Positions 1-64,000 of a stretch of DNA of 64,000 nucleotides are shown here, one piece after another. Below the pieces are notes generated by a model. The model made no database searches, was not told where the DNA came from, and was given only the letters and a program-made list of their open reading frames with translations. Source of the DNA: a virus; the IMG/VR virus record IMGVR_UViG_3300025770_000656; one strand, 5' to 3'. The translations under genes were made by a program, and so were the position numbers. Each line of letters starts with the position of its first letter. The first letter of the stretch is position 1.

Positions 1-885
1 GGAACAACTGCACAACGTCCAACAGGTGAAACAGGACAATTTAGGTATAATAGTACAACTAATGGTTTAGAATTTTATGATGATGCTGGATGGGAAAGTT
101 TAAGCACTTCCTTTACACTTGCAACATCCCAGACATTTACTGGTGACGGTTCAGACCTTACATTTACACTTTCTGCACTAAGTGGATCAGATTCTTACAC
201 AACTGCTGGTGTATTTGTTAGTATTAACGGTGTTGTACAGCAACCAACAGTTGTTTATGGTATCAGTGGTACTACACTTACATTTACTTCAGGAAGCGCA
301 CCAGCTAACGGTGACTTAATTGAGGTACGTAAGTTTACTACAACCACAACAATTAAATCATTGGCTGATGGTGATGGTGATACACAGGTACAAGTTGAAG
401 AAAGCAGTGATGAGGACAAAGTTCGCATTGATGCTGGTGGATCAGAAATTGCTGTTATTGACAGTAGTGGTATTACACTTACAACAGGTAGCTTTGTTGG
501 TACAGCTACACAAGCACAATACGCTGACCTTGCAGAAAAATACGCAAGTGATGAAGATATTGCTGCTGGTTCAGTTGTACATTTTGTAGGCGAAGGCAAA
601 GTTGCATCATGCAATGCAGCAAACTGCCCTGTAGTAGCAGGTGTTGTTAGTACAGATCCAGCTTACTTAATGAACAGTAAGCAAGACGGTGTTGCATTAG
701 CACTAGCTGGTCGTGTACCTACCAAGGTAACAGGCGCAGTTGCCGCAGGAGACTTAATGGTTTCCGCAGGTAACGGAATGGCAATGGCTAACAACGATGC
801 CAAAATGGGTACAGTAATTGGTAAAGCAATCGAAGCCAACGAAGGCGGAGAAGGCGTTATTGAAGTACTAGTAATGATGATGTAA
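1..885 (+). CDS. 5'-truncated tail fibre/structural protein with C-terminal peptidase G2-like autoproteolytic chaperone domain
   Basis: Frame 1 is open from base 1 (GTTAQRPTGETGQFRYNSTTNGLEFY...) into the tracked 361-885 ORF. The C-terminus YADLAEKY...VAGVVSTDPAYLMN...ALAGRVPTKV...GDLMVS...VIGKAIE is typical of fibre C-terminal chaperones. Confidence 0.75.
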   Translation, partial: GTTAQRPTGETGQFRYNSTTNGLEFYDDAGWESLSTSFTLATSQTFTGDGSDLTFTLSALSGSDSYTTAGVFVSINGVVQQPTVVYGISGTTLTFTSGSAPANGDLIEVRKFTTTTTIKSLADGDGDTQVQVEESSDEDKVRIDAGGSEIAVIDSSGITLTTGSFVGTATQAQYADLAEKYASDEDIAAGSVVHFVGEGKVASCNAANCPVVAGVVSTDPAYLMNSKQDGVALALAGRVPTKVTGAVAAGDLMVSAGNGMAMANNDAKMGTVIGKAIEANEGGEGVIEVLVMMM

Positions 886-913
886 TTCATTACATTTTCA
901 AACTGAAAAAGAT

Positions 914-943
914 ATAGGGAGGATTTAATCCTCCCTATTTTCT
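914..943 (+). terminator. intrinsic terminator
   Basis: ATAGGGAGGAT-tta-ATCCTCCCTAT stem followed by TTTCTT, directly after the fibre gene. Confidence 0.7.
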
Positions 944-945
944 TG

Positions 946-953
946 GATAAATA
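946..953 (+). promoter_or_regulatory. T4-like late promoter (NATAAATA)
   Basis: GATAAATA 25 nt upstream of ATG 979. The same motif precedes many structural genes (10081, 12768, 16127, 16838, 19791, 23577, 63246). Confidence 0.6.
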
Positions 954-978
954 CTAGCAACGAAATAAGGAGTTTTTC

Positions 979-2982
979 ATGGCACTTACTATGCCCAAAG
1001 CTAGTCAAATTAATTTTGATTTAACTAATATCTCAGATCCGATTATTAGATTAAACAGCGGTGAAAGTGGAAGTGCTGATAAAGATACTGGTATAGTATT
1101 AGAACGTGGCAGTGATACAAACGTTGCATTACTATACGATGAAAGTGCAAACCAGTTTGCACTAGTTAATACTAACGAAGATGGTACAACTAGCGGCAAT
1201 GTTACTATTGCAAGCTATGCTCCTGTCAAACTCTCAAATCTTGTAATTGCTGATGCTGGTAATATTGGATCAGCAAGTGATACAGATGCTATTGCTATTA
1301 GTTCTGGCGGCGTAGTAACTATGAATCAGATACCAGTATTCAGTGCCGGTATCAACGTCTCTGGTGGAACCATAGCAGGAACTCTTGCCACTGCGGCCCA
1401 AACAAATATTACTTCACTTGGCACATTAACTGCTCTTACTGTTGATGATGTTGCTATAAATGGTAAAGTAATGACTATGACAGGGTCAAGTAGCGATACT
1501 GCCGTGTTTACCGTTGGTACAAATGGTACACTTTCAATTGTTACTACTGATACTGCCGCGGCAGCGGCTAACATTCAAATTACTGCTGATGGTACTGCCG
1601 AACTTGCAGGTACTACAGTCACATTAGATTCTAGTGGTGGAATTACTCTTGATGCAGACAATGGAACAATTACATTTGCAGATGCTGGTGTTTCGTTAGG
1701 TACAATTACTTCTTCGGGGTATACCGGAAATGTAGTTGGTAATGTAACAGGTAATGTAAGTGGTACAGCCGCAACCGTTACAACAGCCGCACAAACAAAT
1801 ATTACTTCACTCGGTACATTAACAACATTAACAGTTGATAATATTATTATAAATGGCGCAAATATTGGTCATACATCCGATACTGATTCGATTGCTATTG
1901 CCGCTGATGGCGTAGTTACAATGAATCAAATACCTGTGTTTAGTGCAGGTATTAATGTGTCAGGTGGTACTATTGCTGGTACATTAGCAACTGCCGCACA
2001 AACAAATATTACAACTGTTGGTACACTAACTGCATTACAAGTAGATAATATCAATATTAACGGTAATGCAATAACAAGTACTGCTGGTATTGATCTAACG
2101 ATTACCCCATTGGCAGGTCAACAGATTGTTCTTGATGGAACAATTGTTGTTGATGCAGGAGTAGTCACCGGTGCAACGAGTATCACATCAACTGCATTTG
2201 TTGGCGATTTAACTGGTGATGTTACAGGTAATGCTGATACATTTACAGCAACAGCAAACAATTCTACAAATGAAACAGTTTATCCTGTTTTTGTAGATGG
2301 AGCAACTGGTACTCAAGGAGCAGAGACAGATACAGGGCTAACTTACAATCCATCAACGGGACTTCTTACTTCAACTGGATTCTCAGGGAACTTAACAGGT
2401 ACACTACAAACTGCTGCTCAAGGCAATGTAACATCGTTGGGAACATTGACAACGCTGACCGTTGATAATATCATCATTAATGGAACAAACATTGGTCACA
2501 CTTCTGATACTGATGCCATTGCTATTGCCGCTGATGGTAAAGTTACGTTTAGTCAAGAAACAACTGTTACAACAGCTATTACACTAAATGCACAAGCAGA
2601 TCTAAGATTTGCTGATGCAGATAGCAGTAATTGGCTTGCATTCCAAGCACCAAATACCGTGGGTAGTAACGTAACATGGACTTTACCATCAGCTGATGGT
2701 ACTGAAGATCAAGTACTAAGCACAAATGGCAGCGGCACACTAGCTTGGGCTGATGCTGGGTCGGGTGGCAGTTCAAGCGCCAGTAGTTACCCCAACAGTA
2801 CAGTTTCAACAATGCCAGGTAGTGCCGGTAACTACGACTTAGGAAAAAACACAGCTCAAGATACAGCAGAGACACCATTCGAAGCAGGTGGCGCAGATGC
2901 ATTTGGAGTTAACTTAGGAACAGTATATAGTATGATGGATCCTGCTGGCACAACAACCACAGTTGATCTTGGTACGATGTAG
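979..2982 (+). CDS. Thr/Gly/Ala-rich tail fibre-like protein with internal repeats
   Basis: 667 aa with an AGGAG RBS. Repeated modules TAAQTNITSLGTLTxLxVD, NIGHTSDTDxIAIAADG and MNQIPVFSAGINVSGGTIAGTLA; WTLPSADG..QVLSTNGSGTLAW is a fibre-type motif. Confidence 0.7.
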   Translation: MALTMPKASQINFDLTNISDPIIRLNSGESGSADKDTGIVLERGSDTNVALLYDESANQFALVNTNEDGTTSGNVTIASYAPVKLSNLVIADAGNIGSASDTDAIAISSGGVVTMNQIPVFSAGINVSGGTIAGTLATAAQTNITSLGTLTALTVDDVAINGKVMTMTGSSSDTAVFTVGTNGTLSIVTTDTAAAAANIQITADGTAELAGTTVTLDSSGGITLDADNGTITFADAGVSLGTITSSGYTGNVVGNVTGNVSGTAATVTTAAQTNITSLGTLTTLTVDNIIINGANIGHTSDTDSIAIAADGVVTMNQIPVFSAGINVSGGTIAGTLATAAQTNITTVGTLTALQVDNININGNAITSTAGIDLTITPLAGQQIVLDGTIVVDAGVVTGATSITSTAFVGDLTGDVTGNADTFTATANNSTNETVYPVFVDGATGTQGAETDTGLTYNPSTGLLTSTGFSGNLTGTLQTAAQGNVTSLGTLTTLTVDNIIINGTNIGHTSDTDAIAIAADGKVTFSQETTVTTAITLNAQADLRFADADSSNWLAFQAPNTVGSNVTWTLPSADGTEDQVLSTNGSGTLAWADAGSGGSSSASSYPNSTVSTMPGSAGNYDLGKNTAQDTAETPFEAGGADAFGVNLGTVYSMMDPAGTTTTVDLGTM

Positions 2983-3007
2983 TAAATAATTTAAAAGGAA
3001 TTTAATT

Positions 3008-3571
3008 ATGCCAACAACATTACAATTTAGAAGAGGTACAACTGCTCAAAACAATGCATTCACTGGCGCCGCTGGTGAGTTGTCAGTTGATTCAACACTG
3101 GATACAGTAAGAGTACATGATGGATCAACTGCTGGAGGTTTTCTACTAACATCTCGTACATCCTTATACGCTGATATTGCAGAACGTTATTGGGCTGACG
3201 GTGTATATGAACCAGGAACTGTACTAGTATTTGGTGGAGAAAATGAAGTTACTGTTTCTACACAACCACAAGACACTAAGTTTGCTGGAGTAGTATCTAC
3301 AGAACCCTATGCTATCATGAATAGCCCAAACAGAGAACCAGACTTAACAGATGAGATGCATCCAGCATTAGCTCTTATAGGACGAGTTCCTTGCAATGTA
3401 TCAGGATTTGTAAGAAAAGGAGACTTAATTGTAACTAGTACTGAAGTTGGTGCAGCCATGGCATGGCGTGATGAAAGCAATCCTCCGACAGGCAGTGTTA
3501 TTGGCAAGAGCTTAGAAGACAAAGATGATAAAGCAGTAGGAGTTATTGAAGTAGTCGTTGGAGTTAGATAA
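3008..3571 (+). CDS. Mtd_N-like N-terminus fused to peptidase G2-like chaperone domain
   Basis: MPTTLQFRRGTTAQNNAFTGAAGELSVDSTLDTVRVHDGSTAGG resembles the major tropism determinant N-terminal domain; it is followed by YADIAERY...FAGVVSTEP...LALIGRVPC...GDLIV...VIGKSLE. Confidence 0.65.
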   Translation: MPTTLQFRRGTTAQNNAFTGAAGELSVDSTLDTVRVHDGSTAGGFLLTSRTSLYADIAERYWADGVYEPGTVLVFGGENEVTVSTQPQDTKFAGVVSTEPYAIMNSPNREPDLTDEMHPALALIGRVPCNVSGFVRKGDLIVTSTEVGAAMAWRDESNPPTGSVIGKSLEDKDDKAVGVIEVVVGVR

Positions 3572-3576
3572 CAAAT

Positions 3577-4332
3577 ATGTTTAAGTTTTATACGGCAGAT
3601 TACGAGGGAGAGATGGTTTCAGATAGTCTGCATTGGAGAGACGGAAACAAAGATTCTAACGGAGTGTGGATACCAAAAACTGTTTTAAACGACGATCATA
3701 CTAAAACCGCACACATTATAGGAAACGGTCCGAGTCGCGAAAAAATAAATTTGTTTTTACTTGACGGTCAGTCTGGCGGCGAAGGCGGTATTACCAGTGT
3801 TGGGCAATCTTATGGTTGTAACCAAACATTTGAAGAGTTTAATCCTACGTTTTTATTCTGTGTTAATACTGAAATTTTAGAACAAATGGTGCTTACTGGC
3901 TATTATGAAGACAATATTGTGTATACAACTAGAAATAACTTATTAAAGTTTCCAGGAAAGTTTCATCTATATCCACACTGGCAAAAGTTATACATGGGAC
4001 CAGCAGCAATGCGTATGGCTTGTGCAGATGGACACAAAAGAGTATACTTAATTGGTTTCGATTTTTATTTTGGAGAGGTGCATCATCTATACCCAGCAAC
4101 TGACACTTCTTACTTGCCAATGGGAAATACAGAAACACTCCGGTCTAAACTTCTTAAGCAAGTATGTAACATAATTAAGTTATACGATGATGTTGAATTT
4201 TTTCATGTACTTAATACATTTAACAACAAGGTTGAACATCAATTTGAGGAGTTTAAGTGGTTGCCAAATATTAAACCGATTGGTCTATTTGAGTATACAA
4301 ACCAAACTGGACTAGGTGCTGTAGCCAAATAA
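3577..4332 (+). CDS. glycosyltransferase-like protein (MAF/DUF115-sialyltransferase-like fold)
   Basis: HIIGNGPSR...YGCN...VYLIGFDF motif pattern. Confidence 0.45.
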   Translation: MFKFYTADYEGEMVSDSLHWRDGNKDSNGVWIPKTVLNDDHTKTAHIIGNGPSREKINLFLLDGQSGGEGGITSVGQSYGCNQTFEEFNPTFLFCVNTEILEQMVLTGYYEDNIVYTTRNNLLKFPGKFHLYPHWQKLYMGPAAMRMACADGHKRVYLIGFDFYFGEVHHLYPATDTSYLPMGNTETLRSKLLKQVCNIIKLYDDVEFFHVLNTFNNKVEHQFEEFKWLPNIKPIGLFEYTNQTGLGAVAK

Positions 4333-4755
4333 CTCTGAAATAGTTGTTATCTTTGCTCGTATCTCATTAACATTAATAGTATTAAATACTCCAGGATGCA
4401 ACGGCCTTGGCCAACTGTCTATAGTTGTCCAAGCATAACCTTTATGTTCTGTGTTTAGCATAGGTATAAATTCGCCTTCAACTACAGTAACAAAAGTGTG
4501 ATATTCAAACTTTTTCTTTGTATTGATAAACTTTTCAATAGGAATATGTTTTTCTACTTCACCAGTAAAGTTAATTTCTTCATGAATTTCTCTCATTAAC
4601 CCTTGTATAATAGACTCATGTGGCTCTAGCTTCCCGCCAACAAATGCCCAGGTGTTATCAAAACTAGTTTCGCTTCGTAATAAAAATAAAAATCTCTGTG
4701 TAGATTTGGCAAAAAATACAGTGCCAACACTTTGTTTTAAATTACTATTGTCCAT
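4312..4755 (-). CDS. NUDIX hydrolase
   Basis: Nudix box GGKLEPHESIIQGLMREIHEEIN. Confidence 0.85.
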   Translation of the reverse strand: MDNSNLKQSVGTVFFAKSTQRFLFLLRSETSFDNTWAFVGGKLEPHESIIQGLMREIHEEINFTGEVEKHIPIEKFINTKKKFEYHTFVTVVEGEFIPMLNTEHKGYAWTTIDSWPRPLHPGVFNTINVNEIRAKITTISELFGYST

Positions 4756-6140
4756 TCTCCGGCCTTGTATTCGCCTTCGTAACTCTTAAGCCATGCATCA
4801 CCAGTCCATTTGTACTGGATTCCTGTATTAGTATTTGTCATATAGTGTACACCCGTTTGGGTACTACTGTCAAATACTATATTCCAACGTATGCCGTCAT
4901 ATTGAATAATATCATTTGCTCCAGCTATAAAATCATTGCCAGATGTATCTTTCCAAGCATCAGGCCCGTCAGTATTACTAGCATCACCAATACTGTTAAG
5001 GATTAAATACCGCTGCCCAACTGCCTTCGCGTCTAAACCAACGCTTGGTCCCACTTTTAATGGATTAATAATTTTAAGTACTGGATCTAGATCGTTAGTG
5101 GGAATAGTATCTTCATCTAATGTAAACAATAATTTACTGTCGTCACTAGGGTGGTGTGCTATTGTTCCAACTATTTCGCCAGTACCAAAGTCAATTCTTA
5201 TTTGACTAATTCCTGATTGCAACTCACCATATTGATTAATTACTGCTCGCCAAGTAATAAGATCTCCAGTTCCTGCCTTTGCAGGCGGATCGTTTGCAAT
5301 ACTAGGTTCAGACTTATTAGTAACAGTCTCGTGTCTCTCTAGTATTTCTATCGTGCTTCCTAGTAGTAAAATACCATAATTCATAGGTGTAAATTTTAGT
5401 CTTGTACCCATCAATATGTCTTGATCAATAACGCCGTCGCTTAAATCTCCTGACTCGTCAAATATGCTAGCAACAATCTTAGATACTACGCCGAGTTTCT
5501 TAACTTTAGCTGGTGGTGAAAGCCATACTGGTAACATAAATTGCAAAGTTGCAATATCAATTAGGTCGTCTACACCAACTGGCACTGCTCTGCTACTCCA
5601 AGTAGTTTGCTGTAACTCAATATAACTTAAACTTCCCCAATCTAGGTAGTTGTCTGTGCTTTGTATTTCTAAAGCAGGATTAAATAATACAAGGATTTGC
5701 TCTAATAACTGTAATTTCTGTGTAGTATTGCTAGTCCAAATATCAACTGTCATTGTTAAATTATATGGAACAGGCATATGACGTTCTACGCTAAATGCAT
5801 TGCCTTGTTGTGTATTATACTCTCCAGTATTATCATCAAATTGTCTCATTCGAATATGACGCTTGTCTACAAACGTAGGCTCTTGCCTGCGTTCTGGATT
5901 GTATTCCATAGCAGAAATGTAACAACTAATCATTGGACTAGGGTTAATCTTGTTTTCACTATTCTCTTTAATAATACTGCTAACAATACGTGTTGAGTCG
6001 CCGTACTTAACCGGCACAGTTACAAGGGATACATTGCCAGCTCTGTCTTTGCCATACTCAATCTGAAAATTACTAAATGCACGGATAAACTGTAACAGAA
6101 ATCTTCTAATTTGTTGGTCGTAAAAGAATTGCATCGGCAT
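4737..6140 (-). CDS. gp15: tail completion/sheath stabiliser (T4 gp15-like) with C-terminal extension
   Basis: QFFYDQQIRRFLLQFIRAFSNF...VPVKYGD...MPVPYNLTMTVDIWT...QLLEQILVLFNP. ATG 6140 overlaps the upstream stop (TGATG). Confidence 0.7.
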   Translation of the reverse strand: MPMQFFYDQQIRRFLLQFIRAFSNFQIEYGKDRAGNVSLVTVPVKYGDSTRIVSSIIKENSENKINPSPMISCYISAMEYNPERRQEPTFVDKRHIRMRQFDDNTGEYNTQQGNAFSVERHMPVPYNLTMTVDIWTSNTTQKLQLLEQILVLFNPALEIQSTDNYLDWGSLSYIELQQTTWSSRAVPVGVDDLIDIATLQFMLPVWLSPPAKVKKLGVVSKIVASIFDESGDLSDGVIDQDILMGTRLKFTPMNYGILLLGSTIEILERHETVTNKSEPSIANDPPAKAGTGDLITWRAVINQYGELQSGISQIRIDFGTGEIVGTIAHHPSDDSKLLFTLDEDTIPTNDLDPVLKIINPLKVGPSVGLDAKAVGQRYLILNSIGDASNTDGPDAWKDTSGNDFIAGANDIIQYDGIRWNIVFDSSTQTGVHYMTNTNTGIQYKWTGDAWLKSYEGEYKAGEWTIVI

Positions 6141-6739
6141 CACTTATCCATCCATACTCGTTTGCCATCTACAAGTTTCCAAGTTTTACCTTTTACTTTC
6201 GCCGCAAGTTTTTGTAAATGATCTTTGTTTTGTTGTGTATATTCTTTGCTTGTATATCTTTTTTGTGCCGCTTTTTTATACTTTTGTATAGAATCTTCAC
6301 TGTGAGACCACAAACCTGAAGTTCCTTTTATAGGATGTGCTTTGCCCTTCATAGCACCACCATCTCTACGAGTCCAGCCACCAACATTATTTTCTCTGTG
6401 TCTTTTTAACTGTGCTTGGCGCATTCTTTCAATGCTTTCTGGACTGTGTGTTTTGTTGTTTCCTGCTTCACGATTGTTATATACGACAGTTTTTTGTCTA
6501 TAATGTGCCAACCACTGTGCTTCTTTTTCGTTTAGTTCATCTAAGTTTTTGGCGGTATCAATAACTTCCCAATTAAAACTTTCTTTACCGTATTTTCTAA
6601 TACTATCATACAAATAAGTCTTTTTGCCTCGTCTAGCATCGGCTAAGTGAGCATACCAACGCATTTTAGGATTAGATTGGATTGTTTGTCCAACATAAAC
6701 TTTATTGTTTTCTTTGTTTGTAATAATATAGATGAGCAT
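6140..6739 (-). CDS. free-standing GIY-YIG homing endonuclease (Seg-like)
   Basis: LIYIITNKENNKVYVGQT...RW...LYDSIRKYGKESFNWEVID...E...YN, with a NUMOD3-like HSPESIERM motif. Confidence 0.85.
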   Translation of the reverse strand: MLIYIITNKENNKVYVGQTIQSNPKMRWYAHLADARRGKKTYLYDSIRKYGKESFNWEVIDTAKNLDELNEKEAQWLAHYRQKTVVYNNREAGNNKTHSPESIERMRQAQLKRHRENNVGGWTRRDGGAMKGKAHPIKGTSGLWSHSEDSIQKYKKAAQKRYTSKEYTQQNKDHLQKLAAKVKGKTWKLVDGKRVWMDK

Positions 6740-7926
6740 CAGTCATCTTCCCTAGCACTTAGTATTTGACTTAATCCTTGACGTTGGTCTATCTCTACAT
6801 TGTCATCTCGAGTTGTCTTAGCTGTATTGTTTGTAAACGTATCTATCTGTCTTGTTCCAGTGCCAGGAGTTAATGGAGATCTCACACTATCTTCTACCTT
6901 AACCCAACGTGATCCATTATATCTAAATAGCCTATTAGGTAAAAAGTCTAAACGTAAAACATAATCCCCTTCTTGTGAGTCAGTAGGAAAGCTAGTACCC
7001 ATTGTAACTTCTTCTCCATTTGGCGCAAGACCGTCACCTACCAAGTATCCACCGTAAGCATTTGCATTTTCTGGACTGATACGTGTTGAGTCTGCTGTAA
7101 TAATATTGCTGTCCGCGGATATAGTACTTATATCACTGGTATAGCCTTTAGGATCAAGCGGTTGACCAGTATCATCTGCTGGTACAACATAGTATCTACT
7201 GGTATCATATCCGCTCTTAGGAACTTCAACTTCAGCTTGTTCTACAACCTTGTTGGTAATTTCAAGCTCTTTCTTATACGTGCTGAGCAAGTCTCTTAAA
7301 GTAGCATCTGTAGATTCGCCAGTTTCTTCATTTATTTGTATCTTGTTAAGAATATCGTTGTATTCTTGGCTGTCTACCATTGGTGTGCATTTAACACGCC
7401 ATAAGTGCGGCCACCATGTTGGACTATATCCTTCTGTGGGTCTCGTGCCTTCTTGAACAACATAATAGCGTTTTAACGCTACTTCTAAACTTGTATCTAA
7501 ACTATTGTAATCTTTAAGATGCGGTAACTCTAATACGTCACCGCTCATTAACCTGCGGCCAAGGATACGATCCATGTCTGCAAGGTGAAATGTAATAAAC
7601 AATGTGTCGTTTTGTAAAAATAGCCCAAACTGGCTAAGATCAAAGTCTGTATCTGCTACATTGTATATGCCACGCATATTATAAATGTCAGTGTCGTATT
7701 TTCTATCTCTGTTCTCTAAGAACAGCAAGTCTTGGATCCCTAAGGGGTCATCTTCAACTGTTTGGGGTAAACTAGCGTCTGTGCTTGGGCCTTGATTTAG
7801 TATGCCTAAGTACTTGTGAACAGAGATGCCAGTGCCGCCGACAGTGAACATCTCTTTGATGTTGCGATCAAAAAACTTAAAATCAGAGGAGTGTGTTCCC
7901 TCTTTCCACATACTAATACGGGGCAT
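6739..7926 (-). CDS. gp14: neck/head-closure protein (T4 gp14-like)
   Basis: IQDLLFLENRDRKYD...DLSQFGLFL...GDVLELPHL pattern; next to the gp15-like gene; late promoter on the minus strand at 7949-7956. Confidence 0.65.
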   Translation of the reverse strand: MPRISMWKEGTHSSDFKFFDRNIKEMFTVGGTGISVHKYLGILNQGPSTDASLPQTVEDDPLGIQDLLFLENRDRKYDTDIYNMRGIYNVADTDFDLSQFGLFLQNDTLFITFHLADMDRILGRRLMSGDVLELPHLKDYNSLDTSLEVALKRYYVVQEGTRPTEGYSPTWWPHLWRVKCTPMVDSQEYNDILNKIQINEETGESTDATLRDLLSTYKKELEITNKVVEQAEVEVPKSGYDTSRYYVVPADDTGQPLDPKGYTSDISTISADSNIITADSTRISPENANAYGGYLVGDGLAPNGEEVTMGTSFPTDSQEGDYVLRLDFLPNRLFRYNGSRWVKVEDSVRSPLTPGTGTRQIDTFTNNTAKTTRDDNVEIDQRQGLSQILSAREDD

Positions 7927-7967
7927 TGCGAATCCTTAAACTTAATAGTATTTATTGGTTTAGAAAC

Positions 7968-7997
7968 GGTTGACTATCCCTGTGTTTGTGCTATTAT
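7968..7997 (+). promoter_or_regulatory. sigma70-type early promoter
   Basis: GGTTGAC-N14-TGCTATTAT; identical architecture at 53888-53917(-), 54115-54144 and 54470-54499. Confidence 0.7.
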
Positions 7998-8002
7998 AAA
8001 GT

Positions 8003-8203
8003 ATGATTAGGACAAAGAAACTTGGTGCCGGTGACTACGTAACCACAAACACCAGCCCTGTATACTACATTTCCAAGAGTTACGATGGTGGAAACTATTG
8101 GATCCTTCACGATGAACTGTATGACATGTACGGATCCGGCTATTATAGTACATGGGATACCAAGAGAGATTGTATTGAGATCATAAAAGAGAGGGTTAGA
8201 TGA
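8003..8203 (+). CDS. small hypothetical early protein
   Basis: 66 aa directly after the early promoter; its stop overlaps the next ATG. Confidence 0.55.
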   Translation: MIRTKKLGAGDYVTTNTSPVYYISKSYDGGNYWILHDELYDMYGSGYYSTWDTKRDCIEIIKERVR

Positions 8204-8484
8204 GCAAAGAAACCACAGTTGCTACTATTCTTAAGGATTTGGACGACAAAGTCGTTTCTCCTAACGGTTATACCCGTGGTGAGTTAAGCAATGCTTTTGA
8301 TAACATTGCTGATCCTTCTAACTGGAAGATGCCCGTCCTCAAGTTAATTCACAAAGATGAATTTGATATTAGCAATGAGGCTTGTATCTTCTTCACTGGC
8401 TCTGCTTTGAAGCATGCAGGTGTTGACGAAAACGATTGTATGCTGGTGTCTGCCGCAGGTTACTACAACACCATAGGAGCCTAA
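8200..8484 (+). CDS. hypothetical protein
   Basis: 94 aa, GAGG RBS, ATGA overlap. Confidence 0.6.
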   Translation: MSKETTVATILKDLDDKVVSPNGYTRGELSNAFDNIADPSNWKMPVLKLIHKDEFDISNEACIFFTGSALKHAGVDENDCMLVSAAGYYNTIGA

Positions 8485-8525
8485 ATTTAGGCTCGAGCCT
8501 AAATTAACACTTAACATAAGGAGAG

Positions 8526-8723
8526 ATGCATATGTCATCCAAAGTAGTTATTAAAGCAATGCCAACCGATAACCGGTATGTGCGTGAAAAACTGTTTAAG
8601 ATAGTGAAACTAGTCAATTATGATAGCGTTGGATTAGTTGACACTGTTTTCACTGAAAATCAGGTTGAACGGTTTCTTAAGACCTTAAATAAGCGAGTGT
8701 CATACGAAATATTAGGCGCATAA
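8526..8723 (+). CDS. hypothetical protein
   Basis: 65 aa, AAGGAG RBS. Confidence 0.55.
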   Translation: MHMSSKVVIKAMPTDNRYVREKLFKIVKLVNYDSVGLVDTVFTENQVERFLKTLNKRVSYEILGA

Positions 8724-8725
8724 CA

Positions 8726-8890
8726 GTGTCTAATATTATTGATTTTAAAACTCGTAAACCTATTCCTATAAGTACCCTACAGAAGGAATGGGTTGAAACT
8801 GTTTCTAACGAAGCCATAGACAACTTAGACATGGCTGATATTATGAGCCTTATTGAAAGTATGGAGAAGTTTTATGGCAACGACAGTTAA
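8726..8890 (+). CDS. small hypothetical protein (not in ORF track)
   Basis: GTG-start 54 aa ORF MSNIIDFKTRKPIP...MEKFYGNDS fills the gap between its neighbours exactly. Confidence 0.5.
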   Translation: MSNIIDFKTRKPIPISTLQKEWVETVSNEAIDNLDMADIMSLIESMEKFYGNDS

Positions 8891-10082
8891 ACGTAAAAAG
8901 AAAACAGCAACAGCCAGGAGAACAAAAACTGGTATTGGAGCAGTGTCACATAACAAAGGATATCGTTTCTTTTGTCAAATCGTTCATCGCGATGTTGAAA
9001 CAAAAGAGTATGGAAACGTTATTAAGGGATATGTGAGGAAAGCCTTTGATAAGAAAACAGCACAGGCTATATGCGCTAACCACGATAGTAAGATAGCAAA
9101 CAGTGGAATGGCCGCATGGTGTTATTGGACTAGTGTTCACATGGATAAGCCATTCGCTAAAGGTGATTTCGGTCCGTGTGCTGGTGCTAAAAATGATGAA
9201 GATTCTTATACTCAGAGCACTGAGTACTATACAAATAAATTTAATGAACTGGCTGAGTCTGGTAAATCCCTTGTTGATGCAAAAAAGCAAGAAGAAAAAG
9301 CTAGTAGCAACGTACATAAGCCTAGTATTCAAGAGCGTATGCGGGAACAACTCAGCGAACTTATTGGTGAACTAGAAGAACTTGTAGACCAACAGCCTAG
9401 TAAAGATATTCCAAAGATTTTTGATTGGTTAAAAACGAACAATGTAGCTCAAGCACACATTAACAAGATTCGTGCTTATTATGAGCCAATGGCGGCTGAA
9501 TTTACGTTATTGCAAAATTTCCCCTCGTCTGCAAAACTTAAAAAAATGTCAGAAAGCGAACAAGATAACTGGGAACAAATTAGAGAAGGATATTCTTGTT
9601 ACAGCAAACAAGAAATTGCTATGTTTTCTAAGTTTTATGATAGCCTGTTTGGCGATCTGGATGCATATGCTAACCTTAAGAAAGCAAATCGTGCAACTCG
9701 TAAGCCCAAGCCTAAGAGTGCTGATAAGCTCGTATCAAAGCTCAAATACAAGAAAGATGATACTAGATATAAAGCAGTTAGCATTGATCCTACTAAGATT
9801 ATCGGTGCTACTGAGCTCTGGGTGTTTAATACAAAAAACCGCAAGCTAGGCAAATATGTTGCACTAGAGCATGGCGAGTTTTCAATAAAAGGGACAACCT
9901 TACAGTTCTTTGATGAGAATCTAAGTGTACAAAAGACACTACGTAAGCCTGAACAGAAACTTAAAGAGTTTGGCAAGGCAGGAAAAGTAGCTCTACGTAA
10001 ATTCTTAGAAGATATTAAAGCTACTGAGACTAAAATGAACGGAAGGCTTAACGAACACACGGTGCTACTAAAGGTTTCCTAA
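8874..10082 (+). CDS. Lys-rich hypothetical protein
   Basis: ~402 aa from ATG 8874 (GGAG upstream); basic C-terminal domain (ELWVFNTKNRKLGKYVA...QKTLRKPE). Confidence 0.7.
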   Translation: MATTVKRKKKTATARRTKTGIGAVSHNKGYRFFCQIVHRDVETKEYGNVIKGYVRKAFDKKTAQAICANHDSKIANSGMAAWCYWTSVHMDKPFAKGDFGPCAGAKNDEDSYTQSTEYYTNKFNELAESGKSLVDAKKQEEKASSNVHKPSIQERMREQLSELIGELEELVDQQPSKDIPKIFDWLKTNNVAQAHINKIRAYYEPMAAEFTLLQNFPSSAKLKKMSESEQDNWEQIREGYSCYSKQEIAMFSKFYDSLFGDLDAYANLKKANRATRKPKPKSADKLVSKLKYKKDDTRYKAVSIDPTKIIGATELWVFNTKNRKLGKYVALEHGEFSIKGTTLQFFDENLSVQKTLRKPEQKLKEFGKAGKVALRKFLEDIKATETKMNGRLNEHTVLLKVS

Positions 10083-10107
10083 TAAATACTACTGTTAGGA
10101 AACATGC

Positions 10108-10863
10108 ATGGCAGATTTAACGACACTACGTAAAGATATTCAAGATTACATCTACTTGCGCCTGGGTGGCGACATGGTTGATGTAGAACTTGACCCAGCG
10201 CATTATGACATGTGCATTGATAAGTCACTAGAACGATATAGACAACGTGCCCAGTCCAGTGTAGAAAGTAGCTATGTGTTCTTAACCATTGTTGCAGATC
10301 AACAGGAGTATGTTCTTCCTGATGAGATACAAGAGGTAAGACAAGTATTTCGCCGCAGTGTAGGCAGTGGATCAGGCGATACTGGTACACAATTTGAACC
10401 ATTCGAAGCAGCCTTTGTTAACACTTATCTGCTACAAGCAGGTAGAGTTGGCGGACAGGCTACTTACGAAATGTACTATCAGTATCAAGAAATGAGTGCA
10501 AGGCTGTTTGGTGGCTTTATTAACTTTGAATGGAATAGTGTTAGTAAAACACTTACCTTGTTGCGTAAATTTAGTGATGGTGGCGAAGACGTAGTTCTTT
10601 GGTGTTATAACAAGAGACCAGAGACTGGATTGCTACAAGACACAAACGTGGCACCTTGGATTAAAGACTACAGTTTAGCTGTAGCCAAGTTTACATTAGG
10701 CGAAGCACGAAGCAAGTTTAGTACTATTGCTGGTCCGCAGGGCGGAACAAGCCTAAATGGAGATACGCTCAAAGCAGAAGCACAAGCTGAAATGGCTGCG
10801 TTAGAAGACGATCTCAAGAACTATGTAGACGGTTCCGATCCACTCAGCTTTCTAATAGGATGA
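10108..10863 (+). CDS. gp13: neck protein/head-tail adaptor (T4 gp13-like)
   Basis: YIYLRLGGDMVDVELD...WIKDYSLAVAKFTLGEARSKFSTIAGPQGGTSLNGDTLKAEA; late promoter at 10081. Confidence 0.8.
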   Translation: MADLTTLRKDIQDYIYLRLGGDMVDVELDPAHYDMCIDKSLERYRQRAQSSVESSYVFLTIVADQQEYVLPDEIQEVRQVFRRSVGSGSGDTGTQFEPFEAAFVNTYLLQAGRVGGQATYEMYYQYQEMSARLFGGFINFEWNSVSKTLTLLRKFSDGGEDVVLWCYNKRPETGLLQDTNVAPWIKDYSLAVAKFTLGEARSKFSTIAGPQGGTSLNGDTLKAEAQAEMAALEDDLKNYVDGSDPLSFLIG

Positions 10864-11682
10864 GAAGTAGTCTTCGAATAATTCCTTTTGAGATTTATCA
10901 CACTTCATGCCCTTGCTGCTATTTTCACTAAGTGATATAACCCTGAGATTGGTCCAATGACCTAGTATATATGGTGGTATGTTGTCAAGAAATCCTTGGC
11001 CTATGCTATAAATATGATCCAATGCATTATCACTTCGATTTAACCTATCCGGATTTATGTCATCGAAGTTATTTTTCCAACTCTGATCGGTGTAATACCA
11101 CACAGCATCATGATATAGCCGTTTGCGCGGTCTATCCTTCTTAGGAACAGCACCCCGTTCTACCCATTTATCAGAAATCTTGTCTCTAACCCATTTGAGA
11201 TGAGACGGATTGTCTACCCCATATCTTCTTTGCATGGTTTGTTTGGTGTTCTGTGCTCTTACTCGTTTAGTTTCCTCTGACAGAACAGACAGTTTTCTTC
11301 TACCTTCAGACCATGCCAAGTGATTAGAGTTGGCTCGTTTTTTTCTAGCTTCGGCGGTTTGATTTTTAGTTGTGCCTGTTAAATTTAGATAGGTCATTTT
11401 TGACGATCGATTGATAAATTTTAAATAACGATTTTCCCACCACTTAACATATTCACCTGATACGGGACACAATGGTCTTATGTAACAGTCATTTAGGATA
11501 TGCCAACACCGTTGTTTTGGTTTGCTATTGTATGGTAAGAATTCTGTAAGTGCAGTTATTTGATCCCAAAGATTGGGATTTCTCTTATATAGCCACCTTA
11601 TGGCGTGTCGATCACTGAATCCGTCGTCGAATTTGCTTAAATATTGTTCGAGCTCATGTTTTGTGTTATTATAAATAATCAT
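10852..11682 (-). CDS. putative HNH-type homing endonuclease
   Basis: RRYGVDNPSHL DNA-binding-type motif and C-terminal ALDHIYSI...HWTNLRVISLSENSSKG HNH-like motif; free-standing and convergent on gp13. Confidence 0.6.
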   Translation of the reverse strand: MIIYNNTKHELEQYLSKFDDGFSDRHAIRWLYKRNPNLWDQITALTEFLPYNSKPKQRCWHILNDCYIRPLCPVSGEYVKWWENRYLKFINRSSKMTYLNLTGTTKNQTAEARKKRANSNHLAWSEGRRKLSVLSEETKRVRAQNTKQTMQRRYGVDNPSHLKWVRDKISDKWVERGAVPKKDRPRKRLYHDAVWYYTDQSWKNNFDDINPDRLNRSDNALDHIYSIGQGFLDNIPPYILGHWTNLRVISLSENSSKGMKCDKSQKELFEDYFSSY

Positions 11683-11793
11683 GCTGATTGCTCCCTATAA
11701 GCGTTAGAGTAGTTGGGTGTTTCCGCACCGCGAACTACGTTTTATTTATCTTTTATTATTGGATAAACTTAAAAACTTTGTTATAATATAATC

Positions 11794-12405
11794 ATGATTA
11801 TAGGATTGATAGGACTTATAGGTTCTGGCAAAGGCACTGTTGGCGATATGCTAATAGAGCAAGGATACCAGCATCAGAGCTTTGCTACTCCGTTAAAAGA
11901 TGCTTGTGCAAGTATTTTTAATTGGGATAGACAGATGCTTGAAGGTGATACCTTACAGAGCAGATCGTGGAGAGAACAGGCAGATCCATGGTGGAGTAAG
12001 CGTCTTAACATCCCAGAATTTACTCCGCGGCTAGCATTACAACTAGTTGGAACAGACGTTTTCCGTAACCATTTCCATCAAGACATTTGGATACTAAGCA
12101 TGAAGTCTAGATTGCAAGGTAACATTGTAATTACTGATGCTAGGTTTCCTAATGAAGTTAATATGATTAGAAACGTTGGTGGAGTAATTGTACGTGTTAA
12201 ACGAGGCGATGATCCAGAATGGTTTGACATTGCGGCTAAAAAACCTGATAGTATGGCAACACTATTTCCTGATACTCATGCAAGTGAGTATAGTTGGTGT
12301 GGCACTCAGCCAGATTATATGATACTAAATGACGGAAGTTTACAAGATTTACAAAGTACTGTTACAGATCTTCTTCAAGATCTCCCTGAGTCCAGCCAGT
12401 CTTAG
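11794..12405 (+). CDS. gp1: deoxynucleoside monophosphate kinase (T4 gp1-like)
   Basis: IIGLIGLIGSGKGTV P-loop; SFATPLKD; PRLALQLVGTDVFR; VITDARFPNE; HASE. Confidence 0.9.
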   Translation: MIIGLIGLIGSGKGTVGDMLIEQGYQHQSFATPLKDACASIFNWDRQMLEGDTLQSRSWREQADPWWSKRLNIPEFTPRLALQLVGTDVFRNHFHQDIWILSMKSRLQGNIVITDARFPNEVNMIRNVGGVIVRVKRGDDPEWFDIAAKKPDSMATLFPDTHASEYSWCGTQPDYMILNDGSLQDLQSTVTDLLQDLPESSQS

Positions 12406-12703
12406 ATAATTCAAAATTACAATTTAAGCATACTGTTTTTAAATTCTGAACAGCAATTTGTTGTTGGTTTCTACTAATATTAAAAACACGCAACTGCTCT
12501 AGCATTGCTGGTTTAAACCCACACTTTTCACACGTATTTTTTTTCTTGTAGCCTGCTAACTGCCATCTTTCTTTAGATGCAGATTTCTTTTTAGCATTGT
12601 TCCTGTTGCACCTATCACACAATTTTCTATAGTAAATTTTGCCATGTTTGTGGTAGTTTATAGCTCTAGGATACGTGCCGCATTGTAAACATAACTGGCG
12701 CAT
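12362..12703 (-). CDS. Zn-finger protein with degenerate HNH-like C-terminus
   Basis: Four CxxC pairs (CLQC, CDRC, CEKC, CLNC) and NLKTVCLNC. Confidence 0.55.
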   Translation of the reverse strand: MRQLCLQCGTYPRAINYHKHGKIYYRKLCDRCNRNNAKKKSASKERWQLAGYKKKNTCEKCGFKPAMLEQLRVFNISRNQQQIAVQNLKTVCLNCNFELSKTGWTQGDLEEDL

Positions 12704-12810
12704 GCATATACTTATCGTAATGAACCTTTAAAGGGCATGCCTAAGACAGGGTATTTGAAGTTAATAACATAAATACTGCAAAGGAATTCTTTGCAAAGGA
12801 ATATAGAAAT

Positions 12811-15800
12811 ATGGCTTTAACTTCACCAGGCGTAGAAGTCACGGTAATAGACGAAAGCAATTATGTTGCTAATCAAGCAGGAACAGTAGCTTCAATCATT
12901 ATTGCGACCGCCCAAGATAAGACAAGTGGAACCGGAACTGGCACAGCCGCCGGCACCACATCAGCAAATGCTGGAAAAACATACTTAATCGGTAGTCAGA
13001 GGGATTTGGTATCCACATTTGGAAATCCAAGTTTTTACCAAACTGCTGCAGGTACACCAATTCATGGATATGAAATTAACGAATACGGATTAATGGCAGC
13101 GTATAGTTTACTCGGTGTTAGTAACCGAGTTTATGTAACTCGCGCCGCAGTTGACTTATCTGAGTTAGCTAACTCAACGTCACGCCCAGTAGGATCACCA
13201 GCTGGCGGAACAATTTGGTTTGATACTGGAGATACACGATGGGGTGTATTTGAGTGGACTAAGTCATCTGATACCTTTACTAACAAATCAGATATTATTG
13301 TTATTACTAGTGCAACTGACTTAACTGGCGGTGTTCCAAAGACAAGTATCGGAGCCATTGGTTCTTATGCCGTTGTTGCTACTAACGTTAGCAACCCATT
13401 ATACTACAAAAATCGTAGCAATGCTTGGGTACTAGTAGGTAGTACGTCATGGCAAACATCATGGCCATCAATTGCAGGCACAAGTGCAAGTCCAACCCTT
13501 ACAAACAATAACAGTATTGTACTTAATGGCACCACTGTTACACTAAGTGGAACGACTGTAGCACAACTTGCTGCTAATATTAATAGTGCAAGCATCACAG
13601 GTGTTACAGCAGACGCAGTGGATAACAAAATTGAAATTTACGCTACAAGTTCTGCAGCAAGTGATGGTTCAACCACAGATGGTAAAGTTATACTAGCAAA
13701 TGGATCAGGAACTATATTAACAAACACTGGCTTAACAGCAGGAACATATGCATGTCCAAAGATTCAACAAAGTGAACATTACAGTGTCCCAGAGTACAAA
13801 ACTACAGACACAACACCACGCCCAACAGGCAGTATTTGGATTAAAACAACAGCTATAAATACTGGTGCAAGTTTTGATATTAGTGTATATGATACTGCAA
13901 CTGCTGCATTTACATCAGTTGATGCGCCACTTTACGAAAATGATCAAACTGCACTTAAAAATCTAGATACAACTGGTGGTAAAGCTATTGCAGTAGGAAC
14001 ATATTATGTACAGTATGACGTTTCAGAAAACGACACAGTGACATATAAAATTTTCCGAAGATATGCCGCTGGTATTTTGGAAGTTACAGGTAATATTGAT
14101 GCTGCAACTCCGCTTACTGGAAGTGAGCAATTTACTATCCAAGCTAGTGCAGCAAATAGTACAACGCTAACCAGTGCAGCAACAGTAACACTAAGTGGTA
14201 CTTCATTAGCAGATATGGCTAGCGATATTAACGCAGCAAACGTTGCAAATGTAAGTGCCGCAGTAACCTCAGACGGGTTTTTAACAATCTCGCATACCCT
14301 GGGCGGAAGTTTAATTCTTAAAGATACAAGTGGTACACCACTTACAGATGCAGGAATTGTAACTACAATAACAACTGGACAGGTACGTGCTGGTAATAAC
14401 AGTGACTTAATTGTAAGTAACTGGGTTGCTCCAACACATACAGCTAGTGCAACTTCACCAAGTGCAGATCCAACAGCAGATCGTTATTGGTATCATGGTG
14501 GCACAGAAGCTGACATCTTAATTAGTGACGGAACGATCTGGAAAGGTTATCAAAACGTAACCAGTGATGCACGTGGGTTTAACCTTAGTAATACTGATCC
14601 CGCCGGTGTAATTTTTAGCGCAACTGCTCCCAGTACGCAGAGCGACGAAACTGCACTAGTAGTTGGTGACTTATGGTTAGATACAAGCGACTTAGAAAAC
14701 TATCCAAAATTATACCGTTATCAAGTAGTATCAAGTGAGAATCGCTGGGTACTAATCGATAATACAGATCAAACAACTGAAGATGGTATACTGTTTGCTG
14801 ATGCTCGTTATATGGGAGATACAAGCACAGATATTGTTACTGGAACACTAACAACAACTAAAGCATTACTAACAAGTGATGTTGTTGATATTGACAAACC
14901 AGATCCAACATTATACCCAAGAGGCATGTTACTGTTTAACACACGCCGTAGTAGTTATAATGTTAAGCAGTTTAAGAGTGATTACTTTAGCAGAACTAAT
15001 TTCTCAGATACTACACTTTACCCAACACTTCCAACAGAAAAGGATGCATGGGTAACAGCAAGCGGCAACAAGAGTGACGGCTCACCATTCATGGGACGAA
15101 AAGCAGTACGTACAGTTGTTGCAGCAAGTATGAAGTCAGCTATTGATAGTAGTGAAGAACTTCGTGAAGATGCAAGAACATTTAATATAATTGCTGCACC
15201 TGGATATCCAGAGCTTATTCCTAACATGGTTAGTTTAAACAATGATAGACGTACTACTGGCTTCGTAGTTGGCGATACTCCGCTACGTTTAGCAGCAACA
15301 GGTACAGCAATTTCTAGTTGGGCAAGCAATCAAGTTGCTGCCGCAGTAGATGGTGAAGATGGTTTAACCACTGTTGATCCCTACTTAGGTGTGTTTTATC
15401 CAGCAGGACAAACTAATGATCTAAGTGGAAACACTATTGTAGTTCCATCAAGTCATATGGCACTTAGAACAATTAGCAGAAGCGATGATCAGAGTTTCCC
15501 ATGGCTAGCACCAGCTGGTAGCCGACGTGGACTTGTTGATAATGCAACTGCTATTGGTTACATTAATAGCGCAACAGGTGAATTTACAGGTGATAATATT
15601 AGAGAAAGCCTACGTGATACACTGTATCAACAAAAAGTAAATCCAATTACATTCTTTAATGGTGTTGGAATTATGAACTACGGCAATAAAACAAGAGCAT
15701 CAACACCAAGCTCACTAGACCGTATTAACGTTGCAAGGCTTGTTGCATACCTACGTAAAACAATGCAAGAAACTGCACTAGGCTTTGTGTTCGAACCCAA

Positions 15801-16059
15801 TGATAAAATCACTAGAGACGAACTAAAAGAGCAAGTAGAGCAGTTGATGAATGATTTGGTAGCAAAACGTGGCATTTACGATTACTTGGTAGTGTGTGAC
15901 GATACAAATAACACGCCAACAAGAATTGACCGTAATGAGCTATATGTAGACATTGCTATTGAACCAGTTAAAGCAGCAGAGTTCATCTTTATTCCAATTA
16001 GATTGAAAAATACAGGTGAGATTTCAAGTGGTAACGTAGCCGCAGCAAACGCTGTTTAA
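12811..16059 (+). CDS. gp18: tail sheath protein
   Basis: MALTSPGVEVTVIDES N-terminus; C-terminal WLAPAGSRRG...NPITFF...GNKT...RINVARL...FVFEPND...YLVVCDDTNNTPTRIDRNELYVDIAIEPVKAAEFIFI. Confidence 0.95.
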   Translation: MALTSPGVEVTVIDESNYVANQAGTVASIIIATAQDKTSGTGTGTAAGTTSANAGKTYLIGSQRDLVSTFGNPSFYQTAAGTPIHGYEINEYGLMAAYSLLGVSNRVYVTRAAVDLSELANSTSRPVGSPAGGTIWFDTGDTRWGVFEWTKSSDTFTNKSDIIVITSATDLTGGVPKTSIGAIGSYAVVATNVSNPLYYKNRSNAWVLVGSTSWQTSWPSIAGTSASPTLTNNNSIVLNGTTVTLSGTTVAQLAANINSASITGVTADAVDNKIEIYATSSAASDGSTTDGKVILANGSGTILTNTGLTAGTYACPKIQQSEHYSVPEYKTTDTTPRPTGSIWIKTTAINTGASFDISVYDTATAAFTSVDAPLYENDQTALKNLDTTGGKAIAVGTYYVQYDVSENDTVTYKIFRRYAAGILEVTGNIDAATPLTGSEQFTIQASAANSTTLTSAATVTLSGTSLADMASDINAANVANVSAAVTSDGFLTISHTLGGSLILKDTSGTPLTDAGIVTTITTGQVRAGNNSDLIVSNWVAPTHTASATSPSADPTADRYWYHGGTEADILISDGTIWKGYQNVTSDARGFNLSNTDPAGVIFSATAPSTQSDETALVVGDLWLDTSDLENYPKLYRYQVVSSENRWVLIDNTDQTTEDGILFADARYMGDTSTDIVTGTLTTTKALLTSDVVDIDKPDPTLYPRGMLLFNTRRSSYNVKQFKSDYFSRTNFSDTTLYPTLPTEKDAWVTASGNKSDGSPFMGRKAVRTVVAASMKSAIDSSEELREDARTFNIIAAPGYPELIPNMVSLNNDRRTTGFVVGDTPLRLAATGTAISSWASNQVAAAVDGEDGLTTVDPYLGVFYPAGQTNDLSGNTIVVPSSHMALRTISRSDDQSFPWLAPAGSRRGLVDNATAIGYINSATGEFTGDNIRESLRDTLYQQKVNPITFFNGVGIMNYGNKTRASTPSSLDRINVARLVAYLRKTMQETALGFVFEPNDKITRDELKEQVEQLMNDLVAKRGIYDYLVVCDDTNNTPTRIDRNELYVDIAIEPVKAAEFIFIPIRLKNTGEISSGNVAAANAV

Positions 16060-16080
16060 CGTACCTAGAAAGCATGAAAT

Positions 16081-16113
16081 AATGGGGCGGTTGTAGAAAT
16101 TGCCCCATTTTTC
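16081..16113 (+). terminator. intrinsic terminator
   Basis: AATGGGGCGGTT...AATTGCCCCATT followed by a T-run after the sheath gene. Confidence 0.65.
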
Positions 16114-16159
16114 ATGAACACTTTCAGATAAATATTATTATATTAAGGAGGCAGATTAC

Positions 16160-16777
16160 ATGTCAGTTTCATCATTATTAAAATTTACTGTACCTTTAGA
16201 CAGTGATCAGTCAGCTAATGCACAAGGCTTGTTAATGCCTAAACTAAAGTATCGGTTCCGTGCATTGTTTGAGAATCTTGGCGTGTCTACTCCACGTACA
16301 GAATTAACAAAGCAGGTAATGGATATTACCCGCCCTAGCATTACATTTGAAGAAATGGAAGTTCCAATTTATAACTCACGTGTTTTCCTAGCTGGTAAGC
16401 ATAGTTGGGATATGGTAACAGTTAATTTCCGCGACGATGTAAATGGTAGCGTAAGCAGGCTTCTTGGAGAGCAAGTGCAAAAGCAGTTCGACGTTATGGA
16501 ACAGGCTAGTGCAAGCGCAGGCATTGACTATAAGTTTATTACACGGTTTGAGATACTAGACGGTGGTAACGGAGCAAGCGAAGCTAACGTATTAGAAACT
16601 TGGGAATTATATGGTTGTTTCTTACAGAACGTCAACTATAATGATCTCAACTATGCGTCAAATGAACCAGTTACAATTGCAGCAAGCATAAGATTCGATA
16701 ATGCAATCCAAAGCCCAATTGGCGATGGTGTTGGTGCTACTGTTGCAAGAGCCGTAGGCCAAACCGTAACAGGTTAA
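16160..16777 (+). CDS. gp19: tail tube protein
   Basis: Directly follows the sheath gene; LAGKHSWDMVTVNFRDD, ETWELYGCF, LNYASNEPVTIAASIRFD. Confidence 0.85.
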   Translation: MSVSSLLKFTVPLDSDQSANAQGLLMPKLKYRFRALFENLGVSTPRTELTKQVMDITRPSITFEEMEVPIYNSRVFLAGKHSWDMVTVNFRDDVNGSVSRLLGEQVQKQFDVMEQASASAGIDYKFITRFEILDGGNGASEANVLETWELYGCFLQNVNYNDLNYASNEPVTIAASIRFDNAIQSPIGDGVGATVARAVGQTVTG

Positions 16778-16804
16778 TTTAAACAAGTAAAAGTTTTTAA
16801 GATA

Positions 16805-16835
16805 AGACCCTCCATTATATGGGGGGTTTTTTCTT
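16805..16835 (+). terminator. intrinsic terminator
   Basis: GACCCTCCA-ttata-TGGGGGGTT followed by TTTTCTT. Confidence 0.65.
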
Positions 16836-16864
16836 GTAATAAATACTGTATATAGGAGTACTCT

Positions 16865-18268
16865 GTGGCAAGCGTTAATAGCACATTAAATGCAATAGGT
16901 AAAAGCGATCAGATTAAAGATTTCGCACATGCCTCACGATTATTTGTTGACAATAATTATGAGTTACAACCACGTTACTCACACCTGTTTCATGTTGTTT
17001 TTAACTTGACACCACATGCGGCAAAATTATTTGGAAATCAAGAAAAACTAGAAATTAATATGCTGGTTAAAAGTATTGATTTGCCCAGCTTTAATATGGA
17101 TGTGCAAACACACAATCAATATAACAGACAGGTACATAGCCAGCATAAAATTAATTATAATCCGGTAGACATTGCATTTCATGATGATCAAAATGATTTA
17201 ATTAGAAGCCTGCTACACAGTTATGCTTCATTTTATTATCAAGATTCTCGGTATGCTAGCAACGATAGAGCTTATAGTACTAATGATAGATATGGAGCTT
17301 ACAGTAATAGCTCCTATGGTTTAGCTTCAGGACAAGATAGATTTTTTAGAGATATTAGAGTATATAGTATGCTACAAAAACGATTTGCAGAGTATACACT
17401 TATAAATCCTATTGTTAATACGTTTAAACACGATACTCATTCATATGCCAGTGGTAACTTAATGCAGCATACTATGCAAGTAAATTATGAAACTGTAAAA
17501 TATGCCACTGGGTTTGTTAACAATGTTAATCCTAAAGGCTTTGGTGAAGTTCATTATGACAAAACTCCAAGTCCACTGGGTGTATTTGGGGCTGGCACAG
17601 ATAATAGCATATTCTTCCGCGGCGGCTTTGTTGACGCAGTTAATACTGTAGCTAGAGATTTAGCAGATGGGAACATACTTGGCGCAATAGCACGTGGTGC
17701 TACTATTTTTAATAATACAAAAGATGTTGATCTTGGCAAAGTGTTAGAGAAAGACTTAACTAGAGTATTAGGCGGAGTACTGCGTGGCAAAAATCCACTA
17801 AGTGATGTCGTATTACCTAATATCTTTGGCCTTGACACTGGAAAACTTATTGGTGATATTGTTGGCACAAGCGATGATCGAGTAGGCGGTGCTGGCGCAC
17901 CAGTTGATCGTACGTTTAATCCTTCTGGAAATCAGCAAGTTGCATTTAGTAATGGCAGTAGTCGAAGTACATCAGTGTTTAACCAAGGAACAAGTTTTGT
18001 AGAAGATATTATCGATCGTGGACTTTCTGTAATTGCTCCTAGTTTGTCAAGATCGCCAGCAACGCCTAGATTTTTAAGTGATGGTACTAGAATTGTCTCG
18101 TCTAATTCGTTAACTAATTCAAAGCTATCCAATAAGACTTTCTTAGAAAATCGTATCCAGCAACTAGATGCTGAGATTGCGGACAATCCAAGAATTGTTC
18201 CTCAATTTGTTATTAACGAAAGAAATGCTATTAAACAAAGATTAGCATTGGAGTTCGGACTTAAATGA
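16865..18268 (+). CDS. tail-tube-related baseplate protein
   Basis: The N-half (VKSIDLPSFN...KINYNPVDIAFHDD...YE) resembles the tube/baseplate hub fold; GTG start with AGGAG RBS and a late promoter. Confidence 0.5.
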   Translation: MASVNSTLNAIGKSDQIKDFAHASRLFVDNNYELQPRYSHLFHVVFNLTPHAAKLFGNQEKLEINMLVKSIDLPSFNMDVQTHNQYNRQVHSQHKINYNPVDIAFHDDQNDLIRSLLHSYASFYYQDSRYASNDRAYSTNDRYGAYSNSSYGLASGQDRFFRDIRVYSMLQKRFAEYTLINPIVNTFKHDTHSYASGNLMQHTMQVNYETVKYATGFVNNVNPKGFGEVHYDKTPSPLGVFGAGTDNSIFFRGGFVDAVNTVARDLADGNILGAIARGATIFNNTKDVDLGKVLEKDLTRVLGGVLRGKNPLSDVVLPNIFGLDTGKLIGDIVGTSDDRVGGAGAPVDRTFNPSGNQQVAFSNGSSRSTSVFNQGTSFVEDIIDRGLSVIAPSLSRSPATPRFLSDGTRIVSSNSLTNSKLSNKTFLENRIQQLDAEIADNPRIVPQFVINERNAIKQRLALEFGLK

Positions 18269-18495
18269 CAGTTTGGAAAAAAATTAAACTATGGTTTGAC
18301 CCAGATCATAGACTAACAGTAGTGCATATGGGAAAAAAGAAAGTTTTTGAAGTTTGCTCCTTTAAGAGTAAAAAAGATACTAAACTTTCAGGAACTACTA
18401 TCGATGGGAAATCTTTCTTGTTAAAAAGCGAACTACCCATGGAGTATGAAATTATTCAAATGGATCTAGACGATAAAGCATATAAGGTAAAATAA
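18265..18495 (+). CDS. hypothetical protein
   Basis: 76 aa, overlaps the upstream stop. Confidence 0.5.
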   Translation: MTVWKKIKLWFDPDHRLTVVHMGKKKVFEVCSFKSKKDTKLSGTTIDGKSFLLKSELPMEYEIIQMDLDDKAYKVK

Positions 18496-18496
18496 A

Positions 18497-18862
18497 ATGA
18501 CAGACACTAGTTTACCAGTAGTTAATATTAACGATGAAATCGATAGAAGAGTAAATGCATACTTTGAACAATTCTTTTTAGCAAAAATTAAAATAACAGA
18601 AAACGACTATGAATTAATTAAATCATTCTGTATAGCTAGGACACAAAGTGAGACAGCCGCGGCTGCCTTGTCTGCAGCAATAATTAATGTAGTTAATGAA
18701 CTAGATTTATACGCACCAGATGTTATAGAGCAGTTTGCAAATTCTAATCCAAAAGCTACTATTCCGTTATTCCTTAATTTAAGTAGACAAGGAGTTAGCT
18801 TGCTTGGATATGTTAATGACAAAGTTGTTCCTCCAAGAGTAAAACAACAGATACTGACGTAA
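18497..18862 (+). CDS. hypothetical protein
   Basis: 121 aa, tightly packed in the operon. Confidence 0.65.
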   Translation: MTDTSLPVVNINDEIDRRVNAYFEQFFLAKIKITENDYELIKSFCIARTQSETAAAALSAAIINVVNELDLYAPDVIEQFANSNPKATIPLFLNLSRQGVSLLGYVNDKVVPPRVKQQILT

Positions 18863-18863
18863 T

Positions 18864-19298
18864 ATGGCAAATTGGGCAAATGGAATATATGAGGTTGCCA
18901 ACCCAGACAAATATGCAGGCAATCGCAAACCACGCTACAGAAGTAGCTGGGAACATGCATTTATGCGGTTTGCAGACAATCACCCCAGTATAATACAGTG
19001 GGCAAGTGAAAGCATAAAGATACCTTATAGAAATCCTCTAACAGGCAGACAAAGTGTATACGTGCCTGATTTTGTTTTAATTTACCAAGACAAGGGCGGA
19101 AAACGTAGAGGTGAGCTTATAGAAATTAAACCTAGTAGTCAGACAACAATGACCCCAAAGACTAGAGACAGAGAAAAATTGCAAATAGCCCTAAACCATG
19201 CCAAGTGGGAAGCCGCGGCAAAATGGTGTAGGCTTAAAGGATTGCATTTTAGGATAGTTACAGAACATGATATTTTTCATGGTGGAAATAAACGCTAA
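18864..19298 (+). CDS. gp4: head completion nuclease (T4 gp4-like, TnsA-type fold)
   Basis: YRSSWEHAFM...WASESIKIPYRNP...YVPDF...IEIKP...NHAKWEAA...FRIVTE. Confidence 0.85.
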   Translation: MANWANGIYEVANPDKYAGNRKPRYRSSWEHAFMRFADNHPSIIQWASESIKIPYRNPLTGRQSVYVPDFVLIYQDKGGKRRGELIEIKPSSQTTMTPKTRDREKLQIALNHAKWEAAAKWCRLKGLHFRIVTEHDIFHGGNKR

Positions 19299-19306
19299 GT
19301 ATTAAT

Positions 19307-19795
19307 ATGACAAAAAAACTTGAATCCCTATTTGACTTACCTGACGTTAAAGACGATGTTGATTACAGTGCTAATGGCATTGAAACTCATGTAACAGCGG
19401 ACGATTTGCCTGTTATAAGGAATACATTGGACGCTGTAGACAAGATTGATGCAGCTCTGCCAACTATTAGAGACTTGGAAACTAGTGACAAAGAGCTAGA
19501 CGATATCGCTGATACAGCAAAAAGTACTTTTCAAGATCTAATGGATCTGGGTATGAATGTAGAAGCAAGGTTTGCTGGTGAAATATTCAACAATGCTAGC
19601 AGGATGCTAGACACAGCTCTTACAGCAAAAAGCAATAAAATTAACAAAAAACTTAAAATGGTAGACCTACAACTAAAGAAAGCTAACTTGGACCTTAAGA
19701 AAGGCAACGAGAGCTATGGAGAAACAGCAGACGGAGATGGTGTCGTGCTGGATCGTAACACATTATTGCAAGAAATTTTAGGCAAAAAATCATAA
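19307..19795 (+). CDS. helical protein, possible small terminase subunit
   Basis: 162 aa coiled-coil-like protein in the packaging region; the assignment is positional inference. Confidence 0.35.
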   Translation: MTKKLESLFDLPDVKDDVDYSANGIETHVTADDLPVIRNTLDAVDKIDAALPTIRDLETSDKELDDIADTAKSTFQDLMDLGMNVEARFAGEIFNNASRMLDTALTAKSNKINKKLKMVDLQLKKANLDLKKGNESYGETADGDGVVLDRNTLLQEILGKKS

Positions 19796-19815
19796 ATATA
19801 ATATAGGATGATAAT

Positions 19816-20319
19816 ATGAAAAGTTTGAAAACATACCTTACAGAGAGTGAGCGCACTTATAGTTTTAGATTAAAGCTAGCTGAAAAGTGTGATGACGAGA
19901 CCATGGATAAACTAGAACTAGCTCTAGAAAAATATGAGCTTAAGAGCTTATCCAAACCTAAACGTACTCCAGTACAAGAACATCCAATGGATTTTCAAAC
20001 ATTACAAAATTCAGAAGTCCATATTATGGATGCTGAAGTAAGTTACCCTGTTACAGCGCATCAACTTTACACTTATATTAGTGAAGTAGTTGGTATTCCA
20101 GAGAGTCACTTAGTAGTTATTAACAAAGATCATCCAGAAGAAATAGCTCGTGAGGAAGCACTCAAAGAAGAGGGTGACGAATATACTTCTAAACTTGAAG
20201 ATGCCGATTACAAGGATGCATCTGATGCTAAGTCAGAAGAATCTTTTGGCGACAAATACAACGAGAACATGTTAAAAGAACTAGAAACTCGCAAGTATGA
20301 GTTTGCAAAGGAAAAATAA
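19816..20319 (+). CDS. hypothetical late protein
   Basis: 167 aa; late promoter CATAAATA at 19791. Confidence 0.65.
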   Translation: MKSLKTYLTESERTYSFRLKLAEKCDDETMDKLELALEKYELKSLSKPKRTPVQEHPMDFQTLQNSEVHIMDAEVSYPVTAHQLYTYISEVVGIPESHLVVINKDHPEEIAREEALKEEGDEYTSKLEDADYKDASDAKSEESFGDKYNENMLKELETRKYEFAKEK

Positions 20320-20320
20320 A

Positions 20321-21202
20321 ATGCATATGATAGACGTAATGAGCAAGCTCAAAGAGATTGCAGAAGGTGGCTACGACAATGAAGATATTCAGCGTGGTAT
20401 TGACGCAGCTGGAATCCATAAAGTTTCTGAAGATGAAACAATGGAAGGTAAGTCACAAGGCAAGGCTTGGTATCGCGAACAAGAAGCACAAGAGATGGCT
20501 AAAAAAGATGGAAAAGACTGGAGTCGGATGACATATGGCGATAAAGAAGATTATCGTGCAAAAGTCAAAGCTAAGTATGAAGATACAACAACTGAATCTG
20601 ATGAAAATGATATTTTAGAAGATGCAGATATAGAAGAAGTTCACGAAGCAGTAGAAGAAGATCACGATGAGTTAGCTGATATCCTCAAGCTCGCTGGTAA
20701 ATCCGGCGTTATTGGAATGGCCAAGCCGCAAACTATTATTGCCGAAGACATTGAGCTTGAAGAAGAAGAAATTGAAGAAACAGATTACGACACAACAGCT
20801 AATGAAGATTCTGCTGAAGCAGAAACTGCTATTAGTGAAGAAGAAATAGAAAAAGTTTTAAACGACGAACTAGAAGAAGAAGCTGTTGAAGAAACAGTTG
20901 AAGTTCCTGTTACAGCATTAGCAGACTTAATGAAGCTAGCTGGATATTCAAACTACGAAGAAAAAGTAGAAGAGTATGCCAACGAACCTACAGAAGACTA
21001 TATGGATGCTGAAGAGCAGTTAATTGGTCTCAGTGGTGGAATGAACGGTCCTAAGAAGGCCTATGCAGCAGCCGCTGGTGGCGATAACGCTATGTCACAG
21101 GAACCACGTGAGATTGAAGAATCAGACGTAGATCTTGAAACTACATTTGAGTCTTTTTACAAAAAGTATGACGCTTTTGTAGAAGACTTAAAGTCAGAAT
21201 AA
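20321..21202 (+). CDS. highly acidic protein, possible prohead core/scaffold
   Basis: Glu/Asp-rich, ATG at 20321 after AAGGA; DILKLAG and DLMKLAG repeats. Confidence 0.45.
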   Translation: MHMIDVMSKLKEIAEGGYDNEDIQRGIDAAGIHKVSEDETMEGKSQGKAWYREQEAQEMAKKDGKDWSRMTYGDKEDYRAKVKAKYEDTTTESDENDILEDADIEEVHEAVEEDHDELADILKLAGKSGVIGMAKPQTIIAEDIELEEEEIEETDYDTTANEDSAEAETAISEEEIEKVLNDELEEEAVEETVEVPVTALADLMKLAGYSNYEEKVEEYANEPTEDYMDAEEQLIGLSGGMNGPKKAYAAAAGGDNAMSQEPREIEESDVDLETTFESFYKKYDAFVEDLKSE

Positions 21203-21334
21203 GCAACATCTAAATTTTACTGATCCTTACACAAGATAGTAAAGCACGTATAAATCTGCTTGAATTGTTCCATTAAGTACTAGCAGTGATTTATAGAGTA
21301 AATACATCACGCTACAATCGGAAGGAGTAAGACC

Positions 21335-21505
21335 ATGGGAATTATAACTTGGGTCAAAGACCGTATTAGTGAAAGAACATCTTGGGACGGAGGAGTTTTA
21401 ATAGCTATATCTATTTTAGCACTTATCGCTAGCCCAATAATTAAATGGGTTGCCTATGCTGGGTTAGTATATGGCGCATGGACAATTATCTCAAAAGAAG
21501 ATTAA
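21335..21505 (+). CDS. small two-TM membrane protein (not in ORF track)
   Basis: 56 aa MGIITWVKDRISERTSWDGGVLIAISILALIASPIIKWVAYAGLVYGAWTIISKED with a strong AAGGAG RBS; followed by a terminator. Confidence 0.7.
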   Translation: MGIITWVKDRISERTSWDGGVLIAISILALIASPIIKWVAYAGLVYGAWTIISKED

Positions 21506-21521
21506 GCACATAAAAACTTGG

Positions 21522-21557
21522 AGAAGGGGGAGAATAAAAACTCCTCCTTTTCTTTTT
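21522..21557 (+). terminator. intrinsic terminator
   Basis: AGAAGGGGGAG...CTCCTCCTTTT followed by a T-run. Confidence 0.5.
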
Positions 21558-21572
21558 AGTGTAAATATTATT

Positions 21573-22007
21573 ATGAAGTATAACAGAGAAGTATACCACG
21601 AACCATTGCGACAAGTAATAAAAGAAACTTCAGTAGAAACTGGATATGTACTACCAGTTCAAATTGAAATGTATGTGATAGAGCTGTTAGTATATTACAT
21701 TGATAGACCAAACTTTTTACCTGAGCAAACGTTTACTGAATCATTATATAAACTTGACCATAGATCAAGTTTTTCAGCAAAAGATTTAGGCGATACGTGT
21801 TTATTTGTTACTGGAGTTTTTCCTAAGTATGGAAAAAAGTACGGGTTAAATAAGAGTTACTATAAAAATATTGGCAAAACTAGTTACGATCAAGCAAGCA
21901 GAATATTAAATCATGAACTTTTTTCTGCATTATGCACACATTTTGAAGTTATCGGTAAGTTTATTAATAAAGCTACAAACCCACGTCAAACACCACTAAT
22001 AGGATAA
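21573..22007 (+). CDS. hypothetical protein
   Basis: ATG 21573 (MKYNREV...); KDLGDTCLFVTGVFP...YYKNIGKTSY motif. Confidence 0.65.
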   Translation: MKYNREVYHEPLRQVIKETSVETGYVLPVQIEMYVIELLVYYIDRPNFLPEQTFTESLYKLDHRSSFSAKDLGDTCLFVTGVFPKYGKKYGLNKSYYKNIGKTSYDQASRILNHELFSALCTHFEVIGKFINKATNPRQTPLIG

Positions 22008-22009
22008 TT

Positions 22010-23575
22010 ATGTCAAAATCATTAGACGGCGTATTAATTAAGAAAGCAAATAAGCAAGAAACATATACTCGCGAGCAAATTGAAGACTTTGCTAAATGTG
22101 CTGACAGTACACATGGGCCTATGTACTTTCTTAATAACTACTTCCATATTCAGCATCCTGTCCAAGGACAACTGGTTTACAAGCCTTTTGACTATCAGGT
22201 AAAATTACTAGAAACATATCATAACTTTAGATTCAACGTTAATATGTTACCCAGGCAAACCGGCAAGACTACAACAGCAGCAGGATACCTGTTATGGCGA
22301 GCAATGTTTGTGCCTGATAGTATTATCCTAATTGCGGCACACAAGTATGCTGGTGCTCAGGAAATTATGCAACGTATACGCTATGCCTACGAACTATGCC
22401 CTAATTACATCAGAGCAGGTGCTACTAGTTACAACAAAGGAAGCATTGAATTTGATAATGGTAGTCGTATTGTAGCACAAGCAACTACTGATAATACTGG
22501 ACGAGGCATGTCCATCTCATTACTATACTGTGACGAGTTTGCGTTTGTGCGCCCTAGCATTGCTAGAGAGTTTTGGACCAGTATTTCTCCTACGCTAGCA
22601 ACTGGTGGTAGTGCTATTATTACTAGTACGCCAAACAGCGATGAAGATCAGTTTGCCATAATATGGCGTGATGCTAACAAGTGTTTTGATTCACACGGCA
22701 ATGAAACAGATATAGGTATAAATGGATTTAAATCATATCGTAGTTACTGGCAAGATCATCCAGACAGGGACGATATATGGAAACAAGAAGAGCTAGGGCG
22801 TATTGGCGAAGAGCGATTTAGACGTGAACATGAGTGTGAATTTATTATTAATGATGAAACACTAGTAGACAGTTTAGTACTAACTAATATGCATGGGTAT
22901 GATCCAATACAAAAACAAGGCACAGTACGATGGTATAAAATGCCAGAAAAGGGTATGACTTACATGGTAGCACTTGATCCTAGCTTGGGAACAGGTGGCG
23001 ATCCAGCGGCTATACAGGTTTTTGAAGCACCTAGCATGGAACAAGTAGCAGAATGGTGCCATAATAAGAGTGCTATTCCACAACAAATAGATATTCTTGT
23101 TAACATATGTAAATTTATAGCAGACGAAATACAAGCAGAAAATAGTGTTTACTATAGTGTAGAGAATAATACACTGGGAGAAGCAGCACTATTAAGCATT
23201 GCTGAACGTGGCGAGGACAGAATATCAGGCATTTTTCTAAGTGAAAGCAAAGTGCATGGTAACAGTAGACGATTTAGAAAAGGATTTAATACTACACAAC
23301 GAAGCAAGTTAACTTATTGCAGTAAGTTAAAAACACTGGTAGAAACAAATAGAATGAAGGTAAAAAGCAAACTATTAGTTAGCGAACTTAAAAATTTTAT
23401 TGCTAATGGTACTAGTTATGCTGCAAAAGCAGGTGAGACTGATGATCTTGTTATGGCAACTTTGTTAGCTGTACGTATGGCTAATGAAATAAAGAACTAT
23501 CTTCCTGACTTAGATAATGCTATGCGAGATGGCAGTGATCAAAACATACAACCCATGCCCTTTGTTATCATGTAA
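22010..23575 (+). CDS. gp17: terminase large subunit
   Basis: PRQTGKT Walker A, LYCDEFAF Walker B, ITSTPN motif III, nuclease ALDPS and DDLVMA; uninterrupted. Confidence 0.95.
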   Translation: MSKSLDGVLIKKANKQETYTREQIEDFAKCADSTHGPMYFLNNYFHIQHPVQGQLVYKPFDYQVKLLETYHNFRFNVNMLPRQTGKTTTAAGYLLWRAMFVPDSIILIAAHKYAGAQEIMQRIRYAYELCPNYIRAGATSYNKGSIEFDNGSRIVAQATTDNTGRGMSISLLYCDEFAFVRPSIAREFWTSISPTLATGGSAIITSTPNSDEDQFAIIWRDANKCFDSHGNETDIGINGFKSYRSYWQDHPDRDDIWKQEELGRIGEERFRREHECEFIINDETLVDSLVLTNMHGYDPIQKQGTVRWYKMPEKGMTYMVALDPSLGTGGDPAAIQVFEAPSMEQVAEWCHNKSAIPQQIDILVNICKFIADEIQAENSVYYSVENNTLGEAALLSIAERGEDRISGIFLSESKVHGNSRRFRKGFNTTQRSKLTYCSKLKTLVETNRMKVKSKLLVSELKNFIANGTSYAAKAGETDDLVMATLLAVRMANEIKNYLPDLDNAMRDGSDQNIQPMPFVIM

Positions 23576-23591
23576 GCATAAATACAATATA

Positions 23592-26309
23592 ATGGCAAAT
23601 ACAATATCACAAGATCTATTTAATAAAGTACGTGGACAATTCAGCAATATGACGCTGGGTCGCGCAGACGGACAGCAAACATTGGATGCTAAAGATGCAG
23701 TATTTTTTGAATTTGACTATGTTAAAAAAGGACAGAATCTAGGCAGCCTAGTAGTTAGTTTAGTAGATGATGGCGCACTAAAGGTATACTTTAATAATGA
23801 TATTGTAACAGAACAAGATCAAGAGACAACGCAGGGTTTTTATAATTTCCTAGAAAGTTTAAAAAAGTTTGCTGTTGGTAGGTTGCTTAATTATGAAGCA
23901 AAAAATATCAGCAAGTCCAGGTTAGATAAAAAAGATTTTGATTTTCTTGCCCAACAGAATAAGACAGAGGAAGAGCTTACCATGGAAAGCAAATTATACG
24001 GTAGCAGACAAAAAAGCTACCAGGATTTAAACGGAGCAAAACTTATTGTTCAGCATACTCAGTCAGTAGATGAAGAACGTCACGGTGCTAGAAGTAGGAA
24101 CATCAAGGCCATTTATATTGAAAATAGCGACGGAGAACGTTACAGATTTGAAAACAATTATCTCCCTGGCGCAAGGGCAATGGCTCGTCATGTTAGCAAC
24201 GGCGGGTATACCAAGGACGATCACGGCCAACACATTTCAGAGATCATGGCAGAAATGGGACAGCTAAAGACATTCGTTCGTGGAGTTAAGCGACAAGATT
24301 ACGTAAATGAAGATGCTCAAGATATTATTGAAAAAGCTACAGGTAGATATTACGGCCTTAAAAGCACACTAGAAAGTATTAGTAAGCAAAAAGGCTACCT
24401 AAACTACTTTGAAAACTTTGCTCCAGATGAAATTGATGTTACTGAAGATGACTTAAATGATATCAAAGCAAAACTTACACGTCAGGTGTTTGACGACAGG
24501 TTACAAGACAGTCTTGGTGCTGTGGGAAAAGCTATGAAATTGCAGGAAAAGAAGAGCGGTGATTTTTATGACTGGGACGATTGGTCAAGATCAGCGAAGC
24601 AAAATGGTGCAGAAATACAAGGTGATATTGATCACGCTGTAGCAGTAGTCGACGGAAAAGAGATTGGTGAATGGAACCAGGACGAACAAGACCGTACCGG
24701 CGATAAGATTGCTAGCAGATTTAAGAAGCCTGGTTATGGCGAACTTAATGTGGACGCTGTTGACCGTGATGATACCCCAGAGCGTGACTTCCAAATGCCA
24801 ACTGAGTTAAAACTTATTCCAGGTGAAATGGCGCCATTGAAGCAAGCATCAGATAAAAACGCAATTCTTCAACTAGTACTAGTAGATATTGCTGGTCGTG
24901 CAGTTGATGACGAAGTTAGTATTTTTGCAGCTGATATGGCAGACAAACTTGGTAGTGTTGGAACTCCTTTTGGACAGCGAATGACACCAGAATTTAAAGC
25001 ACAAAAGATAAAAGCTGTGGATTTAGCCAAGATGTACCTCAAACAGCATAGTGGTAAAAAAGCAGAGAGCGTTGAATCTGAAGAAGCTCCACGTAAACGC
25101 CCAGAAGATCCATTTGAATCATACCAGCAGTCCATGGAAGACATTGTTCTAGCAAAAGAAGCAAACGTTGATGAAGGTAAGTTGAAAGACTTAGTAATCA
25201 AAGGACAAGACCTTGAAGCATATGCTAAGAAGTATGGTGGTATAGACAAAAAAGATATGATGAAAGTTGCTGCAATGCTGAAAAAGGGTGACAAGTCTGG
25301 TGCATTAAAATATGTCAAAGCTTTGGATACAGACCCAAGAGATTATATCTTAGATTTAATGGATGAAGAAGTTGAAGTTAAAGAAAAGAAGGCTGTCAAG
25401 GACAAGGAAAACGTTGAAGAAGGTAGCTTTAATAAAGATGGAAGCTACAATACATCCGACGACGAAGCAAACGAGTTTGACGACTGGGATGACGACAGCG
25501 AAGATGATAAAGAAGCAATTGGCGAAACAATCCATGCTTGGTGGGAAACGCAAAAAGGTCCCGGCGGCATGGGAGGTCAGGTACTACGTTACTTTAAAAA
25601 GAATGAAGATTATGATCCTAATGCTGTAGGATTACGGAACGGCCCTTATTTTACACCAAGTCTTGATTGGTGGCCAAGTGTTGAAGACTTTGAACAAGGC
25701 AAGCAAGGCTTTAGCAACAAAACTAAAGACGATGCAGAAGGTTGGGAAATACATGATCTCAAATCAGACGCATTAGCTGCTATCAAAGGTACCGACGAAG
25801 GCATAGTTAAAGAAAAGAAGGCCAATGAAGACGAAGAAATTTTGGAATCTAAAATGATTTGTAAACATTGTGGTGACGAAATTTATAAACCAAAATCAGA
25901 TTGCCATTGTGATTGCAATGATCCACATGGTGATCATTGGCATATGATGGAAAACGAAGAAGCTGACGTTGTCGAAGGCAAGATGAGCGACATTGAACAG
26001 GAAGTTGAAGAAATGATCCAGGATGGTGCTGATGATACAGAGATTATGGCAAAGTTTCCTGGCATAGTTAGTCAAGAATACTTAGACGATATGAGAGCAG
26101 CTTCGGACGAAAAACAATATGACGATTACGAAATGGAAAGTCAAGTTGAAGAAGATGATGACATTGCATGGCTTAAAAGGGCAGCAGGCATTGGGTCAAA
26201 TACAATGAGCAATCACGGAATTCGAGAAGGTGAACAAGGATATCAGATTACACCAAGAAGCATAGTAGCAAGACAGATGCGTAAGTTACAGGACATAGAA
26301 AAAGTTTAA
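23592..26309 (+). CDS. large acidic late protein of unknown function
   Basis: ATG 23592 follows late promoter 23577; ~905 aa; acidic low-complexity C-half with a Cys/His cluster. Confidence 0.7.
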   Translation: MANTISQDLFNKVRGQFSNMTLGRADGQQTLDAKDAVFFEFDYVKKGQNLGSLVVSLVDDGALKVYFNNDIVTEQDQETTQGFYNFLESLKKFAVGRLLNYEAKNISKSRLDKKDFDFLAQQNKTEEELTMESKLYGSRQKSYQDLNGAKLIVQHTQSVDEERHGARSRNIKAIYIENSDGERYRFENNYLPGARAMARHVSNGGYTKDDHGQHISEIMAEMGQLKTFVRGVKRQDYVNEDAQDIIEKATGRYYGLKSTLESISKQKGYLNYFENFAPDEIDVTEDDLNDIKAKLTRQVFDDRLQDSLGAVGKAMKLQEKKSGDFYDWDDWSRSAKQNGAEIQGDIDHAVAVVDGKEIGEWNQDEQDRTGDKIASRFKKPGYGELNVDAVDRDDTPERDFQMPTELKLIPGEMAPLKQASDKNAILQLVLVDIAGRAVDDEVSIFAADMADKLGSVGTPFGQRMTPEFKAQKIKAVDLAKMYLKQHSGKKAESVESEEAPRKRPEDPFESYQQSMEDIVLAKEANVDEGKLKDLVIKGQDLEAYAKKYGGIDKKDMMKVAAMLKKGDKSGALKYVKALDTDPRDYILDLMDEEVEVKEKKAVKDKENVEEGSFNKDGSYNTSDDEANEFDDWDDDSEDDKEAIGETIHAWWETQKGPGGMGGQVLRYFKKNEDYDPNAVGLRNGPYFTPSLDWWPSVEDFEQGKQGFSNKTKDDAEGWEIHDLKSDALAAIKGTDEGIVKEKKANEDEEILESKMICKHCGDEIYKPKSDCHCDCNDPHGDHWHMMENEEADVVEGKMSDIEQEVEEMIQDGADDTEIMAKFPGIVSQEYLDDMRAASDEKQYDDYEMESQVEEDDDIAWLKRAAGIGSNTMSNHGIREGEQGYQITPRSIVARQMRKLQDIEKV

Positions 26310-26329
26310 AAAATATAAATTTACCTAAC

Positions 26330-26360
26330 AAGGGGAGCATTTATTGCTCCTCTTTTTTTT
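26330..26360 (+). terminator. intrinsic terminator
   Basis: AAGGGGAGCA...TGCTCCTCTT followed by a long T-run. Confidence 0.7.
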
Positions 26361-26500
26361 GAGCAAAAAACCATAAAAAATGCAATTAAAATATTGACTA
26401 GATAAATACATATGTTATATACTGTAGAGACAATAAAGACAGTATGTATCTTAGGCATACAAATAGGCTATAAACAATAGGCAAAGGAGAAATAGGCACT

Positions 26501-27532
26501 ATGGCATCATTAGCAGAAATCCGTGCAAAACTAAAAGCACAAGAATCACGCACAGAGCGTGGCGGCGGCGACAACGCAATTTACCCACATTGGAATATTC
26601 CAGAAGGATCAACGGCAGTAGTTCGTTTCCTACAGGATAGCGATGAGTCAAACACTTTCTTTTGGAAAGAACGTTTGATGATTCGGTTACCTTTTAACGG
26701 TGTAAAGGGTGGTGACATGAATAACAAAAATGTTGTTGTTCAAGTTCCATGCGTTGAAATGTGGAACGATACTTGCCCAGTACTTTCAGAAGTACGAGGG
26801 TGGTTTAAAGACAAGAGTCTAGAAGACATGGGTCGTAAGTATTGGAAGAAGCGTTCATATATTTTTCAGGGCTTTGTGAACGAAAACCCAATGACAGACG
26901 ATAACACACCAGACAGTCCAATCCGTCGGTTTGTTATTAGCCCAAGCATCTTTGGAATTATCAAGGACGCACTAATGGATCCAGATATCCAAGAGCTTCC
27001 CACTGATCCAGAGATGGGATTAGACTTCCGTATTACTAAAACCACAAAGGGACAGTATGCAGACTATTCCACTAGTAAATGGGCCCGCAAAGAAACTGCG
27101 CTAACAGCTGAACAGAAAGCAGCTATTGAAACCCATGGGTTACATAACCTATCTGACTTTCTACCAAAGCGTCCAGGCGAGGTAGAATTAAACGCTATCA
27201 AAGAGATGTTTGAAGCATCTGTAGATGGCGAAGCATATGACGTTGAGCGTTTTGGACAATACTATCGTCCATTCGGAGTTGATGCACCAGCAGGATCCTC
27301 AAGTACGTCTACACCTGCACCAGTAGCAACCCCAGCGTCAACAGCCGTTGACACCAGTACCAATACCAATACGGTAGCAGAAGGTCAAACTGAGGCTAAG
27401 CCAATTGAGGCTAAGCCAGTAACTGCTAGTACTGAATCGGCTCCTGCTCCAGTAGCAGCAGCGGCTGAAAAATCCGATGGTAAGAGTGCAGATGACATTC
27501 TTGCTATGATTCGTGCAAGGCAAAAAGCCTAA
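26501..27532 (+). CDS. gp32: single-stranded DNA-binding protein (T4 gp32-like)
   Basis: AVVRFL...CPVLSEVRGWFKD...KYWKKRSYIFQGFV...GLDFRITKT..GQYADYSTSKW; low-complexity tail. Confidence 0.85.
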   Translation: MASLAEIRAKLKAQESRTERGGGDNAIYPHWNIPEGSTAVVRFLQDSDESNTFFWKERLMIRLPFNGVKGGDMNNKNVVVQVPCVEMWNDTCPVLSEVRGWFKDKSLEDMGRKYWKKRSYIFQGFVNENPMTDDNTPDSPIRRFVISPSIFGIIKDALMDPDIQELPTDPEMGLDFRITKTTKGQYADYSTSKWARKETALTAEQKAAIETHGLHNLSDFLPKRPGEVELNAIKEMFEASVDGEAYDVERFGQYYRPFGVDAPAGSSSTSTPAPVATPASTAVDTSTNTNTVAEGQTEAKPIEAKPVTASTESAPAPVAAAAEKSDGKSADDILAMIRARQKA

Positions 27533-27541
27533 GTAATAACA

Positions 27542-27563
27542 GGGGAGGGGGAAACCTCTCCCC
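27542..27563 (+). terminator. GC-rich hairpin after the SSB gene
   Basis: GGGGAGGGG-GAAA-CCTCTCCCC; weak T-tract. Confidence 0.45.
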
Positions 27564-27587
27564 ATTATTACTTAATAGGATAGATTT

Positions 27588-28256
27588 GTGTTACTTGTAG
27601 GAGGCGACAGTTTTAGTTGTTGGCCATTGGAAGAAATGGATGGACATAGACGTAACTGTTGGCCAACTTTGTTAGCAGATTATCTAGATTTAGAACTAAC
27701 AGATTATAGTAGAGCAGGTTGTAGTAATGACCGCATATTTAGATATATTCTACCAAATATAACAGTAAACACTACGCTCGTAGTTGTATTATGGTCATCT
27801 ACTAACCGCTATGAATTTACTAACTCTAAAACAAGTAAAATAAAGTCCTTAATGCCTCGGGATAAGGAATATGTTGTTCAAGATTGGTATCTTAATTACT
27901 GCAGGACTTTATTGTATGCATTAAGTATATCCAATACATGCAAGTTAATGGGTGTACCTCTTATACAAAGATTACAATTCAACGCAGATTGCTGGTGGGA
28001 TAATACATTAGAATCCTTTAAAAAACAACTACGTAATAATTTACTGTTTGATAATTTACCAGATAATATGATACAAGAACGTTTTGACTATTTAAAATCT
28101 TTACATATCATGATAGATAGTGTAGACTTTAACAATAGTATACAGAGTTTTGTAGAAACGTCAGCAGAATATAAAGATCATCCAACTCCACGTGGACACA
28201 AACAAATTAGAGATAAAATTATAGAGGAAATAAAATGGCAAAACCTTTTGACGTAA
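27588..28256 (+). CDS. SGNH/GDSL-like protein (paralogue 1)
   Basis: GGDSFS...AGCSNDRIFR...WS...R...DHPTPRGH. Confidence 0.6.
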   Translation: MLLVGGDSFSCWPLEEMDGHRRNCWPTLLADYLDLELTDYSRAGCSNDRIFRYILPNITVNTTLVVVLWSSTNRYEFTNSKTSKIKSLMPRDKEYVVQDWYLNYCRTLLYALSISNTCKLMGVPLIQRLQFNADCWWDNTLESFKKQLRNNLLFDNLPDNMIQERFDYLKSLHIMIDSVDFNNSIQSFVETSAEYKDHPTPRGHKQIRDKIIEEIKWQNLLT

Positions 28257-29344
28257 GCAAGTTTCGCAAGGATATTACAAAGAGCATTGATGGCCTTAGT
28301 ATTGGCTTCCACGATCCTACTGACTGGATTAGTACTGGAAGTTATGCACTTAACTATCTTATTAGTGGCGACTTTCATAGAGGAGTCCCCATGGGAAAAG
28401 TTACAGTGTTTGCTGGAGAATCAGGTGCAGGTAAAAGTTACTTTGCTGCAGGCAACATTGTTAAAGCTGCACAAGAACAGGGTATCTTTGTTGTACTAAT
28501 TGATAGTGAAAACGCTCTTGACGAAACTTGGTTACGTGCATTGGGCGTTGACACTGATGAAGGTAAATTACTTAAACTATCAATGAGTATGATTGATGAC
28601 GTTGCTAAAACTATTAGTACGTTTATGAAAGATTACAAAGGCATGGAGGAAGAAGATCGTCCTAAAGTACTATTTGTAATTGACTCGCTGGGCATGCTAT
28701 TAACTCCTACAGATGTTGATCAGTTTGACAAAGGTGATATGAAGGGTGACATGGGCCGTAAACCTAAAGCACTAACGTCACTGGTACGTAATACTGTTAA
28801 TATGATTGGTAGTTATAACGTAGGAATGGTTTGTACTAACCACACTTATGCTTCGCAAGATATGTTTGATCCAGATGATAAAATTAGCGGCGGGCAAGGA
28901 TTTATCTATGCAAGTAGTATTGTTGTCGCTATGCGTAAACTTAAACTTAAAGAAGATTCAGACGGCAATAAAGTAAGTGACGTTATGGGCATTCGTGCAG
29001 CATGCAAAGTTATGAAGACACGCTACAGTAAGCCTTTTGAAGGTGTACAAGTTAAAATTCCATATGAAACAGGAATGGATCCTTATAGTGGGTTGTTAGA
29101 AATGTTTGAGAAAAAAGGTTTACTAACCAAACAAGGGAACCGTCTCAAATATACGCCAGCCTCAGGCGATGAAATGCTGGAGTTCCGCAAAGGATGGACA
29201 GGAGATAAGCTAGAAGTAATAATGGCAGATATTGTTGCTAGTGATGAACTAAATAGTACCGTAGAGGTTGACGGAAAAGTAAATGATCAACCACTTGATG
29301 ATTTGCCTGAACAGGGTGATTTAGACGAACAAGTAGAGGAATAG
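28235..29344 (+). CDS. uvsX: RecA-like recombinase UvsX
   Basis: GESGAGKS Walker A, VLIDSENA, VIDSLGML, NHTY, SGGQGFIYASS. Confidence 0.92.
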   Translation: MAKPFDVSKFRKDITKSIDGLSIGFHDPTDWISTGSYALNYLISGDFHRGVPMGKVTVFAGESGAGKSYFAAGNIVKAAQEQGIFVVLIDSENALDETWLRALGVDTDEGKLLKLSMSMIDDVAKTISTFMKDYKGMEEEDRPKVLFVIDSLGMLLTPTDVDQFDKGDMKGDMGRKPKALTSLVRNTVNMIGSYNVGMVCTNHTYASQDMFDPDDKISGGQGFIYASSIVVAMRKLKLKEDSDGNKVSDVMGIRAACKVMKTRYSKPFEGVQVKIPYETGMDPYSGLLEMFEKKGLLTKQGNRLKYTPASGDEMLEFRKGWTGDKLEVIMADIVASDELNSTVEVDGKVNDQPLDDLPEQGDLDEQVEE

Positions 29345-29349
29345 ATTGC

Positions 29350-29562
29350 ATGGATGATGAGCTCCTAGTAGAGACCTGGACAATTCTTAAAGAGTACATC
29401 AAAGACAAGCAAAGTGCGGCAGATCATTGGATTGGCGAACTAATTGATCTTGGTATTGGAGACGAAACTTTAGATTTACTAGCCGCACAAGACAAGTACT
29501 TAGCAAAAGCAGTGCAATACAATGATGACGATAGCGATCCGTATTACTATGACGATGAGTAA
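29350..29562 (+). CDS. small acidic hypothetical protein
   Basis: 70 aa with an AGGA RBS. Confidence 0.6.
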   Translation: MDDELLVETWTILKEYIKDKQSAADHWIGELIDLGIGDETLDLLAAQDKYLAKAVQYNDDDSDPYYYDDE

Positions 29563-29583
29563 CGCAACTTAGTCTAAGATGTG

Positions 29584-29612
29584 TTGACAAATTCACATTA
29601 AATGTATATAAT
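29584..29612 (+). promoter_or_regulatory. sigma70-type promoter
   Basis: TTGACA-N17-TATAAT upstream of the uvsY-like gene. Confidence 0.6.
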
Positions 29613-29618
29613 ACTACT

Positions 29619-30077
29619 ATGATAAACTGGTACAGTAAAGTTACGCAAGACTTGGGAGCAATTCCAGACTTTATTACACATTATGAAAATGAACTTCTAC
29701 TGGCTCGTAAAGAGGTAGGCATACACGGCTTAGTTGAACAGTCAATTAAAGAATTGCCTGCTATAACTGAGATACGCTTTGGCCAACTACAAGAGGTTGA
29801 AGCAGTACTTAATCATCTTAATATACAGTTACGTAAAATAAGAAGAAAGCACTTTGCGAAGTACTTGGAAAACTATCCTCGTGCCTTAACTAGTCGTGAT
29901 GCTGAGAAGTATGTTGATGGCGAAGATGAAGTCATTGATTTTGAAACTATTATTAATGAAGTTGCTCTGCTCCGTAATAGATGGTTAGGTATTATGAAAG
30001 GTACGGAGTCTAAAAACTTTATGTTAGGACATATAGTTAGACTACGTACTGCTGGCATGGAAGATGTACAAGTTTGA
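29619..30077 (+). CDS. uvsY: recombination mediator UvsY-like
   Basis: Helical protein with AEKYVDGEDEV...RNRWLGIMKG..SKNF; located after uvsX. Confidence 0.65.
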   Translation: MINWYSKVTQDLGAIPDFITHYENELLLARKEVGIHGLVEQSIKELPAITEIRFGQLQEVEAVLNHLNIQLRKIRRKHFAKYLENYPRALTSRDAEKYVDGEDEVIDFETIINEVALLRNRWLGIMKGTESKNFMLGHIVRLRTAGMEDVQV

Positions 30078-30397
30078 TGGACTTACACCAGAGAACTTTA
30101 GCATTAATGGAACAGTTAGACGATCTAAAAACTAAATTTGATACTGAACAAAAAACCATGCTTAAAGGCATGAGGGAAAAACAAACAACAAAAGCTGGGT
30201 GGTCTAGATACAGAGACTGTCAGAAGTTTTTTACTAATGCTAGAAAAGAACTAAACAGTGCTACTAATGATTGCTTATCAGCAGTTAATAAGCCCAGCAT
30301 AAGTAAAATTAAAACTATTGAAGCTAGAATACAAGTATTTGACAATAGCTGGCAACTTGCTAGGCAGTACGGTATGATTGGATTATTATCAGGATGA
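30074..30397 (+). CDS. hypothetical coiled-coil protein
   Basis: 107 aa, overlaps both neighbours. Confidence 0.55.
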   Translation: MMDLHQRTLALMEQLDDLKTKFDTEQKTMLKGMREKQTTKAGWSRYRDCQKFFTNARKELNSATNDCLSAVNKPSISKIKTIEARIQVFDNSWQLARQYGMIGLLSG

Positions 30398-31161
30398 TTT
30401 TTGCAAGTGAACTTGACAGTCATCAGCATAGTTTAGATACATTAAATCGCTTAAACAGTCATTATGAATTTAAAATAAGTGTTGGAAGTGTTCTGGATGT
30501 AGGTTGTGCTCTAGAGCTTATGGACTTAAGGTACTGGGCTAATTTAACAGACGAGCTTAATGTAAATGATCCTAACAAGCCTTTAAACATAAATTGTGTT
30601 GGGTTAAGCAACCTAGATATTCCAAAACCAACTGAAAAAAATATTAAATTTAAAAAGCAAGACTTTAATACCGGACATGGCTTTGGCGAATTTAAAACCC
30701 AGTTTGATGTAGTATGGTGTCATGATGTAATGCAGTATAGCTGGAGTCCAATTTGGTTTTTAAACAACATTAACCAGGTTATGTCAGATGGAGCAATGCT
30801 TTATTTGTGTGTTCCCAGTACTGTTAATGTACTATATAATCAGTTTACTAGTTATACGCCTAGTCATTGCTATAACACGTTTACAATAACACAAATACTT
30901 TATTTGTTAGCACTGAATGGCTTTGAGATCAAGGATTTCCATATAAAGAAAGAGCCTTTTGTAGACATAATTGAAGCAGTTACTTATAAAAATACTGAAC
31001 CATTGGACTATAACACTACGTGGTATGACTTACTGGAGAAAGATTTGCTATCAGATAGTATGGCAGAGATCGTACAACGTAACGGGTATCTTTCTAATCA
31101 AGGCCTTATTAGCAAATGGTTAGATGGTACTGTATATGACTATCGATACGAATCTAGATGA
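30394..31161 (+). CDS. class I SAM-dependent methyltransferase
   Basis: SVLDVGCA; FDVVWCHDVMQY...LNNINQVMSDGAMLYLCVP. Confidence 0.7.
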   Translation: MIFASELDSHQHSLDTLNRLNSHYEFKISVGSVLDVGCALELMDLRYWANLTDELNVNDPNKPLNINCVGLSNLDIPKPTEKNIKFKKQDFNTGHGFGEFKTQFDVVWCHDVMQYSWSPIWFLNNINQVMSDGAMLYLCVPSTVNVLYNQFTSYTPSHCYNTFTITQILYLLALNGFEIKDFHIKKEPFVDIIEAVTYKNTEPLDYNTTWYDLLEKDLLSDSMAEIVQRNGYLSNQGLISKWLDGTVYDYRYESR

Positions 31162-32021
31162 GAATAACACACTTTCCAAATAATTTACCAACTAACCAAA
31201 ATCTTGTATATCCACAACTAATTAACGCTATTAAATCAACAGACGAACTTGTTGAAAGTGACTGGGATGCTGATGTTGCACTGATATGGAGCGTACTCTG
31301 GTTTGGCAAAATGAGTGCTAACAAGCGAGTATGGGAAAAGTTTCGTGAAGCTGGAAAGCCAGTTGTTGTAATTGAAGTTGGCGGATTAATACGTAACGAA
31401 ACCTGGAAGTTAGGTATAAACGGAATTAATCGCGATGCTGATTTTGCATTAGATTTAGGAATAAACCGTGACAGACTATCCAAATTTAACTTGTCTAAAC
31501 AACCCTGGGTTATGGGCGATAAGCCTTATATTTTAGTATGTGGACAACACGCCCATAGTTTACAGTGGGAACACATGCCAGACATGGACACCTACTTTAG
31601 AGATACTGTAACTGATATACGCAAGTACAGTGATAAAACTATAGTACTTAGAGCGCACCCACGTTTTAGGGAAAACGTGCATTTTCCATTAAGTGATCCA
31701 GACTGGTACAAGGAACAAAACTGCGAATGGAATATTGCTAAACATGTACATAAAACCTATGATAGTTTTGACTTAGAAGATCAGCTTAAAGAAACTTGTA
31801 TGACTGTAAGTTTTAGTAGTAACGCTGGAGTAAATAGTGTTATACAAGGTATACCTACTGTGGTTAGTAAACATAGTTTAGCATGGGATATGAGTAGCAC
31901 GTATAAAGAGTTTAAGTTTCCGTCCAGAACAAAATGGTTGCATACTATGGCTAACATTGAATATTTTCCAGACGAAATTGATATACAGTGGAAACGAATT
32001 AGACAAAAGTTAGAGGGATAA
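31158..32021 (+). CDS. KpsS/KpsC-like (capsule synthesis) glycosyltransferase-type protein
   Basis: ILVCGQ...IVLRAHP...VSFSSNAGVNSVIQGIPTV...WL..MA..EY motif set shared with three paralogues. Confidence 0.55.
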   Translation: MRITHFPNNLPTNQNLVYPQLINAIKSTDELVESDWDADVALIWSVLWFGKMSANKRVWEKFREAGKPVVVIEVGGLIRNETWKLGINGINRDADFALDLGINRDRLSKFNLSKQPWVMGDKPYILVCGQHAHSLQWEHMPDMDTYFRDTVTDIRKYSDKTIVLRAHPRFRENVHFPLSDPDWYKEQNCEWNIAKHVHKTYDSFDLEDQLKETCMTVSFSSNAGVNSVIQGIPTVVSKHSLAWDMSSTYKEFKFPSRTKWLHTMANIEYFPDEIDIQWKRIRQKLEG

Positions 32022-32029
32022 GTAATTAT

Positions 32030-32935
32030 ATGCGTACAATAGCAGTGTTTAGTACCTGGCATCCAACCGGATATAAAAAGTATGGCAAAGACTTTGTTAA
32101 GGGTTTTTTGCAAAACTGGCCCACGGAAGTTAACTTAACAATATATGCTGAAGATCATGAGCCTGAAACATATAATGCAGATAATATTGAAGTATTAGAC
32201 CAAGTAGCTACATTGCCTGATTTAAAATCCTGGCAGGCACGGCACAAAGATAACGACTCAGCACATGGATGGAACAAGGATCATACTAAGAAAAGTTTTT
32301 TATGGGACGCTAGTCGATTTGCTAACAAAGTCTTTGCCTTATGGCATTTCGCTAAATATACAAAAGCAGATATAATGATCTGGTGTGATGGAGATGTAAG
32401 GACCCACACGTCCATGCCTTTCAATTTTTTACAAGATATAGCTCCAAAAGAAGATCAACTCGTAACGTTCTTGGGAAGAAAGACTTGGCCAGAGTGCGGA
32501 TGGATGATGTTTAATAGGCATCACCCTGATTTTGATAGTTTTATGGATCAGTGGCGATGGATTTACGAAAGTGACGACATCTTTAATCATGTTGAATATC
32601 ACGATAGTTTTATATTTGGCGAACTAGTACAAGACTTTGTTCAGTCAGGAACAGCGGTTAATAATCTTGGTGGCCCTGATCAAGGTGGTCACATTTTTAT
32701 TAATACTGCTCTTGGAAAGTACATGGATCATCTTAAAGGGTTCCGTAAGGAAGTAGGCAAAAGCCTGGCTGGAGATCTCACCGGACAATTCAATCATCAC
32801 GATAACCCATGGTGGCAAGACGTACGACAAGTCACAAAGGCAGAGATACGTGCAGAAAAAATGAAGAAGCCGCATGAGTATGATGTGGAACAACAACAAA
32901 AATCAGGCGGCTTACAAAAAAAATGGAAAGATTAA
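32030..32935 (+). CDS. GT-A-type glycosyltransferase-like protein
   Basis: RFANKVFALWH...IWCDGDV (DxD)...ECGWMMFN...HDSFIF...MDHLKG. Confidence 0.6.
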   Translation: MRTIAVFSTWHPTGYKKYGKDFVKGFLQNWPTEVNLTIYAEDHEPETYNADNIEVLDQVATLPDLKSWQARHKDNDSAHGWNKDHTKKSFLWDASRFANKVFALWHFAKYTKADIMIWCDGDVRTHTSMPFNFLQDIAPKEDQLVTFLGRKTWPECGWMMFNRHHPDFDSFMDQWRWIYESDDIFNHVEYHDSFIFGELVQDFVQSGTAVNNLGGPDQGGHIFINTALGKYMDHLKGFRKEVGKSLAGDLTGQFNHHDNPWWQDVRQVTKAEIRAEKMKKPHEYDVEQQQKSGGLQKKWKD

Positions 32936-32954
32936 ATCAAAGGAATCAATTGAT

Positions 32955-34805
32955 ATGAGCGCAGAACAAGATAAAGCCAATGCTCAGGCTAGAAAATCAC
33001 AAGAGGAGCAAAAGAAGTCACAAGCGGAGAGTCAAAAGCATCAAGCTGAGTTGCAAGAACAATCCGCTAACCAAAACAAAGCAGCAGCACAGTCTAAGCA
33101 AGAAGCCGCCGCCGCTCAACAAAAACAAGCAGAAGCAGATGCTGCTAAAGCACAAGCTGACCATGATGCAGCCGTTGCAGACGAACAGCAAAAAGCAGAC
33201 GAATATGCAGCGGCCCAAGCACAAGTTGCTCAGTCTGCTGCAATGGTCGAACAAGTTAGTAAACCACAATATACAGTTTCAGTAGGCGCACACGTTGCAA
33301 CTGCGGTTGCTCAACAAGTAGGAAATGACCAAGCAGGAGCAAGTTATGAAGCAGAAGCTCATGCAGGTGCTGAAGCAGGCGCAAGTGCTGGTTATGAAGT
33401 AACTGATCATAGTGTTGCGGCAGGGGCAGAAGTTCATGCTAGCGCAGAAGCAGGGGCAAGCACAAGTGGTGAAGCACATGCTGAACAAGAACTTGCTCCT
33501 GGTCTTACAGCCCACACAAGTGCTGAAGGTACTGCTGAAGCACATGCTAGTGCAGAAGCAGAAGCACACGCTGAAGGCAGTGCGGGCTGGGACGGAAGTG
33601 ATGCAACTGCGGCTGCTGACATTGGAGCAAGCGCAAGTGCAGAAGCTGGTGTAAGCGGAAGTGTTGATGCTGAAGTTGGTCTAGATACACCACTAGGTGA
33701 TGTTAGTGTAGATGCTGGTGCAGACGGTGATGCCAGTGTACACGCAGAAGCATATGCAGAAGCTGGTGCTCATGCAAGTGTAGGTGAACATGGAGTTGAC
33801 GTAGGTGGCGGTGCTATTGCCGGTGCAAACGTTGGCGCCGGTGCAGAAGGATCTGCTCACTTAGGTGGCGCAGAAGTAAGTGCAGGTACAGAAGTAAGTA
33901 TTGGTGCACAGATTGGTGCTCAAGGCTCTGCTCATGCTACATACGAAGATGACACAATCTCTTTTGGTATTGACGGACAGGCAGCATTATTAGTTGGCTT
34001 AGATGTTGATGTAAACGTTGATGTGGATATTGGCCCACTAGTTGACGGTGCTAATGCAATCTTAGATGCAGGCGGAACCATTGATGAAGCAATGGATCAT
34101 GTTACAGATGGAATTGACAAAGCACAAGACGAAGCAATTAAAGTTGCTAAAGAAGCAGAACAAACAGCAAAAGACGTTGCTATAGTTGCAGACAAAGCAT
34201 ACAAAGGTGCTCAGTCAGCAGTTGTGTCAACAGAGCAAGCAGCCAATGATGCCGCTAAAGCATGCACCCAGGCCGCAAACGAAGTTGCACACTGGGGTAA
34301 TGAAGTAGCAAACTGGACAAACCAAGCGTTTAGTGCTAAAAGCGTGGCTAATGCTGCTAGCAGTACTATTAATGCTTGTAATGGAGCGATTAACGATTGT
34401 AATAACGCTATTAATAGTGCAACAAAAGCAATCAATGATGCCGCGGCCGCGGCTCAGAAAGCTGCCGAACAGGCCGCCGCCGCGACAGCTAAAGCCGCTA
34501 AAGATGCTGCAGATTGGTCTAAGAAGGCTGCTAAAGATACTGGCAAAGCGTTTAAGAAAGCGTTTAAGTGGAGTGACAGTAGACTTAAAGCAAATATCGA
34601 GTTTGCTTATGCTCATGAAGATATGAACGTATATACATACAACTATATCTGGAGTAAAGAACTTGAAAAAGGTGTAATAGCCCAAGAATTACTTGAAACA
34701 AAATATGCTGATGCAGTAGAAATGCATGAGTCAGGATATTATCAAGTAGACTATAATAGGTTACCACCACTTGAAGAAGCTACTACCTCTATTATAGAGG
34801 CATAA
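32955..34805 (+). CDS. Ala/Gly-rich protein with C-terminal peptidase S74-type intramolecular chaperone
   Basis: ATG 32955 with AAGGA RBS. Q/A/E-rich coil, AEAHAxAEAxA repeats and helical A/K region, then W-SDSRLKANI...YTYNYIW...GVIAQEL...VEMHESGYYQVDY. Confidence 0.7.
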   Translation: MSAEQDKANAQARKSQEEQKKSQAESQKHQAELQEQSANQNKAAAQSKQEAAAAQQKQAEADAAKAQADHDAAVADEQQKADEYAAAQAQVAQSAAMVEQVSKPQYTVSVGAHVATAVAQQVGNDQAGASYEAEAHAGAEAGASAGYEVTDHSVAAGAEVHASAEAGASTSGEAHAEQELAPGLTAHTSAEGTAEAHASAEAEAHAEGSAGWDGSDATAAADIGASASAEAGVSGSVDAEVGLDTPLGDVSVDAGADGDASVHAEAYAEAGAHASVGEHGVDVGGGAIAGANVGAGAEGSAHLGGAEVSAGTEVSIGAQIGAQGSAHATYEDDTISFGIDGQAALLVGLDVDVNVDVDIGPLVDGANAILDAGGTIDEAMDHVTDGIDKAQDEAIKVAKEAEQTAKDVAIVADKAYKGAQSAVVSTEQAANDAAKACTQAANEVAHWGNEVANWTNQAFSAKSVANAASSTINACNGAINDCNNAINSATKAINDAAAAAQKAAEQAAAATAKAAKDAADWSKKAAKDTGKAFKKAFKWSDSRLKANIEFAYAHEDMNVYTYNYIWSKELEKGVIAQELLETKYADAVEMHESGYYQVDYNRLPPLEEATTSIIEA

Positions 34806-35378
34806 GTGCAAAAGGTAGACTTATATCGAGTACAGTATTTGACTGGGTGTTTTCAAAAAGTAAACACCCAGTCGATTGCTCTAAAGGTATTAAAAAAATA
34901 TTACGCTAAAAAAAATATGAGTGACAGCGTTCACAGTATTCGTCATGAAGACATTAGAATAGATTTTGATAGCGAAATACAGGATCTAGGCCAACTACAG
35001 ATAAACGCATGGAAAAATGCATATGGTGATGACATTGAATGGTGCTGGGATAGTACTATGACAGAAGACGATCCAAATACAGCAGCCTGGGCAGTAGTTC
35101 ATGGAAAAGGAGAATCAACTAACTTACATTCCCATGAAACAGAAGACAACTACTCTGGCGGAGCTCATGTAAGTAGTGCGTTTTGGGTACAATGCCCGCC
35201 AGACAGTGGAGACTTTGTCTTTCAATATAAAACTAACCCTTATAATACTGAACAGCATGAAATTACACCTAAAGTTGGCCATTTCGCTATGTTTGACAGT
35301 ACCCTTCCACATTATGTTACTAAAAACTTTACAGACCAATTACGTATTGTTATTAGTATGAATTTTAAACTGGTATAA
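34806..35378 (+). CDS. 2OG-Fe(II) oxygenase-like protein (TIGR02466-type)
   Basis: NLHSHE...SSAFWV..P..SGDFVF...PKVG...F.S.LPHYV...RIVISMN. The start is uncertain (GTG 34806 or ATG 34917). Confidence 0.7.
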   Translation: MQKVDLYRVQYLTGCFQKVNTQSIALKVLKKYYAKKNMSDSVHSIRHEDIRIDFDSEIQDLGQLQINAWKNAYGDDIEWCWDSTMTEDDPNTAAWAVVHGKGESTNLHSHETEDNYSGGAHVSSAFWVQCPPDSGDFVFQYKTNPYNTEQHEITPKVGHFAMFDSTLPHYVTKNFTDQLRIVISMNFKLV

Positions 35379-35469
35379 TATACGCATATAAATAAAGCTA
35401 TAGATAAGGTGATTCAATTAATGGTTATTGATTCACTGACCATTCTGGAAAAAATGTAAGGAAGTTTAC

Positions 35470-36240
35470 ATGGAAAATATAAGCGTACTGCAAAATCTTC
35501 ATACTGTCTTTAATCATCCTTATCCTCATATTTGTATTGAGGATGCGTTGCCTGATAGTGTGTATGATGAATTAGAGGACACTTTTCCAGAAGAATTAGT
35601 TACTAGTACACAACCACACGACAATGGGATATGTTATAGATATAAAGCAAACCCTGCGCTAGTGGATAAAGTAATCCCACAAATTTGGCAAGACTTTTTT
35701 GAGTATCACACAAGCAAAGAGTATTTCTTACAATGCATTAATGCTTTTGAACCGCATATTGAAAAAAGATATCCAGACTTATTAGAAAAGTTGTATGCTG
35801 GCACTGTAGCTATACGTGATGTTGATAAAGATGGAGACTACGTAACTGATTGTCAGTTTGTAGTACATGAGCCTGTGGATCAAACAGGAACTAGTCGAAC
35901 TCCACACGTTGATAATCCAGTGGAAATATATGCTGGACTATTATATATGCGTAAACCCGGAGATGAAAGTGCTGGTGGTAACTTTACTATCCATGAATGT
36001 ACTGGAGAAATTGTTCAAGTAAACAAAACACTGGGCAGACAGGTAGACGATAATTTACATACTCCAATTAAACAAGTACCATACAAGCGTAATACATTTT
36101 GTATGTTCTTAAATGTGCTAGAAAGTGTGCATAGTGTTACGCCACGTATTAATCCTGAGCATCGTAGACATAGTATTAACATTATTGGAGAGTTTAACGG
36201 CACTGGTAAGATGTGGAAAGTTAAAGAAATTAAAAGTTAA
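35470..36240 (+). CDS. 2OG-Fe(II) oxygenase
   Basis: PYPHICIEDALP...PHVD...LLYM...GGNF...SVHSVTPR...RRHSIN. Confidence 0.75.
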   Translation: MENISVLQNLHTVFNHPYPHICIEDALPDSVYDELEDTFPEELVTSTQPHDNGICYRYKANPALVDKVIPQIWQDFFEYHTSKEYFLQCINAFEPHIEKRYPDLLEKLYAGTVAIRDVDKDGDYVTDCQFVVHEPVDQTGTSRTPHVDNPVEIYAGLLYMRKPGDESAGGNFTIHECTGEIVQVNKTLGRQVDDNLHTPIKQVPYKRNTFCMFLNVLESVHSVTPRINPEHRRHSINIIGEFNGTGKMWKVKEIKS

Positions 36241-37463
36241 TGAAAGACAACAGATATGCTATTGGTAAAAGCAGTGGTGTTTTCATCAATGAAGATTCTG
36301 TTGTTAAGATATTTAATATTCGAAACAAAGGTATTAAAGCTGCTCGCGGAAGTTATGAGTTATGTTGGCTTAGGGAAGTAGAATGTTTAACTAGACTGGA
36401 AGGGCAAAGACACTTTCCGCAGATCCTAGAACATCACAAAGATCATCTTGGTCTTAGAATGACAACTGTTGGCGAAAGTTTATTTGACACCTGGCAGGAA
36501 CATAACTTAAAATTGTATATCGATCAAGCACATACTATTGCAGACTCGCTTGAAGCAGCAAATATACAATACTTTTACCCAGGTATGGATCCTGCAAGTA
36601 AAACAAAACAGTACACGAAGTTTCCATTAAGTAACTTCTGTATTGAAGATGGAGAAATAAGTTTAATAGATTACGAGTTAGCAAACCCAGTTGGTGGTAA
36701 ATCTGAACCACAAATGAGTGATAGACTCAGATATCTATACGATAATTATAATAAAGACCATTTTAGGCAATCACTGATTAACGCCTTGGAAAATCCGCAG
36801 GAGTGTTATCAGTCTGAATTAATGGCGAAGTTGGTTAACAAGGATAAGTTTCCTATGTTAGCATCAAAGAACCCTAGAGAGGTATGGAAGTCAATGACAG
36901 CATTTACACAACCCAGCAAAAAAATTGTTAAAGAATGGAAAAGTTATCAGAAACGGTATGGTATGGATGATGCAACTGATCGTGTTGAACGTATGAAGCT
37001 CAGTGAAGTATGCAAGCCTGGAGATAAGTTGCTCGACATCGGCTGTAATGATGGTTACATTACTATGTTAGTTGCTCCAATGGTTGCAAGTGCAACTGGA
37101 GTTGAACCACATGTAGAGTTGCCTAAAACAAAACCCAGTAATGTTAAATGGATAAAATCAACATTTAACGAGTTCTTGGAGGACACATACAAGCAATATG
37201 ATGTACTATTAAGCCTGGCAGTTAGCATTCAGTTACGTGATTTTGGCGGACTTACTGAACAAGAAATTGTAGATGGATATGCTAGTCTATTAGTACCTGG
37301 TGGCATTGTTGTACACGAAACGCAGAAACTCCATGAACGGCCAAATAATCAGAAACATACTGCTAACATGCTGGATGCATTTGCTACTAAGTTTGAGCAA
37401 ATTGATCACGGTAACGCAAGACCCAGCGGAGGTCGCGAGTACTATCATTTTAGGAAAAAGTAA
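36240..37463 (+). CDS. protein-kinase-like domain fused to SAM methyltransferase
   Basis: N-half VVKIF...WLREVECL...HFPQIL...ISLIDYELA; C-half KLLDIGCNDGY...YDVLLSLAV...LVPGGIVV. Confidence 0.65.
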   Translation: MKDNRYAIGKSSGVFINEDSVVKIFNIRNKGIKAARGSYELCWLREVECLTRLEGQRHFPQILEHHKDHLGLRMTTVGESLFDTWQEHNLKLYIDQAHTIADSLEAANIQYFYPGMDPASKTKQYTKFPLSNFCIEDGEISLIDYELANPVGGKSEPQMSDRLRYLYDNYNKDHFRQSLINALENPQECYQSELMAKLVNKDKFPMLASKNPREVWKSMTAFTQPSKKIVKEWKSYQKRYGMDDATDRVERMKLSEVCKPGDKLLDIGCNDGYITMLVAPMVASATGVEPHVELPKTKPSNVKWIKSTFNEFLEDTYKQYDVLLSLAVSIQLRDFGGLTEQEIVDGYASLLVPGGIVVHETQKLHERPNNQKHTANMLDAFATKFEQIDHGNARPSGGREYYHFRKK

Positions 37464-38276
37464 ATGGCCTTTAACAATATTATGCAGTTGGCAACTGCTC
37501 ACATTACTGAACATTTACAACCTAACCCTACTGTAGTAGAGTGGGGAAATCAAAGATTTAGGTACAGTAAAAAATGGACAGACAAGTGCAGTAAAGTTGC
37601 AGGAAAACCTATCCGTGAACCAGTGCAGTATGTTTGGGAATACTTTGAAGATCTAGGGTTTAGTGACTATTTGTCAATTGACATTAATACTGAGTTACGT
37701 AGTATTGCAATGGACCTAAATTTTATACTTAAAGACAAGTATAAGTACACGCAACAATTCGATTTAGTAACTAATAACGGCACTGGAGAACATATCTTTG
37801 ATCAAAGAACTGTATTTGAAAACATGCACAATTTATGCAAGGTTGGTGGGGTTATGCTATGTGTATTGCCACTTGCTCCCTGGTTTAATCATGGCTTTTA
37901 TAATTATCATCCTCAGTTATTCCGTGACATAGCCGCGGCAAACGGGTATAAATGGGTTAACTTCTGGTTAGCACAAAACACCGGCAAGTATATAGAAGCA
38001 CCAGTAGACATGGAAAGCTGGGGGTTTTATGAACAAAAGAAGCCACGCACACCGCTCAGTGAATTAGAAAAAGCCTATGACGATTTACATGAACGTGATG
38101 CTGGCAAGCCACATAATATCAGTATAGTGTCAGCCTATATGAAAACAAAAGACGAACCATTTAATATCCCAATGCAAGGACGTTATGTTAATGATGTAGT
38201 AGCTGAACTAAAGACAGAATACAGTGACAACAACGTTGATGTAAGACAAAAGGATCACACCAGCGCAACTTACTAG
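37464..38276 (+). CDS. SAM-methyltransferase-like protein
   Basis: YLSIDIN...MDLN...FDLVTNNGTGEHIFDQ...CKVGGVMLCVLP...HGFYNY. Confidence 0.6.
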   Translation: MAFNNIMQLATAHITEHLQPNPTVVEWGNQRFRYSKKWTDKCSKVAGKPIREPVQYVWEYFEDLGFSDYLSIDINTELRSIAMDLNFILKDKYKYTQQFDLVTNNGTGEHIFDQRTVFENMHNLCKVGGVMLCVLPLAPWFNHGFYNYHPQLFRDIAAANGYKWVNFWLAQNTGKYIEAPVDMESWGFYEQKKPRTPLSELEKAYDDLHERDAGKPHNISIVSAYMKTKDEPFNIPMQGRYVNDVVAELKTEYSDNNVDVRQKDHTSATY

Positions 38277-38287
38277 TAAATAGATAC

Positions 38288-39895
38288 ATGAAACCAAAAA
38301 TACTGCTGGTATACCCAAATCTTCCACTAATGATGTCACCAGCAATGAGCATGGCAATAATAAATGCCATTGGTAAACGTGAAGGTTGTGAAGTAGAAAT
38401 ATTTGAAACTACACAATACAGTAGTGAATTTAGTAACAAGCACATTAGGCAAAGTGAAATCGGTGCCGTTAGAGCCAACAAAGACGATGAAGTCAAAGAC
38501 ATGTTTTATGTTGCTGACCCAAGTCAAATTATTCCAGATTTTTTAGCGCATGTAAACAAGTTTAAACCTGACATCATCATGATGAGTGTCCAGGAAGACG
38601 TTTATCGCATGGGCTTGCAACTACTAGAAAGTATTAAACATTTAAACATACCAAATGTACTTGGTGGTGTATTAGTTATGAGTGATCCCATGCTAGTAGT
38701 ATCCAACCCACTGGTACATCAGGTTTGTGTATACGAAGGCGAACGTGTAGTATTAGACATTATTAACTGTCTTAAAGCCGGAAAACGTATCAAAAACGTA
38801 AAAGGTACCTGGTACAAAGAACGTGACACATTTGCTATATATAAAAATCCACCACAGCCATTAACTGACATTACAGAAGTTATACCAGACTATACATGCT
38901 TTGACGTTAAACGCTGGAACAGGCCCATGGGCGGCAGAACATTTAATGCCGCAGTCAGCATGGAAACTTATCGCGGGTGTCCATATAATTGTACATACTG
39001 CAATTCACCTAATACTCGCAACATTGCAAATGTATTTGATGTTGGTAATTTTATTAGGCGAAAAGATGCCAGCGTAGTGGAATCTGAGTTACTTGAGTTT
39101 AAAGAATTATATGATCCAGACTTAATTATGATACAGGACGACAGTTTCCTTGCACGACCAGCAAAAGAGATATATGCATTTTGTGAGATGTGGAGCAAGT
39201 ATAAGATTCCATTTTGGATGAATACACGTATTGAAAACTGTAGACCAGAGTATTTGGAAGCTCTTAAAGAGGCTGGCATATATCGTATTAGTTTGGGTAT
39301 TGAAAGTGGTAATGCAGAGTACAGAGAAAACGTACTCTTGCGTAAAGTAAAAAACGAGAAGTATCAGCAATTTTTATCACATATTAATGACAGCAATATA
39401 CCATATGGGTTAAACGTTATTGTTGGTATGCCATATGAAACTCGCGATATGATAATGGAAACTGCTAGAATGGTTCGTGATGCTAGAGGATATGATGGCA
39501 TTAACATTAGTATCTTCCAACCTTATAGAGGAACTAAACTCAGACAAATAGCAGTAGACGCTGGCTTTATGGATCCGGATCATATTAATGGTTGGGACAG
39601 TGGAGAGATAGGTGGTGGATTTATGGACAAGTGGGCATTAACAATGCCTGAACCTTATATACAGGAAGCGGATCTTAAAGGAATAATTAAAACATTTGCA
39701 CTATATTCTTTTTATGGTGATGAACACTGGCCACGTATACGTGAAGCTGAAACTAATGATGATTTAAGACAATGGTATATGCGAGATTATACAGCAAAGT
39801 TCTTTGATCCTCTGCAACAAGGAGGCGCAGATCGTATACAAAAGTTTTGTGCAATGCACGACCATTCCAGTACCTATCAGTGGGTAGAAGCATGA
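38288..39895 (+). CDS. cobalamin-dependent (class B-like) radical SAM enzyme
   Basis: N-terminal KILLVYP...KPDIIMMS...VLGG...VCVYEGE B12-binding-type domain; RGCPYNCTYC; DDSF; RISLGIESG; VIVGMPYET; FQPYRGTKL. Confidence 0.85.
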   Translation: MKPKILLVYPNLPLMMSPAMSMAIINAIGKREGCEVEIFETTQYSSEFSNKHIRQSEIGAVRANKDDEVKDMFYVADPSQIIPDFLAHVNKFKPDIIMMSVQEDVYRMGLQLLESIKHLNIPNVLGGVLVMSDPMLVVSNPLVHQVCVYEGERVVLDIINCLKAGKRIKNVKGTWYKERDTFAIYKNPPQPLTDITEVIPDYTCFDVKRWNRPMGGRTFNAAVSMETYRGCPYNCTYCNSPNTRNIANVFDVGNFIRRKDASVVESELLEFKELYDPDLIMIQDDSFLARPAKEIYAFCEMWSKYKIPFWMNTRIENCRPEYLEALKEAGIYRISLGIESGNAEYRENVLLRKVKNEKYQQFLSHINDSNIPYGLNVIVGMPYETRDMIMETARMVRDARGYDGINISIFQPYRGTKLRQIAVDAGFMDPDHINGWDSGEIGGGFMDKWALTMPEPYIQEADLKGIIKTFALYSFYGDEHWPRIREAETNDDLRQWYMRDYTAKFFDPLQQGGADRIQKFCAMHDHSSTYQWVEA

Positions 39896-40818
39896 AAGTA
39901 TTAGCATTTAGGCATCAATTTCAGGGCGCATTAGCAAATATGCAGTTTAGTCATCCAGAGATAGAGATAGTAGATTGGTTCGACAATCCATATCCAGAAG
40001 CAGATCATTACATTACATGTAACATATATTGCGACAAGTTTAGAGAAGACCCAGTATTTTCTTTTGTTGAGATGAGTAACAAACCTTATATGATATTCGA
40101 GACCGCAGTGTTTAAAAGACAAGCACGTACAGGGGATTGGCTGGATTGGCACTGGCGTTTAGGTTGGTGGCACTTGCTTGCACCTGGAAAGTTTAATAAT
40201 AGGAACTCACCTCCTGACAGATGGTTAGCACTTAAACAAAGACAAAAACTAGAAGTACTTCCCTGGCGTAAACAAGGGAAACATATACTAATACCATTGC
40301 AAAAGAATAATGATAGTGTAGTACAAACTATGATGGACAGATATGGAAGTATGCGTAACTGGCTTAATCACACAATACAAGATATACGTAAGTACAGTGA
40401 TCGTCCTATACTAATACGTCCCAGCGCAAAAACAAACCCATTAAGCTGGGCAGATGCTGAGAGGCTTCCGAATGTAAGTATAAGTACTACTTATAAAGAC
40501 AACCCAAGCACAGACGGAACGAAGTTTACAAAAAACATAGAGGGCGGGCCGGGATTATTGACAGAGCTAGCAGACGCATGGGCAGTAGTTGGATATAACA
40601 CCAGCACGTTGTTTGAGAGTATTACAGATGGCATACCCACAGTAAGTTTAGATCCAGACGCACTTACTGGGCCCTGTAGTATCCCTATAGAACTAATAGA
40701 AGATCCTCCCATGGATATAGAACGTGAACAATGGTTATATAATATGGCATATATTAGCTGGAGTATGGATGAAATACAACGTGGTGTTGCATGGGAACAC
40801 CTAAAGGGAAAGTACTAA
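39892..40818 (+). CDS. KpsS/KpsC-like protein
   Basis: HILIPLQKNND...RPILIRP...WAVVGYNTSTLFESITDGIP...REQWLYNMAYISW; ATG 39892 overlaps the upstream stop. Confidence 0.55.
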   Translation: MKVLAFRHQFQGALANMQFSHPEIEIVDWFDNPYPEADHYITCNIYCDKFREDPVFSFVEMSNKPYMIFETAVFKRQARTGDWLDWHWRLGWWHLLAPGKFNNRNSPPDRWLALKQRQKLEVLPWRKQGKHILIPLQKNNDSVVQTMMDRYGSMRNWLNHTIQDIRKYSDRPILIRPSAKTNPLSWADAERLPNVSISTTYKDNPSTDGTKFTKNIEGGPGLLTELADAWAVVGYNTSTLFESITDGIPTVSLDPDALTGPCSIPIELIEDPPMDIEREQWLYNMAYISWSMDEIQRGVAWEHLKGKY

Positions 40819-41774
40819 TGCAGGAGATAGACAGGGCAGTTATAGAGATAAATGGCGGATGTAATTATACCTGTCAGATGTGTCCGCAAACTAATCCTGA
40901 CGGCTCAACAGGTGCTAGAGGAAAACCCTGGCTTAAAAAAATGCCAATCACTATGTTTGAAGATGCAGTTGCACAATGTGTTGAAGCAGGATTGGGCGTT
41001 GTTAATTTAGACGGCAGCGGAGAGGCAACCTTAAACAGAAACATGGCAGAGTATATTGCTATTGTAAAAAAATACGATGTTAAGTGTTTTATTTTTAGCA
41101 ATGGATACCGTATGCATGGACAATTTATGGAGGAATGTGTAGATGCTGGCTTAGACTTTTACAGGTTTAGTATCATTGGTTATAATAAAGAAACATACAA
41201 GACTTGGATGAACGTTGATAACTTTGATAAGGTCATTGAAAACTTACACGCTATGATGGACTATAGCAAAGGAACTAACTGCCAAGTAGCCACTTATCAT
41301 TTAATATTAGATAACGATAACATAGACTATGAAACAGAACAATACCGTAAAATAGTAGATGCCGCTGGATGTAGTACTGAGATATGGAAAATGCATAACT
41401 GGAGTGGCGTATATGATCCTGATTACTCTAGAGAAGGCAGAATCAAAACATGCGGAAGACCATTTAGTCCGGACATTGTAATACGTGCAGGTGGCAATGA
41501 TGGCAAAACAGGTGCAGTTCATCCGTGTTGTCAGGTATTAGGCAATGACAGTGCCGCAGTACTAGGACATTTTAGTGAAATGACTGTACAAGAAATTATG
41601 ACAGGCGATTTATACGAAGAGCTTAGAGAACAACACCGCACAGGTAACTATCCAGATTTTTGTAAAACCTGTGACTTCTTAATTGATGATCCAGAAACCA
41701 TGGTATACACTAACAGCGGCCGTAGCGAAATGCACATGAACGGAACTAAGTTTAGTCTTAATGATTACAGATAA
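40818..41774 (+). CDS. radical SAM/SPASM-twitch domain protein
   Basis: GCNYTCQMCP; GSGEATLN; C-terminal CGRPF...HPCC...FCKTC. Confidence 0.88.
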   Translation: MQEIDRAVIEINGGCNYTCQMCPQTNPDGSTGARGKPWLKKMPITMFEDAVAQCVEAGLGVVNLDGSGEATLNRNMAEYIAIVKKYDVKCFIFSNGYRMHGQFMEECVDAGLDFYRFSIIGYNKETYKTWMNVDNFDKVIENLHAMMDYSKGTNCQVATYHLILDNDNIDYETEQYRKIVDAAGCSTEIWKMHNWSGVYDPDYSREGRIKTCGRPFSPDIVIRAGGNDGKTGAVHPCCQVLGNDSAAVLGHFSEMTVQEIMTGDLYEELREQHRTGNYPDFCKTCDFLIDDPETMVYTNSGRSEMHMNGTKFSLNDYR

Positions 41775-41825
41775 TGTTTGCAGTTTGTAAATTTTAATGT
41801 ATAATAAAAGTGGATAAGATATATC

Positions 41826-42515
41826 ATGATTATAAATGATTTAGAAATTTATGGAAGACGTAGTAACAAAACAATTGAGTTTATACACATGTATACACAA
41901 AAACCTCTGGGAATTAAATGTAAATTTAACGAATGGGGGTTCCGCGGCCCAGACTATAATGAGTATGTTGGGCTTCCAGTTAATATATGTCTTGGAGACA
42001 GCTTTACAGTAAACACAGGCGGGCCAGTAGAAGATTGCTGGGCAAGCCAATTAGAAGAAATACTGGGCTATCCTACACTCAACTTTGGCTTAGATGGTGC
42101 AGGGAACGATGCTATGAAGCTAATCTACGACCGTGTTATTAATTACTTTGACATACAGAATGTATTTGTTATGTATTCCTTTCTTCATAGACGACTAATA
42201 CACGGCTTGTTATCACAATCAGCAGAGTCAGACTTAGATATGAACATACGATACTTTGAACAACAATTTATACCAAACGCCCAGTATACATTTATACCAG
42301 AATGGTGCTGGGGCGACGAAGAAGCCAATTACATTAGAGCAGAGTATTCACAACAATTGCCGGATAGCTATACTCAGTGGCAAGCAACTGGATACGCAAA
42401 AAAGAAACATCGTATACAGGCTTTAGACAAAGATCTATTTAATTCAGACGGTATGCACATGAGTCGAGAACGCAACCAATCAGTGGCAGAATACTTTGCT
42501 AAACTTATATTATAA
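41826..42515 (+). CDS. SGNH/GDSL-like protein (paralogue 2)
   Basis: CLGDSFT...NFGLDGAGND...DGMHM. Confidence 0.6.
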   Translation: MIINDLEIYGRRSNKTIEFIHMYTQKPLGIKCKFNEWGFRGPDYNEYVGLPVNICLGDSFTVNTGGPVEDCWASQLEEILGYPTLNFGLDGAGNDAMKLIYDRVINYFDIQNVFVMYSFLHRRLIHGLLSQSAESDLDMNIRYFEQQFIPNAQYTFIPEWCWGDEEANYIRAEYSQQLPDSYTQWQATGYAKKKHRIQALDKDLFNSDGMHMSRERNQSVAEYFAKLIL

Positions 42516-43308
42516 TACTAATAATGAAGACAGTAAATGCAATTGGCTTATGGATAGTTTATTGCAAGGATGGCCTGGCTCAGCAACTGGAAACAGACAA
42601 GCACCAGTAGATGCTCCTGGTGCGTTTTGGGGATTTATCCAAAACAATCACGTACTAATAGCAGACCATCAACGCCTGGAGTTTGACTGGTGGTTCTGGG
42701 ACATGCCTTATTGGGGACGCTGGAACGGACTAAAAGAAGCGTTAAATCCAGATCAGGATTTTTACTGGAGAGTTAGTAGGAATAAAATACATGAAACTGA
42801 TATACTAGAGCGGCCACGTGATAGGTTTGCTAATTGGAATATGCCGGTTTATCCATGGAAAAAGACTGGATCAGAGATAATTGTTTGCCCTAGCAGTAAC
42901 ACAATGAGTCAATGGTGTACTAATAAAAACGAGCAAGAATGGACTGAGTCAACAATTAAAGAGCTAAAAAAACACACTGATAGACCAATTAGAGTACGTT
43001 ATAAACCCAGAGCTCAGGGAACTAGTGGCCCTAGTGTAGCATTGGTTCCATTTAATGAAGACATTAAAGACGCCTGGGCTGTAGTAACCAGTGTTAGTAT
43101 GTGTGCCGTAGAAGCAATTTCAGCAGGTATACCAGTGTTTTGTGATCCTATCAGTTTCACTAGACCTGTTGGTCAAACCGAGCTAAGTAAAATAGAACAA
43201 CCAGTTTATGGCAACAGAGAGCCCTGGTTTAATCACTTAGCGTATTGTCAATTTACACAACAGGAAATTAAGTCTGGTATGGCTTACAGTATATTAACGG
43301 ATCAATAA
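42496..43308 (+). CDS. KpsS/KpsC-like protein
   Basis: IIVCPSS...RPIRVRYKP...WAVVTSVSMCAVEAISAGIPVF...WFNHLAYCQF; TTG start. Confidence 0.55.
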   Translation: MLNLYYNTNNEDSKCNWLMDSLLQGWPGSATGNRQAPVDAPGAFWGFIQNNHVLIADHQRLEFDWWFWDMPYWGRWNGLKEALNPDQDFYWRVSRNKIHETDILERPRDRFANWNMPVYPWKKTGSEIIVCPSSNTMSQWCTNKNEQEWTESTIKELKKHTDRPIRVRYKPRAQGTSGPSVALVPFNEDIKDAWAVVTSVSMCAVEAISAGIPVFCDPISFTRPVGQTELSKIEQPVYGNREPWFNHLAYCQFTQQEIKSGMAYSILTDQ

Positions 43309-44225
43309 TGGCAAAAAAGACTGTAATAGTTTATAGCACTGGACGACACAAGACCACAAAGTTAATGTTAAGGTTTGCTAGTGGAATAAACCAAATTGAT
43401 GGACCATGGTGTGCAGAGTTTAGAGGTATTGAGCATTTTCTAGTCCATGGACTAGATCCTAAAGCTGATGCCATAGCAGTACTGGGTATACTACGTGGCA
43501 CTGGTCTAGCAATGCAAGCCGCTGCAAGTAAAAATATTCCTAGATTTTATGTAGATCATGCATACTTTGATTCAGGTTATTCTGGCAAAGGCTGGATGCG
43601 TATTAGTAAAAACAGACACACCATGAACTACGTAAAGGATGTTGCCAAGGACAGATGGAAACTTTACTTCCAGGATCATAATGAGATAATGCCCTGGAAA
43701 ACTCGCAGTAACCGCGGAAACAAAATACTAGTATTGCCGCCAACTCATGCAGTACAGTGGTATTTTAATGCACATGGATGGACAAACGAAATACTAAAGA
43801 TTCTTCATGAATCATTACCTAAACACATGCATGGCGATATTAAAGTTAGAACTAAACCTAATGAACCTATAGTAGACAAAGCAGGTAATCTATTAAGATT
43901 AGATAGTCATAAAGACGAAAATCCAGTGTCACTAGAGCAAGATTTAGCAGAAAGCAATATTGTAATATGTTACAATAGTAACGTAGCATTGCAGGCTACC
44001 CTGCAGGGTATACCAGTTATATCTAATCTTCACTGTAGCACATATCCAATAAGTTATACTATAAATGACCTAATTAACGATACAAACAATCCAGTATTTG
44101 ACGCCGAACCTGACAGGTACGGGTTATGCAAATGGCTAGCATACAGTCAATTTAAAGCGGGAGAAATAGCAAATGGAAAAGCATGGAACATGTTGCTAAA
44201 GATGCAGGAAGATGCAGGTAATTAA
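43308..44225 (+). CDS. KpsS/KpsC-like protein
   Basis: YVDHAYF...ILVLPPT...VRTKP...VICYNSNVALQATLQGIPV...WLAYSQF. Confidence 0.55.
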   Translation: MAKKTVIVYSTGRHKTTKLMLRFASGINQIDGPWCAEFRGIEHFLVHGLDPKADAIAVLGILRGTGLAMQAAASKNIPRFYVDHAYFDSGYSGKGWMRISKNRHTMNYVKDVAKDRWKLYFQDHNEIMPWKTRSNRGNKILVLPPTHAVQWYFNAHGWTNEILKILHESLPKHMHGDIKVRTKPNEPIVDKAGNLLRLDSHKDENPVSLEQDLAESNIVICYNSNVALQATLQGIPVISNLHCSTYPISYTINDLINDTNNPVFDAEPDRYGLCKWLAYSQFKAGEIANGKAWNMLLKMQEDAGN

Positions 44226-45314
44226 ATGGCAGTTAATTTTGGAAAATTAAAAATCATTACTGGTTTAGATGATGACATTTTTAAGGTAGAAAAGTTACAA
44301 CGTTTTGACCGTGTGGAGCAAATACCAGGCTGGAAAGAAGTTGGGCATAAACGACCTAAAGAACTTATTGAGTATCTACAAGGCATTCTAGACGAACCCA
44401 GATATGCTGCACAGGTGTTAGACATTGGACAGGTTGGGCAAGTACAAACTTATCATAATGACGTTAATCAAAAACGCATTACCGCCGCCTATGGATTTAA
44501 GATGGAACAAATGCTGGGAATGGGAAAAGACGGTCAAACATATGAAGCAACCAGATACTTGGACTATAAAAAGAGTCAAAAATATGTTGTAAAGATGTTA
44601 AGTGAATATGCCAAGGTGTATCATGCACATACCCAGCAGTTGTTTGAAATTTTAGATATGCTAAGGAACCCCTGGCATCCGATGATTCAAAAAAATATTG
44701 TAGTTAAAGGTGACTTTATATATTACCCCATAGATTTGCCTTATACAGAGGTTATGTCCAATAGAGTTAACATGCTTAAACAGTATGCTGAATTAGCTAA
44801 CTTTAATAAATGGTTAATTAAAAATACTGGCTTTTTATTCTGGGACATGGGTTTTACCAATGGTAGAAACTTTATGATGGACTCAAAAGAGAACCTTGTA
44901 TGGATTGACTACGGCGGTGCAGGGTTACTAAAAACTCCAACATTTAAAAGCATATGCAAAGAGTTAAAAATTAAAAAATTTAAAGGTACTGGGTTAGGCG
45001 ATGTTAAAAAAGAAATGCTAGTAAATGCAGACAGTAAGTTTATAATGGCTGAATTTTTATTAAACATCGATTACTGGTTTACTAAGTACGAGACAGATCG
45101 CGGCAATGCCCAGTGCAATGATGCTGACCTATACAGTAGCTTTATACAACTACGTAAGACAGTATGCTATGGCATTGTTGACAATCTTCTAGAACACGCA
45201 CTTAATACTGATGTTGCCCGAGGACTATACCAGGCTACTAAAGAAAAAAACTGGGTTCAAGACAATACTTGGAAAGACGTTTGGAGATTCTTAGACGATT
45301 TTGAACTAGAATGA
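44226..45314 (+). CDS. protein-kinase-like fold protein
   Basis: LGMGKDGQTY Gly-loop, YVVKML, WDMGFTNGRNFMM, WIDYG. Confidence 0.55.
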   Translation: MAVNFGKLKIITGLDDDIFKVEKLQRFDRVEQIPGWKEVGHKRPKELIEYLQGILDEPRYAAQVLDIGQVGQVQTYHNDVNQKRITAAYGFKMEQMLGMGKDGQTYEATRYLDYKKSQKYVVKMLSEYAKVYHAHTQQLFEILDMLRNPWHPMIQKNIVVKGDFIYYPIDLPYTEVMSNRVNMLKQYAELANFNKWLIKNTGFLFWDMGFTNGRNFMMDSKENLVWIDYGGAGLLKTPTFKSICKELKIKKFKGTGLGDVKKEMLVNADSKFIMAEFLLNIDYWFTKYETDRGNAQCNDADLYSSFIQLRKTVCYGIVDNLLEHALNTDVARGLYQATKEKNWVQDNTWKDVWRFLDDFELE

Positions 45315-46351
45315 AAGTTTTTAACTTTACAGACGCCTGCAGACATATATTTCCTAACAGCATTGTTATTGACTCTGCCTTACTATACCCTATAACTGAT
45401 AAAGGCTGGGATATAGAAATGCCAGACCGAGAAGATATTGGAGATAGGTTTGATGATGCTGACTTTAAGTTAATATTTAACCTACAAGACCACCTTACTA
45501 CCAAGAGCACTGGTATGGTCGGAGATGGTTTTGTATTTTACGATATACCGCTGGAACTAGCTAAGATACGAAACTTTTACAAGGGCTGGGCACCAAGTAA
45601 CCAAATTATTGTTGTGGTATGGCCACTTGGTTTGGTGGATGCGTGGCCAAAGCATGAATTTCATCTAGTAGAGTTTAGTTCACATCAGTATGAAACCTGG
45701 CTATATTACAAATCCGCCGAGGGTGTACTACGTGAAGCATTTAGTTATCTGGATAAAGACTTTGAATATAACTTCCTGTGCATGAACCGTATAGAAAAAC
45801 CACATAGAAAAATACTGTACAGCAAGTTAGCAAGTATGACCAGTGGCAATATTAGCTTACAAAGTGCAGGTCATGAACTAAAGTACCCAGGACTAGATTT
45901 TGTTACATATGACAGACACTATGATAATCTAAGTAACTTACTAAGCATTAAACGTAACTTTCAAACAAGTATGTTTAGTCTAGTTACAGAAACTCAGTAC
46001 CATGAACGTTTTGGTATTATAACAGAAAAAACACTTAATGCTATTGTAGCTGGGCATCCTTTTATAGTTGCTGGACACCATGGATGTTTAGACGACATAA
46101 AAAGCCTGGGATTTAAAACATATCCCACTATCTTTAATGAAGAATATCAGTATTTTGAAAATGACGAGCGTATTGATGCGATACTGGATTTAAATGGTGC
46201 ATACTTTACTCGTATTACCACAACAGCATTACACGATTTAGTGGACGAGCATCGTGACATTATAGACTATAATCGTGATTACTTTTTTGATAGTTTTGGT
46301 CCAGACAGACTGGAATGGTTCAGAACACAATTACTTAATATTTGGGAGTAG
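45311..46351 (+). CDS. glycosyltransferase-like hypothetical protein
   Basis: FLCMNR..KPHR...FSLVTET...ITEKT.NAI..GHPFIV.G...LGFKTY resembles the GT-B acceptor motifs of fucosyltransferase-like families. Confidence 0.45.
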   Translation: MKVFNFTDACRHIFPNSIVIDSALLYPITDKGWDIEMPDREDIGDRFDDADFKLIFNLQDHLTTKSTGMVGDGFVFYDIPLELAKIRNFYKGWAPSNQIIVVVWPLGLVDAWPKHEFHLVEFSSHQYETWLYYKSAEGVLREAFSYLDKDFEYNFLCMNRIEKPHRKILYSKLASMTSGNISLQSAGHELKYPGLDFVTYDRHYDNLSNLLSIKRNFQTSMFSLVTETQYHERFGIITEKTLNAIVAGHPFIVAGHHGCLDDIKSLGFKTYPTIFNEEYQYFENDERIDAILDLNGAYFTRITTTALHDLVDEHRDIIDYNRDYFFDSFGPDRLEWFRTQLLNIWE

Positions 46352-47095
46352 GTGTTGCTTGCCAAAGTCTGTATCCCAGGGGTCTGGTTCTCCATGAAAT
46401 ACTACTAAGCTACATTGTGAATCTACAATCCATGATTGATCAGGATACACATATTTACTGGGTTTAGCTGGCCATTTATTGTGTTCGTCTAAACCAGTTC
46501 CGCTTTCTATTAGCCCGCCTCTGAAGCAATCCCATTTAAAACTTTGACACCAAGATTCTGGCCACCATGTTTTTTCATCTCCAGCTCGGAACCAGTCAGT
46601 AATAAAATCTTGATCTCCGCGAAAACGATTAATATATCCTGGAATGTCTTTTTTAAATTCTTTATATATTGAATAGTAGTCGGGTGCATGAAAGCACATT
46701 ACACTAGTATTACTTACTTCGTAATTTTTAATCCATCGTCTATTAAAGTCTTGACAAACAGAAAATTTTTCGGAATAGCTAATAAACTTATCAATATTAC
46801 CGACAATAACTATGTCTAAATCTAAGTAAAATACTGTTCCAGTAAATCCCCACTTAGGATTAAACATCTGCATCTTGTACCACCAATACTTTTGGCTTCC
46901 ATTAGCTTCTGGCCAATCTGGTACGTGATGTGTTATAATATCAGGTTGCTGATAAAATGGATCATTGGGCGAGTCTGTAAGAACATGAAACGTATAGGGC
47001 AGTGTAAGATGACGTTTAACGCCCGCATACAACTGCCCTACATGTAATTTCGGAGAGTATTTTCCGCCGACACAAACGCAAACTAAATCAATCAT
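46331..47095 (-). CDS. GT-A (GT8-like) glycosyltransferase
   Basis: WWYKMQMF...FYLDLDIVI...NTSVM...GDQDFI...VFHGEPDPW. Confidence 0.75.
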   Translation of the reverse strand: MIDLVCVCVGGKYSPKLHVGQLYAGVKRHLTLPYTFHVLTDSPNDPFYQQPDIITHHVPDWPEANGSQKYWWYKMQMFNPKWGFTGTVFYLDLDIVIVGNIDKFISYSEKFSVCQDFNRRWIKNYEVSNTSVMCFHAPDYYSIYKEFKKDIPGYINRFRGDQDFITDWFRAGDEKTWWPESWCQSFKWDCFRGGLIESGTGLDEHNKWPAKPSKYVYPDQSWIVDSQCSLVVFHGEPDPWDTDFGKQHLLPNIK

Positions 47096-47468
47096 TTTCC
47101 ATCAGTGTCTGTTTTCCGTCCTTGGCACTATAACCTACTGTGTCGCGTTCTATGTCATTATGGTCAAATTCTGCCCAATATAACTCAAAAGCTACAGTAT
47201 CTTCGACTGCTTCGAACTGATGCAATTCGCCTGGTTTAACTTGTGTAAAGTCTCCAGGTAGAAGTATAGTTTCGTCTATTAATTCGTAATCATTTTTCCA
47301 TGCACGAATTATTAGCTTTCCTGATTCTACAAAAAAACCATTCCACTTATACTTGTGTTTGTGTTTACTGCAAACTCCACCCTTGTGAGCTTCTATACGA
47401 TGAAACTCAAGAACGCCATTGGCGTGGATTAACTCTGTTTGACCCCATACTTTTCCGGCTTTTATCAT
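47088..47468 (-). CDS. cupin-fold protein (sugar isomerase-type)
   Basis: GKVWGQTE...CSKHKHKYKWNGFFVESG...PGELHQFEA. Confidence 0.7.
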   Translation of the reverse strand: MIKAGKVWGQTELIHANGVLEFHRIEAHKGGVCSKHKHKYKWNGFFVESGKLIIRAWKNDYELIDETILLPGDFTQVKPGELHQFEAVEDTVAFELYWAEFDHNDIERDTVGYSAKDGKQTLMEND

Positions 47469-47532
47469 GCCTGTACCTCGACTATAGTAGATTGTTTGGT
47501 CCTTACAGTATCAATAACGATAAAGTTATTAT

Positions 47533-47712
47533 TTACATACCATTCTTTTTTTCTTGGATTTCTTTACGACGCTCTTTAACAAGTTTGCCGATTTCACCTA
47601 AATGCTTACGAGCACGAGCTGCCGCAGCTTTTACGCCTTTTTCTTCAAAACTAGCATGCTCTTTAACATACCCTTCAACGTGTTCTAGAATTTTATCATG
47701 ATGTAATGACAT
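47533..47712 (-). CDS. small basic histone H1-like (Hc1-type) DNA-binding protein
   Basis: 59 aa from ATG 47712: FEEKGVKAAAARARKHLGEIGKLVKERRKEIQ. Confidence 0.6.
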   Translation of the reverse strand: MSLHHDKILEHVEGYVKEHASFEEKGVKAAAARARKHLGEIGKLVKERRKEIQEKKNGM

Positions 47713-48487
47713 TATTTTTCCTTTCGATGTCTTCTTCAATACAATTTTCACCGTACTGAATCTCAACTATTTTAAGTGGCTGGTCAGTTTCATTAGCTAG
47801 CATATGCCACTTTTCTTCTTCAATCCACAACTTATCATGGGGATTAAAGACTCCCCAAAGTTCTAAGTCGCTGCTAACAGGACTAATTGTATATACAGTA
47901 GCTTGACCTTCGGCAATAAACCAAAGTTCACTACGCTTTCGATGCTTCTGCATACTTAGGGACTTACCAGGAGTAACGTCTAGTTCTTTAACCTTAACAT
48001 GATTTGTTACTTCGTGTAATACTCTATACTTTCCCCAAACTCTTTCAGTAGTTGGTTTACTCCATTCTTCCAGGATCCAACTACTACTATTTGCTTTGTT
48101 ACTTCCTCCGACGCCAAATTCAAATTTTACAGGACTATGTCCGCTGTACACAATTTCTTCAGGGATGTTATCTTCTCCACGGTCGCCGCCATTTGCAAAA
48201 ATAACAACGTCTTCAGTATTCTTTTCGCCCAAAACTTTAAAAATGGCTTGGGTAGCAGTTCCATCGTTATCGTTAAACTCAATAACCTGATCAACCATTT
48301 TTAAATTTTCCAGCACTGCCTTACGCTCACTAAACGGCATAAAAGGACGTCCTTTTTTACGTTGTAACCAAGTATCACTGTTAAGACCAACAACAAGTTT
48401 GTCTCCAAGTGTCCTTGCAACTTTAAGATAACTAATATGTCCACTATGCAAGGGGTCGAATCCTCCAGTAGCTAAAACTATTTTCAT
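47696..48487 (-). CDS. cytidylyltransferase (HIGH) fused to mannose-6-phosphate-isomerase type II cupin
   Basis: ATGGFDPLHSGH...VVGLNSD..L.RKKG...FANGGDR, then WGKY...SLSMQKH..RSELW...H.L.N...IVEIQYG...EEDIER. Confidence 0.85.
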   Translation of the reverse strand: MKIVLATGGFDPLHSGHISYLKVARTLGDKLVVGLNSDTWLQRKKGRPFMPFSERKAVLENLKMVDQVIEFNDNDGTATQAIFKVLGEKNTEDVVIFANGGDRGEDNIPEEIVYSGHSPVKFEFGVGGSNKANSSSWILEEWSKPTTERVWGKYRVLHEVTNHVKVKELDVTPGKSLSMQKHRKRSELWFIAEGQATVYTISPVSSDLELWGVFNPHDKLWIEEEKWHMLANETDQPLKIVEIQYGENCIEEDIERKNNVITS

Positions 48488-48563
48488 GTTTAAAACTCCT
48501 TATAAATATATACGCATATTATATTAGTATAATTATAGTTTATTATCAAGGAAAAATCAATAA

Positions 48564-49259
48564 ATGATTAACAATATTTACGTAGGATGGGATAGCAGGG
48601 AAGACATTGCTTTCCAAGTGTGCGAACATAGTATTTATAAACGCACATACAGGGACTTTATAAATGTGATTCCTCTTAAACAGCATGAGCTCAGAGAACA
48701 GGGAAAGTACTGGAGGGAAAAGGATAAACTTTCTAGTACAGAATTTACGTTTACTAGATTTCTTGTTCCATACTTAAATGATTATAAAGGTATTGCAGTT
48801 TTTTGTGACTGTGATATGGTGTGGCTAATTGATGCTTACCACGTATTCATGAACGGCTTTACAAAAGACAAGGATAAAGCAGTTTGGGTAGTTAAACACG
48901 AATATGAGCCAGAAGAAGGTATTAAGATGGATGGACAGCTACAGTTACCATATCCACGTAAAAACTGGAGTAGTATGATGGTTTTTAACTGTGAACATCC
49001 TAAAAATCGTGCATTAGATCTAGAAACAATTAATACAAAACCTGGTAGCTATTTGCATCGTTTTGAATGGTTAGATGACGATGACATAGGTGAACTTGGG
49101 CCAGAATGGAACTGGTTAGTTGGTCATTATAAAGAGCCAGAGCATGGTAAACCCAAGATATTACACTATACACTAGGCGGCCCATGGTTTGAAAACATGC
49201 GAGATTGTGAATATGATCATGTGTGGAAGAAAGAAATTATTAACTTGTATTCATCATGA
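48564..49259 (+). CDS. GT-A glycosyltransferase
   Basis: IYVGWDSRE...STEFTFTRFLVP...FCDCDM...YPRKNWSSMMVFN...HYTLGGPWF. Confidence 0.75.
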   Translation: MINNIYVGWDSREDIAFQVCEHSIYKRTYRDFINVIPLKQHELREQGKYWREKDKLSSTEFTFTRFLVPYLNDYKGIAVFCDCDMVWLIDAYHVFMNGFTKDKDKAVWVVKHEYEPEEGIKMDGQLQLPYPRKNWSSMMVFNCEHPKNRALDLETINTKPGSYLHRFEWLDDDDIGELGPEWNWLVGHYKEPEHGKPKILHYTLGGPWFENMRDCEYDHVWKKEIINLYSS

Positions 49260-50287
49260 TCAGAGAGTATATGACAGACGGTGTTGCACAATTTAATCGT
49301 GTGCAGATATTAGATTACGCAGACTCAAAAAATAGTGAAGCTCTACGTTCAGACGGTAAATTATATAATCTAGAACTAGGCAAAGGTGCTGCAAAAATTA
49401 AATTCCCCAGAGATGTTGTACATCCTATTGCTAATAAGCGTAATGGAGAGTTTTTCTTATGGTGGAGCAAGCCATTAATTAATTACTATCACTTAATACT
49501 GGACGGGCTGGGGTGTTTGTATTACTATCTTGAATTGCGTAAAAAGAATCCAAACATCGTTTTGTTGCTTAATCGCACACCTAAACCTGGCTATGCTGGA
49601 TACCCTCCTTTTGTTAGTGAACTGCTGAGCTTGTTTGATGTTATCTGGGAATATACTGACCCTTCTACTGAGTACGATACTGTATACTTTGGAGATACAC
49701 TTAATCAGAATGAGGCTGGAAAACGCCAAAAGCCAGACCCCAGGCAATGGGACTTAATTGACTATCTAGTTGACCGTTGTGTAACCAGAACAGAAGTGCC
49801 AGAGCTCAGTAAAATTTACATAAGCAGGCGGGCTCATGCCAATCCTGTTAACTTAGACCGTAAAGCAATAATTGGTGAAGATAACACCATTAAGCGAGGG
49901 CTAACTAATGAAGATCAAGTAGTAGAGATACTACGAGATCTAGGTTACACAGAAGTATTTGGTGAAAATTATACACTGGCTCAAAAAATTGCCTTGTTTA
50001 GTAGAATGGACAAGTATATTAGCACCGCAGGTGCCGGCGTAACTAATATGCTCTGGGTTAGAGATCATGAGGTAAGTGTGGGCGGAATACATACTCCTGG
50101 ATTTCCATTTCCCAGCAATACTCACAGCAGACATATTTGCACCCATAGACCTTACAGTAAGGCAAACATTATAAACTATCCAGGGAAAGTACTATTTCAT
50201 GATCCAGATGCAGGTGCTAAAGATTATAACAATCCCTGGTATATTAATAATCTAGATGCCTTTAAAAACTGGGCTAAAACAATATAA
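49256..50287 (+). CDS. GT61/DUF563-like glycosyltransferase
   Basis: NYYHLILD...KIYISRR...RGLTNEDQV...LAQKIALFS...GAGVTNMLW. Confidence 0.7.
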   Translation: MIREYMTDGVAQFNRVQILDYADSKNSEALRSDGKLYNLELGKGAAKIKFPRDVVHPIANKRNGEFFLWWSKPLINYYHLILDGLGCLYYYLELRKKNPNIVLLLNRTPKPGYAGYPPFVSELLSLFDVIWEYTDPSTEYDTVYFGDTLNQNEAGKRQKPDPRQWDLIDYLVDRCVTRTEVPELSKIYISRRAHANPVNLDRKAIIGEDNTIKRGLTNEDQVVEILRDLGYTEVFGENYTLAQKIALFSRMDKYISTAGAGVTNMLWVRDHEVSVGGIHTPGFPFPSNTHSRHICTHRPYSKANIINYPGKVLFHDPDAGAKDYNNPWYINNLDAFKNWAKTI

Positions 50288-50328
50288 ATATGTACGTACT
50301 CATGGAGGAGTGCTGGAAGTAGGTAATT

Positions 50329-50889
50329 ATGGTTGCAGAAATATTAGCTGGCATTGCACTAGCAAAGTCTGCGGTCACCGGTATTAAGAGTATGATTGAT
50401 ACGGCAAATGATGTTGGTGATATAGCTCATCACATTGACAATCTTTTTAAAAGTCGTGACCAAGTTAAGAGAGATATCCATAAAAATCAAAACGCAAAAA
50501 AACCTAAAAGTAAAATGCGTTCTATGTTTACTAAAACAACAGGAGAGGATGAGGACGATGATCTAAGTGTTGGTGCTGTAGCCACTATGGTGCTTGAGCA
50601 GAAGAAGATGGATAGAGAGATTTTAAATCTTGGAATCAGAATCGACAATAAGTTCGGCGAGGGCACATGGACTGAGATTTTAGAAACAAGAAAGAAAATG
50701 ATTGCTGAGCATAAAAAACAAGTAGAAGCTCAAAAAGAAATGGATAAGCAGCATGATAAAGAGGTTCACGATTTTTGGATAAAAGTTTGGACATGGACAT
50801 GGCAAATAACCACAGTAATTACAACTATATTGGCTCTATGGGGATGGTTATCTTATGCAAGTAAGGGTAAGATTCCTTGGATATGGTAA
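50329..50889 (+). CDS. hypothetical protein with C-terminal TM segment
   Basis: 186 aa; hydrophobic C-terminal WTWQITTVITTILALWGWL; promoter TATAAATA at 50283. Confidence 0.65.
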   Translation: MVAEILAGIALAKSAVTGIKSMIDTANDVGDIAHHIDNLFKSRDQVKRDIHKNQNAKKPKSKMRSMFTKTTGEDEDDDLSVGAVATMVLEQKKMDREILNLGIRIDNKFGEGTWTEILETRKKMIAEHKKQVEAQKEMDKQHDKEVHDFWIKVWTWTWQITTVITTILALWGWLSYASKGKIPWIW

Positions 50890-50898
50890 CTAATAAAG

Positions 50899-51585
50899 AT
50901 GGACAATGTTGTTCTTAATGAACTAACGGATGAAAATCTTGTCCTACAAATGCATGATGATATGTATGATGGGCTTGCTGCTGAAATAGCAGAAGGCACA
51001 CAAATTCTACTTAACCGAGATTGGAAACCTTACGCTGTTCTCAATGAGGCTCTAATCGCCGGCATGAAAATTGTCGGTATTGATTTTCGAGATGGCATTT
51101 TATTCGTACCGGAAGTTCTTCTTGCAGCAAATGCAATGAAGGCGGGAATGGCTATTCTACGACCTTTATTAGCTGAATCAGATGCACCGCGGGTTGGCAC
51201 CATAGTTATTGGAACTGTTAAGGGTGATATACATGATATAGGCAAAAACCTAGTAAGCATGTTGTTAGAAGGTGCAGGATTTGAAGTTATTGATATTGGT
51301 GTTAACACTGATGTTGATGAGTATATAACTGCTCTAGAAGAACATAATGCTGATATTCTAGGCATGTCTGCATTATTGACTACGACAATGGGATATATGA
51401 AGGTTGTAATTTATGAACTTGAACAACGTGGATTACGTAATAATTACCGTGTTATAGTAGGCGGCGCTCCTTTGAATGAGGAGTTTGCTATTAATATTGG
51501 TGCAGATGCCTACTGTCGCGATGCTATGGTGGCAGTTGAAACCTCGACAGCCTTCATGAAGGAATCGCTAGATAATAGCTTATGA
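50899..51585 (+). CDS. mtbC: stand-alone cobalamin-binding corrinoid protein (MtbC / split-MetH B12 module)
   Basis: Cap domain (EALIAGMKIVGIDFRDGILFVPEVLLAANAMK) plus B12 domain with GTVKGDIHDIGKNLV (DxHxxG), GMSALLTTTM and VIVGGAP...IGADAYCRDA. Confidence 0.9.
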   Translation: MDNVVLNELTDENLVLQMHDDMYDGLAAEIAEGTQILLNRDWKPYAVLNEALIAGMKIVGIDFRDGILFVPEVLLAANAMKAGMAILRPLLAESDAPRVGTIVIGTVKGDIHDIGKNLVSMLLEGAGFEVIDIGVNTDVDEYITALEEHNADILGMSALLTTTMGYMKVVIYELEQRGLRNNYRVIVGGAPLNEEFAINIGADAYCRDAMVAVETSTAFMKESLDNSL

Positions 51586-51618
51586 TGTGTTTAGCCCCGG
51601 GTCGTGGGATTGATTCAA

Positions 51619-52302
51619 CTACAAGGTACACAAATAATACGGACGTTCTAATGTCTGTCCTGGTATTTTCTTTACACTACTAAAATTTTTATTAACCGAT
51701 TCTACAAACAGTTTTTCTGTGTAGTCAGTATCTATTGTCCATTTATGGCCTTTTTTGTCACGTTCTGTTGGAAACTCAAAGAGTACGTGCTTGTTACTCT
51801 TGCTAGCAAAGTCACCAACTAGTTTATCCATGTCGCGATATTGTTCAGTACGATCATAGAGATGATGTATAACATTAAACACTGTTAACAAATCATATGT
51901 GTCACTACACGTAACCCAGCCCTCTAAATTGCTATGGGTAAAACTAGAATCTCTTAGCAAGTCATGATGTCTAGCTTTAATACTCTGACAAACGCCAATG
52001 TATTCCATGTTGTAGTCTACTCCCATGCTAGGGATACGTGCTATTGAACTTAAAAATACGTAATATCCCAGGTTACAGCCAAAGTCAGCGTAAGTCTTGG
52101 GTCGGATATCGTTAATAATTTCTTTAAAGAATTCGCTTTTAACTTTTGTATCAGTCCATGGCCGTGACTTTGTAGGATTGCTGGATGCTGAAATAGCGTT
52201 ATCAGATACCATATAATTCTGATAGCCACGCACGATTGTTATGTCACTTTCATGCCCGCCATAGTCAATACTTTCTATGTCTGCACGTTCTAATGTCTGC
52301 AT
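51619..52302 (-). CDS. class I SAM-dependent methyltransferase
   Basis: YADFGCNLGYY...GVDYN...YDLLTVFNVIHH...VLFEFP. Confidence 0.75.
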   Translation of the reverse strand: MQTLERADIESIDYGGHESDITIVRGYQNYMVSDNAISASSNPTKSRPWTDTKVKSEFFKEIINDIRPKTYADFGCNLGYYVFLSSIARIPSMGVDYNMEYIGVCQSIKARHHDLLRDSSFTHSNLEGWVTCSDTYDLLTVFNVIHHLYDRTEQYRDMDKLVGDFASKSNKHVLFEFPTERDKKGHKWTIDTDYTEKLFVESVNKNFSSVKKIPGQTLERPYYLCTL

Positions 52303-52314
52303 GCTGTATTTACC

Positions 52315-52449
52315 TTAGCTATGGCAATAGATAAAAATACCAAGAAGTACTGCTAAAATTATAATAACCCATCCAATAAAACTTAATACGCTAGGAAAAA
52401 ACTGAGCTAAGAGTATAATAACTATAACAAGCAGTAAAAAATGCAACAT
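52315..52449 (-). CDS. small hydrophobic membrane protein (not in ORF track)
   Basis: 44 aa MLHFLLLVIVIILLAQFFPSVLSFIGWVIIILAVLLGIFIYCHS; its ATG overlaps the upstream TAA. Confidence 0.55.
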   Translation of the reverse strand: MLHFLLLVIVIILLAQFFPSVLSFIGWVIIILAVLLGIFIYCHS

Positions 52450-52625
52450 TAATTTAGCCTTCCAAAATACCTATTCAAAGCGGCTATAACACCTGACCAA
52501 TAGTTTTTACCCCATTCACCAGTGCAATTATCATATGCTTGACGAGCATTAGTTACCAGCCTAAAGTACTGCTCTTCATTAAGTGAATCTACATTTCCAG
52601 TTTGGGATCTTACTACGTGTTTCAT
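52449..52625 (-). CDS. small hypothetical protein
   Basis: 58 aa MKHVVRSQTG...RYFGRLN; the tracked longer ORF overlaps the upstream gene. Confidence 0.5.
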   Translation of the reverse strand: MKHVVRSQTGNVDSLNEEQYFRLVTNARQAYDNCTGEWGKNYWSGVIAALNRYFGRLN

Positions 52626-52632
52626 TTTATGC

Positions 52633-52890
52633 TTACTTTGGATCAGTATCTTCAGTAAGTGTTCCGCACTTAGTAGTGGCAGCCATTGCTGCCATTGCAT
52701 TAAGCATAGCAGCAAACATCTGCTCGCCTTTACGATCTTTAGGCTTTTTATACCGATAAACGCAACTAGCAGACACGCCATCCTGTGATTGTACTGCATC
52801 TCTTGCAAACATACAACTGTCCATGTTTTTAAACTGAGCACTTCCTACCATTGTGCTACCTACCAGGGTAACCATAACTACAGTATTCAT
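52633..52890 (-). CDS. small exported/membrane hypothetical protein
   Basis: 85 aa, GAGGAG RBS, hydrophobic N-terminus, F..M.SC....C motif. Confidence 0.6.
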   Translation of the reverse strand: MNTVVMVTLVGSTMVGSAQFKNMDSCMFARDAVQSQDGVSASCVYRYKKPKDRKGEQMFAAMLNAMAAMAATTKCGTLTEDTDPK

Positions 52891-52905
52891 GAGATCTCCT
52901 CTTTA

Positions 52906-52980
52906 ATAACTTTTCCTTTTTCACTCATTACGTGGTGTATCTCTCACCAGTAAACATGTTAACCATGTCTACACCAGGGC
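52906..52980. repeat. 75-bp direct repeat, copy 1
   Basis: ATAACTTTTCCTTTTTCACTCATTACGTGGTGTATCTCTCACCAGTAAACATGTTAACCATGTCTACACCAGGGC; one mismatch to copy 2. Confidence 0.95.
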
Positions 52981-53068
52981 CCAAAGGAAAGTCTTGAGCA
53001 CTTGTCGAAGTTTGACACCCTGTCATCATCGTTAATGCTACAGCAGCGATTGCAAGTGACTTTTTCAT
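52928..53068 (-). CDS. short lipoprotein-signal ORF ending in repeat-encoded tail (possible chimera)
   Basis: 46 aa MKKSLAIAAVALTMMTGC-QTSTSAQDFPL-GPGVDMVNMFTGERYTT; AGGAG RBS; lipobox-like MTGC. Confidence 0.55.
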   Translation of the reverse strand: MKKSLAIAAVALTMMTGCQTSTSAQDFPLGPGVDMVNMFTGERYTT

Positions 53069-53247
53069 TAGAATTCTCCTAACTGTGTTTCGAGATATTT
53101 ACGGGCATAGTCACCCGCCATGGTTGACCGAAAAAACTTATCAGCATCTGCGGCTACCTCATCAACGGTGAACTCTGAGTCACCACCATAGAAGTATCCA
53201 TCACAGAACTCTTCGATATCCATCATGTAATTTTTCATCTTACTCAT
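53068..53247 (-). CDS. small acidic hypothetical protein (not in ORF track)
   Basis: 59 aa MSKMKNYMMDIEEFCDGYF...LETQLGEF; its stop overlaps the next ATG. Confidence 0.6.
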   Translation of the reverse strand: MSKMKNYMMDIEEFCDGYFYGGDSEFTVDEVAADADKFFRSTMAGDYARKYLETQLGEF

Positions 53248-53495
53248 AACAACAACCCCAAAACTTTCTGGGCCGCAAGACCCTTCTTTTCAGCCAGATC
53301 AAATGCGCCCTTATCGGCCTTGAAAATAGCTTCGCCACCCTGGCCGTAATATTCTTCATCATCAATACTACCATACCGTTCAACATAGGCAGCCAAGTTG
53401 CCACCGTGGTTCGCAAACCACCGCCGCTGGCTATCCCGCTCTTTAATCCAAAATCTTGCGTTCTTTTTATTCATAACTTTTCCTTTTTCACTCAT
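53244..53495 (-). CDS. hypothetical protein
   Basis: 83 aa (or from the internal ATG at MNKKNARF). Confidence 0.6.
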   Translation of the reverse strand: MSEKGKVMNKKNARFWIKERDSQRRWFANHGGNLAAYVERYGSIDDEEYYGQGGEAIFKADKGAFDLAEKKGLAAQKVLGLLL

Positions 53496-53547
53496 TACGT
53501 GGTGTATCTCTCACCAGTAAACACGTTAACCATGTCTACACCAGGGC
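53473..53547. repeat. 75-bp direct repeat, copy 2
   Basis: Identical to 52906-52980 except ACACGTT versus ACATGTT; 567 bp spacing. Confidence 0.95.
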
Positions 53548-53855
53548 TTCCTAGGAAACGAGTCCATTGCGGCTCTAGCTTCAAAACGCTCTTCAGCAAT
53601 TTGCTCTGGAGTACGTTCTGCCTGAGCCTGCATATAAACTTCCATGCTCTGTTTTACGCTGATTGAACGAGCAACTTCTGTAGCTTCTACATGTTGCTCA
53701 GTAACCAAACCAGCTTCTAGCAATTCTTTCATGGCATCCGCCATCAAAGGACGGTGCTCATATCCACCATCAAAGCCTTCTTCAAACTCCCAACCACAAA
53801 CAAAATCTTTAATAACAACTTCACCTGCTGTAAATTTGTCTGTCATGTAGCTCAT
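53495..53855 (-). pseudogene. early gene apparently frameshifted by a 16-nt insertion near its 3' end
   Basis: The ORF ends AAMDSFPRKPWCRHG* at 53526. Removing 53548-53563 gives AAMGPGVDMVNVFTGERYTT*, with TAA overlapping the next ATG. Confidence 0.5.
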
Positions 53856-53887
53856 TTGTTGGTCTCTTGTGTTGTTTAACTATACAT

Positions 53888-53917
53888 ATAATAACACAGA
53901 TCTAAGTCTGGTCAACC
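53888..53917 (-). promoter_or_regulatory. sigma70-type early promoter
   Basis: GGTTGAC-N14-TGTTATTAT on the minus strand, upstream of ATG 53855. Confidence 0.7.
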
Positions 53918-53921
53918 AATT

Positions 53922-54044
53922 CTAAGAAAAAATATACCAACAAATTGCAGAAACAGCAATTATGTCAGCACAAATACTCCATACAATGTATGCTTTAAAT
54001 GCCCATGGAGCCATGGACTTTAGTAGGTTCTGGGTCTTCAGCAT
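53922..54044 (-). CDS. small hydrophobic protein (not in ORF track)
   Basis: 40 aa MLKTQNLLKSMAPWAFKAYIVWSICADIIAVSAICWYIFS with a GAGGG RBS. Confidence 0.4.
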   Translation of the reverse strand: MLKTQNLLKSMAPWAFKAYIVWSICADIIAVSAICWYIFS

Positions 54045-54114
54045 CGCAAGATCCCTCTAAAGTTTGTAAAAAAATCATAATTTATGCCTTTTTTTGTTGA
54101 TATTTATCCTTTCT

Positions 54115-54144
54115 GGTTGACCATAGATAAATTTGTGCTATTAT
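54115..54144 (+). promoter_or_regulatory. sigma70-type early promoter
   Basis: GGTTGAC-N14-TGCTATTAT. Confidence 0.7.
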
Positions 54145-54172
54145 AAGTTATAGTTAGAAAACAACGGAGCAG

Positions 54173-54463
54173 ATGATGTCCAATTTGAACAAAGCACTTG
54201 AAGCCATTGCAATCCTCGATAACGACGAGCTGAACGACGTAGCCGAGGCTTTTAAGTTACGCCGTAACTTTTTGAACACCAAAGCCGCCCGTAGTTTTGT
54301 TGTTGGTGATCGGGTTGAGTTTACTGGCAAGCGTGGCAACAAGGTAGTTGGCGAAATTAAGAAGGTCAACCGCAAGAACCTAGTTGTTGAGGATCTTAAC
54401 TCTGCAACATCATGGCGTGTACCGGCTAATATGGTCAAACCTGCTTTAGGTCTTGGCCTTTAA
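54173..54463 (+). CDS. small SH3/KOW-like hypothetical early protein
   Basis: FVVGDRVEFTGKRG..VVGEIKKVNRKNLVV...WRVPANMV. Confidence 0.6.
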   Translation: MMSNLNKALEAIAILDNDELNDVAEAFKLRRNFLNTKAARSFVVGDRVEFTGKRGNKVVGEIKKVNRKNLVVEDLNSATSWRVPANMVKPALGLGL

Positions 54464-54469
54464 GTTTTC

Positions 54470-54499
54470 GGTTGACATAATGGCATAATCTGCTATTAT
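54470..54499 (+). promoter_or_regulatory. sigma70-type early promoter
   Basis: GGTTGAC-N14-TGCTATTAT. Confidence 0.7.
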
Positions 54500-54539
54500 G
54501 TATGAGTAAGTTAAATTAATGCTTGGAGGAGCAAACAAG

Positions 54540-55592
54540 ATGGATTACGTTCTTATTAAGTCAGGTACATACCAGAAGTTGCAAGTTACTGACAAGGTAT
54601 TCCCTGTAATTAAGCAATTCAAGACTGGTGCCCGTGGATCTTACATCACTGTAGATGGTACTATCCTTGGTAGCGACTATGCTCGCCCAGTTCGTATTAA
54701 ATGCACAAAAGCAGACATTGTAGATGTTGAGCAAGATGCATATGATCGTCAACTTTCCGCACTAGCAGTTAATACAGATATTAAGACTGCTAGCGATTTA
54801 GATAGCTTTACTCCAGAACAAGATGAAAAGCGGATGCAAGAGATTGAAGACCGTTTTGAAATCTTAAATGAAATGACTGGCGCTCTTAAGAGTGGCGATA
54901 TCCGTGCAATGATTGTAACGGGCCCTCCAGGTGTTGGCAAGAGTTACGGTGTTACACAGACTCTTGAAGAGCAGAGCATCTTTGAAGATGTTGCTAGCCG
55001 CAACCGCAAGTTTGAGGTTGTTAAAGGTGCAATGACTGCACTGGGCTTGTATGCTAAATTGCATGAGTTTAGCGAAAAAGGCAACGTACTAGTATTTGAC
55101 GATTGCGATAGTGTGCTGATGGACGATCTAGCCCTTAACATTCTTAAAGCCGCATTGGATTCAGGTAAGAAGCGTAAGATCTTCTGGAACGCAGATTCAG
55201 CTAAGTTACGTGCTGAAGGCATTCCTAATAGCTTTGAGTTTAAAGGTACTGCATGCTTTATCACTAACATCAAGTTTGAAAACGTAAAAAGCCGCCGTTT
55301 GCAGGACCACTTAGAAGCTCTGCAATCACGTTGCCATTACCTGGATCTTACACTGGATACGATGCGTGACAAGTATCTTCGCATCAAACAGATTGCACGT
55401 ACTGGTAAATTGTTTGGTTCTGATTACGGATTTACTCCAGAGCAAGAGCAAGAAGTCCTGGACTTCATGTTTGAGAACCGTAACAAGTTGCGTGAAATGA
55501 GCTTGCGTATGGCCCTTAAAGTTGCAGATCTCAAGAAGATCTCAGATAAGTGGCGTGTACTTGCAGAGTCAACTTGCATGAAACGAGCATAG
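54540..55592 (+). CDS. AAA+ family ATPase
   Basis: GPPGVGKS Walker A, VLVFDDCD Walker B, FITN sensor, ALQSRC Arg finger; GGAGG RBS before ATG 54540. Confidence 0.85.
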   Translation: MDYVLIKSGTYQKLQVTDKVFPVIKQFKTGARGSYITVDGTILGSDYARPVRIKCTKADIVDVEQDAYDRQLSALAVNTDIKTASDLDSFTPEQDEKRMQEIEDRFEILNEMTGALKSGDIRAMIVTGPPGVGKSYGVTQTLEEQSIFEDVASRNRKFEVVKGAMTALGLYAKLHEFSEKGNVLVFDDCDSVLMDDLALNILKAALDSGKKRKIFWNADSAKLRAEGIPNSFEFKGTACFITNIKFENVKSRRLQDHLEALQSRCHYLDLTLDTMRDKYLRIKQIARTGKLFGSDYGFTPEQEQEVLDFMFENRNKLREMSLRMALKVADLKKISDKWRVLAESTCMKRA

Positions 55593-55601
55593 AGATCGTT
55601 A

Positions 55602-55677
55602 GCTGTACCACTTGCTCCTCCTCTCCTCCAAGGTACAGCCAAACGCAGGCGGTGTGTTTAGAAATAGACACACCGCC
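55602..55677 (+). ncRNA. candidate structured RNA: CU-rich-loop hairpin plus GAAA-tetraloop hairpin
   Basis: GCTGTAC-ca-CTTG-[CTCCTCCTCTCCTC]-CAAG-GTACAGC, then GGCGGTGTGTTTA-GAAA-TAGACACACCGCC with no U-tract. Confidence 0.4.
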
Positions 55678-55691
55678 GTCCTTATGTTAGA

Positions 55692-56339
55692 ATGGATGTA
55701 ATGAAAAAAGTAGCTCTAGGCGATAGTTTTACATACGGAGAGGAATTAGCTGATAGGAATAACGCATATCCGGCATTGCTTGGATATGAAAACTGGGGAT
55801 TAAAAGGTGCCAGTAATGAATATATTTTTCGTAAGGCTGTTGAACTAGCACCAAAAGCGGATCATATGATAATAGCCTGGAGTGACAGCGGGCGTTATGA
55901 GCTATATACTAATAAAAAAATAAATATATCTAATAGATATATTCAACATAACGGCATAGTACAAGTTAATCCAGGATGGACTCAGCTGAGTCCATGGTTT
56001 AAAGAATTGTACGGCAATTATAGTGATCAAGAACACCAATTCTTAAAAACAATATCATACATGGTTGCAATTCAAGACGTACTAGTGATTAATAATGTAG
56101 ATTATCTACAAACATCTAGCTTTGGTAACCAAGATTTATTTGTAAAGTACCAGGACAGTGATTTAATTAAGCCCTGGATTGCTAGGCTAGATAAGACTAA
56201 GTTCATAGACTATCCCCATGGATTAGTAGAATGGGCCTATGATACTCCGCAAGGGCCTAATGGACACCCGTTGGAACTAGGACATAAGAGGATAGCAGAA
56301 AACATTGTTAGATATATCAATGATTTACACAGTAGGTGA
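55692..56339 (+). CDS. SGNH/GDSL-like protein (paralogue 3)
   Basis: ALGDSFTYG...GASNEYIFR...AWSDSGR...GHPLELGH. Confidence 0.65.
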   Translation: MDVMKKVALGDSFTYGEELADRNNAYPALLGYENWGLKGASNEYIFRKAVELAPKADHMIIAWSDSGRYELYTNKKINISNRYIQHNGIVQVNPGWTQLSPWFKELYGNYSDQEHQFLKTISYMVAIQDVLVINNVDYLQTSSFGNQDLFVKYQDSDLIKPWIARLDKTKFIDYPHGLVEWAYDTPQGPNGHPLELGHKRIAENIVRYINDLHSR

Positions 56340-56949
56340 TAGTTTTACATACGGACAAGAATTATCCGATCCCGCAACACAAGCATGGCCCAAGTTAGTT
56401 GCTGATCGTCTTGGTTACCATTTAATTAATGATGGTACACCTGGAGTTAGCAATGAGTTTATGGTTAAGAAAACTATGCAAGCAGTTGCAAAGCACAAGC
56501 CTAAACTAGTAATAGTTGCTTGGACAAGTTGCGCTCGCGCAGAGTTTGCAGACGAATGGGGGGTATACGATGTATGGCCCGGATGTAGTGATCGTGTATT
56601 TGATGAAGATCCTAAACTAAAATACAGACACGATTTAATTAAATATATTACTAGGTACAATAATGATGTACACGAGTATCGTCGCTGGCTAAGACAAGTT
56701 ATCCTACTACAAAGTTTCTTGCAAAATCACAGCATAGAGTATATAATGTGTAATACGTTCGACAATCAAGAACGTTACAACTCTAATGAAGAATATATAA
56801 AACTTGTTGATACAACAAAATTTGTTGGTTGGCCTAATTATGGATTTGTTGAATGGGCATATAATACACCGCATGGACCTGGCGGACATCCACTAGAACA
56901 AGGTCATAAACAAATAGCGGAAAAGATATATGAAACCTTGTTGAAATAA
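56320..56949 (+). CDS. SGNH/GDSL-like protein (paralogue 4)
   Basis: TVGDSFTYG...GVSNEFMVK...AWTSCAR...GHPLEQGH; tandem paralogue of the upstream gene. Confidence 0.65.
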   Translation: MIYTVGDSFTYGQELSDPATQAWPKLVADRLGYHLINDGTPGVSNEFMVKKTMQAVAKHKPKLVIVAWTSCARAEFADEWGVYDVWPGCSDRVFDEDPKLKYRHDLIKYITRYNNDVHEYRRWLRQVILLQSFLQNHSIEYIMCNTFDNQERYNSNEEYIKLVDTTKFVGWPNYGFVEWAYNTPHGPGGHPLEQGHKQIAEKIYETLLK

Positions 56950-57006
56950 CTCATCAATTTATACATTAAAACGATAAATAAATGTATAAATTGAAAGGTT
57001 AGATTT

Positions 57007-57729
57007 ATGAGTATAATCTATAAAATTACAAACAAATTAAACGGTAAAATATATGTTGGAAAAAGTAAGTATAGCATGGATGATTATTTTGGATCAGGGA
57101 TTATTATAACGCATGCAATTAAAAAATATGGAATAGAAAACTTTACTAAAGAAATAATTGTTGAATGCGATGATGCTGAAATTGATGAGCTAGAAGGATA
57201 TTGGATAGAACAATTAAACGCACGTGACAAATCAGTGGGTTACAATATATCCAGCGGCGGACAGGGCGGAGACCACTATTGGAAAGTTATGTCCGATGAA
57301 GAAAGAGAGCAGCACCGAGAGAAAATCCGAAAAAGTATTAAGGGAAGAAAACGAGCACCGCATAGCGAAGAAACAAAAAGAAAAATGTCAGCGAGCTTTG
57401 GCCGCGTTGTGGCCGACGATCCGGAATTTATTGCTCGACGAGCAGCAAAGAAGAGAAAGCACTATATTATAATTGATCATGAGAATAAAGTAGTATACGA
57501 AACGGATAATATTGTGGAATTTTGCCAAGACAACGATGTACCGTCGCATGCTCGGTTACAACATAATGAGAGAAATAAGAAAACATACGTTGATGGTAGG
57601 TGGTCATGTAGATTAAAAGAGGAATATGTTATGGATAACGTAATCAGCTTTGTCGATAATGAGGTAGTTAATAACACAATAGAATATAAGATGAGACAAA
57701 CAGCAAATAGAAAAAAGGGAAATAAATGA
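57007..57729 (+). CDS. free-standing GIY-YIG homing endonuclease
   Basis: IIYKITNKLNGKIYVGKS...YFGSG...AIKKYGIENF.KEII...E.YWI...GYNI; NUMOD3 PHSEETKRKMS. Confidence 0.88.
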   Translation: MSIIYKITNKLNGKIYVGKSKYSMDDYFGSGIIITHAIKKYGIENFTKEIIVECDDAEIDELEGYWIEQLNARDKSVGYNISSGGQGGDHYWKVMSDEEREQHREKIRKSIKGRKRAPHSEETKRKMSASFGRVVADDPEFIARRAAKKRKHYIIIDHENKVVYETDNIVEFCQDNDVPSHARLQHNERNKKTYVDGRWSCRLKEEYVMDNVISFVDNEVVNNTIEYKMRQTANRKKGNK

Positions 57730-59183
57730 AGCCGTGCGTTATTCATGTCAACGATGAAGTTAACTGTAAGTTAGAAGGCTTAGATTTGGATACCAGGCGT
57801 AAGCTGAGTAATAAGTTTAAGTATGATGTGCCAGGTGCTCGCTATATGCCAGCGGTAAGGCTAGGACGTTGGGACGGCAAGGTTGCTTTTTTCCAAATGG
57901 GAGGCAGTACTTACATTAACTTGTTACCAGAAATTCTTACTGTATTGCAGAGTGACGGATATGATGTTACGTTAAACGACTTACGTGATTATCAGATAGA
58001 CCTGAATTTAGAGCCTGTAACAGCAGATAGTTATGCTGAGTTTTCATGGCCTGACAAGCATCCAGCCGCAGGGCAACCTATTATGTTGCGTGACTATCAG
58101 GTAGATGTTATTAATAATTTCCTAACAAATCCGCAGAGCTTACAAGAAGTAGCAACTGGTGCTGGTAAGACACTTATTACAGCCGTGCTAAGTCACAGAT
58201 GCGAAGCACATGGCAGAACAGTTATTATTGTTCCTAACAAGAGCCTGGTAACGCAAACCCAAGAAGACTACATTAACATGGGATTAGATGTTGGCGTATA
58301 TTATGGTGACCGCAAGGAGTTTGGCAAAACACACACCATTTGTACCTGGCAGAGTTTAAACATACTGTTAAAAAATACCAAGAATCAGAGAGCAGAGATT
58401 ACTATTGGAGACTTCCTAGAAGACGTAGTTTGCATTATGGTAGACGAAGTACACATGGCAAAAGCAGATGCACTCAAGACATTGCTAACAGGAGTAATGA
58501 GTCATATACCTGTACGCTGGGGATTAACTGGAACAATACCCAAGGAAGATTTCGAAAAGCAAAGTTTGTTTTGTAGCATTGGGCCAGTAACCGGCAGCAT
58601 TAGTGCTAAAGAGTTGCAAGACAAAGGAGTTCTTGCAAATTGCGAAGTGAATGTGTTACAATTAATAGATGTAAAAGAGTATACAAACTATCAGAGTGAA
58701 CTTAAATACTTGTTGGAAGCCACTGATAGATTAGATTACATTGGTGGTGTAATAGATAATATTAAAGATACTGGTAATACGCTGGTATTGGTGGACAGAA
58801 TAAATGCAGGAAAAGAATTACAGAAAAGGATTCCGTCTTCCGTTTTTGTTAGCGGTGGAACAAAGGCACAGGAGCGTAAGGATCATTATGATGAGGTGGC
58901 TGACGCAACTGGTAAAGTTATTATTGCTACTTATGGTGTTGCCAGTGTTGGTATTAATATACCCCGTATTTTTAATTTGGTATTGTTGGAACCCGGCAAG
59001 AGCTTCGTCCGTGTTATCCAAAGTATCGGAAGAGGAATTAGAAAAGCAGAAGACAAGGACTTTGTCCAGATATGGGATGTTACATCGACGTGTAGGTTCG
59101 CGAAGAGGCACCTTACCAAAAGGAAAGCGTTCTATAAAGAGGCAAACTACCCCTTTACGGTTCAAAAAGTAGACTGGACTTAA
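57726..59183 (+). CDS. uvsW: SF2 DNA helicase UvsW
   Basis: LRDYQ Q-motif, ATGAGKT, DEVH, GLTGT, STGINIP-like VGINIP, QSIGRGIR. Confidence 0.88.
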   Translation: MKPCVIHVNDEVNCKLEGLDLDTRRKLSNKFKYDVPGARYMPAVRLGRWDGKVAFFQMGGSTYINLLPEILTVLQSDGYDVTLNDLRDYQIDLNLEPVTADSYAEFSWPDKHPAAGQPIMLRDYQVDVINNFLTNPQSLQEVATGAGKTLITAVLSHRCEAHGRTVIIVPNKSLVTQTQEDYINMGLDVGVYYGDRKEFGKTHTICTWQSLNILLKNTKNQRAEITIGDFLEDVVCIMVDEVHMAKADALKTLLTGVMSHIPVRWGLTGTIPKEDFEKQSLFCSIGPVTGSISAKELQDKGVLANCEVNVLQLIDVKEYTNYQSELKYLLEATDRLDYIGGVIDNIKDTGNTLVLVDRINAGKELQKRIPSSVFVSGGTKAQERKDHYDEVADATGKVIIATYGVASVGINIPRIFNLVLLEPGKSFVRVIQSIGRGIRKAEDKDFVQIWDVTSTCRFAKRHLTKRKAFYKEANYPFTVQKVDWT

Positions 59184-59217
59184 TTAATAAACTTATGAAT
59201 ATAACAAGGATACCTTA

Positions 59218-59718
59218 ATGCGAATTTTAACACTAGAAGATAAAGCCTACGAAATGAACGAAATACCTGACGAGGTAGAGGATCTTCTATTTGCTATCCT
59301 AGACAACAGTGATCCGCAAAATCCAGATTACTTTTTCAGACCTCTTATATTTTTGGAAAGTTTCAATGCTCCAGCTCTGGTATTGGATATTGCTGGCAAC
59401 AGAATTAAGATGCCAGTTGATTGGAAAATCCTTATAGGGGAACCAGATCATGGCGATTTAGAAATGACAAATTTAAGTAGTTTAAACGATCGTGGATTCA
59501 AGGCTTTTAGTTTTAATCCTATTAGCGGCTTTATTGCTGACTACTTGCCCATAGACATTGTAGATTTGTACACAGATGTAAAATGGTTCTTTCCTAAACT
59601 TAAACAAGGACAAATATTAGCTATCCCTATTCAAGTTGGAGACAAGCCTAAATGTGTTTATTGTGCTAAAGAAATAAACAAGCAAAATGAAGTTGTAGAT
59701 ATTACCAAGGCATTTTAA
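59218..59718 (+). CDS. hypothetical protein
   Basis: 166 aa with an AAGGA RBS. Confidence 0.65.
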   Translation: MRILTLEDKAYEMNEIPDEVEDLLFAILDNSDPQNPDYFFRPLIFLESFNAPALVLDIAGNRIKMPVDWKILIGEPDHGDLEMTNLSSLNDRGFKAFSFNPISGFIADYLPIDIVDLYTDVKWFFPKLKQGQILAIPIQVGDKPKCVYCAKEINKQNEVVDITKAF

Positions 59719-59720
59719 AC

Positions 59721-60002
59721 ATGGGTCAACAGTTATATTGGTTGATCAAAAAGAAAGATTACAGACAATTTGAATATCGTGTTAATCCAGAAAATGAGAC
59801 TCATTATTTTATAATTAGAGATTTCTTTCCGCGATTGGAAAGATATTTTAAAGATCGACCTCAACTACTAGCAGAACGTAAAATATATAGTAGTAATAGC
59901 AACAGGTACTATACTATAACATTTGCTGACTTAGCGGAAGCCCGCATGTTTGAGTTGCATTTTGCAGAACATATAAGAACTAACGGTACAAGATATGACT
60001 GA
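59721..60002 (+). CDS. hypothetical protein
   Basis: 93 aa in the operon. Confidence 0.55.
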   Translation: MGQQLYWLIKKKDYRQFEYRVNPENETHYFIIRDFFPRLERYFKDRPQLLAERKIYSSNSNRYYTITFADLAEARMFELHFAEHIRTNGTRYD

Positions 60003-60432
60003 TTTACCTCTTAACCAAGTACTGGGCGCACTGGATAACAAGGACATGGAGTTCTGGGATCGTTGCACTCCGGAACAGCAAAAGAAAATTGCACCCTTCT
60101 TGTTGAATCGTTATATGAGTCTGGTAAAAGGTAATACAGAACTAGCGTCATATTACTTAATGGCTACTAACCAACGTGTTAATTCTAACTACTTTTCACT
60201 TAGCAAGCACCCTAAACTGGTATGGCAATTGTTGTGTACAGTGAGTCCTGGCATGGGAAAACAATTCCATCAGTGGGTAGGCAATAAGAAAAAGAAGAAA
60301 GACAAGAGTAACGAGATACGCAAGACACTGGCTGAGATGTATCCCAATATGAAAAATGATGAACTGGACTTAATGACCAGTATCACTACTACCAAAGAAC
60401 TAAAAGCTCACGCCACTGAGTCAGGGGAATGA
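59995..60432 (+). CDS. clamp-loader small subunit (T4 gp62-like)
   Basis: PFLLNRYMS...N...QLL...KQFHQW pattern recalls gp62. Confidence 0.5.
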   Translation: MTDLPLNQVLGALDNKDMEFWDRCTPEQQKKIAPFLLNRYMSLVKGNTELASYYLMATNQRVNSNYFSLSKHPKLVWQLLCTVSPGMGKQFHQWVGNKKKKKDKSNEIRKTLAEMYPNMKNDELDLMTSITTTKELKAHATESGE

Positions 60433-61160
60433 GCGACTTGACTAACGTTATAGTAGATGCTATAATGAATAAACAAATGGTAGATAAAGAATTTGAATGT
60501 CGTTACTGTGGCAAAAAGTATCGCAAGGAAAGTACCCTTGCGGCACATCTTTGTGAGCCAAAGCGCAGAGCACAACAGGAAAAAGAACCTGGTGTACAGA
60601 TTGGATTAGCGGCATATCTGCGTTTTTATGAGATAACACAAGGGTCAGCTAAGTTTAAAACATATGCAGACTTTGCAACTGGACCATACTATAATGCATT
60701 TGTAAAGTTTGGTAGGCATTGCCAGAATATACGTGCAATTAACATTGCTGGGTTTATTGAATACGTTATTAAAGAAAACAAAAAGCTGGATCACTGGTGC
60801 AAGGATCAGTTTTATCAGGACTTTTTGTTTAACCATCTACGCCGTGAGAGTGTGCAGGATGCACTAGAGCGTAGCATGGAAACCATGGTATCCTGGGCAG
60901 AAGAGAAAGAAAGCATATACAGCCATTACTTCTTGTATGCTAATCCTAATCGTGTTACACATGACATTACTACAGGACGCATCAGTCCCTGGGTATTATT
61001 TAATTGTGCTAGTGGTATTGAAATGCTGGATAAGTTAAGTCCAGAGCAGATTGAAATAGCGTTCCCTTACATAGATACTGATTTTTGGAAACGTAAGTTT
61101 GTAGACTACTTGGCTGACACCGAGTGGGTTAAACATATTTTAAGTGAGGCTAAATTATGA
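60429..61160 (+). CDS. C2H2 Zn-finger-containing hypothetical protein
   Basis: FECRYCGKKYRKESTLAAHLC. Confidence 0.6.
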   Translation: MSDLTNVIVDAIMNKQMVDKEFECRYCGKKYRKESTLAAHLCEPKRRAQQEKEPGVQIGLAAYLRFYEITQGSAKFKTYADFATGPYYNAFVKFGRHCQNIRAINIAGFIEYVIKENKKLDHWCKDQFYQDFLFNHLRRESVQDALERSMETMVSWAEEKESIYSHYFLYANPNRVTHDITTGRISPWVLFNCASGIEMLDKLSPEQIEIAFPYIDTDFWKRKFVDYLADTEWVKHILSEAKL

Positions 61161-61711
61161 TCGATTTACCAGATATTGATATAGATTTTAAAAATAGAAC
61201 TCAGGTGCTGGGACTAATTAGCAATACTGGTGCTAGGTTAGAAACAGGAAAACAGCATAATACAGGAGTTTACTTTACAGACATTCCCAGTGGCAGTGAT
61301 GGTTTGGCTACTGTTGATCACAAAGCGGCAGAACAACTTGGTTATTTTAAGCTGGATTTACTTAATGTTAGCGTGTATGAACAGGTCCGTGACGAGGTTC
61401 ACTTAGTAGAACTGATGACCACTGAGCCTAATTGGAGTAAACTCTGGGAAGATCCTGAATACTGTGAAAAGATTGTACACATTGGCAACCATTACGACTT
61501 GGTTAAAAGCATGAAACCAGATAGTATTCCACGTATGGCAATGTTTTTGGCTGTAATGCGTCCCGGCAAAAGCTATTTGCGTAACAAACCCTGGGCAGAA
61601 GTTGGTAAAACAGTGTGGGATCGTCCAGCCAATGATAAGTATTTCTTTAAAAAGGCCCATGCTGTAAGTTATGCACACTTAGTAGTAGTCCATATGAATT
61701 TATTCAGATGA
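61157..61711 (+). CDS. miniature DnaE (Pol III alpha)-like protein
   Basis: PDIDIDF, HNTGVYF, GYFKLDLLN, LAVMRPG and FKKAHAVSYA are collinear with DnaE palm/finger motifs in 184 aa. Confidence 0.75.
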   Translation: MIDLPDIDIDFKNRTQVLGLISNTGARLETGKQHNTGVYFTDIPSGSDGLATVDHKAAEQLGYFKLDLLNVSVYEQVRDEVHLVELMTTEPNWSKLWEDPEYCEKIVHIGNHYDLVKSMKPDSIPRMAMFLAVMRPGKSYLRNKPWAEVGKTVWDRPANDKYFFKKAHAVSYAHLVVVHMNLFR

Positions 61712-62886
61712 GTAAATTTTGTGTAGCATTGTTTAATGCAATACGGAAAGATCAAGACTTTCGTATACGACCCTGTTGTGTTTTTAGATCTAAAAAAAGC
61801 ATATATCAGATAGATGATTATTTAAAATCTGATTACATGGCCGATGCACGAAAACGCATGATTGACGGGCAATCTATACCAGAGTGCGGTGTATGCTGGC
61901 AAAAAGAAAAAGCAGGCTTAACAAGTTTACGCCACATATATAATCAACAGTTTTTACACAACAAAAATATTCCTGATAATATAGCTAAAAAAGCTAAAAC
62001 AAAAATTATCCAGGCAGATATAAAGATAGGTAACCGTTGCAATTATGCTTGTGCTATGTGTCATCCGGGAGATAGTAGTTTAATCTTTAACAAATATAAA
62101 GCGAATCTAGATAACAAATTTGTGCAAGAGTATAGTAAAAAAAATTCAAATTTTATGGATGCGAAATTAAACACTAACTATAGAAATACTAGCCTGCAAA
62201 TGTTAGATAATGTATTATCAACAACTAGTGTACGTAGTATTAAAATACTAGGTGGTGAACCGTTATTAGAACAAGAATTCTTAAAACGATTAGCTTCTGT
62301 GCCAGACGCACATAAACAAAAAATAACATTATGGGTAGTAACTAACGGTAGTATAGATTTAGTGAATACATTATCCAAGCTGGGCAAGTATAAAGCAATT
62401 GTCGTAACAGTAAGTTTAGAAGGAACAGGAAAGTTACAAGAATATGTCAGGAAACGAAGTAGTTGGCAACAGATTGAATCTAACATCTGTAAGTTTTTAG
62501 AGTTTAATAATCCACGTTGGTTCTTAGGTGTACACCACACTATGCAAGCATTAAGTTTGCATGGATTGGTAGATTTAATAACGTGGTGTGATGGGTTAGG
62601 TATAAAGATTACATATCAAAACTTAACAAACCCTGACTATCTAAGTTTAGCTATTACGTCTCCGGAGTACAGACGACAACAAATGGATAATGTAAATGTA
62701 CAGGGTACCAATAATTTTCAAGGTGAGGATTTAAATTTATCTGGAGATCTTGCTAGTTATTGTCTACAACAGGATTATAAACCGGAGTTGGTGGGAAAAT
62801 TTTTAAAGTATTGTAAATTTTATGAGTCAGATCATAACCTAAAATTACTAGAAGTTGCTCCAGAATTACTTGACTCTTTTAACTAG
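61708..62886 (+). CDS. radical SAM protein with N-terminal twitch/SPASM-like Cys cluster
   Basis: RPCCVF...ECGVCW; GNRCNYACAMC; ILGGEPLL; VVTNGS; VSLEG...YVR. Confidence 0.85.
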   Translation: MSKFCVALFNAIRKDQDFRIRPCCVFRSKKSIYQIDDYLKSDYMADARKRMIDGQSIPECGVCWQKEKAGLTSLRHIYNQQFLHNKNIPDNIAKKAKTKIIQADIKIGNRCNYACAMCHPGDSSLIFNKYKANLDNKFVQEYSKKNSNFMDAKLNTNYRNTSLQMLDNVLSTTSVRSIKILGGEPLLEQEFLKRLASVPDAHKQKITLWVVTNGSIDLVNTLSKLGKYKAIVVTVSLEGTGKLQEYVRKRSSWQQIESNICKFLEFNNPRWFLGVHHTMQALSLHGLVDLITWCDGLGIKITYQNLTNPDYLSLAITSPEYRRQQMDNVNVQGTNNFQGEDLNLSGDLASYCLQQDYKPELVGKFLKYCKFYESDHNLKLLEVAPELLDSFN

Positions 62887-63237
62887 GGTAATATTTTTAC
62901 GTTTGCTTCGTGTTTTTGCTAGTTCTGCTATATTAACACTGGGTCCAAACTTAACTTCAACATCTTTTATGTTAAATGTTGTAAGTGTATATGCAAATTT
63001 CTTCCAGTCATGCTTTAAAAACAGGTTAATAGGTATACGCTGATTACTTTCCCACCACCAAATCTCTGCTAGATCTAAAAATTCTTGCACATCATGACTA
63101 TATAAGGCTTCATAATTATACAGACTTAATACAACTTCATCGCTGTTTTGAATAATGCCTACATACTCATTTCCGCCATACGTTAGCATGCTTAGAAAAG
63201 GGTACTTTTCCTTTATCTCGTCACTTAATCTTGTCAT
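62866..63237 (-). CDS. hypothetical protein
   Basis: 123 aa (KYPFLS...EYVGIIQN...WWWESNQRIPINLFL). Confidence 0.65.
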   Translation of the reverse strand: MTRLSDEIKEKYPFLSMLTYGGNEYVGIIQNSDEVVLSLYNYEALYSHDVQEFLDLAEIWWWESNQRIPINLFLKHDWKKFAYTLTTFNIKDVEVKFGPSVNIAELAKTRSKRKNITLVKRVK

Positions 63238-63261
63238 AAATTCTCTATAAATAGTATTATA

Positions 63262-64000
63262 ATGGGTACCATCACTAGTTACTTATACAAACAAAAATTA
63301 CAGGTTACAACTACTGATGTGACTGCGGGGAATACTATGAGCATGTTTTATACACCAAACATCAAAGTTTACAGAGGTATCGATAATCCAGTCAGAGTAA
63401 ATTTTGTTAACAGAGATCAAAAAAAGACTAGCTTAACAGACAAGACTGTTAGCTTTATAATGATTGATAAAGATACAAATAAGACACTACTTTCCAGGAG
63501 TGTTACTAATATTAATGCGCCACTTGGATATGGTGAATTTACACTACGTGATGTAGATACCTATAATTTGGATAGCAAATATTACACGTATAGCTTTAAA
63601 GTTACAGACGGCGAGGGTAATGTACAAATTGGATACAGTGATGATAACTATGGTGCTGGCGGTGTACTAGAGCTAGTAGAAGGTGTATATCCAACATTCC
63701 AGGCAAGTACAACAGAAGACTTTGGTAATGGCGATACTGGCAGTATAATTTATTTGGACCCACACGTTAATCGAAATGTAGCATTGCATAGTGCTCAAGT
63801 TTACTTTTCAAGTGCATTTACAGGCACACTTACCGTTGCAGGAAGTCTTAACCCCAGCGGCGGGGGAATCAGTTCAGACGATTTCACAACTATTAGTACT
63901 CAAACTTACACATCGCAGACTGATAATGTGGTGTTTAGTTGGAACGGTGTTTACAGTGCAATACGGTTTACTAGAGCAACAACTTCTGGTACACTTAGTA
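63262..64000 (+). CDS. 3'-truncated structural (baseplate BppU-N-like) protein
   Basis: ATG 63262 follows TATAAATA at 63246; the frame is open to the window end (IKVYRGIDNPVRVNFVNRDQK...YTYSFKVTD). Confidence 0.55.
   Translation, partial: MGTITSYLYKQKLQVTTTDVTAGNTMSMFYTPNIKVYRGIDNPVRVNFVNRDQKKTSLTDKTVSFIMIDKDTNKTLLSRSVTNINAPLGYGEFTLRDVDTYNLDSKYYTYSFKVTDGEGNVQIGYSDDNYGAGGVLELVEGVYPTFQASTTEDFGNGDTGSIIYLDPHVNRNVALHSAQVYFSSAFTGTLTVAGSLNPSGGGISSDDFTTISTQTYTSQTDNVVFSWNGVYSAIRFTRATTSGTLS

Follow-up and report, generated by a model that had tools for sequence, protein, structure and literature searches.

A putative MtgC corrinoid protein encoded as a strain-variable gene by an uncultured marine jumbo myovirus

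MtgC is a small cobalamin-carrying hub protein that shuttles between enzymes donating and enzymes accepting methyl groups; it is the corrinoid subunit common to the split methionine synthase, composed of MtgC, MtgD and MtgE, and to the aerobic glycine-betaine methyltransferase, composed of MtgB, MtgC and MtgD (Price 2018 PMC5764234; Mausz 2025 PMC12478193). Between 2018 and 2025 it was recognised as a B12 hub joining methionine synthesis to glycine-betaine demethylation in abundant marine bacteria (PMC5764234; PMC12478193), a node of two pathways at which the ratio of the partners sets the direction (PMC12478193). In phylogenies, aerobic MtgC proteins form a clade apart from the corrinoid proteins of methanogens and acetogens (PMC12478193). 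The 2025 PNAS paper makes no mention of phage or virus (PMC12478193), and no report of MtgC carried by phages was found in the literature searched. Other B12-related genes are known from phages, namely cobS/cobT of cyanophages and pelagiphages, class II ribonucleotide reductase (RNR) and viral tetrapyrrole genes (PMC11480375).

The DNA analysed here (the window, 64,000 nucleotides of IMG/VR record IMGVR_UViG_3300025770_000656) comes from an uncultured marine virus, assigned to the T4-like jumbo myoviruses with an estimated genome of ~360 kb. Phage hallmark genes are found upstream of mtgC (gp15-like protein, tail sheath, tube, TerL, gp32-like SSB and UvsX) and downstream of it (gp41-like helicase). 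The features around the gene are collected in Table 1. The window holds at least four methyltransferase-fold and three radical SAM genes, in agreement with the preliminary description, which had placed the gene in a cluster with at least four SAM methyltransferases and two radical SAM genes. The product of the class B radical SAM gene matched the HpnJ/PhpK/BchE-type B12 radical SAM families of NCBIfam, in all cases under the cut-off. The stop codon of the 186-aa gene lies 9 nt before the start of mtgC and, because of this spacing, both genes are probably co-transcribed. Homologues of the 186-aa gene (41% identity) were seen in the related phage G001, with no mtgC beside it, and on phage contig L111, where it stands downstream of mtgC instead.

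Table 1. Position of mtgC and of the genes and segments discussed in the text (window coordinates)
Feature	Position	Strand	Remarks
mtgC, stand-alone corrinoid (cobalamin-binding) protein	50899..51585	+	ATG start, 228 aa; from ORF, Pfam, PDB matches, model and tree
186-aa predicted membrane/coiled-coil protein gene	50329..50889	+	ORF; no Pfam match; conserved phage gene marking the insertion site
Strain-variable segment	50403..51625		1,223 bp in the window vs 491 bp in G001
Convergent SAM methyltransferase-fold gene	51619..52302	-	weak Pfam Methyltransf_23/12; 3' boundary of the insertion; kept at the junction in G001 and L114
Other SAM methyltransferase-fold genes	30394-31161, 36240-37463, 37464-38276		
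Class B (cobalamin-dependent) radical SAM enzyme	38288..39895	+	Pfam Radical_SAM and B12-binding (PF02310)
Radical SAM/SPASM gene	40791-41774		

The translation of mtgC revealed a four-helix cap followed by a Rossmann B12 domain. The cap corresponds to B12-binding_2 (PF02607, residues 18-87, E 3e-16, 59.7 bits vs a cut-off of 23) and the second domain to B12-binding (PF02310, residues 101-212, E 9e-26, 90.5 bits vs a cut-off of 32.1). The motif set for base-off/His-on ligation of cobalamin (DxHxxG, SxL and GG) is complete: the DxHxxG motif lies in GTVKGDIHDIGKN (D110-I-H112-D-I-G115), the SALLTT motif in GMSALLTTT (S157-T163, with S157-A-L159 as its SxL part) and the GGAP motif in VGGAPLN (G188-P191, with G188-G189 as the GG pair). 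The three motifs are invariant in 25/25 aligned homologues. An intact cap plus B12-binding protein carrying these motifs was what had been described from the letters, and open reading frame, Pfam and translation all bear this out. In the PDB the sequence matched 1Y80 (5e-55), MttC 7XCN and the MetH module 1BMT. The AlphaFold model shows four helices and then a five-strand Rossmann fold, and its best Foldseek matches are corrinoid proteins (4JGI, 7XCN, 3EZX) together with MetH. Matches in the protein atlas were to generic "corrinoid protein" clusters only. A CarH-like or photoreceptor reading was dropped because the protein has no DNA-binding domain and its similarity to that group is far lower.

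Size (228 aa) and domain order place the product within the range of aerobic MtgC proteins (~210-245 aa, PF02607 then PF02310), and its identity to MtgC-type proteins is 73-86%. Among named orthologues, the Ensifer copy adjoins MTTB and DUF1638 and the roseobacter copy adjoins DUF1638; DUF1638 lies directly downstream of the mtgC homologue in Ensifer and Aliiruegeria, and MTTB stands beside it in ~45 named loci. The Ensifer and roseobacter neighbourhoods agree with the published MtgC loci (PMC12478193; PMC5764234) and thus support the identity of the protein. Taking synteny and tree together, the product can be assigned as an MtgC orthologue. The preliminary description, which had proposed a phage-encoded stand-alone corrinoid protein of the split methionine synthase or betaine methyltransferase type, can therefore be made more precise with this name. 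It had also considered B12-carrier genes atypical as phage cargo, and the isolated phages in GenBank fit this view: a tblastn search with MtgC against 50,697 phage records gave no close homologue among them, the matches being confined to mislabelled bacterial records and to short gut contigs that lack annotation ("Bacteriophage sp.", 30-54% identity). Nor did megablast match any isolated phage to a 24-kb part of the window.

In the tree that the preliminary description had called for, against alphaproteobacterial MtbC and split methionine synthase proteins, the window protein falls in a phage-only clade (clade 1) whose bacterial sisters are marine Alphaproteobacteria. Clade 1 is nested with bacterial sequences from MTTB-DMGDH-MtgC clusters (support 98/84). 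The sister loci are FAA-hydrolase/MTTB/DMG-dehydrogenase/MtgC/MatE clusters, with MtgC proteins 78-80% identical to that of the window; their taxon (Rhodospirillales-like) was deduced from the neighbouring DMG dehydrogenase, and one member is labelled "Rhodospirillaceae bacterium". A second phage-only clade (clade 2) is nested among Rhodobacterales. Both phage clades are well supported (100/100 and 100/99), and a branch with 100/97 support separates them. Since a grouping of all phage copies in one clade is rejected by the AU test (p = 0.0013, delta lnL 57), mtgC appears to have been captured at least twice, independently, by one family of ~360-kb marine myoviruses. In clade 2 (contigs L009, L015, L017 and L019) the gene sits between the tail-tube gene and a homologue of window 18864-19298. 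These phages resemble the broad family of the window in TerL (57-59% identity) and UvsX (69%); in contrast, their MtgC is only ~71-73% identical to that of the window, occupies a different locus and has a Rhodobacterales instead of a Rhodospirillales-like origin.

Among the matches listed, the MtgC family is 68-74% identical over Alphaproteobacteria, Actinomycetota, Chloroflexota and Gammaproteobacteria, so that only the tree, and not percent identity, indicates the donor. The tree supports a donor among marine Alphaproteobacteria, which need not be the present host. The proposal of an alphaproteobacterial host thus stands as far as the origin of the gene is concerned, and is weaker than originally worded with regard to the host itself. 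SAR11 has no Mtg system (PMC12478193), which makes a pelagiphage with a SAR11 host less likely.

The phage copies are under purifying selection, with dN/dS values of 0.04-0.20 between them. Their GC3 is 20-31%, compared with 61-93% in bacterial copies, which suggests a long residence in phage genomes. In 88 bacterial MtgC orthologues, 123 alignment columns reach a conservation of at least 95%; of these, 112 are preserved in every phage copy of clade 1 and 119 in every copy of clade 2. The changes at these columns are all conservative (L/M, V/I, T/S, A/S, E/D), and the acidic N-terminal segment is kept as well.

Comparison with G001, the closest relative found (~89-94% nucleotide identity to the window), revealed that the gene is strain-variable. 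Window positions 50000-50402 and 51626-52499 align (blastn, 89%) at the G001 locus to positions 7501-7902 and 8394-9267 of L101, and the difference in length between these flanks corresponds to the whole of mtgC together with the upstream 186-aa gene, which is present as a diverged allele. In G001 a 185-aa gene directly abuts the convergent methyltransferase and mtgC is missing at this junction; a search of the G001 record with the MtgC protein gave no match, a true absence at a syntenic position. No copy was seen in the sequenced parts of 16 further relatives, the related records being 13-57% complete (CheckV). Thus, mtgC is an optional, dispensable accessory gene. Where it is present in phages it occurs in at least five contexts, for example after RNase H/PD-(D/E)XK genes, in the tail module, beside lysozyme, or after an epimerase/cation-efflux pair.

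The phage gene stands without the genes of its bacterial partners. Neither mtgB, mtgD, mtgE, ramA nor DUF1638 was found in the 64-kb window of the ~360-kb genome, the Pterin_bind, S-methyl_trans, MTTB, DUF1638 and RACo families had no matches in five mtgC-carrying phage fragments (~650 kb in total), and among the ORFs surrounding bacterial mtgC (83 loci, 3,009 ORFs) nothing except mtgC itself matches the window. Partner genes characterise the Mtg system rather than this protein, and presumably the host supplies the partners.

The reading to which a little better than an even chance is given is that of a selectively maintained MtgC, an optional auxiliary metabolic gene product working with host MtgD, MtgE and MtgB for methionine/SAM supply. 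During infection the phage protein would load host cobalamin and dock with host MtgD/MtgE (and MtgB), RamA and DUF1638, all assumed to be present in the host, and would replace or supplement host MtgC. Methyl groups from methyl-H4F or glycine betaine would in this way keep reaching methionine, SAM and the folate one-carbon pool while host gene expression breaks down and the many SAM-consuming enzymes of the phage raise the demand. Such a demand is backed by the methyltransferase-fold and radical SAM genes of the window, which favours the supply role. The two phage clades nest in separate alphaproteobacterial orders, which would be expected if MtgC must fit the partner enzymes of a given host. 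On the other hand, it is not obvious that a carrier alone, without the catalytic subunits, would increase the flux, and the orphan status fits cobalamin buffering equally well. The gene is also dispensable, as G001 lacks it. A broader proposal, put forward tentatively and with distinctly less confidence, is that mtgC is a recurrent, host-matched hub-subunit gene in an abundant family of ~360-kb marine phages, taken by each lineage from its own host order, the carrier being either what limits B12-dependent methyl flow in the infected cell or its most labile node.

Cobalamin buffering is the alternative that survives best and is considered unlikely but worth keeping in mind. Here apo-MtgC would capture free cobalamin, so that the cobalamin riboswitches of the host would no longer repress B12 synthesis or uptake, or would store B12; the B12 pool for phage class B radical SAM enzymes and class II RNR would rise. 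A regulatory role of MtgC in cobalamin buffering was proposed for P. inhibens (bioRxiv 10.64898/2025.12.19.695462), and a carrier without partners suits a function of binding only. The phage family is also rich in B12 users, with class B radical SAM genes in the window, G001, G005, G008, G009 (two), G015 and G021, and a class II RNR on the mtgC-carrying contig L001 (no match for an RNR of this type in five related fragments). Several observations weigh against a simple sink, however. The presence of mtgC shows no statistical association with that of class B radical SAM genes (22 related phage fragments, odds ratio 1.1, p = 1), and G001 keeps an identical radical SAM enzyme without mtgC. Conservation is not limited to the B12 pocket; it runs over the full length of the protein and takes in the cap and the acidic N-terminal segment. 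Captures from two bacterial orders would be expected for the matching of partners and unnecessary for a B12 sponge. Finally, the Rfam scan of the window gave no matches, and thus no cobalamin riboswitch in this stretch.

Less probable still is that phage MtgC competes for MtgB, MtgD or MtgE and redirects or blocks one branch instead of adding capacity; glycine-betaine catabolism could for instance be shut down to keep the osmolyte, or methyl groups be forced toward methionine. The position of MtgC as a node of two pathways whose direction depends on the ratio of the partners (PMC12478193; bioRxiv 10.64898/2025.12.19.695462) would allow it, and the long stem branch of the phage clade (0.23-0.30 substitutions per site), with a few clade-specific changes at conserved columns, could be read in the same sense. 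However, the conservative nature of these changes, the intact cofactor motifs and a purifying selection as strong as for a normal enzyme give no sign of a disabled or altered protein.

The preliminary description had further suggested that the protein may carry methyl-cobalamin for the class B radical SAM enzyme of the window, a tempting reading that the data do not support and that is now given very little probability; mtgC would then belong to a glycan/methylation cluster. Both genes do lie in one ~22-kb cluster of the window, and G005 has both, though 108 kb apart. A B12-binding domain is built into class B radical SAM enzymes, which re-methylate the bound cobalamin from SAM, and the window enzyme does possess such a domain. 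Furthermore, the functional tie of mtgC to this enzyme and to the methylation cluster is not supported because G001 keeps the whole cluster and the radical SAM gene at 100% identity without mtgC, because close phage copies of mtgC sit in unrelated places, and because the survey of phage genomes for co-occurrence, suggested at the outset and run on the 22 fragments, gave no association; G002, G003, G004 and G006 contain mtgC and no class B radical SAM gene in 74-155 kb. Close homologues in phages without a methylation cluster, named in the preliminary description as evidence against its interpretation, were thus found to a large extent; they speak against the link to the cluster and leave the identity of the gene standing.

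The chance that a host fragment was mis-joined into the phage contig, or that the contig is contaminated with bacterial DNA, is negligible: although bacterial orthologues closely resemble the protein (identity of up to 80%), the composition of mtgC (GC 39.9%, GC3 27.5%) fits phage and not its bacterial relatives (54-64% GC), phage genes flank it with tight spacing on both sides, the same three-gene arrangement recurs at 95% nucleotide identity on L114 (colinear with window 49864-54170), a contig that is independent and stems from another sample, and members of the phage-only clade of the window occur on ~ten further phage contigs. Flanking hallmarks, composition, colinearity and clade mark it as a viral auxiliary gene, and the chimeric segment named at the outset as a possible objection is in effect refuted.

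Repeated capture, strong purifying selection, movement between positions and strain variability together argue that control of the MtgC node pays off in infection. If the hub-subunit reading is true, infection of cosmopolitan ocean bacteria would reprogramme both the regeneration of methionine and SAM and the turnover of glycine betaine, and might also shift the B12 set-point of the cell; the phage mtgC clade could then serve as a marker for host prediction. If confirmed, a B12-dependent methyl-transfer step would join the ocean metabolisms manipulated by viruses, and part of the environmental "mtgC" read counts would be viral. Confirmation would also provide a simple genetic test system for phage mtgC, since strains of R. 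pomeroyi and P. inhibens with mtgC deleted have already been made.

Among the described systems, the phage protein is closest in kind to MtgC of Ruegeria pomeroyi (SPO2160) and MtbC of Phaeobacter inhibens (PGA1_c13350), with which it shares size, cap and B12 Rossmann domains, stand-alone character and His-on motifs; identity to named alphaproteobacterial orthologues beside MTTB and/or DUF1638 is 69-74% among the matches listed. It differs from them in being virus-encoded, an orphan and strain-variable, with phage codon usage, and its orthology is argued from synteny and tree. The B12 module of MetH (E. coli 1BMT; T. thermophilus 8SSC) has the same two-domain fold and DxHxxG...SxL...GG ligation of cobalamin. 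MetH is, in contrast, a single chain of ~1,200 aa with homocysteine, folate and reactivation domains, whereas the phage gene encodes the cap and B12 domains only (TIGR02082, 153 vs 1011 bits); similarity to MetH (E ~1e-28) is far below that to MtgC proteins (1e-100 or better), the search by similar length having covered proteins of 125-399 aa. The carriers MttC (7XCN), MtmC (3EZX), MtbC, D. hafniense MtgC and the Moorella protein (1Y80) are likewise stand-alone corrinoid proteins of this fold, serving separate methyltransferases. The models for the anaerobe-type MtgC and Pyl-system proteins are all missed by the phage protein, with scores under the NCBIfam cut-offs (bits/cut-off: NF047996 212/370, NF047995 166/310, NF041607 173/350, TIGR02370 170/215). 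Like cobS/cobT, class II RNR and the viral tetrapyrrole genes, phage mtgC touches the tetrapyrrole/B12 metabolism of the host; those genes are biosynthetic or B12-using, whereas phage MtgC would be a cofactor-carrying hub subunit for methyl transfer.

The mtgC product is intact and consists of a B12-binding cap (PF02607, E 3e-16) and a Rossmann part (PF02310, E 9e-26), both well over the Pfam gathering score. The KGDIHDIG, SALLTT and GGAP motifs are all present in the translation and invariant among 25 aligned homologues, which bears out the reading frame and motifs of the preliminary description. By sequence, the nearest solved structures are those of the Moorella corrinoid protein 1Y80 (E 5e-55), of MttC (7XCN), of a corrinoid protein from Desulfitobacterium (4JGI) and of the MetH B12 module. 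The AlphaFold model (mean pLDDT 74.6) places four helices before a five-strand Rossmann fold and retrieves the same corrinoid proteins as top Foldseek matches. A search of 5.8 billion proteins returned thousands of stand-alone proteins of this architecture at E below 1e-99. Methionine synthesis in P. inhibens uses a three-part MetH whose B12 module is the separate PGA1_c13350, with help from two proteins, one RamA-like and one of the DUF1638 type (Price et al. 2018, PMC5764234). The R. pomeroyi orthologue, named MtgC (SPO2160), is essential for two processes: together with MtgD and MtgE it serves to make methionine, and together with MtgB and MtgD to demethylate glycine betaine (Mausz et al. 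2025, PMC12478193). The assignment of the window protein as an MtgC orthologue rests on synteny and the tree. Of 80 named bacterial loci, about 45 have an MTTB-family gene next to the homologue, and the gene orders of Ensifer (MTTB, MtgC, DUF1638) and of the roseobacter Aliiruegeria (MtgC, DUF1638) agree with published MtgC loci. The best NCBIfam match is 'glycine betaine-specific corrinoid protein MtgC', a model built from anaerobe proteins, at 212 bits (cut-off 370). The split-MetH or betaine type of corrinoid module proposed at the outset is upheld by homologue search, synteny and tree.

PHROG and Pfam matches identify the window as that of a T4-like myovirus. The closest isolates by large terminase (TerL) are jumbo phages, namely Pseudomonas PA5oct (52.6%), Sinorhizobium Phosso and Agrobacterium Atu_ph07, all three within 50-53%. 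Since at least 192 IMG/VR contigs hold TerL relatives at 56-99%, the phage belongs to an abundant marine group with no member in culture. Related records of 46-203 kb reach a CheckV completeness of only 13-57%, so that full genomes would measure roughly 360 kb. The genes found at 30-52 kb agree with the methylation cluster described earlier. A third radical SAM gene lies in the replication-gene region and matches NCBIfam NF033640 ('twitch domain-containing radical SAM protein') over its full length (237 bits, cut-off 170). A chimeric or host-derived segment is ruled out by the phage-like composition of mtgC (GC 39.9%, GC3 27.5%; window GC 38.5% along its whole length; bacterial orthologues GC3 61-93%) and by L114, an independent assembly from another sample colinear with window 49864-54170 at 95% nucleotide identity, with the order 186-aa gene, mtgC, convergent methyltransferase in common.

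Coordinates of features in the window and in related phage contigs (L numbers)
Feature	Coordinates	Strand	Basis or content
gp15-like sheath stabiliser	4737-6143	-	PHROG/Pfam
GIY-YIG/NUMOD3 homing-endonuclease-like gene	6140-6739	-	
Tail sheath	12811-16059		PHROG/Pfam
Tail tube	16865-18268		PHROG/Pfam
121-aa ORF	18497-18862	+	no Pfam match
TerL	22010-23575	+	PHROG/Pfam
gp32-like SSB	26501-27532		PHROG/Pfam
UvsX	28235-29344		PHROG/Pfam
Methylation-cluster region	30-52 kb		methyltransferase-fold genes, 2OG-Fe(II) oxygenases, class B radical SAM enzyme, radical SAM/SPASM enzyme, cupins, cytidylyltransferase/mannose-6-P-isomerase-like gene, GT61-like gene
Class B radical SAM enzyme	38288-39895	+	
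186-aa membrane/coiled-coil protein gene	50329-50889; L111:5406-5969; L101 (G001):7829-8386		
mtgC	50899-51585	+	ATG start, 228 aa, ORF translation
GIY-YIG/NUMOD3 homing-endonuclease-like gene	57007-57729	+	
gp41-like helicase	57726-59183		PHROG/Pfam
Third radical SAM gene	61708-62886	+	NF033640
Class B radical SAM gene, G005	L113:712-2589	-	
Class B radical SAM genes, G008, G009, G015, G021	L197; L196, L200; L199; L198		
Class II RNR-like and glutamine-synthetase-like genes	L001:2934-5150 and L001:5434-6429		
Unusual cargo genes of clade 2	L010:6731-8573, L010:13923-14645, L008:14655-15779		

The family evolves very slowly. Among the matches listed, the window protein shares 68-74% of its residues with orthologues of Alphaproteobacteria, Actinomycetota, Chloroflexota and Gammaproteobacteria alike, so that percent identity alone is uninformative about the donor. 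In the maximum-likelihood tree (LG+C20+F+G4, 67 rows) the window copy groups with P0001, P0003, P0004, P0006 and P0009 in a phage-only clade 1 (support 100/100). Its contigs, where examined, are all phage-like, L115 being too short for judgement: L001-L004 have a T4 spanin, RNase H, SegE and class II RNR, L111 encodes a phage lysozyme and a glutaredoxin besides counterparts of window genes, and L114 is colinear with the window. Clade 1 is nested (98/84) with the bacterial P0010, P0021 and P0022. The contigs of two of these (GC 44-49%) and L005 (GC 57%) have the order FAA hydrolase, MTTB, dimethylglycine dehydrogenase, MtgC, MatE, and the best named relatives of their dimethylglycine dehydrogenase are a marine 'Rhodospirillaceae bacterium', Magnetovibrio and Rhodospirillales MAGs. 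A second phage-only clade (clade 2, L007-L017, 100/99) lies among Rhodobacterales, on the opposite side of a 100/97 branch. Forcing a single phage clade lowers the likelihood by 57 lnL units, and an AU test whose groups were named only after viewing a quick tree rejects it (p = 0.0013), which speaks against one capture; clade 1 is, on this phylogeny, a second, independent capture of mtgC.

Phage copies of mtgC are under purifying constraint (pairwise dN/dS 0.04-0.20). Across 88 bacterial orthologues, 123 columns are at least 95% conserved; of these, 112 hold in every one of the six copies of clade 1 and 119 in every one of the six of clade 2, and each change is conservative (L/M, V/I, T/S, A/S, E/D and similar). 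Phage copies also keep the acidic N-terminal segment, so that conservation spans the whole molecule, beyond the cofactor pocket. In the sequence searched the gene is an orphan: among some 650 kb from five phage records that carry mtgC, no pterin-binding, homocysteine methyltransferase, MTTB, DUF1638 or RACo/RamA domain occurs, the window ORFs scanned have no Pfam match to partner families, and 3,009 ORFs from 83 bacterial mtgC neighbourhoods have no tblastn match in the 64-kb window besides mtgC. The best-supported reading is that of an auxiliary metabolic gene, whose product would use host cobalamin and host reactivation proteins, dock with host MtgD/MtgE (and MtgB), and thereby supply methionine/SAM and one-carbon units to a phage with many SAM-dependent enzymes. 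A serious rival is that phage MtgC acts as a sponge or buffer of free cobalamin, a role proposed for MtgC, with tuning of riboswitch control, in a 2025 preprint (bioRxiv 10.64898/2025.12.19.695462); this phage family is indeed unusually rich in B12-dependent radical SAM enzymes. However, captures from two bacterial orders into related phages are expected if the carrier must match host partner enzymes, and it is mainly for this reason that the auxiliary-gene reading is preferred over a pure sponge.

The relatedness of these phages is seen in TerL (58-59% identity to the window in the clade-2 records G002-G005) and in the sheath, SSB (63%) and UvsX (69%) that L015 and L017 also have in common with the window. 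Although the phages are related, mtgC occupies at least five contexts: between the 186-aa gene and the convergent methyltransferase (window); after RNase H, PD-(D/E)XK and zf-CHCC genes (L001-L004); with a lysozyme gene on its upstream side and a homologue of the 186-aa gene on its downstream side (L111); between tail tube and a homologue of window 18864-19298 (L009, L015, L017, L019); and after an epimerase and a cation-efflux gene, before an alpha/beta hydrolase (L007-L014). Clade-1 copies have 83-86% DNA identity and flanks without any similarity, which suggests movement between phage genomes after capture. The 186-aa gene adjoins mtgC on opposite sides, upstream in the window and downstream in L111, its last 52 nt being 90% identical between the two. 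GIY-YIG genes, of which two lie in the window and a SegE-like one near mtgC in L001/L002, might serve to carry cassettes from one phage to another. The 121-aa ORF of the window fills the exact mtgC position of L009, L015, L017 and L019, and its slot therefore looks like a variable cargo site within the structural module. Clade-2 contigs have, just upstream of mtgC, an NAD-dependent epimerase and a cation-diffusion-facilitator gene and, downstream, a fatty-acid desaturase and another radical SAM gene, unusual cargo for a phage.

Carriage of mtgC is optional. The 55.6-kb record G001 matches window 44-58 kb at about 86-94% nucleotide identity, and both flanks (50000-50402 and 51626-52499) align to it. 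The interval between them measures 1,223 bp in the window vs 491 bp in G001, where a 185-aa gene (its protein only 41% identical to the 186-aa one) terminates one base short of the convergent methyltransferase's stop, leaving no mtgC at that site. The class B radical SAM enzyme of G001 is 100% identical in amino acids to that of the window. A tie between mtgC and this enzyme or its cluster, as first suggested, finds no support here or in the five contexts, nor in the proposed phage survey: among 22 fragments of the family, all incomplete, both genes occur in the window and G005 (108 kb apart), mtgC alone in four (G002, G003, G004, G006), the class B gene alone in five (G001, G008, G009, G015, G021) and neither in the remaining 11 (odds ratio 1.1, Fisher p = 1.0), a weak negative given such fragments. 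Together these observations remove any positive evidence for coupling; the class B enzyme has a B12 domain of its own (Pfam). Class B radical SAM genes (495-632 aa) occur commonly in this family of marine jumbo phages and fall into more than one type (those of the window and G005 share 24% identity), so the family needs B12 broadly. Further genes on the mtgC contig L001 specify a protein resembling class II (B12-dependent) ribonucleotide reductase (PF21995, 28.8 bits) and another resembling glutamine synthetase (Gln-synt_N/C).

Isolated phages have no close MtgC homologues, and nothing was found in the searchable literature on MtgC or corrinoid carriers encoded by phages. As a protein, the window copy is an ordinary orthologue within a known family, and auxiliary metabolic genes are a known concept; to these the window adds a clean pair of alleles with and without mtgC, a second independent capture, and the dissociation of mtgC from the class B radical SAM enzyme.
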